The notes beneath the pieces were generated by a model. The model was given only the letters and a program-made list of their open reading frames with translations, did no database searches and was not told the DNA's origin. Below, piece by piece: positions 1-64,000 of a stretch of 64,000 nucleotides of DNA. The stretch comes from Pavona decussata. Lineage: Eukaryota. The DNA lies in NCBI GenBank assembly GCA_977016875.1, contig CDRNST010000051.1:2542001-2606000 (forward strand), given 5' to 3'. Every line of letters starts with the position of its first letter. Positions within the stretch are counted from its first letter, which is position 1. A program made the translations under genes and the position numbers.

Positions 1-749
1 CGCAGGGGGAGGAAAGATTGCATGACGAGCTAAAAGAGCGTCTACGAATGACGCTAATGACCACCCATAATTTACCCAGCTGCTGCTAGCCTGCTGAAAA
101 TGAATTAAGAAATTAATTCAATAAAGCTAAATAATAACAAAGAGATTTACGTTGCCGCCAAGGAGAAGTTGCCCTTCTCGATCATCCATCAAAGAAGCGT
201 TGCGTGACGACCCTAATAATGGCTGCGTAGGAGACCAACAAGCCACAGGCAACATAAAATTCGGCGATCGACGAAAGGTATTAAACAATGGTATTTTGAC
301 TTATTAGTTATCTTCCTCAGTTTCTAAAGGGAAATTTCATTACTTTACTTACCTGTAACATTTGTTCCATAATTGACACGATCGACAAAGAGGGAATTTT
401 TGTTCCGTGCTGAGAGTGAAGATTTCCCGGCAATATTAAGATCTCAAGAGCCATTCCTGCATAAGAGCAGGTTCGGTTTATTTTCTTAAGAGATGTTCTA
501 TGATTAGTATCATCAATTTTATTTATCTGTGACTGACAAATTTACAACTTTGAAACTATATAAAAACTGTGTTTTGCTTTTCTTTCTTTTTTTTTTTTTT
601 CTACACTTCCTTCGTGGTCCCTTAAGTAGCTCCGTTTTCATCTGTTTTTGGTTGTTATGCCATTTTTGATATTTTAAAAAATACACAATTGTAACAGTTA
701 CTCTTGCGTGACGTATCGTCACGCGAGGAATTGATCCGTACCTTTTTCG

Positions 750-1476
750 ACAAAAGTTATCTTTTTTATCGCTCTTGATTATTTTCTTCGTTTTATTTGT
801 GTTATTTAAATGGCCTGTCGTGTTCAGAGTATCCCGAAAATCCGAAAACTGTTTTGTGCACAGTCCTGCTTCTCCAAATTTGAGTCCAGCAGGTTGTAAA
901 ATACAGTGTATTGGAAAGGAGGGAAAGGAAACCGCGACTTATGTAGCAGCGTTTTACAAAGACGACTGGCCGGAAGAACTTGTCGACAACATGAAAGTTG
1001 CTGCGTCAATTTTGAAAAGGCACGACCATCCCAAAACTTTGGACAGAGAGAAAGGAAGACACCTTCATATCTCATTCGACTACTATTGCTGTTACACGGA
1101 AGAAGAGGCAGTGAAAATCGGAAAGTTTTTGAAACTTATTCTTGGACACCTCGCGAGGTATGGTTTGATAATATAAAATGTGCAATCCACGGTTATGGTG
1201 ATGCAGTTTCGCTTGTCCTCGTGGCTGACAAGAAATCACAACAGGAGTTGACTCGCTAAGTACTGAAGAACGAGCGAGATCTTGAAGCCAGGACACGTTT
1301 AAAGAAAAACATTCCACGCACGCAACTACAAGACTTTCATATCACACTTGGAACAGTAAATGAAAGCAGTTTTCCAGTGCAGTCGGCAGTTAAGGAAATA
1401 AACAGAGTTATTCCACCTGGAAAATGGCACAAATCCCCTTTTTTTTCTTCAACAACCAGTTTTCCAAGGGCTGTGA
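750..1476 (+). pseudogene. Pseudogene of membrane-anchored 2H-phosphoesterase (copy A)
   Basis: Aligns to intact 6378..7142. The ATG-containing ~60 bp (ttgacaggtcagccATG...) is deleted, there is a 1-nt deletion at ~1134 (gaaacttattc vs gaaaagttattc), and TGG>TAA at 1257-1259. The first motif HLHISFDYYCC is still readable. It ends at the homologous TGA 1474-1476. Confidence 0.85.
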
Positions 1477-1598
1477 GAGGGCTCATTTGATTTCCTCTAG
1501 TATCTTTCTGTTGCGTGACTTTCTCGATTCTCGGTTTATTATGGTGTAGACAAGTCACGTGATAACATATTGCACCAGTATTGAACAAGAGGGAGGAT

Positions 1599-2384
1599 AT
1601 GTTTTGTGGACGTCTAAGTCAATCAAACTTCTTTCTTTTATCACTTTTAGTTGTTTTTGTCGCAGCAATTTTGCTCTTTATATGGCCCCTTTTCAAGGAA
1701 TCCCTCAAATCCGAAAAATGTGTGGTGTACAGTCCAGCGTTTCCATCTGAAGGTGGTCCGGGATGTAGCCCACGGTGTATTTCAAGAAAGGTAGAGGAAG
1801 CCACGCGGTCTTATGCTGCTGTATTTTACAACAAATTTCATTCTTGGCCGAGTGAACTTATTGAGAACATGAAAATCGCTGCGTCGATTTTGAAACAGTT
1901 CGGCCAACCGCATAGTTTAGACACGGAGGGAGGCCGAGATCTTCATGTCACGTTTGACTACTATTGTTGCTACACGGAAGAAGAAGCCGTGAAAATCGGG
2001 AAGTTTTTGAAAAGTTATTCTTGGACACCTCATGAGGTGTGGTTTGATAAGATAGAATGTGCAATCCACGGTTATGGTGATGCAGTTTCACTTGTGCTCA
2101 TGGCTGACAAGAAATCACAAAAGGAGTTGACTCGCTGGGTATTGAAGAACGAGCGAGATCTCGAGGTCTCAACAGGTTTAAAGAAACACATTCCACACAC
2201 GCAACTACAAGACTTTCACATCACACTTGGAACAGTAAATCAAAGCAATTTTCCAGTGCAGTCGGCAGTTGAGGAAATAAACAGAGTTATACCACCTGGG
2301 AAATGGCATAAATCTCCTGTTTTTCTTCAACGACCGATCTGCAAGAGATGTGAGAAGGTGATGGAACGAAATACACAGAGATAA
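1599..2384 (+). CDS. Signal-anchored 2H-phosphoesterase-family protein (copy B), single coding exon
   Basis: First ATG at 1599 (MFCGRL), hydrophobic anchor FFLLSLLVVFVAAILLFIW, motifs LHVTF and FHITL about 90 aa apart, NQS sequon, 8 Cys after the anchor. Confidence 0.85.
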   Translation: MFCGRLSQSNFFLLSLLVVFVAAILLFIWPLFKESLKSEKCVVYSPAFPSEGGPGCSPRCISRKVEEATRSYAAVFYNKFHSWPSELIENMKIAASILKQFGQPHSLDTEGGRDLHVTFDYYCCYTEEEAVKIGKFLKSYSWTPHEVWFDKIECAIHGYGDAVSLVLMADKKSQKELTRWVLKNERDLEVSTGLKKHIPHTQLQDFHITLGTVNQSNFPVQSAVEEINRVIPPGKWHKSPVFLQRPICKRCEKVMERNTQR

Positions 2385-2686
2385 CTTGTCTTAAAAATGA
2401 TTATAATTTTATTATTTTATTTCGTTGGTTTATCCAAACACACGCGACTGGCTTCTCTTCTTGCTAAAATTAACATTTTAACGTATTATCTATTTTAATT
2501 TTTTTGATATTTTATATTGTTTGAATTGATATCGTTTATACTGTCGAAACCTTCACTATGTCGACTCCATGACTCTCCTGGTCTCTTGTCGCTTCTCGTG
2601 TTGCAATACCGACGATCACGTGATGTTTTGGATGAAAAAATCACGTGATCACAAAATTTACCTCCAGCTTTGAGGAAAAGGAAGTT

Positions 2687-3529
2687 ATGTTATATACACG
2701 TTGCTGTCAACAAAATTTCGTTCTTTTATTATTCTTGGTTATTTTTGTCGTTTTAGTTTTGATCTATAAATGGCCTTTCAAATTATCACGCGAATCCGAA
2801 AAATGTCTGCTATATAGCCCGGCATTTCCGTCTGAAGGTGGTCCGGGATGTAGTCCACGGTGCTTTGCAAAAGATGGGAAGGAAACGAGTAGGTATGGAG
2901 CAGCATTTTACAAGGAATTTCATTCTTGGCCGAGTGAACTTGTCGAGAACATGAAAATCGCTGCGTCGATTTTGAAACAGTTCGGCCAACCGCGTAGTTT
3001 AGAAACGGAGGGAGGCCGACATCTTCATGTCGCGTTTGACTACTATTGTTGCTACACGGAAGAAGAAGCCGTGAAAATCGGCAAGTTTTTGAAAAGGTAT
3101 TCTTGGAAACCTCATGAGGTGTGGTTTGATAAGATGGAATGTGCAATCCACGGTTATGGTGATGCAGTTTCACTTGTGCTCATGGCTGACAAGAAATCAC
3201 AACAGGAGTTGACTCGTTGGGCACTGAAGAACGAGCGAGATCTTGAAGTCGCAACAGGTTTAAAGAAACATATTCCACACACGCAACTGCAAGACTTTCA
3301 CATGACTCTTGGAACAGTAAATCAAAGCAGTTTTCCAGTGAAGTCAGCAGTCGAAGAGATCAACAGAGTTATTCCACCTGGAAAATGGCACAAAACGCCT
3401 GTCATCTTCAACCGACCGGTTTGCAAGAGATGCGAGAAGGTGATGCAAGCAGCATTCCCCGGGATAACTGAGCCTTCATTTGAAGTCGGTCTTCGACAAA
3501 AACAGGTGGATAAAAGGAGAGATAAATAA
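2687..3529 (+). CDS. Signal-anchored 2H-phosphoesterase-family protein (copy C), single coding exon
   Basis: ATG 2687 (MLYTRCC), anchor FVLLLFLVIFVVLVLIY, motifs LHVAF and FHMTL, NQS sequon, extended C-terminal tail. Confidence 0.85.
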   Translation: MLYTRCCQQNFVLLLFLVIFVVLVLIYKWPFKLSRESEKCLLYSPAFPSEGGPGCSPRCFAKDGKETSRYGAAFYKEFHSWPSELVENMKIAASILKQFGQPRSLETEGGRHLHVAFDYYCCYTEEEAVKIGKFLKRYSWKPHEVWFDKMECAIHGYGDAVSLVLMADKKSQQELTRWALKNERDLEVATGLKKHIPHTQLQDFHMTLGTVNQSSFPVKSAVEEINRVIPPGKWHKTPVIFNRPVCKRCEKVMQAAFPGITEPSFEVGLRQKQVDKRRDK

Positions 3530-4413
3530 CCAGTTAAATAGCACGAATCCTCTGTTTTTAGCCTGCAAATGAGTCGGACTTCCGAGCGTTGTTTCACCCC
3601 GCCAAAAAAAATATCGACAGCGTGAAACAGCGATGTCTTCTAAGGAACTTGAAGGGGCTAGGGAGTGAGGCCTCTTTCTACTAGCTGTGGAATTTTTTGA
3701 CCCAAATTCGTATCTTTCTAAGCGTTTTTTTTTTGTAAAAGAAGATAAATGGTCTACTCCATGTAACTAAAGGTAAATGGTTGAATCCTAATGTATAAAT
3801 CCAGTAATTACGCTATTTATTAGGTAAGCAAAATTATATTTAATTATTGTTTGCTTCTTTATTTAAGATTTCACAATTGAATTTCTTTCATATTTGTACA
3901 TTTTCTTTATTAAATGAAATGCATGCAATGTAAATGCTTACTGTGTATTTATTTGAAACTTATTTCTTGCGTGAAAGTTCTGTCACACAATTTATCTTTT
4001 GTGTTGTGATTAAAATGTAAACAAACCCATGACCACGTAACCTCCCTTGGAGACGTCCCTTTGGCTCGTCACGCAGTGGGTGGAAAGATTGCGTGACGAG
4101 CTACATATGTGTCTGCAAGGGAGGCTAATGACCATCCATAATTTACCCAGCTGCTGGTAGCCTTCTAAAAATGAATTAAGAAATTAATTTAATAAAGCTA
4201 AATAATAACAAAGAGATATACGTTGCCGCCAAGGAGAAGTTGCCCTTCTCGATCATCCATCAGAGAAGAGTTGCGTGACGACCGTAATAATGGCTGCGCA
4301 GGAGACTAACAAGTCACAGACATATAAAATTCGGCGATCGACGAAAAGTATTAAGCAATGGTATTTTGACTAATTAGTTATCTTTCTAAAGGGAAATTTC
4401 ATTACTTTACTTA

Positions 4414-4914
4414 GCCCCAGTTCAGACGCTGAACTTTTCATGAGCCAAACTTAATTCAAATTAAGGTCGGCCCAAATCACGAAAATCCCGCTTTTTGATT
4501 CAGACGCCGAACTTAATTAGCCGAACTTAAAACCAATCGAAATGTTAGCGTTTGTTTTTTTTTTTTTTTAAATTTTTTTTATTTGAAATACATTATAATA
4601 ATTTATGCATTAGGTTCTTAATTAGCCGAACTTAAAACCAATCGAAATGTTAGCGTTTGTTTTTTATTTTTTAATTTTTTTTATTTGAAATATGTTACAA
4701 TAATTTATGCATTAGGTTCGGCTCATGAAAAGTTCGACGTCTGAATCAAAGCTGTTCCAAAGCCGAAATTCCCGGCTGAGCTAGGCGGGAAGAACGGCTG
4801 AGCCGTTCCAAATTGGAACAGCCATTCTTAACTGAGTCAGACGCCGAACTTTTCATGTACTTAATTCGAGGTATTAGGTTCGGCTCACGAAAAATTCGGC
4901 GTCTGAACCGGGCC
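4414..4914. mobile_element. Non-autonomous PIF/Harbinger-like MITE
   Basis: TIRs GCCCCAGTTCAGACGCTGAA / rc GGCCCGGTTCAGACGCCGAA, TTA duplication at 4411-13 and 4915-17, and an empty site in unit 1 (~349-351). Contains an internal ~105-bp direct repeat. Confidence 0.85.
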
Positions 4915-5249
4915 TTACTTGTAATATTTGTTCCATAATTTACACGATCGACTAAGAGGGAATTATTGTTCCCTGTTGATTTCCCGGCAATATTAAGATC
5001 ACAATAGCCATTCCTACATATGAGCATGTTCGGTTTATTTTCTTAGAGATGTTCTATGATTAGTATCATCAATTTTATTTATCTGTGACTGACAAATTTA
5101 CAACTTTGAAACTTTATACAAACTGTGCTCTGTTTTTTTCGTTTTTTTTTTTTTTGTCCGGTTTGTTTGTTTTTTTTTTTACACTTACTTCGTGGGCCCT
5201 TAAGTTGCTCTGTTTTCATCTGTTTTTGGTTGTTGTGCCATTTTTTATA

Positions 5250-6030
5250 CAGGCGAACCTCCCTTTGCGACCATCTCTCGTAAGCGACCACCTCTCATTA
5301 GCGACCACTTTTCTAAAATACCAAAAGTTTTCAAGTCAAATCACTATAGATGGAACCTCTCATAGGCGACCACCTCCCGTTAGCGACCACTTTTAGAGAT
5401 TTTCAATTGTTTTTAACCTCCCGTTGGCGACCACTTGACACACAATCTGCTGTCTCTCTCAAGGGCGGAAATTGACTGTAACAAAAATTGGCCCACATCA
5501 TTACAGCGGATGCCGTATTAAAATCTCACAGCCGGAGCTACCGGAAGTGTCCCCCGACATTGAAAGAAATGAAAACATATACATGCACCATAACCAGGTT
5601 GAATCCTTTAAAGGAAAGAAATTCTCTTATCTTGTAAATAGCATGCATGTACATGCACGACCGGTGATGACTCTCTCACCTTGTATTATTCAACTGAAAA
5701 ATTGTGGCGGTTAAGAACGTCAACTGGATTATGTAACAAACAAACAAACGCCAAAGTTGTTGATGTGTTACGCTTGAAATGTAACATTGAGAAAATGCCG
5801 TTTACTGTTTGCTCCTAAATGATAAAATCAGGCAGTCTAAAGAAAAGTTTTTACTTTGGGTTTTGATAAGCACTGGCAAAAGTGTTAGGTGTCCACAATT
5901 ACCATATGTAAATTACCCGAAATTTAGACCTCCCTTCGCCCCCCCCCCCCCCCCCCCTTGTGGTCTGACCTCTGGTAAGCGACCACATATCCTTGCCATT
6001 ATGGGTGGTCGCTTACGGGAGGTTCGACTG
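5250..6030. mobile_element. Non-autonomous Tc1/mariner(pogo)-like MITE
   Basis: TIRs CAGGCGAACCTCCC / rc CAGTCGAACCTCCC flanked by TA. Repeated gcgaccac subterminal motifs. Absent from the unit 1 homologous site (~670). Confidence 0.85.
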
Positions 6031-6046
6031 TATTTTAGATACTCAA

Positions 6047-6282
6047 TAGGCCATTTTACAGTTGTGTGCTAAGTGACCTGGCCTTGGATTGTAAGCAAGG
6101 CTGGGGGTGACCTTGTTTTGATACAAACCTCACTGCTTTTCATATGTAGATCATGCTGTTTTTTTGCTAACTAGTTTCATTTACATATGGAAAGCAGTGT
6201 GGTTTGTATCAAAGAAGGTCACCCCCAGCCTCGCTTCCAATCAAGGCCAGGTCAATAAGCACACAACTGTAAAATGACCTGT
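6047..6282. mobile_element. Palindromic (hairpin) MITE
   Basis: ATAGGCCATTTTACAGTTGTGTGC ... GCACACAACTGTAAAATGACCTGT, self-complementary along most of its length. Absent at the unit 1 site caattgtaac (~686-695). Confidence 0.8.
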
Positions 6283-6377
6283 TGTAACAGTTACTCTTGC
6301 GTGCCTTTGATCACGAACGTATTGTCACGCGATGAATTGATTTCTACCTTGATATTGTGATATTTGACAGGTCAGCC

Positions 6378-7142
6378 ATGTTGTTTCAGTTGTTTGCACG
6401 AATCGGTCAACAGAAGTTGTTTCTTTTATCGCTCTTGATTATTTTCTTCGTTTTATTTGTGTTATTTAAATGGCCTGTTGTGTTCAGGATATCCCGAAAA
6501 TCCGAAAAATGTTTGTTGTACAGTCCTGCTTTTCCAAACTTGGGTCGAGCAGGTTGTAAAATACGGTGTATTGAAAAGGAGGGAAAGGAAACCGCGACTT
6601 ATGTAGCAGCGTTTTACACAGACGACCATGACTGGCCGGAAGAACTTATCGACAACATGAAAGTTGCTGCATCAATTTTGAAAAGGTACGGCCATCCGAA
6701 AACTTTGGACACAGACAGAGGAAGACACCTTCACATCTCATTCGACTACTATTGCTGTTACACGGAAGAAGAGGCAGTGAAAATCGGAAAGTTTTTGAAA
6801 AGTTATTCTTGGACATCTCATGAGGTATGGTTTGATAAAATAGAATGTGCAATCCACGGTTATGGTGATGCAGTTTCGCTTGTCCTCATGGCTGACAAGA
6901 AATCACAACAGGAGTTGACTCGCTGGGTACTGAAGAACGAGCGAGATCTCGAAGTCAAAACAGGTGTACAGAAGCACATTCCACACACTCAGCTGCAAGG
7001 CTTTCACATGACACTTGCAACAGTAAATCAAAGCAGTTTTCCAGTGCAGTCGGCAGTTGAGGAAATAAACAGAGTTTTACCACGTGGAAAATGGCACAAA
7101 TCTCCTGTTTTTGTTCAACAACCGGTTTTTCAAGGGCTGTGA
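6378..7142 (+). CDS. Signal-anchored 2H-phosphoesterase-family protein (copy A'), single coding exon
   Basis: gccATG at 6378, anchor LFLLSLLIIFFVLFVLF, motifs LHISF and FHMTL, NQS sequon. Confidence 0.85.
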   Translation: MLFQLFARIGQQKLFLLSLLIIFFVLFVLFKWPVVFRISRKSEKCLLYSPAFPNLGRAGCKIRCIEKEGKETATYVAAFYTDDHDWPEELIDNMKVAASILKRYGHPKTLDTDRGRHLHISFDYYCCYTEEEAVKIGKFLKSYSWTSHEVWFDKIECAIHGYGDAVSLVLMADKKSQQELTRWVLKNERDLEVKTGVQKHIPHTQLQGFHMTLATVNQSSFPVQSAVEEINRVLPRGKWHKSPVFVQQPVFQGL

Positions 7143-7276
7143 GAGGGCTCATTTTATTTCCTCTACGTATTTTTCTTTTGCGTGACTTTCTCGTATGGAG
7201 GCGTCAAGTCACATGATAAAATGTTCCTTTTTCGTGGCAGAGTGATATTGCACCAGTATTGAACAAGAGGAAGGAT

Positions 7277-8062
7277 ATGTTTTGTGGACGTCTAAGGCAA
7301 TCAAATTTCTTTCTTTTTTTACTTTTGGTTATTTTTGTCGAGGCAATTTGGCTCTTTAAATGGTCCCTTTTCAAGGAATCCCTCAAATCCGAAAAATGTG
7401 TGGTGTACAGTCCAGCGTTTCCGTCTGAAGGTGGTCCGGGATGTAGCCCACGGTGTATTTCAAGAAAGGAAGAGGAAGCCACGCGGTCTTATGCTGCTGT
7501 ATTTTACAACAAATTTCATTCTTGGCCGAGTGAACTTATTGAGAACATGAAAATCGCTGCGTCGATTTTGAAACAGTTCGGCCAACCGCAAAGATTAGAC
7601 ACGGAGGGAGGCCGAGATCTTCATGTCGCGTTCGACTACTACTGCTGCTACACGGAAGAAGAAGCCGTGAAAATCGGGAAGTTTTTGAAAAGTTATTCTT
7701 GGACACCTCATGAGGCGTGGTTTGATAAGATGGAATGTGCAATCCACCGTTATGGTGATGCAGTTTCACTTGTGCTCATGGCTAACAAGAAATCACAACA
7801 GGAGTTGACTCGCTGGGTACTGAAGAACGAGCGAGATCTTGAAGTCGCAACAGGTTTAAAGAAACACATTCCACACACGCAACTGCAAGACTTTCACATG
7901 ACTCTTGGAACAGTAAATCAAAGCAACTTTCCAGTGCAGTCGGCAGTCGAGGAAATTAACAGAGTTATACCACCTGGGAAATGGCATAAATCTCCTGTTT
8001 TTCTTCAACGACCGATCTGCAAGAGATGTGAGAAGGTGATGGAAGCAAATACACAGAGATAA
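7277..8062 (+). CDS. Signal-anchored 2H-phosphoesterase-family protein (copy B'), single coding exon
   Basis: ATG 7277. Termini nearly identical to 1599..2384. Motifs LHVAF and FHMTL. Confidence 0.85.
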   Translation: MFCGRLRQSNFFLFLLLVIFVEAIWLFKWSLFKESLKSEKCVVYSPAFPSEGGPGCSPRCISRKEEEATRSYAAVFYNKFHSWPSELIENMKIAASILKQFGQPQRLDTEGGRDLHVAFDYYCCYTEEEAVKIGKFLKSYSWTPHEAWFDKMECAIHRYGDAVSLVLMANKKSQQELTRWVLKNERDLEVATGLKKHIPHTQLQDFHMTLGTVNQSNFPVQSAVEEINRVIPPGKWHKSPVFLQRPICKRCEKVMEANTQR

Positions 8063-8292
8063 CTTGTCTTAAAAATGATTATAATTTTTTATTTCGTTGG
8101 TTTATCCAAACACACGCGACTGGCTTCTCTTCTTGCTAAAATTAGCATTTTTACATATTAGTGAGGTGGTAATAGTTATTAACAGTTATTGTATTCGCAT
8201 ATAAGTTGTTACAGAAGTTTTTTGTTTACTTGTTCATACACACGCCTTGATGGACGAGCATATCTTAGCTCCTATGAATTGATACCGTTTGT

Positions 8293-9103
8293 GTCTAGGT
8301 CTTTGGGTCCCAGAGACCTAGAAACGTAGAGACCCAAAGTCCCAAAGACCCCCAGGGGCCCCACTCACATATTTTAATGAGGGGTGGGGTAGGGGGGGGG
8401 TCCGACAGAGGTTCATATTTTATACCCCCAAAAATCCCAACTTCAGAATTTGTCTACCCAAAAAAATCCCTACTTTTTGTAGCATACCCAAAAAAATGGC
8501 ACTTGATAGAAAATCAGCCTCTGCTAAGAGAGATCTACAAAGACCCTTTCCTACTTTCGTACAGAAAAGGAAGATCTTTGTGAAATATGTACTCGTAAGA
8601 GCAAATTGCTTTGAAGGTCATATTCTTCTTATCTCGACCAATAGGTGCCGTGTTTGGCCTGTCATCATTATTTTACCATCACTGTGTTTTCATTGTGGTC
8701 TTGATGACTGGCTTGAAAGGCCTTGAATTACGTGACCTATTGAATATTTCTCTCTGGATTAGATGCACGTGGAGTGCCGGTAATTACTTTTCAAATAGAT
8801 TACAATCTCAGAAATATCCCATAATACCACACAAGCAGTAAATTGCACTTATGTTATTGTTGATTTGAGCTGATGAAAAATACAATACCAGAAAAAATTC
8901 CTGTGTTGTTTTCGCAACCCAAAAAAATCCCGGTGTCTTTCATAGACCCAGAAAAATCCCTTTTGGCCAAAATGTCAGACCCAAAAAAATCCTTCAGACC
9001 CCCCCCCCCCCCCCCCCCACCGTCATTAAAATATGTGAGTGGGGGCCCTGGGGGTCTTTGGGTCTCTACGTTTCTAGGTCTCTGGGACCCAAAAGACCTA
9101 GAC
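8293..9103. mobile_element. Composite foldback/MITE element with ~85-bp terminal inverted repeats
   Basis: 8293-8380 (gtctaggtctttgggtcccagagacctag...cccaggggccccactcacatattttaatga) is the reverse complement of 9023-9103. Internal cccaaaaaaatccc repeats. Confidence 0.8.
8493..8670 (+). mobile_element. Penelope-like retroelement 3' fragment nested in the MITE
   Basis: Translates to KWHLIENQPLLREIYKDPFLLSYRKGRSL, then after a frameshift ..VLVRA. This resembles, from recall, the C-terminus of cnidarian Penelope-like RT ORFs. Confidence 0.6.
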
Positions 9104-9264
9104 GTGACGACTCTCTGATGTCACTGGTGCATTTTTCTCCACACATAAGCGATTTGTATCTGACTATTGTGAATTACCTGACTCTTGTCATTTCTTATTA
9201 TTGCGTGAGTTTGAAGTCAGGATAACGTAATATTTTAGATGAAAAAGATCATGTGATCACAATC

Positions 9265-9586
9265 TGGGATGGGGAAGGGGGAGGGTCTCGTATGAAAGGG
9301 GCAGGGATGCTCACTGGAAATTTTGTATTATCAGTAAACCCCTAAAGGGGACCATTCTGGGCGTGGGCCCAAGCTTTTTTTGGCCACCAAAAGAGACCAT
9401 TTTAAAGACAAATATATATTTTTATATGTCTTTGCGTGCAACCCTAAACGAGACCTTCACGGCTAAATATAATGGCGTTTTGCCCAGAACACCCTAAGTG
9501 AGACCAAAATCCGAAATTTACACCCCAAAGCGAGATAAAGAGCATCCCCACCCCACTCATATGAGAGTACCACTCCCCCCCCCCCC
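9265..9586. mobile_element. Non-autonomous DNA element with G/C-run termini
   Basis: Flanked by the direct repeat gatcacaatc (9255-9264 and 9587-9596). It interrupts the promoter region of remnant C'. Confidence 0.7.
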
Positions 9587-9638
9587 GATCACAATCCTGC
9601 ATTATTGCAATCTACCAGTTTTTAGCACAAAGGAAGTT

Positions 9639-9720
9639 ATGTTTTTTAAATGTTGTTGTCATCGAAATTTCTTTCTTTTAATATTCTTGGTTATTTTTTT
9701 TTGTGTTATTTATAAACCGT
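9639..9720 (+). pseudogene. 5' remnant of 2H-phosphoesterase copy C' (gene body deleted)
   Basis: MFFKCCCHRNFFLLIFLVIFFCVIYK matches the copy C N-terminus MLYTRCCQQNFVLLLFLVIFVVLVLIYK, and the upstream aggaagttATG context is conserved. Sequence at ~9780-9820 resembles the region downstream of copy C (~3885-3930), implying an internal deletion. Confidence 0.7.
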
Positions 9721-10722
9721 TAGTATTTCAGCTATTTATATATTTATGCATGTCAACAAAATTACAATTTTGTAGCTTTTCTTATTTGTATAGTTTCTTC
9801 ATTTAATGAAATACAAGCAATATAAGTAGACTTTAAGAGGTACCAGTACTTACAATAGCTATAGGTAAGGTTAGACTTTATTTTACAAGGGTAAGACTTA
9901 ATAGCGACTAAAATTATAGCCTGCGAGCAAGCTCTGTATTAGGTCAACTGCTGCTGACTCTTAGAGAACTTGTTCACAGGCTACTAAAATTACTGATAAA
10001 CTTGTGGCCCTCAAAAAAGCAAAAATACAAATTAAATCAAAATCAAAAACCTTTGATTTATATGAAGCCATTAATACAAAAAAAAAACATCTATAATAAA
10101 AGTTAAAATGTTAAAAATAGTCAAAAAATGGAAATAGCGATAAGGGAACTTAAAAATTGTGAAGTTTGAATGATTCAAATTAAAATGGCTCAGAATTTAG
10201 TTTTAATGGGTAAAATAATTCATTTTTACTGTCAAGATCCGATCCTCGATCCCTTATCTCCGATCCGAATTTTCCAGAAAACGGCGGTTTCCCTATTCAT
10301 AAATAGGAATACGCAACAAGAACATTTTATCTAAATACCACTAGAAACAAGTTTTCTGTCCCCTAGATAATTTAATGGTGTTTTCAAGAGCTATTTCTGG
10401 AAGCTAATGTTTTTTATTTCATGGGCTTGCGCTCAGCGCTTAAGCGCAGTGACAGTGCACTTGGGTTTGTTGCGTGACACTTCTGTCAATTTGTATTTTT
10501 TGGAGCTGCAATTTGCCGTGATATAAGTGTAATATTCAGATGACGCCCTAAAATTAATGCTATTGCTACCCTTGCGGTCAATACAACTGAGCAATAGTAA
10601 AGAGAAATGAAGAAAAATACATTGTACGTTTCCGCTACGAATTTTGGTATCTACTTTGGTCTACTTTCATTACGCACCAGGGCGTTCCAGAGGTTGTTGT
10701 TGTCCGTTCCGTTTCCGATAAC

Positions 10723-13700
10723 ATGACGTACTTCTTTGGAGGTCGGCTTGAGGTCGGAGGGTTTGGAAGGTGAGCTGTAATATTTTGACTCTTGTTTTCT
10801 CTTTCTTCCCCCATATAAAAGGTGATACCCCGGTACATCCCACTTTTGTAACTTGTAAAAGGACATGTCACTATTTTGCGTGAAATGTTCCTCCCATAAT
10901 TTAGCTGTAATTTGCGCTAGTAGATCGATCACGGGATAATTATTATTTTCCCTCTTTGAGATTCATTGAGATGTTGAAGATCTCAGGGCCCGGTTGTTCG
11001 AAAGCCCATTAATAAACTCTTATCTGCGTTCAAAAATTACCCGAGGTTTTCTACGCCAGAGCTCCAAGGAAGTAGAGTTGGCATCTCGCCATCCTTTCAA
11101 GATGAGAAAACCACTGAAACCTTTGGGCTCCATAGAGTCCAGAGCACCCCTCTGGACAGTGTCCCTTCAATATCCCCACTTGGGACCATAACCACTCTTT
11201 CATAAGGCCTGCAGGTTGAACCAGTATGCTATTGTTGTGGTACACTCATTTCATTCAAATATTTAGCATCAATTTAAATTTGGAACTTAATATGATCTCT
11301 GTAACTCTTGTCTTGCAAGAATTCCAGCCAAAACACACCTTTGGTGATGAGTTTGTTTATTCTCATCACCTGTATGTTTGATCAAGCAGGGTCACTGTAA
11401 GAAGAAATTAAATGCTGATCACTATTGGGGCTGAAAGGGTTTAACACATTAGATTTGGTCCTTAAAATAAGAAATGAAGTATAACTAACTACAAGTGGAT
11501 ATGCAGGGAACACTGCCCTTGTACCTGTGGAATTTTCACCAAAATGATGGTCAGATGCTGGGCTATCTTTTTCAAGGATGTACATGCAAAAAGGAGATTG
11601 ATCTGGATAAAAAATGAAAAACAACTGAAAGTTTGACATAAGACAGTTACACTCTCAGCTATTTATTGTTCTGTTGGGAATCACATAGATACATAGAACA
11701 TTTATTACAGTGCCAATCATCCTAGGATTTACACACTAACTGGTGACTCCATATAAGATAAGTTAAAACGACATCATAATTCAAATTAATGAAAATTCCG
11801 GTTACTAAATATACCCTAATTACATATTATATCTAGTTAAAAATACACTGTAAATATTAAAATTAACTATTTCACAATGACATAAATATTAAAATGTATA
11901 AAATATTAAAATGAAAATTAACTATTGCACAGTCAAATAGCATCCCTTACAACCCCAATCTTCAATTACATCTGACAAGTCTCAACTCTCTGACATTGCA
12001 GAATGGAAATGAAACCCATGGCATTGAGAGTTTAGAAGTTGATTTTGCAGGATCAAAACATGTGGCTTGGATCCCTGAAGTCACACAGCCACAGCTTGTG
12101 TAGGAAGGTTCTGCACAAACCATTTATCTTCACAAGGTGAGAATTAACCAAAAAAACCTTCCGTGGGAAGCAAGGGTGATAGGATATTTTCTGGAACAAT
12201 ATGCATTTTACTTAGCTTCATCATACAAATTTAGGCAGTGCGTGGGAAATTAGTGATTGTTATTCCCTACCATTCAACATCTAACTGACAACCAATTAAG
12301 AGATGGCAATGAGGCTTAAAATCAAGCTGGGGCCTAAGATTGATGTAGCTCAAACACTTCACAGAACGGCATCAGTGTCAGTTGTTGATTGATTGGGGCT
12401 TAATGGAGTGTAACTGTCTTGTAGTTAATTTTAGCTTGTTGTTTGTCCATTTTGTGTTAGATTTGCTGGATATTTTGCATGTGACATTCACTTTCTTCAG
12501 GAAAACTTGTCTGTGATCACAGCTTTTACTGCAAACAAAGTACAAAAAGTGTGAGGCAATGTTTCCTAAAGGAATTGAAGACGGCATGCAAAAAATCAGG
12601 CAAAGATGGGTCAACACAACAAAAAACAAGATAAAATGCACCTTAAGTCAGTTATGCTCTGGTTTCTGTTGAAAAAATTATATGATGAAAATCAATGTTG
12701 GCAATGTTTTAATGACCTCTGTCTTTCTTTTTGATCCAGATCAAGAAAGCTATTGCTTCCTTCCAGTCTTTATTTAAAGGAGCATTGCGGTTTCAATAAC
12801 CACCATGTGAGACACCTGAATTCGGACTCTACGCTACCTCAGGAGGCCCAAGTAGTGGTTTGTGGTGGTGGGATTGTTGGGTGTTCAGTAGCTTACCACC
12901 TCGCTAAACTTGGATGGAAGGATGTGTTGCTCCTTGAACAAGGAAGGTAAGGATACATAAAATTACTGAAAGGTGTTGTCAGTGGCTCTTGGAGACACTC
13001 ATACTTGTATGGGAAGCGGGGAGCATGGGATCGAGGGCAGCATGGTTTAGATTTGTGTAGGTAATGGTGTAGAAGCTAAACTTTGTAATCTTAGTGTAAT
13101 AACTTGGTTTATAATGTTGTGCTCACTATCATTCTGAACTTAAATCTTAAAATACATTTTATTCTGTTTACTTGTGGCTTTGTTCTTAAAACCATATTTT
13201 GAAGCAGCAAATTCCTTTTGCATGTCTGAAACTATATATTAAGTTGCGCCACAGTGATACTATGCAGCCATCAATTACAGTACACCCAGCTTAACGTGGC
13301 AGTAGCATGGTATTAATGGAACAGTGCTCACTAAGTGAATCTGTCACCGACTCATAAATATAAGAGTCAATGCAAGTCTTTTGAAAGTCAAAAAAGGTTT
13401 GTGTGTACGTCAGTTCTTACAATATTTTTATGGAAAACTTTCACCCAACTTAAACACCTGCATGTATTTTCATTTGACTCAAGCATAAAGGGGAATAACA
13501 AGTACTTTTCTAACCTGTCCTTTCAGTCTGACCTGTGGAACTACTTGGCATGCTGCTGGTTTGCTGGGAAAGTTACGTTCTTCTGCAGCTGAAACCAAGC
13601 TGTCAAACTATTCTGTGGAATTATACAGCACTCTAGAAGAGGAAACTGGAGTGGGCACAGGTACAAAACGAGGGCTCAACTTTCCATTTTGCCAAAATGA

Positions 13701-13895
13701 TTGGTTTAACCAGTTGACATGCAAATGGAACGAATGCATGAAATAAAAATTTCCCACAACAAACTGATGATGACCTTTGGAGGTACTCCACTCTTTCCAT
13801 TCCAACCGGTCAGAATAAAGTTGATATTTTGCACAAAATTTCCATTTCTGCTTTGTTGTCTTTTGCACTATCATTAATTAATTTTTTTATCTACC

Positions 13896-13952
<57 letters not shown>

Positions 13953-16900
13953 TTAATAATACTTTATTTATATAGCGCGATTTCCAGCGATGTCCTTTCA
14001 CGCTTTACAATTACAGCAAATAAATTTCATTACACAATACTGAATAAGAAAAACAAAATTACATTTACATGTTTAGGTCTAATATTTCTAATGTACAAAA
14101 TGGCTAAATGTGGCAACCTACGAGGTTGCAAGTTTGGAATGAATGGAAAAAAGCTTTTCCATTTTACAAGGAAAGTTTCCTGAATTTCTGAATGAGAATT
14201 TTGGGTAATTGGAAAGCACCCCTAACAAACCTACACACTGATGCCAGCATCCAACCTATGACCCACTGATAGAAGATGTTATATGTAGGTGCATGGTCAT
14301 TCAAAACATGTTGTATTCCTGTCTGCGCTGTAGACGTCTTTAAGTTAAATATGTAATGAGCTTGATATATTGTATTTCTGTTGATAGATTTCTGAGAAAG
14401 AGCCAATCAGAATTTTGCATTTTGAGAATAACACGTTATTCAAATGCTCTGGGGGTGTCAGAAGTTACTCTGCCTCCCTACCTGCATGTCACTTTTCATA
14501 CCTCTTAGAAGAATATCTCCCTAAAAGGAGAGAGGGACTGCTCGTTAAGACTAAAACTTAGCACAGAATTAATTTTTAAATGTACGTTTATACCCCTACC
14601 TTGGCCACAAAGGACGTCTCACTCTTCCTGCCACACACACCCATGTACACATATTTCTGTAAGCTGATCAGTGAGGTGGCTATTTGAAATTCTTCCTTAT
14701 AACTGATATCTTTTCACTAATTTAACGATTTTCATTGAAATTCATTGTGTCGTAGGATTTAAACGCTGTGGTGGGCTGCTTGTTGCACAAACCAAAGACC
14801 GTTTAGATTTGTTAAAAAGAAGAGCTGCCACAGGCAGGTAGGTTTTTGAAGGCATGGGTGGTTAAGTGATTAGACCAAAATGGATAAAGAGATGGCAATT
14901 AAATAGCTGCATATAATCACTTTCTTTAGACCTGGTCATTTCAGGACTCTGTTCTAGTTCACCACCTCAAATAAAGGTACTTATAAAATATAAGAGCACT
15001 TTTCCATTTGCTAGAATTGGCCGACAAGACCAGCCAGTCTGTAAATCAAATGCGTCATATTTAAAGGGATGGTGCAACAAAATTATCACTATTAAACTGG
15101 TACATGCTATTTTAAAGAAATTTGAAGGACTAGGATAAAACTTATCCTTAAAATAATATTATTAGTACATTCTGTTTATGAACTGACTGGTCTGGCCGGC
15201 CAACTCTGACAAATGGAAACTAAGTGCCCTTAGAGAAACAATTCCCCCCTTTGCATAAGTCATGAGAAAGTTGAACTCTTTACATGACTGATAAAATAAT
15301 TTTGTTCAATTCCTAAGTTGCCAATGTTCAAACTTAGCCCCTTAATTAGCAGTTGCCATTTCATAATCAAGACTGTTAATTGTCATGGAATAGCCTTAAT
15401 TACCAGTAGTTAGTTTTTGTTTTATTATTTTTTCAGAGCTTTGGACATTGATACAGAAATATTATCTGTAAGTGAAATTCGTAAGGTTTGCTCAATTGAC
15501 ATGAAAACGGATGACTTAGTGGTAAGTGCAGCCATGAGCTTCCTTACATACAAGTTTTAAGAAATGGTCTTGTAAAAAATGTTGGAATATATATATATTT
15601 CCTCTCAGTAAAGTTACCAAGATCTAACTGTGGAACTGACCACCCTGTGGCCATGCACCCTGTTTTGATAGTTTGTTGTGAGGGTTCCACTATTTGTAGG
15701 AGATTTTGTTTGATTATTTTCCCTCATTGAAAGGTGTTATGTCAACATAAATCTGTTGACCATGGAAAATTTCTTTCTTTAACTTAGCAAAAACATCTTC
15801 TGGTTCATGATGACAGTAAATTGCTGTCTTAATTAGATACATACATTGATGACATTACAAGTTACATTATTTTCTTGTCTGTTCAGTCCACCTTTCACCC
15901 TGGTAGGGTGGGGAACTTCTACATGAAAGAGCCAATCCCAGAATTTCATTTTGTAGGCATGCTTTGAACTTATTTTTACCCCTACTGAGACAATTGTATA
16001 AAGTAGTTACAATTACCTGTCATATTTATCCAAGTTTCACCCTAAAATTACCGTACGTAGGTACCAAATAACTCTGATATAGTGGTTGTAATATGTTTCT
16101 GAGTACCCATGCAGTGTTGAGGACTGTATTCACAGTAATTATGTAACAAACTGCCAACAAATGCAACTGGTTTAATGTAACAATCTTTGCACTGATTTTA
16201 CTGCAACAATCTTTGCCTCTTTGCACCTAGTGTTCTAGAAAACTAGAATCTATTAAAGTCACGCAAAGTTACAACATTGGTATCAAACCACAATTTTATT
16301 TTATTTTTTATTTAATCAACACTTTATTTCAATATACAGTGTCACAACAAGAATTTACGCACAAAAGGAAACAAATTAATTGCTTCAGTTCACATTAAAA
16401 GAAAAAAAAAACAGTGAGCTTGTACAGATCAGCTTGAGTTACTGTAGTTGTTATATAATAACAATTATATCAAATTTGCAAACAAGGGATCTGTATAGGT
16501 CTTTGTTCTTATTAAATAAATATTAATGTGCCACTATATACGGCTTACACACAAGCTTAAAAAGAGATTACAACCGCAATTTAACAAAACTGGCATACAA
16601 GGCTTTAGCCAGAAGGACATTCAGGTGTCCTTTGGATACCCAATTTTTGGAGAACTTTATTTAAAACATCCAACTTTCATCTTCTAGCTAAAGGCTTTCT
16701 GCCATTCTTTTTAGCATTTGTTCAGTCAAGTTTTGTTTTATTCTCAGGGTGGCCTCTGGATCCCGAGTGAGGGCGTGGCAACATCCAGTGATGTTTGTCA
16801 ATCCTTGGCCAAAGGAGCATCCCTAAATGGTAAGTAATGTTTGGAACTCAAATTGTCCTACATTGTCTTAAATGATTTATTATTACCCTTTGAAAAGATG

Positions 16901-19528
16901 ATGGAAGCTCATTAAGGGAATCAGAGTGGAGTCCCCTAATAATTACAAGATAGGTATGTGTCACATCAAAGGTTAATGGTTTTCAGGCTAAATAATAGGG
17001 TTTAAATTGTGCCTCTTTGTGAGAAATAGGGTGTGTCTTGAACAAGTACTGGTAACTAGAATACCAATACAGTAACAGGGATAATTATTATCCCTGTTGC
17101 TGTATTGTCTTGGGGAAATTTAGTCGTTAGATAAAAACAAAAAATAATACTCTTCGATTTGAAGAAGCATTTTAGTCATATAATGAGAACAAAAATGGTT
17201 TGCTGTAAGTGACCTGAAACAAGACATGGATTAAAATTTTAGAGGTCATTACTAAATTGGTTGCATATATAACTGGGAAATTAATATGTTCTATTTTGAA
17301 ATAAAGTTGATGCAGGTTTTGAGAATTGTGCTGTTATAAAATTATAATGACAAAAAACAATGGCCCATCACAGACGAAGTGGCTGCAATAATAATTATTG
17401 TCATTTCTCTTTTCAGGTGTCCAAATTTTTGAAAAGGTTTCTATAGAATCCATTATCACCGATGGAAAATCCATTACTGCTGTGGAAACTAACCGTGGAA
17501 ATATCAAGTGTGAGATATTGGTCAATTGTGGTGGTCAGGTAAACACTGAGGGCCATAAATATCAGTTCCCCATATAACCTCAAGTGCAGCTGCAGATGTG
17601 GGCCTCTCTGAAATGCGTTTAGATCGGTTATGCTCCCAGCCCTTCAATTGTACTTACATAGGACAATTTTGGTCTGTGTTATATGCCTGAGAAACAAACC
17701 TTAGTTGGCCTATAGTTTAGGCTGTGGTTTTGTTTAAGTTTGTCTAAAAGTCAGTTTAATAATAATCAGTCCTTGTCTCGCTGTATGTCAGTGTTGCTAA
17801 ATTCAACACTCATCTTACAAATGTGTTTTGTTTTCAACGTTTCCCCCTTTGTCTTAGTGGTTGTTGTTTTTCGTTAAGTAATAATGTGAGTTTACTAGGT
17901 AAATCCAAACTTACATATATTCTCTCTTGTTTTGTTTTTCATGCTACAGTGGGCGTGGGAGATCGGGCAGGTAGGTCATTATTTTAATAGTTTTTTGTTT
18001 AACGGTTGCTTGGAAAATGTTTTCATCTTGTTGCAAACGATAAAGAAGTCGTCGACAAAAAGCAGAAAATTTCTATTTTTTTTTTATCTGTCTTTACAAA
18101 AATGGCAAGTTCTCACTAAAAAATGGTCCACTAAAATACTTCAAATGGGCGTTTTGAAATCTCCCTACACTGACGGCCGGTCGCGTCTTGACAAGTGGCA
18201 AGTCAATGGATGGCCAACCAAACAGTTCCCCTTCATATCACAACAACTCCACAGAAACTCTGGAAAGTGTTCTTCGTAGTTCTCCGTCCTTTATCGATCA
18301 CGTATAGCATGTTCAAACAAATCAAAAGTATCATGATCATTTTCAGCCTATCAGAAGGAGAACCAAGGCAATCATTACTGAGCGTGCGTACGTTTTCCTG
18401 CTCTTTGCTCACTTATTTGCTCACCGGTCGCCGTTCGCTATGAGGTTTACTTCTGTTAGTGGTGATTGACTGGAAACCACTTGCACAGTTGACACACTTG
18501 ACTACTTGCACAGTGAAATTGTTATCCAACTTTTACAGTCAAACTTTTACAATTACAAAAAAACGCACACTTTTCAATATTTGCCCTTTTGGTCTTCAGA
18601 CTGGAAACAGCATTCCGTAGTGTTCAACAAGGAAGAAAGGAGTACCTTTGAGATATTCCAAAATTTTCAATTTTTGGAAAGTTTATAGGCTTAATCCGTT
18701 TGATTTCAATCAAAATTCCCAAAATTTTAGCTGCAAATAGTAAACACCTTCGCCTAAACTCTCACTGAATTTCAATCTCTAGAAGTGTAACCCAAAAGTG
18801 TCCTTCCCTCTGCATTCAACGGAGCATTTCTACATAGTAACCAAACCCATAAACGGAGTGCCTTCCATGCTGCCTGTGGTCCGGGATCATGACGGGCAGA
18901 TATTTTTTCGTGAGTGGAGTGGTGGGCTCATGAGTGGCGGATTTGAACTGGAGGCCATTCCTATCTTTCAAGAAGGAATTCCTGAAGGATTTGAATACCA
19001 GCTACTCCCCGAAAACTGGGAACAGTTTGGTGAGAATTTATTTTTAAAGAAGTGATTTTACATAATTCGGGAAAATGTTCTAGAGTATTTATGCTTTCTC
19101 TACTCATCATGTGTAATTCAGCGTATACGGTATGCCTCTCGGTTCTTGCATATGCAAGCTAGTGACTAGGCTTACTTACTTGAACTCTCAGCTTATAAAC
19201 ATGGCAGTCGATAGCTTCAGGTAATGAGTCCAGGTATCAATGGTGCGCATGTAATAAAAAATTTCTTTAACCTTCTAAAGCAAGGTCTGCAACAATTAAA
19301 TGTAATCATTGGGCATTTTCCTTGTTACAGATGAATTGATGAGCAAAATACTTCATCGTCTGCCAATGATGGAGAATGCTGAGATTCGACAAATGATCAA
19401 TGGCCCAGAGAGCTTTACTCCTGACTCACGCTATTTACTGGGGGAAGTGCCAGAGGTACGATAACATCGTTCTATTGATTGACTTTTAATTTCTTGTTAT
19501 GTTAACATGATACTTGATAGTCTCCTGT

Positions 19529-19603
<75 letters not shown>

Positions 19604-22600
19604 GCTACCATCGTCATCATCATCACGTGTTAACCCATGGATTCAATAGCCCTTGTCAAGATCTTCTTTTCCTGCATAGCCTTTAATCCGCGCAAAATGT
19701 CTTTGAATTAGTAGGCGCCGTCCTTAAGAAATCAGAGTTCTCGGACTATCCCAAGATGTGCGCCATGTAATGCGCAGTAGCAAAAAAAAGAAAAAAAAAA
19801 ATCGGGCTTTCTTCTGACAACTGCTTAAGTTGTGTAAATAAGTGCCAGGGTCTTTCTTCTATTTAATCTTTCACCCGCAGTTCAAATATATGTTTCATAT
19901 ATTCATGTTCAGATATCTTCTTTGTAAGAGATTCTTATATGTACGGCTGCCTAAACATCGCAGTACTACTTTCTTTAAAGGTGCACAATTTCTACGTGGC
20001 CGCTGGCTTTAATTCTGGTGGTATCGCCAACGCAGGAGGAGCTGGAATGGCCCTTGCAGAGTGGATCACAGCTGGAGAGCCCACAATGGACCTCTCATCT
20101 GTGGACATACGCCGCTTTGCCCCTCATCACAACAACAAGCGCTTCTTGCAAGAGTGCGTCAAGGAGACACTAAGCTGGCATTACCTTCTGCGATTCCCGT
20201 ATTCAGAGAGGATGCGCGCGCGTGGTATCAGATGGTCACCGCTGTACTCAGATCTGGATGCCGCTGGTGCGTCATGGGGCGATAAGATGGGATGGGAGGT
20301 TGCCAAGTGGTTTTCGCTTCCTGGAGAAGGTAAGAAGTTTGGGACACGTGAATTGACAGCTCTTCGAGTCTGCTACTGTTCACCAGTCAACTTGAATAAG
20401 TCTAGATGTTCACTACCGATTCTCAAGCGATATATTATGTGATTTTTTCATAGAACAAGAAAGAAATAACGAACAGTTAGCATTCAACATGTCACATGAG
20501 ACAAAGCAAAAATCTGATCACCTTACGGCAGTTGAACCCGTTACTTTCAAACACAGGTTGCGCGCATGCTCTAACCACTGAACCATTGGGAGACTAGGTT
20601 ATTTACTAAGTCCAAATGTGACATCAGCATTCACGAAAGCGTCCTGTGTGGTGAGATAGAAAGTGCTAAAGGAAAGAAGAAAAGAATGGAAGGGAAGGAG
20701 GGAGGGAAGGACGTTTTTAAGCTCGGTCATGGATAAGGAACATTTATAAAGTTTTTTGTTGATTCTCGCGTATCAAATGTGTCGTGCCGATCCATTTTTC
20801 CAAAGTTATTCTGCTCATTGTTTGTTTTTTGGTTCCCTGATTTTCCTTTATTATGTCGCAGTGCCCCGAAAACGAAACAATTCGCGCTGAAGGCTGTTGC
20901 GAGTAAGTTGTATGCAGCGGATGTAGGCAAACGTTTTATGTGTAAATCGGCCATTAGATGACCCCCTTTGTGTCCCATAATTGGTCTGTGTTGTTGTTAC
21001 ACATACAAATAGTCAGCAGTTTTTGGTCATAAACATTATTGAGTAAAAGCAATATTTCTCAGGTGTTCGTTTTGTTTTATTAGACCACCCTCCTGGGAAT
21101 GGATTTGGCAAACCGAGCTGGCTTAACAGTATGGAACTGGAATATAAAGCTTGCACTGAGGGGGTGGGTGTAGTGGACTTGACCTCTCTTGGTCTGTTTG
21201 AAATTGAGGTAAGGCAAACATCAGCCCACTACAGGTGAAGCTCTGCGTACGAAAACCTTCACACTGATACGTACCTCTCCTTATTACGGGCAGTTCACTT
21301 GGCTCCAGTGAACTTTACGATCGCGCCTCCACATCCACGTTAAAGAATGAACCATTCTTTTCCAATTAGAGAGAGAAACAGCATACTTGCAAGTCTCTTC
21401 AACTTAATTCTTTCTTTTAGAACTCTATAAGGTCAACATGTTTTCTCTCTTTGCAGTCTCCCAAAGATGGTGAGTGTGAGGGTTTTCTTCAGTACTTGTG
21501 TTCCAGTGATGTCTCTATGCCCGTGGACCACGCTGTACACACACTGGTGCTTAATAAACGGGGAGGAATAGAACTCAAGTGTACTGTGTTAAGAAGTACA
21601 TACAACAGGTGGGATTATCCATATAGTGTACAAGAGTTAAGACAGCATCATATCGTTCCTTTCGGTATCCATAGCTTGTAAAGCAGATACGCAACGGGAG
21701 ATGAAGAACCTTTCTCTAGCTTCGCTTCCTTCTGAACAGTTGATTATCTAAAGGGAGTATCTAAGGCAGATTCCAAGCTAAGTCATAGAAACGAAATGTT
21801 TTTTCGAAATTTTTACTTTGGATAGGAAAAATTATAGTCTTTGGTTTCTTTGTTTCTGCGTTCATTGAGTTCTTCACTTGGTCATTTCAAAATAATTGTG
21901 ATCCAACCAATCAGAGCATACATACTGCTTTTTCAACCAATCAGATGCAAAGGTTAAGTCAGATGTTACCTGAATTACGCGACTTTTCCCGCGCTTGGCA
22001 CCGTTTGCATGTTTTTACCAAGAGTTCAGGGACCAGATTCACCATGCCTTCCTAAGTTAAGATGCATCCTTAGTATAATTTCATAACAATAGCCTATTGT
22101 TAGACTAACAATAGGCTATTGTTAAGAAACAATACTAAGTAATATATCAAACACGAGGAAGAGTGTTTCCTCCGATTTCCAAACACCGAGAAGTAGGTTA
22201 AAAAGACGAGGCGCAGCCGAGTTTTTTTTAACCAATTTCGAGGTGTTTCGAAATAAGAGGAAACCCTCTTTCGAGTGTTTGATATAGCTTCCCAAACTAT
22301 TGATAATTCTTGGAGAAATTCGAAGCAAAAGTTCACAAAATTTTATGATAATTAAGATCACATTTCTAAACCTCCTTCACGGTAGTGATTTGCTTTGTTT
22401 TGGCTTGATGAATCATAAATGAGTTTGAGAAGGAGACATCTTAGGAAGGCTTCCTGAATGTGGCCCCTGATTCGTTTATTTCGGTTTTTGCTTTGATGTT
22501 TGCTTTGCCTGGCAGTAGTCTATTTCTTGTAACTTGGCTGGTTTCATTTTATACAAAGCGGATGCTGTGGAAAGCTGATCCAGCTTTTCCTTCTTTTTTC

Positions 22601-25228
22601 TCCTTTAATAGATTCCTAATTTTGCTGCATGATTCAGAACGCGTCACTTTTGCTCAGTCATTGATCTCAAGGAACATCCCAGCAGACTCTGCCATCACGC
22701 TCCGGAATATCCAATCAGCAAACGTTATTCTAGGAATCTTAGGCCCTAATTCACGTCAGTTGCTTCAAAGTCTGACCCAGACCTCCATGGACGTTAATCA
22801 ATTCCCAGCAAACTCGGCAAAGGTAAATGTTATTCATGCTGGTGTAAGTTATACTGCATAATGCTTAACTGTTTGTGCCCGACTTCAAAACGTATGGAAA
22901 TTACACGTGGTTTGGAGGTTAAAAGATATGGCGTCTTCAAATGTTTCTAATGTTGTTACATTTTGTTGGCTCAATAATTAATGTTAAAGAGTTTAGCACT
23001 CCATATTAGATGATGTTTGGAGAACATTTTTTGTTGTGTGAATGTTTTGTGTTCAATCAAACATTTTGGTCAAAGTTGTCCTGTTATCAGATGACGTGTA
23101 GCCTCGCTTCCAACATTGTTAAACAGGAAATTCCGGTATGAAGGGTGCCTGGCCTGGGCTTTCTCACCTTCAGTTGTCAATCAACATCAAACGTAAACAA
23201 CTGAAAAACAACATGCGTCTTTTTCTACGGCCCCTACAAATAAGCTTGGCTTAGTTTTCGAACAAACCCTGTTAACCGAATTAGAAACCGAGGTCTTATA
23301 TTACTGTGGTATATTATGAAATTTTGAGGCGTATCTTTTCTGAGGACGCTTGAGTAAACAAATTGCTTCGACTGAACGTAACTTTGTATTTCACACCAAC
23401 AAAGGTGTGAAAGGAAGGGAAGGGCTTGCCCTTTTATAGCGGAACTTTTTGTTTAAACAACAAATGTTGGATGTGTTGTACCACAATGTTAGAACATTTT
23501 GCTGGGGTTTACGTTTCTCATGAGTTAAGGCCAATTGTTTATAAGGTTAGCTCTTATAAGCTGGCTAATCAGCGATAGTAAAATCAGTATTTAATTTGTT
23601 TGCCATAGAATAGACAGTTGACGAGTAAACCTGTTTTTAAACTTTATCTACAGCAAATCGACTTGGGCTATGCTTCGGGTGTGAGGGCATTCAGAACCAG
23701 TTGCTTTGGCGACCATGAAAACGACTGGAAACTTTTAGTCCCCTCTGAGGTGAGGTGTAGGCCCTAAATTTGATTGAGAAATGTGTTTGATTTTGTTTGT
23801 TTGGTTGTTTGTTTTGGATAGATGCTATCTCCAATTTACACCCTCGTGGGTATTTTAACACGAAAAGTAATAACTCACAACTTTTTCCAAAAAGCAAAAC
23901 CCCCGGAATATGAAAGGCGGCCGTCACTTATATGGCCTATGTGTGGACACTTACAAAAAGATGAATCACTTATCATTAACCCCTGAACCCCTAATATCAA
24001 AGAACAAATTCTCCTATCTTGTCCCCATACTTTTCTTATGAAAGTACTGGGGAGAAGTTATTGAAATATCAAGAAAATTCACCTTGGGTGATCCTACCTT
24101 TTATTCTCCTAACCTCAGGGGTTGAATAAGTATTGATATTACAAGGAGAAATTTGATGCTGATCACTGTTAGAGCTTAAAGGGTTAATGCCCTCTTTTTA
24201 TTTTTGCAGTTTGCAGTTTGTTTGTACCGTGATCTAATGGAGGCCGGGAGAGATCTCAGTGTTAGGAACGTAGGTCGATCAGCAGTTGATTGTTTACGTA
24301 TAGAGAGAGTGATTCCTCAGATGGGGAGTGAGCTGACATCCTTTGTCACCCCGAAGGAGGCGGGCTTAATGGACTGGGTACAACTACATAAGGTATGGTT
24401 CAAACATTGGTACTCTAATTAATAGATAGAGTGCAAACTCTGTATCTATCACAGTTGATAGATTAATTTTGCTTCGATAAAGCCTATTTTCTCGTGGCTA
24501 TCAAGAATAGCCACTTTAAAAGGCCATTAATTTGTCCATTCATCACTTTTTTCCTTTCGCACCATTAGACAGAGGTAGAGGAGTAGGGAGGTAGTTGTAC
24601 ACTTAACTACTAGTCTACTACCGGAGTGTTACCACACGAAGAAGCGTCGTTTGCAGTGTGGTTTCCCACTTGAATACAAAATGTAGGAAGAACGCATGAA
24701 GGAGTAACGCCTGTTAGATGTGACTAGAAAATGCGCACAAATGCTCTAATGTACGTGATCAAGATAGGGCAAGATAGGAGCACCTGATTGTTGTCTTCAG
24801 TACTGAAAGGTAACAGAGTTCTTGCTGTTAAGCTTTTTACTCGTTTCCTTGCACAGTTTTTGTTCGTTTGGCACACTGATTTCCACGACGTTTATGCTTA
24901 GCTCAAAGATAGTTCCTTTTCTCTTTCTTAGACTTGCGATTTTATCGGGAAACAAGCTTGCCTTGATGCGCAAGACCAACATGAAAAGAAACGCCTTGCC
25001 TGCATCACCCTTCAAGAACACGACGACGACAACTTCCCGTGGGGAGGGGAGCCGATTCTTAGAAATGGTTCGTTAGTAGGATCGACGACAAGTGCTTGTT
25101 ACAGCTTCAAGGCAGGCCGGCCAGTCTGCCTGGGATACTTACAGGGGGAGACCAAGGACTCTGTTGATCAAGATGGAAGACATGAGATTGAAATTGCTGG
25201 TAGCTTGTTTCCTGTTTCGTTGTCTTAG
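10723..25228 (+). CDS. PDPR: Pyruvate dehydrogenase phosphatase regulatory subunit-like mitochondrial flavoprotein (DMGDH/SARDH/PDPR family), 17 exons, ~854 aa
   Basis: Phase-consistent GT-AG exons: 10723-10769, 12740-12946, 13527-13660, 14756-14837, 15437-15521, 16748-16829, 17417-17538, 17950-17970, 18783-19029, 19331-19455, 19981-20329, 21084-21208, 21457-21608, 22612-22822, 23654-23749, 24210-24392, 24932-25228 (2565 nt). Motifs: [16 protein letters not shown] (FAD binding), [53 protein letters not shown] (PDPR-like GCV_T C-terminus). Exon 1 is the least certain. Confidence 0.85.
13898..13960. repeat. (TAA)n microsatellite
   Basis: Direct reading, in PDPR intron 3. Confidence 0.95.
19528..19625. 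repeat. (CAT)n microsatellite
   Basis: Direct reading, in PDPR intron 10. Confidence 0.95.
20485..20600 (-). mobile_element. Degenerate tRNA-derived SINE
   Basis: Minus strand shows an A-box-like cagTGGTTAGAGC and a B-box-like GGTTCAACTGCC. It does not form an intact cloverleaf. Confidence 0.5.
22138..22430. mobile_element. Truncated non-autonomous DNA transposon (GTAATATATCAAACACG end)
   Basis: Terminal motif agtaatatatcaaacacg with an internal inverted counterpart gagtgtttgatata (~22274-22287). Source of the spurious ORFs 22100-22361. Confidence 0.5.
23980..24183. mobile_element. TTAA-flanked (piggyBac-type) MITE
   Basis: TTAA|CCC...GGG|TTAA ends. Near-identical second copy at 33922-34118 and degenerate relatives at ~11335-11443, 26080-26241, 34957-35290 and 42210-42400. 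Confidence 0.8.
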
Positions 25229-27372
25229 GATTAACAATAAGCCTAAAACCAAACGTTCCCTCCGCGTAAATGCATTGAGTGGCAAGGCGTCACTTCATTT
25301 GTCTGGGTTTGTGTAATATTTTTGTGCTCCCACGACCTAAGTTAACTTGCACAACAATACATTCACTTTAACGTATCTTTTTACAAAGAACATGTATTTT
25401 CCAGTTTGTGATGTTTTTATACTATCGACCTGATGCGACAAAACCACAATTACAACACGAGATCAAGGCGTTTATAAGGGCACATTCTGCCTGAGTTTAA
25501 CTACTGGGTTATTGTATAGACAAGCCCTGGATGACCCAAAAAGTTAAATTGCTAACCAAGGAAAGAGATATTTTCGTCAAAATATGCAGTTATTCGACTA
25601 TCTACTGTGTTAATTTGACAAACGTACACTTGATAAACCAGTGTGACATGAACTGATATCCTTGCAGCAGCAAACCAATCGGAGCACGCTATTGCTCACA
25701 GCATGATTTAAGCTGACCCACGATCTATATTTTTCCTTTGTTCTAGGGAATTAGGGAACTTGTCACAACAAGGTTGTTCGGAGGACCCACCTTGGATGGT
25801 GTAGGGGGGTTACCGAAGATACACCTATCTCATGAACATTATCGACAAAATTTTAGGTTTGAATCTCATTGTCAGTTTTTACTGCAGGATAGAGGGGTGG
25901 CTATGCAATAAAGACACCATCTTTTGAGTTTGAGGAATTGGGCTGGATCCTGTTCGAGTATAGTAGTTGTGACCACTTCACTTATTACTTTTGTTTCATA
26001 GGAAAAGTAAAGTGTTTATATCCAGGGACTGCCCATTAGCTATTGAATGTTCTGTGTATTTGTAGACGTGTGCTAACCGACCCTTTAAGCTCCAATAGTG
26101 ACCAATTCCTCCTTGCATTTCGCTGCTTTGTCAAACATATAGGTTATGAGAATAAAGGGACTGATCACTGAAGGCTACATGTAAATGCTTTGATATTCTA
26201 ACAAATTCTCTTAACTTATAGCATAAAAATATATCGAGAACGGTGAAGAGAATATCCCTGTCGATATTAGGGCTTGAAGGGTCGATAGTAGTAGCACCTT
26301 GTAAGGTAGTCTCCTTCGCAGCCGTAATTGGGGTCACGCAAGGCTTCTCCCCTAGTGAGGAGCGTTGCGTGACGACTCTAATAACGCCTGCGCAGGACTC
26401 TACTCATAAAGGAGATTTGAAAAAATATACTTTAACCAAAAAATTATTATGACTGCAGCAACAGCTGGAACATTTATCAAGACGCTAATGATCCTCAAGA
26501 GAGGCTGGTATAAATGCGTGAAAATTTAGGTAGAAAGGTTTTTAAATTTCGGGAATTCTTAGTTTTTTGGGGGTTGGGTTTTTACTTATTTATAGCCTTT
26601 TGAAACAATTTATGTCAATTATTCTCACAACATGCCAGTGAATAAATGGTTACTGTAAATCTTTGTAGTCGTGCTTTTTAACTGAGAAAGTAACACAGAA
26701 AAAATGAGAAATAAAGTTGATTCTCCTCTTGTTATTCCTTTGTGACAATTCACTTCCGTAGGGACTAGCTTGAAATTAAAGTTAAACACATTCTGAAGGG
26801 GGGGGGGGGGGGTGGGGGTAGATTTAAGTGGCATATTAGCCGCTGACAATACCCTTCTGATGAGAGCGAAAGCTTTAGAGCGTGTTTAATTTTAATTTCT
26901 AGTATCTGTAGAAGTGAATTTTCACAAACGAAAAGAAAATAATAACTGTAGAATTTCTAAGGTTTGGATGGTTTTGGCAAGGACCCGTCGATTAATTTCA
27001 GGAAAAACCGGGCTAGCGTTATCGTTTTTATCAACCACAAGTAATAATTATTACTGATGCAACATTTATGTATAAGTACAGATGAAATTTTCAGGGAATA
27101 AGAAATATATATTTTCGTATATGTTTCGAAACTCTGTTGTAAGAGAATCTTCTGGATGGGAACATAAGCGCGCGTGTTCTTAAGAGGCAAGTTTTGAGAG
27201 TAAATAGCTCAGCTTACGCGTTTGTTTTATGCTTTACGTTGTCCAAGATTGCGGACTGGCAATCGACAGCTCGTTAATTCTTTTTTAACTTTTAACCAGA
27301 GAACGCTTAAAATCTTGTCTCTCGGGTAGTTTACAGTTGGGCCAGAAAAGTGTCTAATCAATTAGCACACTT

Positions 27373-27511
27373 AATAGACCATTTCCGACTTACTTTGAAC
27401 CTCATTATGAAAGCGAGGCTAAGTGCAAACAAAACTAATTTTCATATGAAAAGTTTTGCACTTAGCCTCGCTTTTATAGTGAGGTTCACAGCAATTTGGA
27501 AATGGCCTATT
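27373..27511. mobile_element. Short palindromic MITE (AATAGACCATTT...AAATGGCCTATT)
   Basis: Terminal inverted repeats plus internal inverted aaagcgaggctaagtgcaaa / tttgcacttagcctcgcttt. Confidence 0.7.
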
Positions 27512-28214
27512 AGAAACCGATTAAAGCTGTCAGCGACGCTGAACCAGCTTCCCAGTCGCGCTCCCAAGTCGTCACCAGCGGAAATCGAATGCGATAAAGC
27601 AAGCTCGGCCCCAAGCCTCCAAGTGAAGCTCGGCTCGCTTCATAACTGCGTCGAGTGAGGCCTGGAGACGAGGATAAGAGCCTGATTGTATAGCCATCTA
27701 AAGAAAACTGCAAATCAGTTCACGAGTGAACACAGTTTTGAGGGTCATCCTGTAACACAGGTTGCGAAATTTAACGATTTTCTCTGCTAAGAGGGTTTAT
27801 ACTCTTTTATTGAGTAAAGCGTTGGTATTGTTACAAATGATTGCTAAACGTGGGGGGGACAGCCTCAACTTTTTCACTCAGAAGTCAACCCAGCAGTCGC
27901 CTGTGTTTGTTTAGTATGCTGTACAAGCTGGTTGTAACTTGAATCAATGGTTGCAATTTTCAAAATGAAAGCTATCGTGCAGTACTTTCCTGTGGTGCAG
28001 TTTATTATGTCGTACAAGGTTGTTCTATCCTTTTCAGTCTAAATGAATTTCTTATCTGTCCTTTCATATGTACACGAATCAGCATTACGTTCGGGTGGCG
28101 CGATTTCACCTTTTCCCAATTGACCGTTCTGAAATTGTGTCCGATGTTATCCTTGTATATTATCTGTAGTATGAGTAGTTCACCTGCATCACGAATTACA
28201 CCACAAAGAAAAGT

Positions 28215-30862
28215 CTAAGGCGTATTGAACAGTTTCTTCTTGAACCACGCCCGTTCCATTTTCTCGTCTCTTTTTTGTTTTGTTTCAAAAAATTTCTCAG
28301 CCGCCTCTTCTCGCAGTCGATTCTCTCGGGCCAAGGCCTCCTCGTCCTTGCTTCGCAGCCACTCCTGGTATTTTTTCAAAGCTGCAGCTTTTCTCTCCTC
28401 GCTGTGCTCGCCGGGTTTTCCCCTGAACGCTTCCCCAGCTCTAAATTCGTGTTTATCCCCAAGCCACTCTCCGTGTGTTTTACCTATTAATTGGCGCCAG
28501 CTTTCCTCTTTCCTCTTCACTGTTGCTTCCTGTTTCGCTTTCTCCGCCAATAGCGTTTGCTTTCTCGCTATTGCTGCTTCTTTGTCGGTCAACCACATCT
28601 GGAATGTCTTCCGACGTCGTGACGTCTGCAGAAAGCGCGCCAATTTTTCGTTTTCATCTTCGGATGACGAATCGTCGTCGTCGTCGGACTGGTCAAACTG
28701 GTTTGTCTGGTTTTTCACGACTGTCTTCCATACGTTCCAAGGCTTGTTTTCGCGCGGTTCGTAGTGAGCCATGAGAAACTCTCTCATCTCACTGCTCATT
28801 TTTCGGGTCCTGAAAATCATTTAATATGTCATTAGTAGCGTTCCACTGTTGTTGTTGTCGTCGTCGCCGACGTCGTCATCATCGTCACCGTCATCATCAT
28901 CATCATCATCATCATCCGAAAGATAATTTGTCACTGTCATTTGTAATTTGAGGGCTCAAGGGAGAACGGCACTTATTTCAGTTTTGCTCTAAGCGTTGAC
29001 GATATATGAACAGTAACAGGGACTGTAGTAGTAAATTATGGGGAAGGTTGGAAACCAATAAGCGAATCTCAAAATACACGGCTATTCTACTTCATCAATC
29101 TCCCCGGTGTCAATCACAAACTCCGGACAGGAAAACCTGTTGGAATCGAGAAGGAATTACTGCGGAAACAGATTCCCAGAATAATAATAATGATGATGAT
29201 GATGATGATGATGATAAGAGATTCACATTCATCGTTCAGTGTTTTCAGGGAGGTCCTCTCTTTGTGAGTTGAAATTTAAAGATACAAATAAAAAATACAA
29301 CGACAAGTGAAAGGGGTGCCCAGTCGTGTGTTGCTTTGTAATGTTCCCTTTTTTTTTTTTAATTTATTTGTTGTTACATACCTGGTGGCTCCATTTTCTC
29401 TTCCGTGATAGGTATTCGCTCTCGTCTTCTGCTGTTCAGGTGAGCTAGGAACACGGAAGACCTTTCTTCTGAAGGCCGGGGAGCCACTCGGTGAACCCGG
29501 CAGGGTCGCTAAGGGAGACCGGGCACGAGGAGCCGATGAGGACCTCGGGCAAGGACATGTCGGGGATCTGGGTCGTAGATTTGGACTTCCGGGCCTCTCC
29601 GTGTTGAGCAGTGAGGGAACAAGTTTTCGGCCCATGCGTGGGGAATTCATCGGCGATGATGGCTGTGTGTTCACTCTGGGAAGTTTTTCCTCCGTTTGCT
29701 TGACTCCTGAAACAATTTTGCCGCTAAGCGGTCGTATTTCTTCCGCACATATAAGCTTGGCTTTAGCAGAAGTAGGCCTGTCATGAATGTTGAGTGACCT
29801 GGTTCCTCTGAGTGGTATATGTAACTTAAGGTCAGGATTTAAATCTCTTTTCAGCTTCCTATGAGATGAAGCGTGCGCCGTGGAAGGTCTCTTTGTCAAA
29901 TCAACTTTAGTTTCTCTTGTTTGCCCGATCTCTTCTCCCATCATTTCATCCATCCTTGCTTTGTTTTTGTCGTCGTGAACAACTGAACTTTCTTTCGATC
30001 CATTTTGATAAACTTCATCGTTTTTCTTAAATTTCTCCACTAGGTTGCTCGCACCGTTCCCATCCCCCTGGATCGTGCCATCAGCAGAGGAATTGTCTGG
30101 CTCCTTAACGTCATTCTCCGAAGATTTTCCGACGTTAGTGTCGTCTTCCGAAGATCCCCGAGCTTCCAATTCGACGTACTTGTCGAAAAGTTCCATCAGA
30201 CGGGGATGGTTGCTGGTTTTTGCCATTTCCATTGGTGTGACACCCTGGTGATCAGCTCGCGACAAAAGAGAAGAACCGTCGTTCATGAATAACGCCGCAG
30301 CGCATGAGAAATTCTCGCCGGTCACAGCGGCGTGCAAAAGCGTGCGGCCGCTGCATTGCACGGTTTGTTCGACGTCGATTTTGAAATCGCTGTTAAGCAA
30401 GCTCTGCAATAACTGGCCATCGCCTTTTTGCGCCGCTATGAAAGCGGCGACAAACGCTCTCTGTTCGCTGGAGATCTGGTTCATTTTAATCTCGATCCGC
30501 TTCAATATCTGGCGGTTGTCCCTCTTCATGCACCTGTCCACAAACCGCTGCCACCACGGCGGAATACTCAGTTCTAGAGTCATAGATGCAAGGTCTAGCC
30601 GGGTGTCTATGTCCGCCATCTTTGTCTCATCCTTGAGTTCAACAGCACTGTTGTCGCCTTGGTTGTGCACAAGTGTAAACAAATCCGATGGTACCCCACT
30701 CTTCAACTCCACAATCATCTTTAAATCACGCACACTCCACGAACGTTTTGCTTGAAAACTTGCGGTTTCCCCAGTTGGCAACTGAACATGTACTTCCAAG
30801 CCATCAGACTCCTGTAGTTGTCTTGGCGACTGGCTCTGACCGTCTCCTTCGTGCCCTTCCAT
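28215..30862 (-). CDS. Ubiquitin-like + ankyrin-repeat protein (ANKRD60/ANKUB1-like) with C-terminal W-rich coiled coil, paralog 1 (~691 aa, 2 coding exons)
   Basis: Exons 30862-29382 and 28809-28215 joined by a phase-2 GT-AG intron (ag|gtatgt ... ttttcag|g). Ubl: VHVQLPTGET...SVRDLKMIVELKSGVPSDL. Ankyrin: QRAFVAAFIAA, GRTLLHAAV, GVTPMEMA. Confidence 0.8.
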
Positions 30863-33800
30863 GTCTTTATATTCCCTTGCCTTTCCTGTCTTCAAGATTC
30901 TATACTCGCTGGCGGTGAGAAGTGACGTGAACCGTGGTTCTGAAGACTAATGTCCGGCCTTAATCGTACGCTTTGTTTTTTGGGTTGGTTTATAACTTCA
31001 CTCTTTTGACGCCTGAAAATACAGTAACATCAGTTTTTAATTATGCCTCCACGGACACCATGACAATGCACTGGAAAGAATAAAATATATTGCCCTCATC
31101 CAAAATGAAATGGCGTTCCTCGGTTAGCAGTTTTCTAATAGCAAGGCTGCTTTTGAAATAATGCGTAGCACGAACGAAGAGAACTGCACTGATAGATGAT
31201 GTATAACGCCTGTAATCAAAAGCGTACTTGATACGCACGGCACTGTACACAACCAAACACCGAACAAACAATAAATACACAAAGTAATAAACCTTAAAGC
31301 TTTATGTGCTTCAAGTATTCATCTTAATGCGGCTTTTGTCTATTTGCTCCTTTTGCGGTATTGTGAGTTGTTTCTTTGAAGTGATTAATGGAGTCGTCAA
31401 TTACAAAACGGACATTTGAAGAGCGTGTCTGCTTAAGGCTATTGTGATGCAAAACGCTCAACAAACTATCAGCATTCGAATGAAATAAACTTCAATTTTT
31501 TGTTTACCGCTTTTAAGTTTCAACTCTTTATCAACTAATCTCTAATTATAAGAAACCACTCGGTAAAGAGAGGTTCAATATTTCAAGGGCTTGCCATTGG
31601 TACTCGTTTCATGCATTTGTTTACAGAAACTACTCAATGAACCACGCACGAGTTGTGCTATGTTTGTCAGAGGTCAAAGAAACGAAATAAAGGTGTATCA
31701 TTAAAAATTGAATCATTGCATAATGCTATTCCAAGTGTTTTGATTGGCTTGGCGGCCATAGAGTATCAGCCATTATACCATGACCGAGAAACAGCGGCAA
31801 TTAAATCCGGCGTCTTGTGGTCGTTCTTGCATCATGAAATCAGCAAGATCTAACACTATTTCAGAAGCGAGAAAGGAATCCAAACTTACTTCTCCAATAA
31901 ATCCAATTGTAGGATCCCGAACGCTGAATGTACACACAGACAACACTATTTCAACAGCTCCAAAGACGGCTAGCTCTGAAACGAAAATCCGAACCTTCGA
32001 TTTCGATTGATGTGATGGGCCATGGGATGTGATGTGATGACGACGTAGGGAACCTTATTCCGGCGCTCAAGTTCCAAATTGACAGCTGTCACGGAACAAC
32101 CCACAAACCGGCGTAACATTTGACAGACATGGATTGCCAAACACGCGCGTTTCCCGCGTTCCTGTCCGCGCGCGAAGGAAAAACCACGCACAGGGCACAG
32201 AGGGCTCAAGATTGATTGTAATTCACTGGGCCGGAAATTGCAGTGCAAATCGAGTTTGTTAAATCAACAAACTCGTTTTGCGCTGGAATTTCCGTAATTA
32301 CGCTCCTATTTGTTTTCTCTGCGCCCTTTGAACCACGTAGACGAAACCTCTTTACCCGATGGTATCCAAGGGTCACAAATGATTTTGACGGGTGTCACGA
32401 AAGCCAAAACGGATATTTTGTATATCGGCGCTATTGAGCACTCCTGATATTTTTTGGTTGTTTTTAATAAAACAAATTTTCCAGACGTGGTTCGTGGAAC
32501 GGTGCTTTGGGCCTACGATGCAATAATTTCAACTTATTTTGTCGGTACCCTTACGATTACATCGGGCGGAGGACGGTGGCTTTCACACTTGGGGCCCGTT
32601 TACACGAGTGCACGGAGATTAAATTCCCGTGAAAGAGGTTTAAAGGATAGTGCTATTATAAAATACGGTCTGATAAAGAGGAGAATAACACATGCAGTTT
32701 GAAAAGGGTGAGTGTTGATTTGAAACTCATCCCGGGGCGAGATCACTCGTCTCACTCATCGGCTCCTGCTCGTGTAAACAGCCTTGCGTCGCAGGCGTAC
32801 TCTGGGAGGGGGAGGGGGAGCGAGAAAAAGTGACAGAAAAAAGGGTTTTTTCTCCATTTTTCTCGCTCCCCCTTCGTGACCCCTCCCCCTCCCCGATTAC
32901 GCCTTATCAATGGTGGTTACACCTGCCTTACAGCCCAAGCACGGCGACCGAGCACTGGTATGAAATGGCGTAATGGACAACCGATGATGTAGTTACTGGG
33001 CCTAGTATCTATTGTAGTGTACCAGAAAATTTTGGTGAAGGTGTTTTGTTTGTCAGATTACATTTTTTGCGTATTGGTGCTTTTTTTCAGCTTGAGTTTA
33101 CACTGCCTTACTGAGACGATCTGTGGCAACCAGGAAATTTTTTCGGGAGTTTGGGGTAGCGTTGTTTTCTAACTGAGTGATTGGGTTATGTGCTCTAACT
33201 TAGGCGCCTAATTCCTAGACAATCTGCTGCGACTAATAGTGCGGGGTTCATTTCTTGTCTGATTAGATCCTTAAGTTAAAGTATTTCTCGATTATTGCTG
33301 TTTTTGAATTTTTTGTTTCGTTTGTTGGTGTTTTAATCTGAAAAAAATATTGTCACTAACAGGATACAAGGTTTACTCATCAAAACCATGAAATATTTCA
33401 TTCAGATAGCGTATATTTAATGGAGGATTGTTCACGAGAAATACATATATTATCTCTTTGACATATATTTTTGTGGTCATAAACTATGAATCAGCTAAAA
33501 ATTCTTGAAAATATTTTCATTTTAATATGTAATCAAAAGCAATCAACCCATGAAGATAGCCCAACGGCACCCAAAGAATCACTGGCCGAGTCGTTTTGGT
33601 GGATTGAATACTAGTATGCCTCCAAAGCTCAGATAAAATTCGTGCGATAGAAAACTAGAGTTTTCTTTGATGAAATGTTGCTTCCAAAAACATAGCAAAA
33701 AAACACACCAGTTGATGTCAAATGGAAAAAATGCCATTGTCGGTACGAAAAAGTGTCATAAGTATGTGACGATAAAATCCTATTGGCTTTTTGTCCAAGG

Positions 33801-33921
33801 CCGTAACGGGATTAAAAAAAAAGGTAAAACGAGAGCAGTTCAATTGAAGACTTCTAGGTCTTTCGCTGACTTTTTCTCATTGGGTTCTTCTGGAAGCTCT
33901 TTAGATTATTTTAAAAGTTAA

Positions 33922-34118
33922 CCCTTTAACCCCTAATATCAAAGAACAAATTCTCCTGTCTTGTCCCCATACTTTTCTTATAAAAAGTACTGGGGAGAAG
34001 TTATTAAAATAACACGAAAATTCACCTTGGGTGTTCATATCCTTAATTCTCATGACCTCAGAGGTTGAATAAGCATTGATATTACTACAAGGAGAAATTT
34101 GATGCTGATCACTTTTAG
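33922..34118. mobile_element. TTAA-type MITE, second copy (right end truncated)
   Basis: High identity to 23980-24183. Confidence 0.75.
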
Positions 34119-34407
34119 CGGAGCACATTCAAATCAGTCCAGTCTTCGAATGAAACTTGTTTTGTCATGCACCTCAGCAATACGTTTGAGAGGAAATAAA
34201 TTAAGAGCGAAAAACAGGGACGAAACATCTCTATATCACTGAATCACTTCCTTCTCTCTCTCTCTCTCTGGCCTTCCCACAGCTGTCCCACTAGCGAGGA
34301 GAGTAGTGCCAGACTAAACTGTTGGATCCACTCCGCTTTGTTGTGATTTGATCACATATCTACCAACCCACTTGTTACTGGATTGCCTGTAACTTAATTA
34401 TCATAAG

Positions 34408-37400
34408 TCACTTATTTCTATGTGTCCTTTGAAATTTTTTCTTCGCCTTTCTTCGCAGCTTTTCCTCCTGCTCCAAAGCTTCCAGGTCCTTTTTCAGCAG
34501 CCATTCTTCGTACTTCTTAGGAGCATGCAACTGTCGTTCATAGTCTATGTCTTCTTTGTGTCCCTCCTCGCCCCGTACGTGCGCAGAAATGGGCCTTATT
34601 CTTTCCGAGCCCTCCCTGTTTTCAAGCCATTCCGTGAAGGTCATCCGGGACACTCCATGCCTGGCGGTCTGCGGTCGCGGTTTCTTTTCATTCCACGCGA
34701 CAAGGCGCTCATTTTTTGACTGAAGTTCTTTGTGCCTCATGAATTGTTCGGCTGAGTTTTCATCGCTTTTGTCTGGAAGAGAGCCAGAACGTATCCTGGT
34801 TTTCCACTCATTCCAAGGTAGCTTTTCACGGGGCTGATCACGGAGCTGTAATCTGGCTCGAAGCTGTGGACTGACCCCAAAACTGTGAAGAATAATGAAT
34901 CACCGAAAGTGTTTGTGTTAGTAGGAGAACGCGCTTGATTTGATTGGTTAATCATTTAAGCTCCGATATCATCATGCATATTCTTCCCACTGTTCTCTAC
35001 TAGACTGGGAGAGAGGGTGCGCTCGCAGTGAGACTGGAGGGAGGAGAAGTAAACGAGAGGAGACTCGGATAGAGGCCTCTCCCCAAGCCCCCCTCCGCTC
35101 GTTCGCTTCAGGTTTTTCGCGCTCGGAAATTTCGCGCGACCTCTCGACTAACCAGAAAGGGACTGCTTAAAATCTAGTTCTCCACGTATTTCTTATCGTG
35201 GTCGTCTAGAGAATTTCTTGAAGCATCAAGACATCTTATCTGAAGTGATCAGTAGTGACTGAAGGAGAAATTTGATGCTCATCACTATCGGCGCCTGCTT
35301 TGCTAGCTCAAGTTGGCAAACTTAGATTATCATGCCGTGGAACCTTTGAAGTTAAACCATTGACTATGAATCACCAGAGCTCTTCCCCTCACTACAAAAG
35401 TGCTTTAAATTGTTTTTGTTATTCTCAATTTTATTGCTAGTTTCATTTATTGCTCTGTCACGTTGTTTCCAAAGAAGACATGGCACCCTTTTTTCGCAAT
35501 CTCGACCTGAGATCTCATTTCGAGTATTTGGGTTCTTGTTGTTGTTATTTTCCCTTCCCTCAGTTTTCCCTTCATGGTTGTACGTTCTCATCTATCAAGT
35601 CCTATTCTGTGTTTCGTACAAAATTATTTTACCCTTATCTATCTTAACTATATTTTCCGTTAGCAACTGTTCCTTACCCTTGCTCTTCTATCTCTTCCAC
35701 TTGTACAGAGTTTTTCCTTGACCTGATTATCGGCTGGTACTGAGTGAAGTTAAACGGACTGTTTGGTACGCTTTTCCTTCTCTGTTTCACTGGAACACCT
35801 TTCGTGAGACCGGTGGTTTTCAGAATAGCAGGACTGCTTACGGGTTCACTTTCACTGTGAAAAATGAATGAATGAGTGAATGAAAGAACGAACAAATGAA
35901 TGAACAAACGAACGACTGAAGAAGTGAATGGATTAATAAATTTATGAATTCTCTTTCGAGAACGTTTACAAATGTTTTAGATCTGCAGAGCGTTACAACT
36001 TTTGAATAAAATGCCTAGGGACATTTCTAGGTGTTCCAAGGCTTATAATTGTGCCATACACCAGACGAGTGGCGTCCCATAAATCCGCTCTTACACAGAA
36101 CTCTCCAAAGAATGGCTGCAGGAGACACTGATCCACACGTTATTGTTTATTAGAGTTCTTGGGACTAGACTAAGCAGCTATTCGATATCGGGACTTTACT
36201 TTGTCTTCTTCTTCGGTTTTAAATATATTTATGATAATATACAAGAAAGGGTGTAGTTACCTTCATCCCCTTCTTGTAACATACCAACAGAAATTCATGT
36301 AACACATCCTCAGAGAACAAGGGGCACTCCCCTTTTCCCAGTTTTCTTCGTCGATTCCCCCCCCCCCCCCCCCCCTTTTCGACTTTTTCCTCGTCCTCAC
36401 TATCTGCCCCTGGGTCTCCGAGGAAGTTGTAATACGAGTTTAAATTACAATGAGGTTTCCGGGGCATTGCCCGCAGACCCTTGTAAAGAAGCAACGATTT
36501 TCGACGAACGAGACCATCGGAAGATTGCCGAGGACCTCCGAGAACTCCCTAAGTCTAAAGAAGATCGTTCTTATAGCGAAAAAGAAGTTGGTTTTTCGTT
36601 TTTGTTCTCTTTTTTACCGCGAAGGGAAACAAAAACCAGACGTTTCAGGATTGGTGTTCGTTTCTCAAAACTCCGAAAACATTAAGGATCCGCAAAACTA
36701 TTTTGCGTGCACAATGTTCATTACCACAAACTTTGTAATTTTGAAAACTTTGGAAGAGAAAACGTGGAAAACTTTTCACGATTAAGAAACCTATTGGATT
36801 AGTTTGCTCGCGGAAAAACTATCAACAATCGATAAACAAAACTGATTTGGGCCCAAAAACTTTTGAGGAGTTTTGAGAAACGCACCCATGTTTAGCTCAT
36901 AATAAAAAGCGCTACACAGTATTAACAACACTATCAGATTATGAGAATCACATAAAACTTTAGAAGTTTAATCGTGAAAAATCACCCTTACCTTGTCCTC
37001 TCTGAACACATCTCTACCGACGACACCGAATCGTCGCTGCATGTGGAACCTGAGCGTGATCGTCCCAGCGGCGGATGCGGAGCCTTGATGGCAGCAGACC
37101 TGCGTGACATTCCACTGTCCTCTATCTTGATGAGGGGCAATTTGATCCTTTTGTTTGGCAATAAAGGTAGACGCCGTCGTCTTTGTGTCTTTGCTAAGCG
37201 GCCTGCGATAGGCGCGACTATTTCTGCGACCACCTTCTTCTCGTCGTCACTACCCTCCGATTCTTCTCCGCTCATCGAGGACCAACCGTTCGGCCTCGAG
37301 TCGTGAGCTCGGGTATCCAGCAACTGGCCAGTGTTAGACCACCTTTGCGCTCTCCTGATTGGAATCCTTTCCTTGCTTTGTTCATTGGGTGGCAACTCTG

Positions 37401-39726
37401 AAGACAGTTCAGGTGTTTCCTTATCCTTCATTGAAAACCCGTTGCCACCCATGACTGCTGGAACGTCAATGGTTGCAGCAGACAAATCGCTTTCAGCCAT
37501 CGAAGGCTTATCTTCTCTGTTGTCCCCACTTGCTATTTCATTCGCATCTTGAGTAGCGTTTCCATCCTCCTCCACATTTCGTCTAATCAGTTTGAGTACG
37601 TCAGGTCTTTCAGTTGCAGACTTCCTTCTTCTTTGTTCCATGAACACCTGCTTCCTTATAAACGCTCTCCGTAGCACTTTCGGTGAGCGGCCAAGGTCGG
37701 ACTCGTCCCCAGACAAGGCAGCCACCTCAACCTCATGTGCTTGGTCCTGCCAAAGTCTGAGCACGTATTTTGCCGAAACAGGCGATTCATCCTCTTGCAA
37801 TTCAGCAGGTTTGTGCCCCTCAGTGTGTTGTGTAAAGGTAACAGCGCTATTTTTTCTTTCAAGATTTTCACTATGGTTGCCTTCAGGATTATGTCCAAAA
37901 ACTCCACAAGTAATGTCCCCAGGGGGTTGTTTAAGATTTTCATTAGTGTTGTCTTTAGCTTTTTGCTCAAGTAGTCCCTTATTGGTGTCTTCGCTGTTTC
38001 GCTCAAGGTGATCGCTGCCTTCGACGTTTCGTTCTCCAGTATCAAGTTCCTCGATGTTAGGTCTTTGAGCCATGGCCACCGAGCGTCTCCTCCTTTGCTC
38101 CACAATCGACTTCTTCCGAAGTTGTGCCCTTCGGAGAGGTTTCGGAGAAGGACATTTGTCGGAGGAATCGTGATTGGCCGAAATGGTAACCGTCGGGACA
38201 GGCTCCTCACCTTGACACATATTTACGACGTCAGCAGCTGTGATTGCGTGACTATCACGTAACTCAGTACTTTGTTCCTTGTCACTTCCCTCGGTTTGTC
38301 CATTCTCGTGTGATTCCTTTTCGACGCTATCGTAACGCATCATCATAAGTTGCTCTAAGTTCGGTCTTTCCGTAGTAGAGCGCTTTCTCTTTTGCTCAAG
38401 GAATCGTAGCTGTGGTCCCGGCCCAGAATCGGTGGACTGGTCAGCGGATAATGTTGACAAACTGTTGGCATTGTCTTCATCTTGATTAACTCGTATTTGC
38501 TCTCCTAAATTTAACTCCTGTTTTGTTATTTCCGAATCCGTTGAAGGCGCATCTTTTTGTGTAAACAAATCTCCATTCCAAAACATCTCAGTGCCTTCTT
38601 TTCCGACGCTGTGATTTCCACTGCTATAATACCCAGTATCGCTTGCCTGTCCGTTACCCTGTTCACTACAGATTACGCTAATAAGATTGTCATTGCTCAG
38701 TTGACGTTCGTCGGGTTTAGATGAACCATTCGAAGTGACAACCAACGAGTTGTGACCCGTTTTGTCGTCATAATCCTCGATGTTTACATTGCTGACCGAA
38801 GGAATACTTTGATTACATTTGTTGGTGAAGAATTGGGTTTCCGCAAAATTTGTTCTAGAATTCGAAAGTTCATCCTGGCCGATATTTAGGTCCCTGAAGT
38901 CAGTAATTAAGTTATCATCGGGGTGCGAACGGTTCTCATTATCATTGTTGCCCTCATTATCGACAGAGTTGTTATTATTTTCTTCGAGGTTGTCCCAGTA
39001 ACGATTTGAACTGCGGGAATGATTAGTATCGCGTCGATGAAGCTCAAGATAAACGTTTAAAAATTTCACCATGTCCCCTGACTCGCCATACATTTTCTCC
39101 GCCATTCGCACTGGCGTTTCACCTGTGTTGTCTGGCGCCTCCAACAGAGCGTTCCCCCCATTCATTAAAATATTCGCAACGCAACTCGTGCTCCCACCAG
39201 AAACTGCAGCGTGGAGCAAATTTCTCCCGCTCAACTTGGTTTTGCTGTGAAGGTTTATCTGTCGTCCTGCGAATGCCGCGAACATGAGATTGTGGTTCCC
39301 TTTGATCGCGGCAATAAAAGCTGCAGTAAAACTCCGCTCTTCTCGCGAAACTTGACTCATTTTGACGTAGATTCTCTTGCGCACTTGTTGCGTGTCGCCT
39401 TTGTAACACGTGGAAATAAATTTTTGCCACCATTGTGGAACAGTAATTTTCAATGTACAACCGTCCGATATCTCGAGACTCGACAGAGTGCTATCATTAC
39501 GGAGGTCTCTGCCTTGAAGCTGAATAACTTGTAGATCAGAAGGAATACCACAAAGAAGTTCACAGTCATTCTTGACCTTCCCTATCTCTGTGTTCTCTTC
39601 TAAGTGCATTTTTAGAGTCTTTCCTTCTGGTGTTAGGATATCAACTTCTCGACTTGCAGAGGCTCTTTTATCAGCGCCACTGTGCATACTGATTTGGTTG
39701 TCGCTGTCCGCCTTGGAACAAACCAT
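34408..39726 (-). CDS. Ubiquitin-like + ankyrin-repeat protein (ANKRD60/ANKUB1-like) with C-terminal W-rich coiled coil, paralog 2 (~1128 aa, 3 coding exons)
   Basis: Exons 39726-36992, 35854-35678 and 34882-34408, with phase-2 GT-AG introns. Splicing restores the family motif PREKLPWNEWKT. Ubl: VDILTPEGKT...CGIPSDLQVIQLQGRDLRNDSTL. Ankyrin: GRNLLHAAV, GETPVRMA. Confidence 0.8.
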
Positions 39727-41334
39727 TGAACTGGCGAAGACACTGACCGTGTGAGTGAATCACAATAATTGCGTTTCTAGAGCAGTGTCGTAGTAGTTTA
39801 ATTCGATCCAGTCTTCATGGCAAGACAATGTGATGAGACTCCTCGTGTGATACCTCAGTGAATAGTATGTGCCGGTACCGCTTTGTTGATTTGAATCAGT
39901 AAGCCGGGAATAAGTCGTTTTATACCTCGTTTAAATCTCTCACGCCCAGAGGTGTCAAATGATTCACAGTTTAACAGCTTGAGGAAGAAACGCTTCGGGT
40001 GCTCAATGTTCAGTCAATTGATTGATGAAATTCCAACAAAAGAGCTCTTTGTCCTCTTTGCTCACTGGTGATAGCTACCTTCAAGCATTGTGTGGACGTC
40101 TTGTCTCTCAAATCGTTCAACAAAGGTTAATTTCCTGGTTAGCTTCGGTGGTCAAGAGATTACTCTTTCGGATACCTTTCCGGATCGACAACTTCAAGTG
40201 ACAATTTTGCTATGCACTTTCTGATCCTCCGACAAACAATTTAGCCTGACGCCCGCTTGATAATTGTGATTAATTCTTGATTGTTGCAGTAATTAAAAAA
40301 CAAACCAAAGAAGGCTTCAGTATCGTTGACGTTCTAATATTGGGCCCGTTGGTCCGCTGCGTGACTTTAAGAATCACGAATCGCGTGTAATAAATGCGTC
40401 GTTGTTCACCCGCGACATTTATTCACAAGCCAAAACAATTTAGAAGCTCATATTAAGGTGTATTGTTCTCGGTGACATTTACTGTCAAGGCAGAGTCCCT
40501 TGATGACACCTGCATTGTGCGGAAAGAGCAAAGTTGACGCACAGACGTGACTGACATGAACGAATAGAAACAAAAAAAATTCTCAACAATGTTCGAAACG
40601 TTTGCTTTCTTTGAACGGATGTACGTGGGTGTATGAATATATGTTTAATATATAATTCAGTTTTCAAAGGGGGCTTATTTTTTTACATTTGCAGTAATAC
40701 TGAAATAATTTTGCCTTTTTCCGTTGTAGTTACATCTACTGCTTTCTTCGAGCGGATATAAGGGGATACTAAACTTTTTCGCCCAATTTTTGTATTGTGT
40801 GTTCTTTTGTGGTCCCTTTCAACATAACTCATATATTAGCCTTTTTTGTATTTAAACATATTTGTTGACGAAGTTTTCCCAAGACTTTCATTTTATTCTT
40901 CAGTTTTGTTTCATATCAACCAGTTGCTCCATTCCAGTTTACTTTAAAAAAGAAGTTATTTTTGCTTTTTATTAATTTATGCTCTGATCAGATAAGGGAT
41001 GCACACTTATGCTCGCTTATGACATAACTGATTGAAAATCCTGTTGGTTGTCGACAATCTACCCGCAAGCAGGATATTCGACAGTTTAATTTATTTTATT
41101 CATTACAGGATAGACCACAATTTAACTTTTACGATGAAAATCGTTGAATTGTGACTTCCTTGGACCTGAGTTATTTTTGTTTCTTAGGAATTCATGTCAA
41201 AACCATCTTCAAAAATGACATGTTAATTGTCACGACGCAATAGTACGCATCACGAACATGAGTACTCGTTGTTGTAGCTTAAATGAACCGAAACAAAAAA
41301 CGTTTGTGATTGTAATATCTTGCCGAGGCTTGAT

Positions 41335-41570
41335 AGAGAAATTTAGAATCGCGCTTACCACAAACAGCAAAAGTGAGATTGGCGTTTATGTTTTCTCGAA
41401 AAAACGAGGACATAGATGAGAATAGTGCAAAATAACTTTGACCTTTGGTGCTAACGCAAAGTAACTCAATTTTGCTGAAAGACTGAAAACAGCGAGCGGC
41501 TAATGTAGGATAAACATGGTCACGTGGTCATTTCCTACCGTTTGCCTCAAGCGTAATTCTAAATCTCTCT
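41335..41570. mobile_element. MITE with short terminal inverted repeats
   Basis: agagaaatttagaatcgcgctt ... aagcgtaattctaaatctct inverted termini. Confidence 0.55.
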
Positions 41571-42905
41571 TATATCTGAGGCATTTTTCCTGTTTTTGTA
41601 GAGTCTAGAATCACGACCAGAGGTTTTTAGGAAACCCGACCGGCAGGCGAATATTCGGGTCACCTTAGCTCTCACAAACTGTCTTCTCTAGGTAGGCCCT
41701 GCTCAGACTAAGTTCCTGTGCCAGACCCTGTGCTCGGGCACTGAAAAAGACGTTGCTCACTCCTTATCAAAGTGTTTATACTAAACATAGCTGACAGACC
41801 TTTATTTAGGGTTTATTTAGGGCAACTGGTTTATTTTGGGCAAAAGTGATTCTGGTCTCCCGTTCCGTTCTTGAAAAAAAAAAAAAACCACTGTATGTTT
41901 CCACCAAATAATGTGGATCGCGTGTGACTTATCTTTAGTCAGCTAAATTATTAGTTCCTGGCTACAGCCTCAGCATTCTTCTGGGCGATGAACTGAAATC
42001 GATGGCAGCCATTTTTGAATAAGGTTAACAACTTACTGCATGAGCACGCGTCGACTACTGCAGGCTTAGTGTAAGAAAAGGCGCGAAAAGTGGCGTTTAA
42101 TTGACATCTGATTGGCTCTGAGAAATAACGATTTCCTGATTGGTCAATATGGCTTTCCTTCAGTAAACCACTAAAGTAAGCGTCTAAAAAGTTAATACAT
42201 TCACTCTTCAAGTCCCCAACAGAGATCTGCGTGCAATTTCTCCTTACAGTTTCACTGTTTCATCAAACATTCAGGTCATGAGAATAAGGGAAATGATCAG
42301 CAAAAGGAAATGTCTTGATGTTTAAACAGATTCTCCCAACTTGTACAAAGAGACATATATAGAGAGAAAAATGAGGAGAAAATGTATGGGGAAAAGGTTA
42401 AATGATGATGGCACGGTACACAGCCTTCCTTCAAATGTTATTTATTGAGTTGTTTGGTTAACCGCAACTTGGTCAGTTCAGAAACTACACTGCTTATGCA
42501 GCCACGGACTAAACGTAGGGCGTTTTCCATTTACCAGATATGTCCTTCCGCACCGGCGGTTTCAAGAACAGAATGCATCAATTTTAAGGACTTTCTAAAT
42601 GCCAGCTCCTCTATTTCCCGCGAAATGGCGCGAACCAATTTCAGGATGCGTCAGTTTGGAAACACTTTTAGAACGAGGCCCTAAAAATGGCGCATTTGGT
42701 CTACAAACGTTACAAACTAACAGGTCCGTCTGGCCAGTTCTGAAAATTGGAAAGCGCCGTCCAGACTCCATGGGTCAGTTATTTAAAGAAGTTCAGACGG
42801 GACTTAACAGAACCGTGTTCTAAACAGATATGAATTTGGCCAACCTGCGTGATAAGTGGTCAAGCAGGCATACAAAACTAACTAGACGCAAATTTATCCG
42901 CTTAA

Positions 42906-42981
42906 AGGACGGTGCCTACTTTTGGTACTGCGCATACGTTCTGCGGATCTCGAGAAACTCGGGTTTCCTATGGGTGGTGCC

Positions 42982-43017
<36 letters not shown>

Positions 43018-43058
43018 GTGCAGAGAAAGCAAAACTTAGCAAGTAATCTTGGTATCCC

Positions 43059-43089
<31 letters not shown>

Positions 43090-43291
43090 CAGAGATAATA
43101 AAACCTCAATTTGGAAAAAAAAACGCCATATATTTTACATCTTTTTAGAAACATTGTTGCTTAATTATCCCTAAAAAATGCGTGGTTACCCCCAATTTTC
43201 TTTTTGGATTGCAATAGCCCTTGCTAAGATCTGCTTTTCCCGCATAGTCATAAACCGCGCAAAATACTTCTGTATTAGTAGGCACCGTCCT
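42906..43291. mobile_element. Non-autonomous DNA transposon (Kolobok-like, TTAA-like flanks)
   Basis: TIR AGGACGGTGCCTACT / AGTAGGCACCGTCCT. Internal inverted aaaattgggggtaacca / tggttacccccaatttt. Confidence 0.75.
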
Positions 43292-43912
43292 TAAATGACC
43301 TTCTTGCATACGAAACAACACATGGGTCTATTCGTTGTCTTAAACTTCGATCTAAGTTAGACTTCGTTTAAGGGCCGGTCCCGTTAGACTGTAACCGTGA
43401 AGCTGCGGTAATCTCAAAGGCTATAGCGATGTACTTTACTACTCTTAATTACAAAGTTTTTCCTAACTGAACTTTAAATATGTACAACTAATTTCAGAAA
43501 CGTTGCAAAAGAAAAGTTGTATCGTCTAAATAAATAATCTAATTCACGTCAACAACAATCAGCCTTTCTTCTAGCGAGTATTTACAAATCCGTTTCTTGG
43601 AATAATTCAAAGTTAAAGTAGTTTATTACTTTTCCCTAAAAACACCAAGCGATAAAAAATTGCTACCGCATTAGGTCGCGACATTTTGAGCTAAATCAGT
43701 AATCGCGGGTATCTTTCATAATTTACAGACAGATTTTGTCTGGCCTTTGTCCTCGATTTCTGGATATCAGTAATCTATTATTAAAACTCAATTTTAGCAT
43801 TCAATTATCCATTACCTTCTGAACACTACGTCAACTAAAGAGATTAAATTACTTTAAACGATAAATACGGACAGTTTTCTAGCGCTTGTCCTGAAAGTAG
43901 CCCCTGTGAAAC

Positions 43913-46900
43913 TTATTTTAAACTCGTAAACCTGTTTTTATTTATGGCTGCGCGAGGTGCTTCTTCTAAAGGCGAGCTGTGTGTCCGACCGAGCGGAAGT
44001 TTACAGTTTTTCTTTTGTTGGTCCTCCTCTTGCCATTTCTTCTTCAAGCTTTCACGTTTTTGTTTCGCCTCTTGCTCCATTTTTTCCTCCATGTGCAGCG
44101 CGTCCCACTCTTTCTGCATCAGCCATTTGTCGTACCTCGCCTGGGACATTCTCCTTCGCTGGTGTTTTTTGTCTTCTTCCAGTTTTTGGTTCTCCCCCAT
44201 CCCCTTCTCTTTTTCCTTCTCTCTTTCCATTTCCTTCCGTTTGTCCTCCAGCCACTCGTCGAACGTTTTCCCCTTGAGCAACTTCGCTTGCTTCTCGTTC
44301 GTTTTGGCGGCCTCCTGCGCGTTTTCGAAGATCGTTCTCAAGTGACATAGGTCTTTTTCTGATAGCCACTGCTGGTACGACATCCTCCGCGGATTATTCG
44401 GAGACTGAGGATTGTTGTCAGGGCTCACTTGTTGCATGGATTCTTTTCTAACAGCTATCCACGCGTTCCATGGTCGGTCCAAACGTTCCTCGTCCTCCAT
44501 GTCTTTGTGACGCCGCAGAGATTCCGAAAGGCTTACCTCACAAATCGATCTACGAAAGAAAAATAAACAATTCTATTAAGTTAAACTGCTCTCCTCAGTA
44601 GAATACTTGTAAACCGTGTTAACCGTTTAAGAAACTAACTAAAAACAAACAGCATTATGTGAAAATACGACTGGAAACGTTTCATTTCAGCGTATGTTCG
44701 AGTGTCTTTACTTCGGAGTAATAATGCGCCGGATGATCAGGGACGCAAATTTAAAACTAACTAGGATACGACTGAAATATTACTTGAATTTCACATCTGG
44801 AACAGTTATGTCAATACGGTTCTAAGATGTTTTAAAAAGCTGGTTTTCTAGACTATTCCTTGCTCCGGTTATTCCAGATTTCCAGAATACTGAAGGCACC
44901 TAAATGGTAAACTTTGGAGTGGATTTAGTCTACAGAACTACAAGCTTAGCCTGCGAGAGCAGACGGGTGAAGCAATAGCCGGAAAGGCGTCTGTTCTCTC
45001 GTAGGCTACACAAGCTGAGACAAAAAAAAAATTACTAGAATTCTGACTTTGGGAGTTAAATCATTATGCTTCGCAGAAAAAAGCGACTTTATAGGACGTC
45101 TTGGATAGAACATACCAGTGAACCCGATGTAACAGGAAAGCTGGATTGTAGTCAGAATTCAGGTTGTTGTAGTTTTCGTTCCAAGATCCGGGCGTTTAGC
45201 GCACGTACATATTCACTGAAAATATTTGTTACGTATCCAGGTTTAATGGAATCATGGGACATAGTGAAAAAGCTTTATGTAACACAGACCATAGTGTTGC
45301 AAAGTGAAACTTGATATCAATGGTAAAGAGTTCACTGGCTAGCCTTGGGGCACACCGTAAAACAGTAGCAATTAGAAGGCTCTCACTTAAGCCAATTGTT
45401 TTCCGTAAGATAAGATCACCAATTGTTTGGGCGGTCAGACTTTCACGCCCCCCCACAAAACAACTTAGATATGGTCAAGGTGGTTGGTGACCTCCTTGCA
45501 ATTGTCACAAAGGGTGTCTGTACATCTTGGCTTTTTTTCTCTCAAAATTTATTCGTTTCCTCTCTCTGGCTTTCTTTCAATCGTAAAGCCGGGCGATCAT
45601 TGCGCTACTATGCATTATGCAGTACAAGTTGATTCTACTTTTTGGGTCTGTGCCGGGATGAAATACTAAAGTGTGACCATTCAAATGAAAGCTAATGACC
45701 AGCACTTTACTATGGTGCTGTTTGTTTTGCAGACAAAGCTGTTCCAACTTTTGAGTCTGTCTGAAATTCTTCCTTAAGCTTCCGATTATTGCTTTGTGCA
45801 GTGCTGTTTGCTATGCTGTGGAGGCTGAAATCCAACGTTACAGTGTGACCATTCAAATGAAACTACTTAGCAGATGAGTCCAGTAGTTGACGCATGCGAG
45901 CCGATTCCTTTTTACTACCAGAAACAGAATTGTGTTAACTTTAAGCTTATCTATCATTGAAAGCACAAAAAGTAAAGGTCGCCGGCGGTATACCTTAAGG
46001 CGTTTTCGGTGTAAAACTACCCTGCGGCTGATAAGTCTGGAAGATCGAAGGGCCTCTGCTCGCAGGGTAGTGTAAAACTGAAGTGCAGCGAAGTTCAGTT
46101 TATTCGACACGAACGATCTAGACGTCGAGTAAAGAGTTGAATCAGTTGGATACACTGGAACCACGTGGACATTTTATTGATATAAAAAAATGAATATGAA
46201 TTGGATAAACGGTGACCGTAAGAAAGACATTCAAGCCGCATAAAGTGGTCAACAATTTAAACTACTTCCTAATCAGTAATCAGTATGCCGATCAAATACC
46301 AACATGTGTAAACCAATTTAGTGGATAGCAGACTGCAGCACACATGTGCTATGGAAGACTGTGACCCTTTCCCACCCTGACGTAGACCGGTTTTCAGACG
46401 TGATTTGGTTTTAATCGAGGAACAAAAAAAAAGCATTCCGCAAAGTTATACTTGTAGCAAAGCGCTGTTCAAAGTATGCCAGTATTGAACAGGAATTCCC
46501 AGCGGCGCTGTTTTCTCCTTTAATATCTTCTAAGCGGCAGCATTAAAAAAATTTGGCAAAAGTTTAAATCGGCTCAGTTCGGTGTTGTACATAAAGACTT
46601 TACCCAGTTCGTGTTATGACTGTTATCGATGAAACCGTTCCAGATCAGATAACTCAAATGACTCCAAACTTCCATAGTAAGATAAAATGGCATTTCGCTT
46701 CCGTTTTGGGAAGATTTTAACAACTTTCTGATTAATCACAGAATGTAAACAAATTTATGTTTCCTAGATTGTTCTCTAAGGCGTAAGATTATGACGTCAT
46801 TTGGCATTAAGCGGTCTTCCTTCCCGCTAAAACTCGCCGGCGATTCAATAACGCTCTTCCCGTTTTACATTCCAGATTTCAAAAAAAAAATCATTTAATA

Positions 46901-49900
46901 ATCACAACTGGTTTCGGCCACAAAAAGTCCAAAAAAGTGATAAAAAGCTAGGACGACTAACACAGGAGTGAGAAACAGTGAATGATTTGAAGAGAAGTGA
47001 CAAGTTCCAGATTGTAATAAACGATAGAACGTTCAAACAAGTTGGTTCAAAACTGCCGACGATATTACCAAATTACTGTAAGATTTCCGAGTGAACGTTC
47101 TATTTACCTATGCAGTGATTACTTATTGTTTTGAATTTCTTTTAGGTTGTGGAATTTATTAACTTGATTCCGGTCTTATACGGGCATATATCCACTGAAA
47201 GTGCATGAAATAGTGAAGCTTCTTTATATATTTTTAACGTTCTTTTGGGCTTGACATCAGTAAAAATTACTGATAACGGAGATATGATTTACCTTGAGCT
47301 TGGTACTTGAGATTGATAAGATAGGGTATCTCGAGGCATCACGAAAGATAAACGTGAAGTGTTTGTTAAAGGCAGCAAAGCCACTGAATCGCTTCCGACG
47401 TTAACCATCATGCTGCAAACATGCTATCTCAGTTACAAAGCAAACGCGTTAGACCTGAAAACTGAGGAGCAAATTTGAGTTTCTAAAACAACTCGAGTGC
47501 TTTATCGACAACGAGAAACACACATACAGCACCGCTTTGGTAATTACTAAGTCGAGGCAAACGTTCCATGAAGGTTTCAGCAATACACTGGCTAGCGTTT
47601 TGAACTAACGTGAAAGGTTGCCACGAAGAATGTTCAAGTTAGTTAAAAACAAAAACAATAAAACAAAGCAAAACGCACTAGAATTATAAGGAACACTCGA
47701 CCATTTCGTCTTCAGGGTCTGTAAACCTTTGCCCCTGTAGTTCAGATTACTCTTGACTCTTAGTCCGTCGATGAAACTCCAAATTGTGACCATTCAAATG
47801 AAAGCTACTGAGCATTACTGTTTACCGATATTACCGCGTGGTATTTTTCCTTGTTTTGATCAAAACGTAAAAGGCAATGAATCAACCGAGATATTTTAAA
47901 TTGTTTCTATGTACCGGCGACCAATGATGTAAAGAAAATCCGTCATTAGGGTATAACGTTAAATTTCTCCCCCCTTCGTTACCTTCCAGAGGAAAGATTT
48001 GTCTTTTGTCTTAAATTTTGGGCCCCGAAAAGTAAAAAAATTAACACGCCACTTTTTTCGCGTCAGGAATGTTCTCACGGTAAACATCGTCTATATGTCG
48101 TTAGCGTGGCTCAATCTTACATTTGGTTATCACAAAAGCTGATAATCTTCCTTTCAGTAATAATTTCATTCTTACCGGGTCACTGATAGTTTTAAGCAGG
48201 ACAGACCACCTATGTCACTTGAAGCCTCCAAACTGAAAGTGCTATCCGATTGATTCCGAGAACCGCGTCATTCACGCGACGATCCTAACTGAGAACACAA
48301 CGATTGCTGACTTAACTTCAGCAGACAACTGATGAAAAGCCCGGCGTTTTAGAAAGTTAATAAAACTGACGAGTGTTATAAAAGGTATTGATGTATTTGA
48401 ACAAAGTTAATCTTTATCCACACAGAGGAATTACAAATGAAAATTTTAATATGTGTTTTGTGTGCCCATATTAACTCATACATCTGGCGCCACTCAATTG
48501 AACACTACGTGTGAACTTAAGTGCGCACAATTCGGTTTTTCTTTGGCTATAAAGTTATATTTTGAGTGTAATGGACACTTAAAGAATAGTTGAACTCTTA
48601 TGTCTCTTTCAAGAGTTTACCTTTAGCCGTCGGGTTAATTTAACAAGATTACAGACCAAGCAAAGAAAATTCCTTTTTGATCAAAGGTACGTGGATTGTT
48701 AAACAAAGGGTTTTTTAAGTCCCGGATATTGTGGATGATTCCTTTCGAGACGTTTAGACCGCACAAAGAAAACAAAAATATATTATTCACACTATTTCAA
48801 TGACCGGCTTCCGGTTTTTATCACGGGACGGTCATGAGGGTCAACTGGATAATTCGCTTCTTAGCGCTGAGTCGGAAGTCAGTTTGGAGCTTTTCTCAGT
48901 TTTCCAGCGGAATTGTCGAGTTTGTCCCAGTTTGAGAACAATGCTTCTTTTTTATGTTGTTGTATTTCATTTTTTTTTTTTTTAATTATGATTTTTACTA
49001 AGTGTTTTGTACCGATCGCCTTCTACTGCCTTGAAGAAATCTGACAGATCAGAATGAATCCTCAGTAAACGGCGCGGAATTCCATCAAAAGAATCAAAAT
49101 TTTGAACCGCCTAGATTGCATTATCACGACTCAATGTTTGACTCACGGTTCTAAAATACTTGTTTCGCTGCTTGTTGTTGTTGTTTCAGTCAACGTGCTC
49201 TGCAGATCAATAAGGGACAAGATGATTTTCAACCAATCAGATACGAAACCACAGCCACTCAAGCTCGTGACTTGACTCGCCGCGAACCTTTTCCCGTGCT
49301 TGATGCCTGCTTCATGTTTTCCCTCGCTTGGCACCGGTTTCATGTTTTCCGCGCTTGACACAGGTTTCATTTTTCCCGCGCTTGGTGCAAGTTTAATGTT
49401 TTCCCCGCGCTTGCCACTGGTTTCAAGTTTTCCCGCGCTTGGCACCAGTTTACGTTGCCATTCCCCCGCGCTTGCCACCGGTTGTTTTAGCGTCAAGTTT
49501 GATTCGTGGCTAGTCGTTTGATAACTCTGGATTTAGTTTTGTGACTTTCACAGTTTCAGCCTGAAAATCTCTCAATGCCTCTCAATTAGTTAAGGGTTGC
49601 TTTTTTCTCTTTCACTTGTGAAACGCTTCGTTGAACGTCAACAACGTTTATGTTGAAGGCATAGAAACGTACTTATAACAACATGGGAGTAAAATAAAAG
49701 TCAATGTAGTTTCTCTATTTTTTTTTCTATTCTCTTCGTATAACAGGATCAAACAATGTTACGTTCAAGAAGCATTTCTTGCGCTGTGTACGTGATTCGG
49801 AAAACTAGGAAGTAAAAAGCTTTTGAGCTCAATTCAAACAAGTTGACATAAAATGGAAATTAAGAGGGATTAAGGAGCAAACAGTCACAAAAGAACACAA

Positions 49901-52900
49901 TAGATATTAGAAAGCCAGTAATAATCATTCGTAAAAGCAACACGCGGTATGTTTTCGTATGTCTGTCAGTCTCTGTTTTCTGTAACGTCAGCACCCAGTA
50001 ACCCTTTTATTTTCAAACACCGCGTAAGTTGAAATCTGAACAAAATCCTCAAATTTCATTTCGAAACAACAGTAAAACGAAGAGTACCGCAAGGAAGTTC
50101 TCTCCAAAAGCTTTCATTTGAATGGTCACACTGTAGGAATTTTGCCACGCACTCCGCGTATTCAAATTCTCTAGTTTTGACTCTACGCGGGGAGAATGCA
50201 ATTGCTATGACGCTATGAAGGGCCTGTTCTTATTCGAAGGGTCACCCGAAGGCAAGGCAGTAGTCAGATTGGTTCATTAAGTCAGGAACATTCGGATACC
50301 AGGATGTTTAGTACACACTCGATTATTCATGACCAAATGTCATAAGCAATTTATGGTTCACTCTGACCAATTGTTCATAAGAAGACACGAGGACCACCTA
50401 ACTGAATTGACGCATGCGCTGCACTATCTCTCTTACCACTCCGAACGTACAACGACCTTAGATGTTGACGAAAACCACGAAAAGGAATTTTTTTTAATCC
50501 CACTGACCAAGATATTTGCAGTTTCAATGAATCCTTTATCTAGTCACGTAGTGCCTAAGAGCTAAAAAGCTCGTTCATAATTCGTACGTGTTACTGCAAC
50601 CGAAATCTCACTAAACCGCCTTTTGTTACCAACTAAGACAATTTTAGGCAGTAAACTTGAAAGGAGCTGACGTGAAAGCAAGCTTAACCTGAATAGCTTA
50701 ACGAGGTGAAAAGGAAAAACAATTAACTTTCTTTCCCTCGCGCGCCGCGCTCGTATCTCGCGCTTCGCGCTAAGCTAGATAAACACCCGTTAGCAGGCTA
50801 TACCTTCCTTCCTTATTCAGTCGCTATACGTTGACTTAAGAAATTCACATTGCGCAGCCTTCAAAAGGTCGCAGATACTCAAAAGTGTTTCTACTTTAAG
50901 GATCTTGCTGAAAAACAGCTATATTTATCACTTAATGAAAAAGATTGAATACTTTTGTTTCTTTGGGAATAAATATGTATTCAGCAAAGCCGTGATAACA
51001 TAAACAGTCTACTTTATCCATTAGTTTAGATTTGATTAAAAAATCCTCTCAACCGTAGCGAATCAGCGAGCATGTTGTTCAACTGAAGCGAAGATTTGTT
51101 ATTTTATTCTTTGGTGGTAAGCACCGAAATAGAAACCTCTTAGAAAGTACAAGACGTGCAAAAAGGTCGCAGTGAATGCTTTGAGAGAAAATAACGCAGT
51201 TAAGTTGGTCGCGCATTTAAAAAATATTCCAACATTTAGCATATTTTCATTGCTGGCGGCGAAAACACAGTCTTGTATAAAAAGATAACCCATGGAGTTT
51301 GGTCCGACGAATCAAAAACAATCATACGATACATATTAATTAGATTCTTTCGTTTGATGTTTTTAATCAAGAAAACTATTCAAACTATGCTGTTGACGAG
51401 TTATTACAACCTGGTACAGATGTTGCAGGCGAGCTACAATACTGACCCCATGGAAGATATTCCGCCGGGGTCCATGTTTGTGCACGCTAAACTGGCTTTA
51501 TTAAACATGAATTGCAACGAAAAAATGAAGGCTGCAAACGACAGAAAAACGAGAAATCGTTCACTGTTTGAAAAATTGCAAAAGAGCACTGACGGATAGA
51601 GACAAGTCGACTGCAAAACTTGAAGCGGCTGAACTCCGAAAACGCCATTTGAAGGCGTTGCTAGCGCGCCTTAACGCTGTGAAAATTGAGTTACGATATA
51701 ATCAGCAAGGTCAGGTTGATAAGTGGTTCCTCTCCTAATACACCGTGAAAGTTTATCTCAACTCAAAGTTCAGTCAAAAAGGGTTACACGGCTGCGTGTT
51801 TGTCACGTGCCGCCAAAAATTGATTAACATTAAAATTATTTCTTGTGCCGTGAACCCACAAGTCTCAGAGAAATGGACGGCGCTCGAATTTTTTGTCGTG
51901 TCGCGAATTTTCACAGGTTGCGCGGCCGTGGTTCTATGAGTCTTTGTAAATAGTCTTTGTATTAGATGTACGGCACAGGTGAAGGCTAACCTTAGCCTCT
52001 TGTTTGTTACTAATAACAAGATTTCAGAAGCGAAGCACGCATTGCGCTGATTTCTAGCTGGACCGGATTTCCATTCAAATCCCTGCAGTGGTGCGCTGAT
52101 ACGCGAAGCTGCCATTTCCCTTACCAAGCGAGCGAACCAGCTCTCGTAGGATGCTACGTTTCCTGCACGGAGGCTGTTTACTCAGAAGGATTCAACTCTG
52201 TAAAAACCGTTGGGCCTGAGCATAAGTAGTAAAACAAAAACACCTAATAATTTGCTATCACGCATGACTAATTTGTAGAAACAACAATAGCTCTCTGCCC
52301 GTCGTAGAGGCTTCTGTGGTTAAATCTCGAATAGCTTTTTCTCGTTCTCCGAGCAGAACGGAGAAAGAGAGGATGAACCCCTGGTTTTCCACTTCGTTTT
52401 CTGAAGGAGCCTGAGCATACGAGAGAAAAAGAGTTGAGGGAGCTTACTACAAATTAGTCAAGCGTGATAAAAAAAAAATATGCTGTGGTTTGTTGGCTAT
52501 CGATGTCAATACGAGAGAGAAAGAGTTGAGGGAGCTTACTACAAATTAGTCAAGCGTGATAAAAAAAATATACTGTGGTTTGTTGGCTATCGATGTCAAG
52601 TTTAGGAGTTCAGGTCTCATTACAAGGAAATGAAATCCTCTAAAATATCTGAAAGGGGCCAGCTGGGCCCATTTGTATGATAGATGCGTTGCATAGCGTT
52701 CTAAAGTCCTCTCATTTCTCTCCTCTCAGTGGAAATTTTAACACTAAATTAATTGTCATTTTTGAGCTAAAGCTTGCTAAAAAGACGGCGAAAATTTGGT
52801 CACTAGACATGACGCAACTCAACTGCAATTACGTCATGTTAACCCTTATAAAAGTAACTATTTGTAACACTGTGTGATTTCGCAATCGGCAACATAATCT

Positions 52901-55073
52901 GCTAATAGAATAAGCAATAAAAATGTTTACACGACAAACACTTCTTGTTTGTAAAGCTACCAAAACTCAAGAGACCTACATGAAAACGCTTTGAAGGCAC
53001 GCGATCGTTTAAAAGGGAAGTAAACGTGTTTTTGAGCGTCTAAAGTTCATTTTTAGCATGAACTCGTTTATTATGCCGCCGTTGGGAAAGCTTTCCTGTC
53101 CATGACTATGTTACTGAATGTCCCTGTACCATAGAGGCCCCACATTAACTGAACATTCACTGAGCGCGTTTGTATAAACAACCATCTCGCTAAAGCGGCC
53201 AGTGTTTGTCACCGTTTAGTCAGGTTTCACTAAGTCAAGTGTGCTGAGTTTAGAATCTCCCACAGACCAATCATTTCTCCGGCCACAATCGACCACTTTT
53301 TCCGGCACTAGGGTGCTAGTTGTTTAATTTTTTTAAAATTTTGAAGATACTCGACCTTAAACATCCCAGTACATACCTTGCCTTTCCTCGCCTGTGCATT
53401 ATAGGAGAGCCAATGTAGTTATCCCCGTGCGGCAGATCAGCCACTGCATCTCTTCTCGGTCGACCCTGCCTGACGCCATTTGTCCGGCTCAAACACGCTA
53501 TAGGCTCGGAGCCACGTCTTCGATCCAACATTCGCGAACTGATGTTTGGCGGCACTGAGCTAACACTGCCGCTTAGAGACTGAGGAGGTTTAACCGACGG
53601 CTTGAACACCAGTCTTGTGTTCTGCGGAGAGCCAGGCGCGCTCTTTGTGACAAGTTTGTCATCATGAGGAGTCGGACTCAGTTTTTGATTCGACGCGGGA
53701 GAATTCGGCGTGCTGTTGGTGCGCGCAATGGCTTGCTTCAATTTCCTCATCTGTCCGGTCGACGCAGATGAGCTTAGCAAGTTTCCACTCGTTTTATTTA
53801 CCAGCATTTGGCTTTCTAACGGCGGAAGGTGGTTATCATTTCCATCAACTTCCTCATCTTCTAAACTTATGCTAACCTGAGGGTAGCGCACCGTTCTTGC
53901 GCTTTTTGGCCGGACAAATCTCCGTCGAAGAAGGTGTTGATTTGGCGCTAAGTTGAGGGTTTGCGGTCGTTCAAGCCTAGGAGAAAGGTTTGACGCTTCA
54001 TCGGCAGAACTGTCTGACGAGCTAGGGCTAGCTTCTCGTTCTTTCCTGTGACTGTTGTTGACATCAGGCTTGTCAACCGGCGATAAGCCGTCTCGTTGAA
54101 TCACGCCAACCTCAGATTTTCGCGGATTTGGGGGCGTACCCTGCTGGGCCAATTTCAAGTCGATTGCATAACTAAGGCCTTCGTCAGACGCACACTCGGT
54201 GATTACAAGTTCCTCAAGAGCCGTATTTTTCACCTCTGTGTTGTTGTTTTCGTGAACTTTCCATGTTCCTTCCGGGGCAGTGTTCTCGTTTTCCGTTATT
54301 CGGCTCTCCTCCGAAGAGTCATCTGAATCGACTGATCCACACTCCTCGTTCACATCAATCCCAGATTCCGCAGAGCTTCGCTCCTCTCTGTCACCCTTTT
54401 CATGATACATGTATTTATAGAGCAATCTTTCCGTATCGTGATGATTTAATCTCCGCGCAATATCTATCGGAGTCTCTCTGTTGGTATCAAGCATAGTTAA
54501 TATCTCCTTCGATGGTTTGATCAAATATTTGGCCACAAACTCTACACAGTTTACTTTCCCACTTGCCGCGGCGGCGTGAAATAGATTCCTACCCGCCTCC
54601 GTGGTTGCATGCTGATCGAGCTGTATGTCCAGTGCTTTTAGCCTGTCCAGAAGATGTTCATGGCCGCGGCAACAGGCGATGAAATAACCGACGAATAACC
54701 TTTCTTCCTTGCTAATTTGTTGCATGGGAAGCTTAGCCCTTCGGCAAACGTTATCGATTTCATTGTTCAAGGAAACGCAAATAAACTTGTTCCACCACAC
54801 GGGCACTTGAAAGACAATAACATCATCGATCGTTTGAACAACATCTGTGAGAGGAGACCAGTCGTTCAGCTCAACACCAGGATTCTCCAACGCACTGACT
54901 TGCTGCAGATGGCATGGGATCCCAAACTGCAACTCGCAACCCACCTTCAAGTCGCGAACGGTTGCGTTTTTATCACCAACCGCAATCTTTTCTGTTGATC
55001 CATTAGGCAACTCGATTATTACCGCTGGGTTTGCATCACTCTCTGAATGTTGCGCACCACGATGGTTCGTCAT
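43913..55073 (-). CDS. Ubiquitin-like + ankyrin-repeat protein (ANKRD60/ANKUB1-like) with C-terminal W-rich coiled coil, paralog 3 (~777 aa, ~8.8-kb intron)
   Basis: Exons 55073-53377 and 44549-43913 with a phase-2 intron (ag|gtatgt ... tttcgtag|a). An optional 57-nt exon 48232-48176 is possible. ERLFVGYFIACCRGH, GRNLFHAAAASG and ETPIDIARRLNH closely resemble ANKRD60. The terminal exon carries RPWNAW and WLxxK repeats. Confidence 0.75.
49285..49485. repeat. ~30-bp tandem repeat (tttcccgcgcttggcaccggtt) of a dispersed repeat family
   Basis: About 6-7 degenerate units. A related single unit lies at ~21984-22010. Confidence 0.8.
52422..52599. repeat. Two-copy ~90-bp tandem duplication
   Basis: agagaaaa(a)gagttgagggagcttactacaaattagtcaagcgtgat...gctatcgatgtcaa occurs at ~52422-52509 and ~52514-52599. 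Confidence 0.9.
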
Positions 55074-58000
55074 CTTGATCTCGCAGCGACTTAAAATACC
55101 TTTCTGCTTCTTTGCTATTGAAGAAATGTTACTCAACTGAATCTACCGTGCTCTGTGACTATATAGGATCGAGCATCACGTACAGGCAGGTTTGTTGTAA
55201 GCTACACCGCCTCTGTGTACTCTAGCTATTTGTAGCCCCTTGTGAGTTCACTCGCCCCTTTGTATTGCACCGCGAGTCACGTAACCGCAAAGTGTGACGC
55301 TGTCGATAATTTTTCCGTTTACCGTTTCCGGTGGTTGACCAATTAACGTCAAGGCCTAGTCTACCTTTAACAAACTGGAAATCTGAGCCTTTATTCGCTC
55401 ATTATATTTCTCAGCCCATTTCCGTGTCGACCGGTCCATATCAGCAATAATCAAATTAACTTGCTTTTTTTTTTGGTGTTGCCAAGTTTGTTCACTGGAC
55501 GGTCTCGCACAGAGGGTCTGGGGTGTGTTATTTGTCTTATGCGATCTATAAGCCGCTTACGGATCACGAAAGATGTCAGATATGTTTTGCTTCTCCAGCT
55601 CAGTCTTGTTTTTATTGGAGTCCCTGCCGTGATTTGATATCAAAATATACAAGATTAGCAGTTCACGAAAATATTACGAGGTCAGATATGTTTGTTGTTT
55701 TTTACTGACATCGGTGTTTTTATTTCGTGAGTCCGTGATTTCCCTGGAGTTGCCTTGTACTTTAATTGATTTCAGTTAAGTTTAAGCTTATAATTTCGTG
55801 ACATTTACTGAGAGTTTTTCACCCAACTATGTAAAGTTCTAAGATATTGCCGTTCTAGATAAAACGTTCACGTAGGTGTCGTTTTACGTACACGGACGAT
55901 GAAAGCTTTCCTTTTGATTTATGAGAAAGCAGTTCATTAACCGGCTTAAAAATGTGACTTTTTAATCTGTCCTTTAAGTGGCTTTCCAATTATCATTCAG
56001 TTTAATATAAATGATTTAACCTTAGAGTTTATCACGAATCATTGTTCCTAGTGTTTAGTTAACTTCTGACGTGATCGTTTCGTTGTGTTCTTTTGTTCCT
56101 TATATTGACTTGAGAATTCAGTGGCTTTATAAATCCTTTCACCAATTATGGCGTCAGTACTTCTGAAACATGAGTGACGTCAGCGAGGCGCTAATATCGC
56201 TTGCTAATATCAGTGTCAAATGGTATATTTTAGGTGGCAAGACTTATGATGTTAATGACCGCAAATTAGCTTATCCCTTTCTTAAAATAACATCCTTTTT
56301 GAACCTGTCAAAATCGAAAGAAGTGTTGGGCTTTACGTCGTACGTGATCAACTGATCCCCAACACAACGACTTCCCACGTATGACTACAACCAAGTTCTT
56401 TCGTCTTTCGATCTTATTAATCCTTTACTGTCATTATATTTGCCTTCTATAATGCGGTAAAAATAAATTGCGGCTTCTTTTGCAAGCCCTCGTCCGTCAA
56501 ACACATGATCTGTTCTTGTTGACTGAGAGGGTCAGGTTTTATGCTCTTTTGTATCCTTCCCAGCGTTTCTGCGCTCTATTGTGAGTGATTTCAGAGAAAG
56601 CAAGCCATTCTTCATAGTATTTAAGACAAGTAGAGATTGCGCCCGGCGTGTTTAATCAGTGTAGAACCTCCTTTTGTATCAAAACAACGAAATGCACAAG
56701 CAAATATTTTATCTCAGTTTTCATCAAGACTATTATAAAATAACAGCCACTTGGGCTCAATTATCGCGCTTGGAGGGACTAAAATAATAAATGGTATTTC
56801 ACGTCCATATGACTTTGTGCCTGTACTTGTCACGATTCATAGAGGTTGAAAAACAAGGCGGCAAATCATACACTCAGTAATTTCAACAGCCTACTGAAAA
56901 CAGGACACAACAAGCTGGCAGGAGTAAGCACGAGTTCTCTTTGGTTGAATATCCGTTTCTGGAAAGCCACGAGATTGACTGTAATGAAAAACTGACGTCT
57001 TTGATGAAATGCCACCTCATGCCCTTTCGTGGTATGCGAAAAGTAATTCCATTCGTTTTCGAAGGGACGAAAAGGGTTAAAATGAAAAATAATGTTAGCT
57101 AGAAGTTTCAGAAATCCAAGAGCAGCTCGTAAATTCGGTGGATAGGATGCTGTTCGCTGTGTGAACGCTGTGTGGATGCCTTTAATTTAATTAATGCCCC
57201 AAAACCAATCCTAAAAACCAAAACGACTGTTGAAGGACTTTTCTTAGTTAAATTTGGACTCCACTGAAAGTGACTTCTCGTCCAATTTTTTCGGCACTTC
57301 CTGTGGATAAATTCTCTCTAAAAGTATGCAGATCAATACGTCATCAATGTAAGGCATGGCTCTCCCTTTGCTGCGGTAATCCAACAATTCCGGTTCAGAA
57401 AAGCAACTTATATAATGAAGGAAAATGCAATGGTGTCAACCTTTCCCCGTCTCACGACATTGAAAAGACTTCAACAATTACTTAACTGCGAAAGAAAGCA
57501 TTCGCAGTAATTTTGAACAATTCTTTCGATACAATAGCACTCATGATTAAGGAACACTTTGTCGTATATAATTATTTGCACGGGTTCAGAGTTGTAGTTC
57601 TCGAGCAGACGTTTAGAATGTTATCAAAGGGGAGTATCATAGGGTTTTTGGAATCTTTTGTTAAAAATAATGAAACAAGACCTTCAATCAGCTGCCAAAT
57701 AATTCTAGATTTACGAGAGGAAAGAAATAAACTCAATTCTTGAAAGGAACAACCCATGATATGTTCTGGCGCATTTTGGAAACAAAAATGCGAGAACTTG
57801 AAAAACATAAGCCTAACATTTTTCAAGTGAGTTCAATCCATACTGGCCTACTCTGTCGCTAACCAGAGGCACTAATCGACAGTTTTATTGCACTGGGGTG
57901 ATAATTTATAACAAATTTGACAATTATTTCTTTGTTTCTGCTGACAGACAAACATTTTTGGGTTTTGAAATGACAGAAAATTTGCGTGATACTTGCCCTT

Positions 58001-61000
58001 TAAATTATTATAGAATGTTATGTTGAACAGTTCAAGGAAGTTTTCACACAGAACAACCCTCGTGTCTAGCGCTAAAGCTCGGTCTTGTGGTAAGTTGTCA
58101 CAAGTATGTGATGACAAAGAAATAAAACACGGTCCCGGACGGGAGTGGCACCTATGACCTTCCGAAAATCGGGCGGATGCAGTGAACATTTTAACTTCAG
58201 GGAGAACTGTGGTGAGTCTCCCACTAAGGACTATTAATGTTACCTTTAATTTGTAGTGTCATTCTTGTGACCAGGTGAAGCCGGCTTTTGTGTACATTTA
58301 GTATCCTATCGGCCTTTGTTATTAACTGAAGCAAACGAGACATTTTGATCATTTATACCACTTGCATTTACCACTTAGCACGCTACCCCGCAACTTTGAG
58401 GATTTAATATTGGCTGGTATCATTACTGATCCTAGAATAATACAAGACATCATTCAGATCTTTTACTGATTTCAATTACTTTCATGATCGTACAGAGAGA
58501 AAAGCAGTGGTACTAATGCATATTTATAGCATAACCAGCTCTATACTTTCTATAACTCCATGCATAGAATGCTTTGGACATAACTGATATCTACCCACAG
58601 TACAGAGGACGCGTGTTGCATACGAATCCAGTGAACGACGTAGACTTGGTTCACCCCGACGGTTACCTCTAGGTCTGTCAGGTTAAAACATCTGACGGTG
58701 CGTCCTTTCTTTCTCCTCTCTGTGACACAGGCATGCTATGAAAAACTACAACATTATTCTCTCCTCGGCTCAGGACGGAAAATTTTTCAAGAAATTATTT
58801 TGTAAGACAATAGGAAAATCAATTAGCACGAGGAATTTAAATAGACAAAAATCGAACTCTTTTCTACAGTCCGGCAAAACCCGCCAAAGGAAGAACTTTA
58901 CTAGTGATAAACCAAAATTTGGCGTGTGAAAACTAACCGAGCAAGTCCTGCCTTTCAGAAAAAGTCTCGTCCATTATTCTTAGCTTCACAGTGCAGGCTA
59001 AAAATATAACGGCGAGTTGACTTCTTGGCCAATTTTTCAGTCCTTTGTTTGAGAATATTTACCTTTGAAAATATGCGAATTCAGTACAAATCCTAATTGG
59101 AGGTTCAGTTACTGATTAGGCTGCAGACGTAACCGCAATCCGATAATTCCGTTTTGAAAACCAGAACTAATCTGTAACGGAAAACGCTACTGTGGTCCAA
59201 CTTTCTTTGGTCCCTGAGTCGATAGACAGTTTTAATTTAAAGCTTTTTTATAATTAGCTGTATAGTCTGCATGTATATCCGCTCTGAGGTCAACTTAATG
59301 AAACTTTCAATCAAATAAAGGTGACCACAGGGTCGGACAAATGCGCGACGATTCCTCAGTGCGGCATGCCTGGGGGGGCCTAAGAGAGCAGAGTGCTATG
59401 CCAGAGTTAAACCAGAGAGGTTTCACAGTCAGTTATAAGCCAAGCTTTGTCTGATATATTTGCCTGTTATGCATTGATATATTACTGGTCGCATAATGAT
59501 ATGAAGCCAGTCTTGTTTAAAAGCCGGGACAGGGTTACTTGTAATGCGTATTTCTGTCTATCAGCTCTCGATTCAAAGCATTGAACTTAAAAACTTTGCT
59601 CTTCCGTAGAGCAAAGATATCGAATATATGCTCACAGGAAAGCAAACCTTCATAGGTTCAAAGCAGTTTTTTAAGGCTCAATGAGCGCATTAATGCTTGA
59701 AAAAAGTTCAACGTTTCAGTTAGTTGTAATCCGTTTCCATCCTAGCCATTTGTGTTACCCGTCAAACGTTTGAGTTCACTAGTTTAGTTTATTTAGTTTT
59801 AACAAAACCGGACCAAATAACGTTTCCAATAACGATAGAAATATGTGATACTAAAAATAGCTAGCTAGCATAATATACCTTTCTTTCAAAGGATTACATC
59901 TCGACTGGATATAATTCAGTTGTAAAGGGGATTTCGAGAAAGCGAGCTTCGCACTAACCCTGTTTCAGACCATAGTGAATCCAAATGATTGAATTGCTGA
60001 ACCATGTTGAAAGTCAACTGGCCCTAAAATGCCCCCTCCCCCAAATTCCTTTCAGGGAAATTATAATCTCTTTCAGAAATTGAAAGAAGACGAGCACTCA
60101 AGTATACCCTTATTTTAAAGTATTTTCTGCATTGCAAATTTTATTTATTTTTATATCAATATTTCTTTATCTTTTTTAGTTCTATAGTTCCCTTCTCTAT
60201 CGCAGCGTCTCAGTTCCCCGTCTTTATTACTTGTCGTAAATCGAATAGACGTCTTTTTATAATCATATTTTTATAGAACTTGTAAGTATGCAGTTAAACA
60301 AACATTATCAAAATGACTTAAACCTATACTTGTACCCCAAAACGCTAGAAAAGGGGATTCCTTTTGCGCCGTACACAACCATGCAGTCTAAAGTTTCAAT
60401 AATGGTGGCCTGGCACGCCTCTTATGCACCGTTCTTCATATTGACCTCTTATTGCTTCATAGTATTTTTCTGTAAAGTTCTCGTAGGATAAATTCTTGTT
60501 TGAAACCACTCATGTTGGGTTCTACAAAAATGTTCTGAAAAAAGACGTAACGACGCGACCAGCCATCTTTCCCAGCATTATTTTCATCAATGTGCTTCGA
60601 ACGAATTTCGTTTGAAAACATGCGAGGTCAAAAAATCTCATCAAGGATTTAATGACTGGAAGTACAGGATTCCCTGTTTTAATTTCTCATTGTAATCCGA
60701 TAATTCCGGATGAAGACGAAACTAATATGAGAGAAAACTGGGAGGACACCGGCGATGAACCAACTTTCTCAAACGACAGTGACGCTAAATACTGCTCAGT
60801 TCTCTTGTGTAAACAATCGAAACTTGAACTGTCTCAATAAGGTAGAATTATCCAAATAAGCTGGGTTTGTTTGTTTCAAATTCCATTATTCCAGAAAGGG
60901 CCCTAGATTAAGGAAAAACGATTATAATTAAAACATATTATGAGAAAAAATGTTAACGAACATGACTGTAAACAAGTCTGGAAGCAATACAAGGAGATGT

Positions 61001-62440
61001 TTCAATTATTTCTGAAAACTGAAAATGTTCGTAGCTCTTGTAGCTACAACAGGAAGCAGTCAGCATACCATCCACCACGTGGCAGCTGCAGACAAAGACG
61101 AAACCAGAAACAGTGGCTACAAATGTTGGATTTGCAGAACCCAGGCACACTGGACAGATGAGTGTTAGAAATTTACAAAACCTAATCCTGCAATAAAAAT
61201 CCTGCGTGATTGAATTACAGTTTCCCCGGACACCTCTAAATTTTAACTCCGGTTTGAAAAGCGAAAACTAACGGAAAAAGCAACATGGTCCAAGTTTCTC
61301 AGGTGACCCACTCAGACCGTATTAAAGTGTTTCCTTCCGATTCCCAGCAGGTTGTAAAATAAAAACATTCTAGAAAAAACCCTCATATAAGGTTGTTATT
61401 GTAGATCTCTTTATTTGCTTCAATTCGCTTTGCTGCGGCCACTGACAAAAGAAGAGACAGAAATGATTAACTCAAGTGATCTGAAGTGGAACAAGTCTTT
61501 GTGCGACCGATTGTTTCACGCCCCTGAAGCGAAATCAATTATTTTTTAACACGTATGGAAATTTATTAGTTCAAATCACGTAGTCTTTCTCTCCTACTAG
61601 AGTGTTAATTGATTTCCCTCTTTACTTGATGTCTCACACATTTTTCAACCTGTTTTTGGCACTTCGAAAGGTTAATTAATACTTATTTACTTCCCAGGTG
61701 TTAAAAGTCGTTATTGCCCCAGGACTTGTTACGCCTCATGTTTTCACAACTGAAAGGGTGGAAAACGTGCTCTACGACACGACCTCTAGCTATTGTTTTC
61801 TTTTTAATTGGCATTTAGCTTTGTATTTCATCAGTGTACAATACAGTCCATTATTGTCTCTTTAATCTCAAGGTTAAGTATCACTCTCACGCCGCGCCAG
61901 GAACACTTCTTCAGGAATGGATGTACCACTAATATTCCTCTTCATCTGTCAGCTTACAACTGAGCTTTCAAAATGTTTTAAAACTAGCAACAGCTAAAGG
62001 ATAAAATTATTCAAAGTTTACCACTAATTTTTTTCCGAGTCTGATTGGCGTAAATTAAGCACGTGACGTGATAGTGGTTATCACGGCCGAGAGACTGAGT
62101 GGCGATAACACCACTCCGCCTTTTAATTAAGCATTTGATAAGATTTTTGTGTGTAAAAATACCTCACTGTGTTTGTCGCTTGGCTTTACAATTTCTTCTA
62201 GCCTTAGTTTCAATTGGTCAAAGGTTGAAATTTTGATTGTTCAAGAATACTATTTACTTTGCGTTTTGGCTAAAATTAAGCGCAGATTTTGCGTTATCAT
62301 GTAAGCAATTTACTGCAAAGTACTTCAAGTCTGAGTGAACCTGAGATAATTTCTGGTCCTGAATATTTTGTCCAAGGCAAGCAGTCGATTTGCCACATTT
62401 TTTCCTTCATTATTCTCAGTCAGTGTTGACAAAAGAGAGA

Positions 62441-62584
62441 TCATGTCTGCATGGCTGCCCCCGGCTCTTGCTCGCTGTTAGTCTGTGTTAGTGAAACTGA
62501 ATCAGTTTTGTCCTCCTTGAGGTAGGCAGTTGCAGAGCTCAGCATTTTCTTCAATGAGATCGAAATCACTTTAGCAACCCTTAT
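62441..62584 (-). CDS. Possible terminal coding exon of a minus-strand gene starting beyond the gap or window
   Basis: Acceptor gtattgctttacag| followed by 47 open codons IRVAKVISISLKKMLSSATAYLKEDKTDSVSLTQTNSEQEPGAAMQT-stop. No homology recognised. Confidence 0.25.
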   Translation of the reverse strand: MRVAKVISISLKKMLSSATAYLKEDKTDSVSLTQTNSEQEPGAAMQT

Positions 62585-63109
62585 CTGTAAAGCAATACAG
62601 CAGTTGTAGTTTCGGTAGTTTTTGAAGTTACTGTTGTTTGCCTCCTAGTTTCATTAAACATGTCATCCTCATACGGTCTGAGGTCGTCCGTTCTCGATGA
62701 ACTTAAAATGTGGCCCTTCTCAGCAAAACAAGTCAAAACGATGTTGGGTATCTTTCTTTATGTTAAACGAATACGGCTGAATTAGTTGCACCTGTTTGCC
62801 AATACGTTGTCAGTGGATCGACAGAGGAGTTTCCACAGACAATTTATTATTAAATTTATCAGTATATTATGAATATATTAGGAATGGACTCTTTCCTTTT
62901 CGCACTACAATGGTCATGTTTGATGTTTTCTTGTTCGGACTTGTCATTCATTCACGTATTTCCTCTTGAACCACTTTATAACGGTCGCCTCTCAACAACG
63001 ACAAGAGAATTCTGTTCGAAAGTGGCTGTCTAACGATGAACTTAAAATGTGGCCTTATACCATAGTTAGCCAGTCCCCCTCTATTAACTATGCTTAAACA
63101 CGGACCTGC

Positions 63110-63247
63110 NNNNNNNNNNNNNNNNNNNNNNNNNNNNNNNNNNNNNNNNNNNNNNNNNNNNNNNNNNNNNNNNNNNNNNNNNNNNNNNNNNNNNNNNNNN
63201 NNNNNNNNNNNNNNNNNNNNNNNNNNNNNNNNNNNNNNNNNNNNNNN
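63110..63247. other. Assembly gap (run of N)
   Basis: Direct reading. Confidence 1.
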
Positions 63248-63522
63248 GAACTAACTATGTTCAGTTTTCAGTGACTTCTCTAGAATACACGAGAAGAACT
63301 TGAAAAAAATGGCCAATTTTTTCAATCCATTTTCATCCTAGCCATCTGCAGCCAAACATAATTATTACTAGTTTCTGTGCACTAGTGGGGTTATTGTTAA
63401 CAAAACGGAACCATTATTTTAACGATTCAACTATGTTTTTTGGCCATGGTTTCCAAGCTAATACAGTGGACCAGGCTATCTCTGACACCTGCTCAAGAAC
63501 AATACATTTCTAAAATTAAATG

Positions 63523-63579
63523 TTTCAAATGCCAACGTTTCGGCTAAAATTAAACTTCAGCCTTCATCAGGGTGAAGAC
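63523..63579 (-). ncRNA. Minimal Penelope-type hammerhead ribozyme motif
   Basis: Minus strand: ttcacc-CUGAUGA-a-ggcugaag(uuua)auuuuagcc-GAAA-cguu-gg. Conserved core boxes, stem II ggcu/agcc and palindromic AACGUU stem III. Stem I is weak. Confidence 0.6.
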
Positions 63580-63704
63580 ATAAACATTTTACAAAGAGCA
63601 CGATGTATGTAAAGAAATTTAAAGTCTTGTCCTTTGGAGCTAAATTCAAATACTCATGCTGCATGAAAACAACAACAGCAAAATTTTATTACAACACTCT
63701 AGAT

Positions 63705-63992
63705 AACTGAATTTATCCAAAAGTTCTTCCACCCGCATGTAGCTGAATTTATCCAAAAATTCTTCCACCCGCATGTAACTGAATTTATCCAAAAATTCTT
63801 CCACCCGCATGTAACTGAATTTATCCAAAAGTTCTTCCACCCGCATGTAACTGAATTTATCCAAAAGTTCTTCCACCCGCATGTAACTGAATTTATCCAA
63901 AAGTTCTTCCACCCGCATGTAACTGAATTTATCCAAAAGTTCTTCCACCCGCATGTAACTGAATTTATCCAAAAGTTCTTCCACCCGCATGT
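63705..63992. repeat. 36-bp minisatellite, 8 near-perfect copies
   Basis: Unit aactgaatttatccaaaagttcttccacccgcatgt. Gives the MRVEELLDKFSY repeat ORF on the minus strand. Confidence 0.95.
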
Positions 63993-64000
63993 AGCTGGCT

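Follow-up and report, generated by a model that had tools for sequence, protein, structure and literature searches.

Phosphoesterases of the 2H superfamily are recognised by two H-x-T/S-x motifs placed ~80-90 residues apart, and to our knowledge, every characterised member acts in the cytosol, nucleus or mitochondrion. Extracytoplasmic hydrolysis of 2′,3′-cyclic nucleotides has been described as an open question for plant vacuoles (PMC12369478). According to the same 2025 paper, plants are expected to have a luminal cyclic-nucleotide phosphodiesterase that acts downstream of RNase T2 but has yet to be identified; the paper also refers to an extracellular/vacuolar activity with no assigned gene (Abel et al. 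2000, cited in PMC12369478).

The window, i.e. the whole 64-kb stretch of coral DNA analysed here, contains six loci of a 2H-like family (Table 1): four paralogues are intact, one is a pseudogene and one is reduced to a 5′ fragment. All four intact ORFs claimed by an earlier reading of the letters alone (the sequence-only reading) were found on the plus strand; they are 70-92% identical to one another and begin at a conserved ATG. Its count of six loci, four of them intact, holds for the window, but not for the array as a whole (about 11-12 loci), which continues upstream: the region C51:2535914-2541400 harbours four further intact copies and one further pseudogene. The complete array of intronless tandem genes thus comprises eight intact and at least three broken copies over ~16 kb. 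In a search of the 602-Mb genome, 13 of 13 family matches fell at this single locus, with none outside the array. The pseudogene of the window consists of overlapping ORFs in two frames with 86.7% DNA identity to 6407-7300; at the protein level, it is matched in two parts, by residues 16-145 and 141-250 of the query, with one TAA in the latter part. Within the ORF that spans the 5′ fragment (9498-9806), tail and anchor are recognisable and the remainder is divergent. As the median pairwise dN/dS among paralogues was 0.30 (0.25 for the domain alone), indicative of purifying selection, the ORFs are real genes and not chance reading frames. The array is best explained as a lineage-specific tandem expansion, via segmental duplication, of an unannotated eukaryotic family.

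Table 1. Family copies and upstream boxes in the window.
Feature	Position	Strand	Remarks
Pseudogene copy, nearest to the 6378-7142 type	754..1451	+	Start codon missing; reading frame shifted at least once, near 1137; in-frame TAA
TCACGTGA palindromic E-box (CLEAR/USF type)	1555..1562	.	44 nt upstream of copy 1 ATG
Copy 1, intact, 261 aa	1599..2384	+	Tail, signal-anchor, Cys-rich linker, 2H domain
Two TCACGTGA boxes	2616-2623, 2641-2648	.	71 and 46 nt upstream of copy 2 ATG
Copy 2, intact, 280 aa	2687..3529	+	20-aa C-terminal extension; motif 1 is HVA
One-mismatch box variant TCACGCGA	6325..6332	.	53 nt upstream of copy 3
Copy 3, intact, 254 aa, most divergent	6378..7142	+	Without C-terminal CxxC; 6 luminal Cys (predicted)
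One-mismatch box variant TCACATGA	7209..7216	.	68 nt upstream of copy 4
Copy 4, intact, 261 aa	7277..8062	+	92% identity with copy 1; HVA as motif 1
5′ fragment (tail and anchor only), 2687-3529 type	9615..9698	+	84.5% DNA identity to 2664-2746

Relatives of these proteins comprised 96 clusters at ≥48% identity and 212 representatives at E values up to 0.001. Only one of the 96 clusters could be traced to NCBI, and one was named at all (JGI 'hypothetical protein'); for one distant member, the source is an assembled transcriptome (EukProt). The family is present in corals and in protists or algae. It is absent from Pfam, where no window protein matched, and the PDB returned no sequence match to the window proteins. 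Neither family libraries nor searchable papers yielded a description of such a family, in line with the earlier suggestion of a candidate undescribed system.

A confident AlphaFold model of copy 1 (pLDDT 86.7) folds into two α+β lobes with the internal pseudo-symmetry of 2H proteins (lobe 1: strands 76-83, 122-131 and 151-162, helices 91-107 and 133-145; lobe 2: strands 168-175, 213-220 and 247-249, helices 177-198 and 226-236). In the model, the central strand of either lobe begins with a motif histidine, as expected for 2H enzymes. Foldseek searches with the model returned 2H enzymes as all top matches, and an exhaustive search of 48,161 chains retrieved 21 PDB representatives with Z ≥5, every one a 2H enzyme (USB1, 13.6; AKAP18, 12.8; LigT-like, 12.4), the next fold following at Z 4.0. 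Similar values were obtained with VIA (USB1, 13.8 over 175 residues; AKAP18, 12.8; LigT, 11.4), and LigT and HVSL clusters were among the matches of an ESM Atlas shape search. The model has a clear 2H fold, and the structural claim made before is supported by the model, the fold searches and the alignment of the motifs to a LigT-like protein. Of the narrower assignment to a LigT/AKAP7 type, the 2H fold stood, but the nearest solved structure is USB1, though USB1, LigT and AKAP7 have Z scores within about 1 unit of one another.

Each intact copy carries the sequence LH(V/I)(T/A/S)F and, 91 residues on, FH(I/M)TL, corresponding to the two HxT/S-type motifs of the superfamily (H122-x-T/A/S and H213-x-T; in ATG numbering, copy 1 has HVT at residue 116 and HIT at 207). 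Among coral-level relatives, 40 sequences cover both motifs, and none of them departs from the two histidines or from HxT as motif 2; of 48 distant members, 41 have the one histidine and 44 the other. When a profile built from 48 distant members was compared with the PDB (177,635 sequences), the sole matches were two Pyrococcus LigT-like proteins, both with the two HxT motifs aligned. For PH0099 (1vdx), LHmsl of the A3 profile pairs with LHITL and FHiTL with AHITL, at an E value of only 0.059. By this alignment, the motifs are equivalent to those used in catalysis by a LigT-like protein of solved structure. The family is likely to be catalytically active. Alternatively, the proteins could be largely non-catalytic, binding nucleotides or serving a structural role on a 2H scaffold, after the model of the AMP-binding AKAP18 central domain (Z 12.8) or the 2H-fold trypanosome mitoribosomal protein (Z about 11). 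Motif 1 is indeed HxA in four of eight local copies and 12 of 40 relatives, a replacement that may lower activity. The conservation of both histidines and of the second motif nevertheless makes a pseudoenzyme very improbable, and in 2H enzymes the Thr/Ser of the motif usually plays a supporting, not an essential, part.

In the intact copies, a tail of 10-15 aa precedes a 19-residue hydrophobic segment with a Kyte-Doolittle mean of 2.3-3.0. Across relatives, the median of this mean over 19 residues is 2.55; the tails are basic, the shortest having 6 and the longest about 50 aa. Type II membrane proteins typically have one hydrophobic stretch of about 19-23 residues near the N-terminus, behind a basic tail, and in some members this segment lies too far from the N-terminus for a cleaved signal peptide. 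The part after the anchor contains eight cysteines, or six where the C-terminal CxxC is absent (extra cysteines occur in the N-tail), and C47, C62, C66, C129 and C130 are invariant across relatives of ~25-50% identity. An NQS sequon is found in each intact copy and kept in 38 of 40 coral-level sequences, so that the even cysteine number and the sequon of the sequence-only reading were both recovered. Distant kin possess N-terminal signal-peptide-like segments. The charge flanking the anchor was not decisive for orientation (mean +2.0 on the N-terminal vs. +1.1 on the C-terminal side; N>C in 20 sequences, tied in 8, N<C in 11), with a weak bias in the local copies. Because of the N-terminal anchor, the eight conserved cysteines, the conserved sequon and the signal peptides of distant relatives, we consider it probable that the 2H domain is luminal. 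The previously proposed type II, secretory-pathway placement finds indirect support in the same features and in the fusion of one relative to a secretory enzyme (see below). Conversely, the weak charge bias would fit a domain facing the cytosol, or the ORFs might be unexpressed relics. Such readings appear highly improbable in view of the five invariant cysteines, the even number of conserved cysteines after the anchor, the sequon, the signal peptides of distant kin (one of them fused to a secretory acid phosphatase), purifying selection over eight copies and about 100 clusters, and the transcriptome-derived member.

A succession of tail, anchor, stem and catalytic domain is also the classic layout of Golgi enzymes. 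The proteins might accordingly be Golgi/ER-resident type II enzymes, USB1-like 3′ exoribonucleases acting on luminal or extracellular RNA ends, or enzymes acting on non-nucleotide phosphodiesters, rather than cyclic-nucleotide phosphodiesterases. USB1 being the best structural match and the distant relative P0242 passing the HVSL gathering threshold (29 vs. 26.8 bits) would agree with this, but the Z gap of about 1 between USB1 and AKAP18/LigT is within tie range. No Golgi substrate is known for any 2H enzyme, and we regard these options as quite unlikely. As to orthology, the window genes are ruled out as USB1, since the genome has its own canonical USB1, a separate spliced HVSL gene on contig C115.

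Upstream of the ATG, many copies share an E-box. The exact TCACGTGA sequence occurs at only three sites in the window, all ≤71 nt upstream of family genes; across the array, five of the eight intact copies have it at a distance of 44-93 nt before the ATG. Two more intact copies are preceded by one-mismatch variants, and copy U1 has only a looser, TCACGCGTGA-type variant. Genes of the CLEAR network (MiT/TFE-regulated, lysosomal) are defined by a GTCACGTGAC-type element close to the transcription start. The TCACGTGA box was also present upstream of relatives in three other species (L002, L008 and L030) and absent upstream of those in L028, L029 and L014. In two of the three RNase T2 genes of the genome, it is found ~210 nt upstream of the signal-peptide exon; the array itself showed no linkage with the RNase T2 genes (contigs C51 vs. 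C60). The box is common to the local copies by descent, and sequences of this kind are also bound by USF, Myc/Max and clock factors. Among distant relatives, P0244 is a fusion of signal peptide, 2H domain and purple acid phosphatase, and its next gene encodes RNase T2 (on a single eukaryotic contig); ten other long relatives showed no extra domains. Because of this fusion beside RNase T2, together with the shared upstream box, an RNase T2 route is favoured. The genomic context lends some support to a role with 2′,3′-cyclic nucleotides, and none to one with cGAMP or 2-5A.

The latter possibility would make the family an ecto- or luminal degrader of 2′3′-cGAMP, other cGLR products or 2′-5′ oligoadenylates, so that STING-type signalling outside the cell would be tuned or ended. 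Mammalian ENPP1 has such a role, as have viral 2H enzymes in the cytosol. In its favour, the fold is common to MHV ns2, rotavirus VP3, penguinpox cGAMP PDE and phage Acb1 (Z 11.0, 9.4, 9.2 and 8.8, respectively, in VIA), viral 2H and Acb1 models rank among the top matches in BFVD, and clusters that carry Acb1 are among the language-model neighbours (at 0.89). Immune families, moreover, often expand in tandem by birth and death, leaving pseudogenes as seen here. However, USB1, AKAP18 and LigT match better, the resemblance to the viral and phage proteins reflecting the shared fold only, and neither genomic nor fusion context ties the family to cGLR, STING or OAS. With the single informative context pointing to RNase T2 and acid phosphatase, and a domain dN/dS of 0.25 giving no sign of overall diversifying selection, a function in immune signalling seems unlikely.

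In our preferred reading, the product of each gene would start with a short, basic tail in the cytosol and cross the membrane by one signal-anchor helix. A Cys-rich linker would follow, and then a 2H domain, held by disulfides, that faces the lumen of the secretory/endolysosomal system or the cell surface. The two histidines would serve as acid and base on a 2′,3′-cyclic phosphodiester, as in the general 2H reaction. Its most likely substrates would be 2′,3′-cyclic nucleotides and cyclic-phosphate-ended oligonucleotides released by RNase T2-type acid RNases, and the monoester products would pass to acid phosphatases for nucleoside and phosphate salvage. We put the probability of this whole chain, from the genes through a luminal 2H enzyme to an RNase T2-coupled role, at roughly 40%; the coupling to RNase T2, taken by itself, is the tentative part. 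A still more speculative step is that the family could be the missing extracytoplasmic 2′,3′-cyclic-nucleotide phosphodiesterase that links RNase T2 to the acid phosphatases when RNA is salvaged in lysosomes, in vacuoles or outside the cell. If so, the presence of eight intact copies in this coral would serve the digestion of large amounts of RNA in phagolysosomes or symbiosomes.

Among known systems, USB1/Mpn1 (HVSL, PF09749) is structurally nearest, with Z 13.6-13.8 and an rmsd of 3.2-3.3 for the 175 residues aligned out of about 187, and likewise has two H-x-S/T motifs ~90 residues apart. It is, however, a nuclear, soluble U6 snRNA 3′ exonuclease without anchor or disulfides and of only ~10% identity, and none of the four window proteins matched its Pfam model at E values up to 10. 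LigT/ThpR and plant CPDase-type enzymes (PF02834, PF13563, PF07823) share the fold (Z 11-12.6 to LigT-type enzymes of Pyrococcus, Deinococcus and E. coli; 9.6-10.4 to Arabidopsis CPDase), and the chemistry proposed here is theirs. Yet they are cytosolic, and their sequence relation to the window family is marginal (E 0.06); the membrane anchor, the Cys-rich linker at the N-terminus and the vicinal CC that follows motif 1 are peculiar to this family. The LigT_PEase, 2_5_RNA_ligase2 and AKAP7_NLS models (PF02834, PF13563, PF10469) matched no window protein and gave sub-threshold matches only, in a few distant kin. AKAP7/AKAP18, the viral 2′,5′-PDEs (MHV ns2 and rotavirus VP3), penguinpox cGAMP PDE and Acb1 have the 2H fold (Z 12.8-8.8), but act in cytosol or nucleus on 2-5A or cyclic oligonucleotides, have no anchor and show no sequence match to the window family.

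Resemblances in layout or task extend to unrelated proteins. The lysosomal exonucleases PLD3 and PLD4 are glycoproteins of type II topology: the cytosolic tail is short, and the nuclease domain, on the luminal side, works in lysosomes alongside RNase T2. Their phospholipase D fold and their chemistry are unrelated to those of the window family, and by this analogy of layout only, such an architecture would be compatible with a lysosomal nucleic-acid enzyme. Bacterial periplasmic CpdB performs the job proposed here, the extracytoplasmic hydrolysis of RNase I/T2-derived 2′,3′-cNMPs before phosphatases, and is a metallophosphoesterase, not a 2H enzyme. The plant extracellular/vacuolar cyclic-nucleotide phosphodiesterase would likewise have the same task. 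A conserved 2H family in the secretory/lysosomal lumen would bring the superfamily into a new compartment and offer a gene candidate for the long-postulated extracytoplasmic hydrolysis of RNase T2-derived 2′,3′-cyclic nucleotides, a step that matters for the salvage of phosphate and nucleosides and, in animals, for the supply of cyclic-nucleotide ligands in lysosomes. Compared with all of these systems, the family belongs to the known 2H superfamily, of which it apparently constitutes a predicted luminal, membrane-anchored form for which we found no published description.

A search of the whole genome (602 Mb) placed all 13 family matches at a single locus (C51:2535923–2550059; C51 is the contig of the array). 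As four further intact copies and another pseudogene lie within 10 kb on the upstream side of the window, the array amounts to eight intact genes and at least three relics in ~16 kb; the six loci described in the sequence-only reading were thus accurate for the window and incomplete for the array. The four intact window paralogues share 70–92% pairwise identity. The array was built by segmental duplication, the units being one or two genes long, e.g. window 747–2488 and 6407–8160 (87–90% identity). Across copies, pairwise Nei–Gojobori dN/dS had a median of 0.30 (0.10/0.41 in the domain, 0.28/0.49 in tail and anchor), which marks the array ORFs as coding genes under purifying selection, to the exclusion of chance ORFs. 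A transposon or viral origin was rejected, as the repeat units hold this gene alone and single-copy orthologues are known elsewhere.

Several other features were seen in the window, which contains 138 N letters. Short ORFs with a proline run (PPPPPPPP) recur between array copies (window 5809–6072, 8873–9118 and 9498–9600) and probably represent fragments of a dispersed repeat flanking the duplication units. Downstream of the array, a spliced gene of the dimethylglycine/sarcosine dehydrogenase type is represented by ORFs of exon size that carry FAO_M and GCV_T domains (window 19939–20442 and 22460–22861 (+)). Three long ankyrin-repeat ORFs at window 29276–30895, 36988–39726 and 53316–55136 (–) (539, 912 and 606 aa) are paralogous and apparently free of introns, the longest also having an N-terminal ubiquitin domain.

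Table. Family loci of the window and related genes elsewhere (window positions unless a source is named; G000, genome studied; C115, another of its contigs)
Feature	Position	Strand	Remarks
Decayed family copy	~754–1451		frameshift and TAA
Intact family gene	1599–2384	+	ORF with conserved ATG, 261 aa
Intact family gene	2687–3529	+	ORF with conserved ATG, 280 aa
Intact family gene	6378–7142	+	ORF with conserved ATG, 254 aa
Intact family gene	7277–8062	+	ORF with conserved ATG, 261 aa
Fragment	9615–9698		tail and anchor only
Canonical spliced USB1 (HVSL) gene	G000:C115:350958–352488 (loci L021, L022, L027)		unlinked to array
P0244 fusion and neighbour module	locus L013, metagenome contig GROS21-1 scaffold_18312, 281–3520		GC-rich eukaryote
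RNase T2 gene	L013, 2924–3520		E 8e-41; convergent, next gene after P0244 fusion

The product of window 1581–2381 was modelled with AlphaFold2 from an alignment of 41 sequences (mean pLDDT 86.7, core >90; pTM 0.78), giving an N-terminal helix (residues 13–42), a lower-confidence linker and two similar α+β lobes. All leading Foldseek matches in the PDB were 2H (two-histidine) phosphoesterases, with USB1 the best (E 2.4e-4). Upon VIA re-alignment, USB1 reached a Z of 13.8 (175 residues, rmsd 3.3), AKAP18 12.8, the Pyrococcus LigT-like protein 12.6, E. coli LigT 11.4, MHV ns2 11.0, Arabidopsis CPDase 10.4, the penguinpox cGAMP PDE 9.2 and Acb1 8.8. An exhaustive, Foldseek-independent search of 48,161 PDB representatives was decisive: all 21 chains with Z ≥5 are 2H enzymes, and rank 22 stands at Z 4.0. 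Because this clean gap separates 2H chains from all others, the assignment to the 2H fold is as secure as a prediction can make it, and the fold proposed in the sequence-only reading was borne out by the AlphaFold and Foldseek route suggested there. Among predicted structures, an ESM Atlas shape search led to LigT and HVSL clusters and a feature search to weak leads only, to 2H clusters at 0.89, while the viral models matched in BFVD were viral 2H, LigT-like and Acb1 proteins.

In the model, the motif histidines H122 (motif 1) and H213 (motif 2; 267-aa ORF numbering) each open the central strand of their lobe. Forty coral-level sequences spanning both motifs invariably read HxT at motif 2 (40/40), and at motif 1 HxT (18), HxA (12) or HxS (10); Ala replaces the motif-1 Thr/Ser in half of the local copies. 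Among 48 distant relatives, His is kept in 41 at motif 1 and in 44 at motif 2, and with the histidines so widely present we regard a pseudoenzyme as highly unlikely. A profile of these 48 sequences (A3), run against all PDB sequences, had two matches only, both Pyrococcus LigT-like (E 0.059 and 0.25), aligning motif 1 with LHITL and motif 2 with AHITL. A few distant relatives gave sub-threshold matches to LigT_PEase, AKAP7_NLS and 2_5_RNA_ligase2, and one, P0242, passed the Pfam threshold for HVSL (USB1). Within the 2H superfamily, these proteins thus form a divergent branch, with USB1 nearest. The array was rejected as a USB1 orthologue since the genome has a separate spliced HVSL gene (Table), and a USB1-like exonuclease acting on luminal or extracellular RNA, or else a Golgi-type enzyme, seems decidedly unlikely.

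A word-indexed search yielded 96 clusters of relatives at ≥48% identity, of which one was of NCBI origin, one carried any name (a JGI record, 'hypothetical protein') and none had a Pfam domain. Exhaustive HMMER searching extended this to 212 representatives at E ≤0.001, with identities down to ~25% and lengths of 200–590 aa, one of them from a EukProt transcriptome; close relatives also lie on TARA coral-expedition metagenome scaffolds, in line with the genome being probably that of a stony coral. Logan contigs with one relative, P0011, were rejected as transcripts and hence as expression evidence, being genomic pieces bounded by repeats. Other cnidarian-like assemblies hold single or small tandem sets (one copy at loci L029 and L030, two at L028, four at L008), which marks the eight-fold expansion as specific to this lineage. 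Neither a Pfam search of four window proteins (E up to 10) nor PDB sequence searches with a single protein and the close-family profile A2 gave a relevant match, and ten further long relatives revealed no extra Pfam domain. Searching the literature for 2H enzymes that are secreted, transmembrane or cnidarian brought up no relevant paper, a CASP15 match being a reference to CNPase only. That the family is undescribed, as initially claimed, agrees with Pfam 2025 and the searchable literature, where no secretory or membrane-anchored 2H family is described.

Family proteins begin with an Arg/Lys-rich tail of 6 to ~50 residues, followed by a 19-residue hydrophobic segment (median Kyte–Doolittle mean 2.55) and a stem of 9–35 residues up to the first invariant Cys. 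In members with tails as long as ~50 aa, a cleaved signal peptide is thereby excluded and a signal anchor indicated; flank charges favour N-in only mildly (mean flank charge +2.0 vs. +1.1; N>C in 20 of 39 sequences). Several distant members start with a classical signal-peptide-like segment in place of the anchor. C47, C62, C66, C129 and C130 are invariant down to 25% identity and C160 and C257 common; local copies have eight Cys after the anchor, or six where the C-terminal CxxC is missing. Directly after motif 2, an N-x-S/T sequon is present in 38/40 close and 18/48 distant members.

One relative, P0244 (E 2e-8 to query residues 113–237, HMMER), is a fusion, in which a signal-peptide-like segment and the 2H domain are followed by purple acid phosphatase sequence, with the Fn3-like and N-terminal domains and the motifs GDxG/GDxxY/GNH of that enzyme; the next ORF (2285–2899 of L013) continues it with a Metallophos_C domain. 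Purple acid phosphatases being a secretory or vacuolar enzyme class, this partner supports the luminal side. Taking together the indirect but, next to the charge rule, stronger evidence of the invariant Cys, their count, the sequon, the signal peptides of distant kin and this fusion, we put the probability of a luminal or ecto orientation of the 2H domain at roughly 0.8; a cytosolic domain, or genes left unexpressed, would be very improbable beside these features. The L013 module, with RNase T2, cyclic phosphodiesterase and acid phosphatase representing exactly the proposed salvage chain, looks like a compact extracytoplasmic RNA-to-phosphate salvage unit. No relative came to light when metagenomes were scanned with the 2H part of P0244, leaving the association with purple acid phosphatase and RNase T2 a single case.

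The palindrome TCACGTGA, which forms the core of the CLEAR element found at lysosomal genes but is bound by USF, Myc/Max and clock factors as well, lies 44–93 nt upstream of the ATG in five of the eight intact copies. One-mismatch variants precede two more, and the eighth (U1) has a looser TCACGCGTGA-type variant only. Within the 64-kb window, TCACGTGA occurs at three sites (0.88 expected), all at family promoters. Among the array copies the box is common by descent, but it is also present upstream of relatives from other species with flanks no longer alignable (GTCACGTGAC at –68 in L002, the box in two of four genes of L008 and at –37 in L030), and is absent upstream of those in L028, L029 and L014. 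The three RNase T2 genes of the genome lie in tandem on the minus strand of another contig (C60:4800000–4834000; L023–L026), and two have TCACGTGA (C60:4806477 and 4833533) ~210 nt upstream of the signal-peptide exon (MMFVRGFVLALL...). These boxes sit immediately ahead of a probable splice donor of the 5′ UTR, a 5′ UTR exon and intron likely preceding the signal-peptide exon. Two pairs of tandem TCACGTGA, 12 nt apart, were also noticed at L011 7336–7356 and 7697–7716 (G000:C51:2529336–2529716), ~6.2–6.6 kb upstream of the first array copy, with no adjoining ORF or gene recognised.

The P0244 fusion and its neighbour, the box shared in the array and the same box at RNase T2 genes favour hydrolysis of RNase T2 products as the putative activity, which the sequence-only reading had offered as its second option. 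The need for such an enzyme is supported by a study from 2025 on RNA salvage in the Arabidopsis vacuole, according to which a luminal cyclic-nucleotide phosphodiesterase, not yet identified, must exist, with 2H family members named as candidates (PMC12369478). This assignment is weakened by the fusion being a single case, by a box neither universal nor specific to one factor, and by the motif-1 Ala in local copies. An ecto-hydrolase of the immune nucleotides cGAMP or 2-5A could draw on the shared 2H fold and the tandem expansion, a basis limited to these two points, and we consider it unlikely. The 2H superfamily is known already, as are its fold and its chemistry; new in the family are the compartment and the disulfide framework, both predicted, the anchor, and a vicinal CC that follows motif 1.
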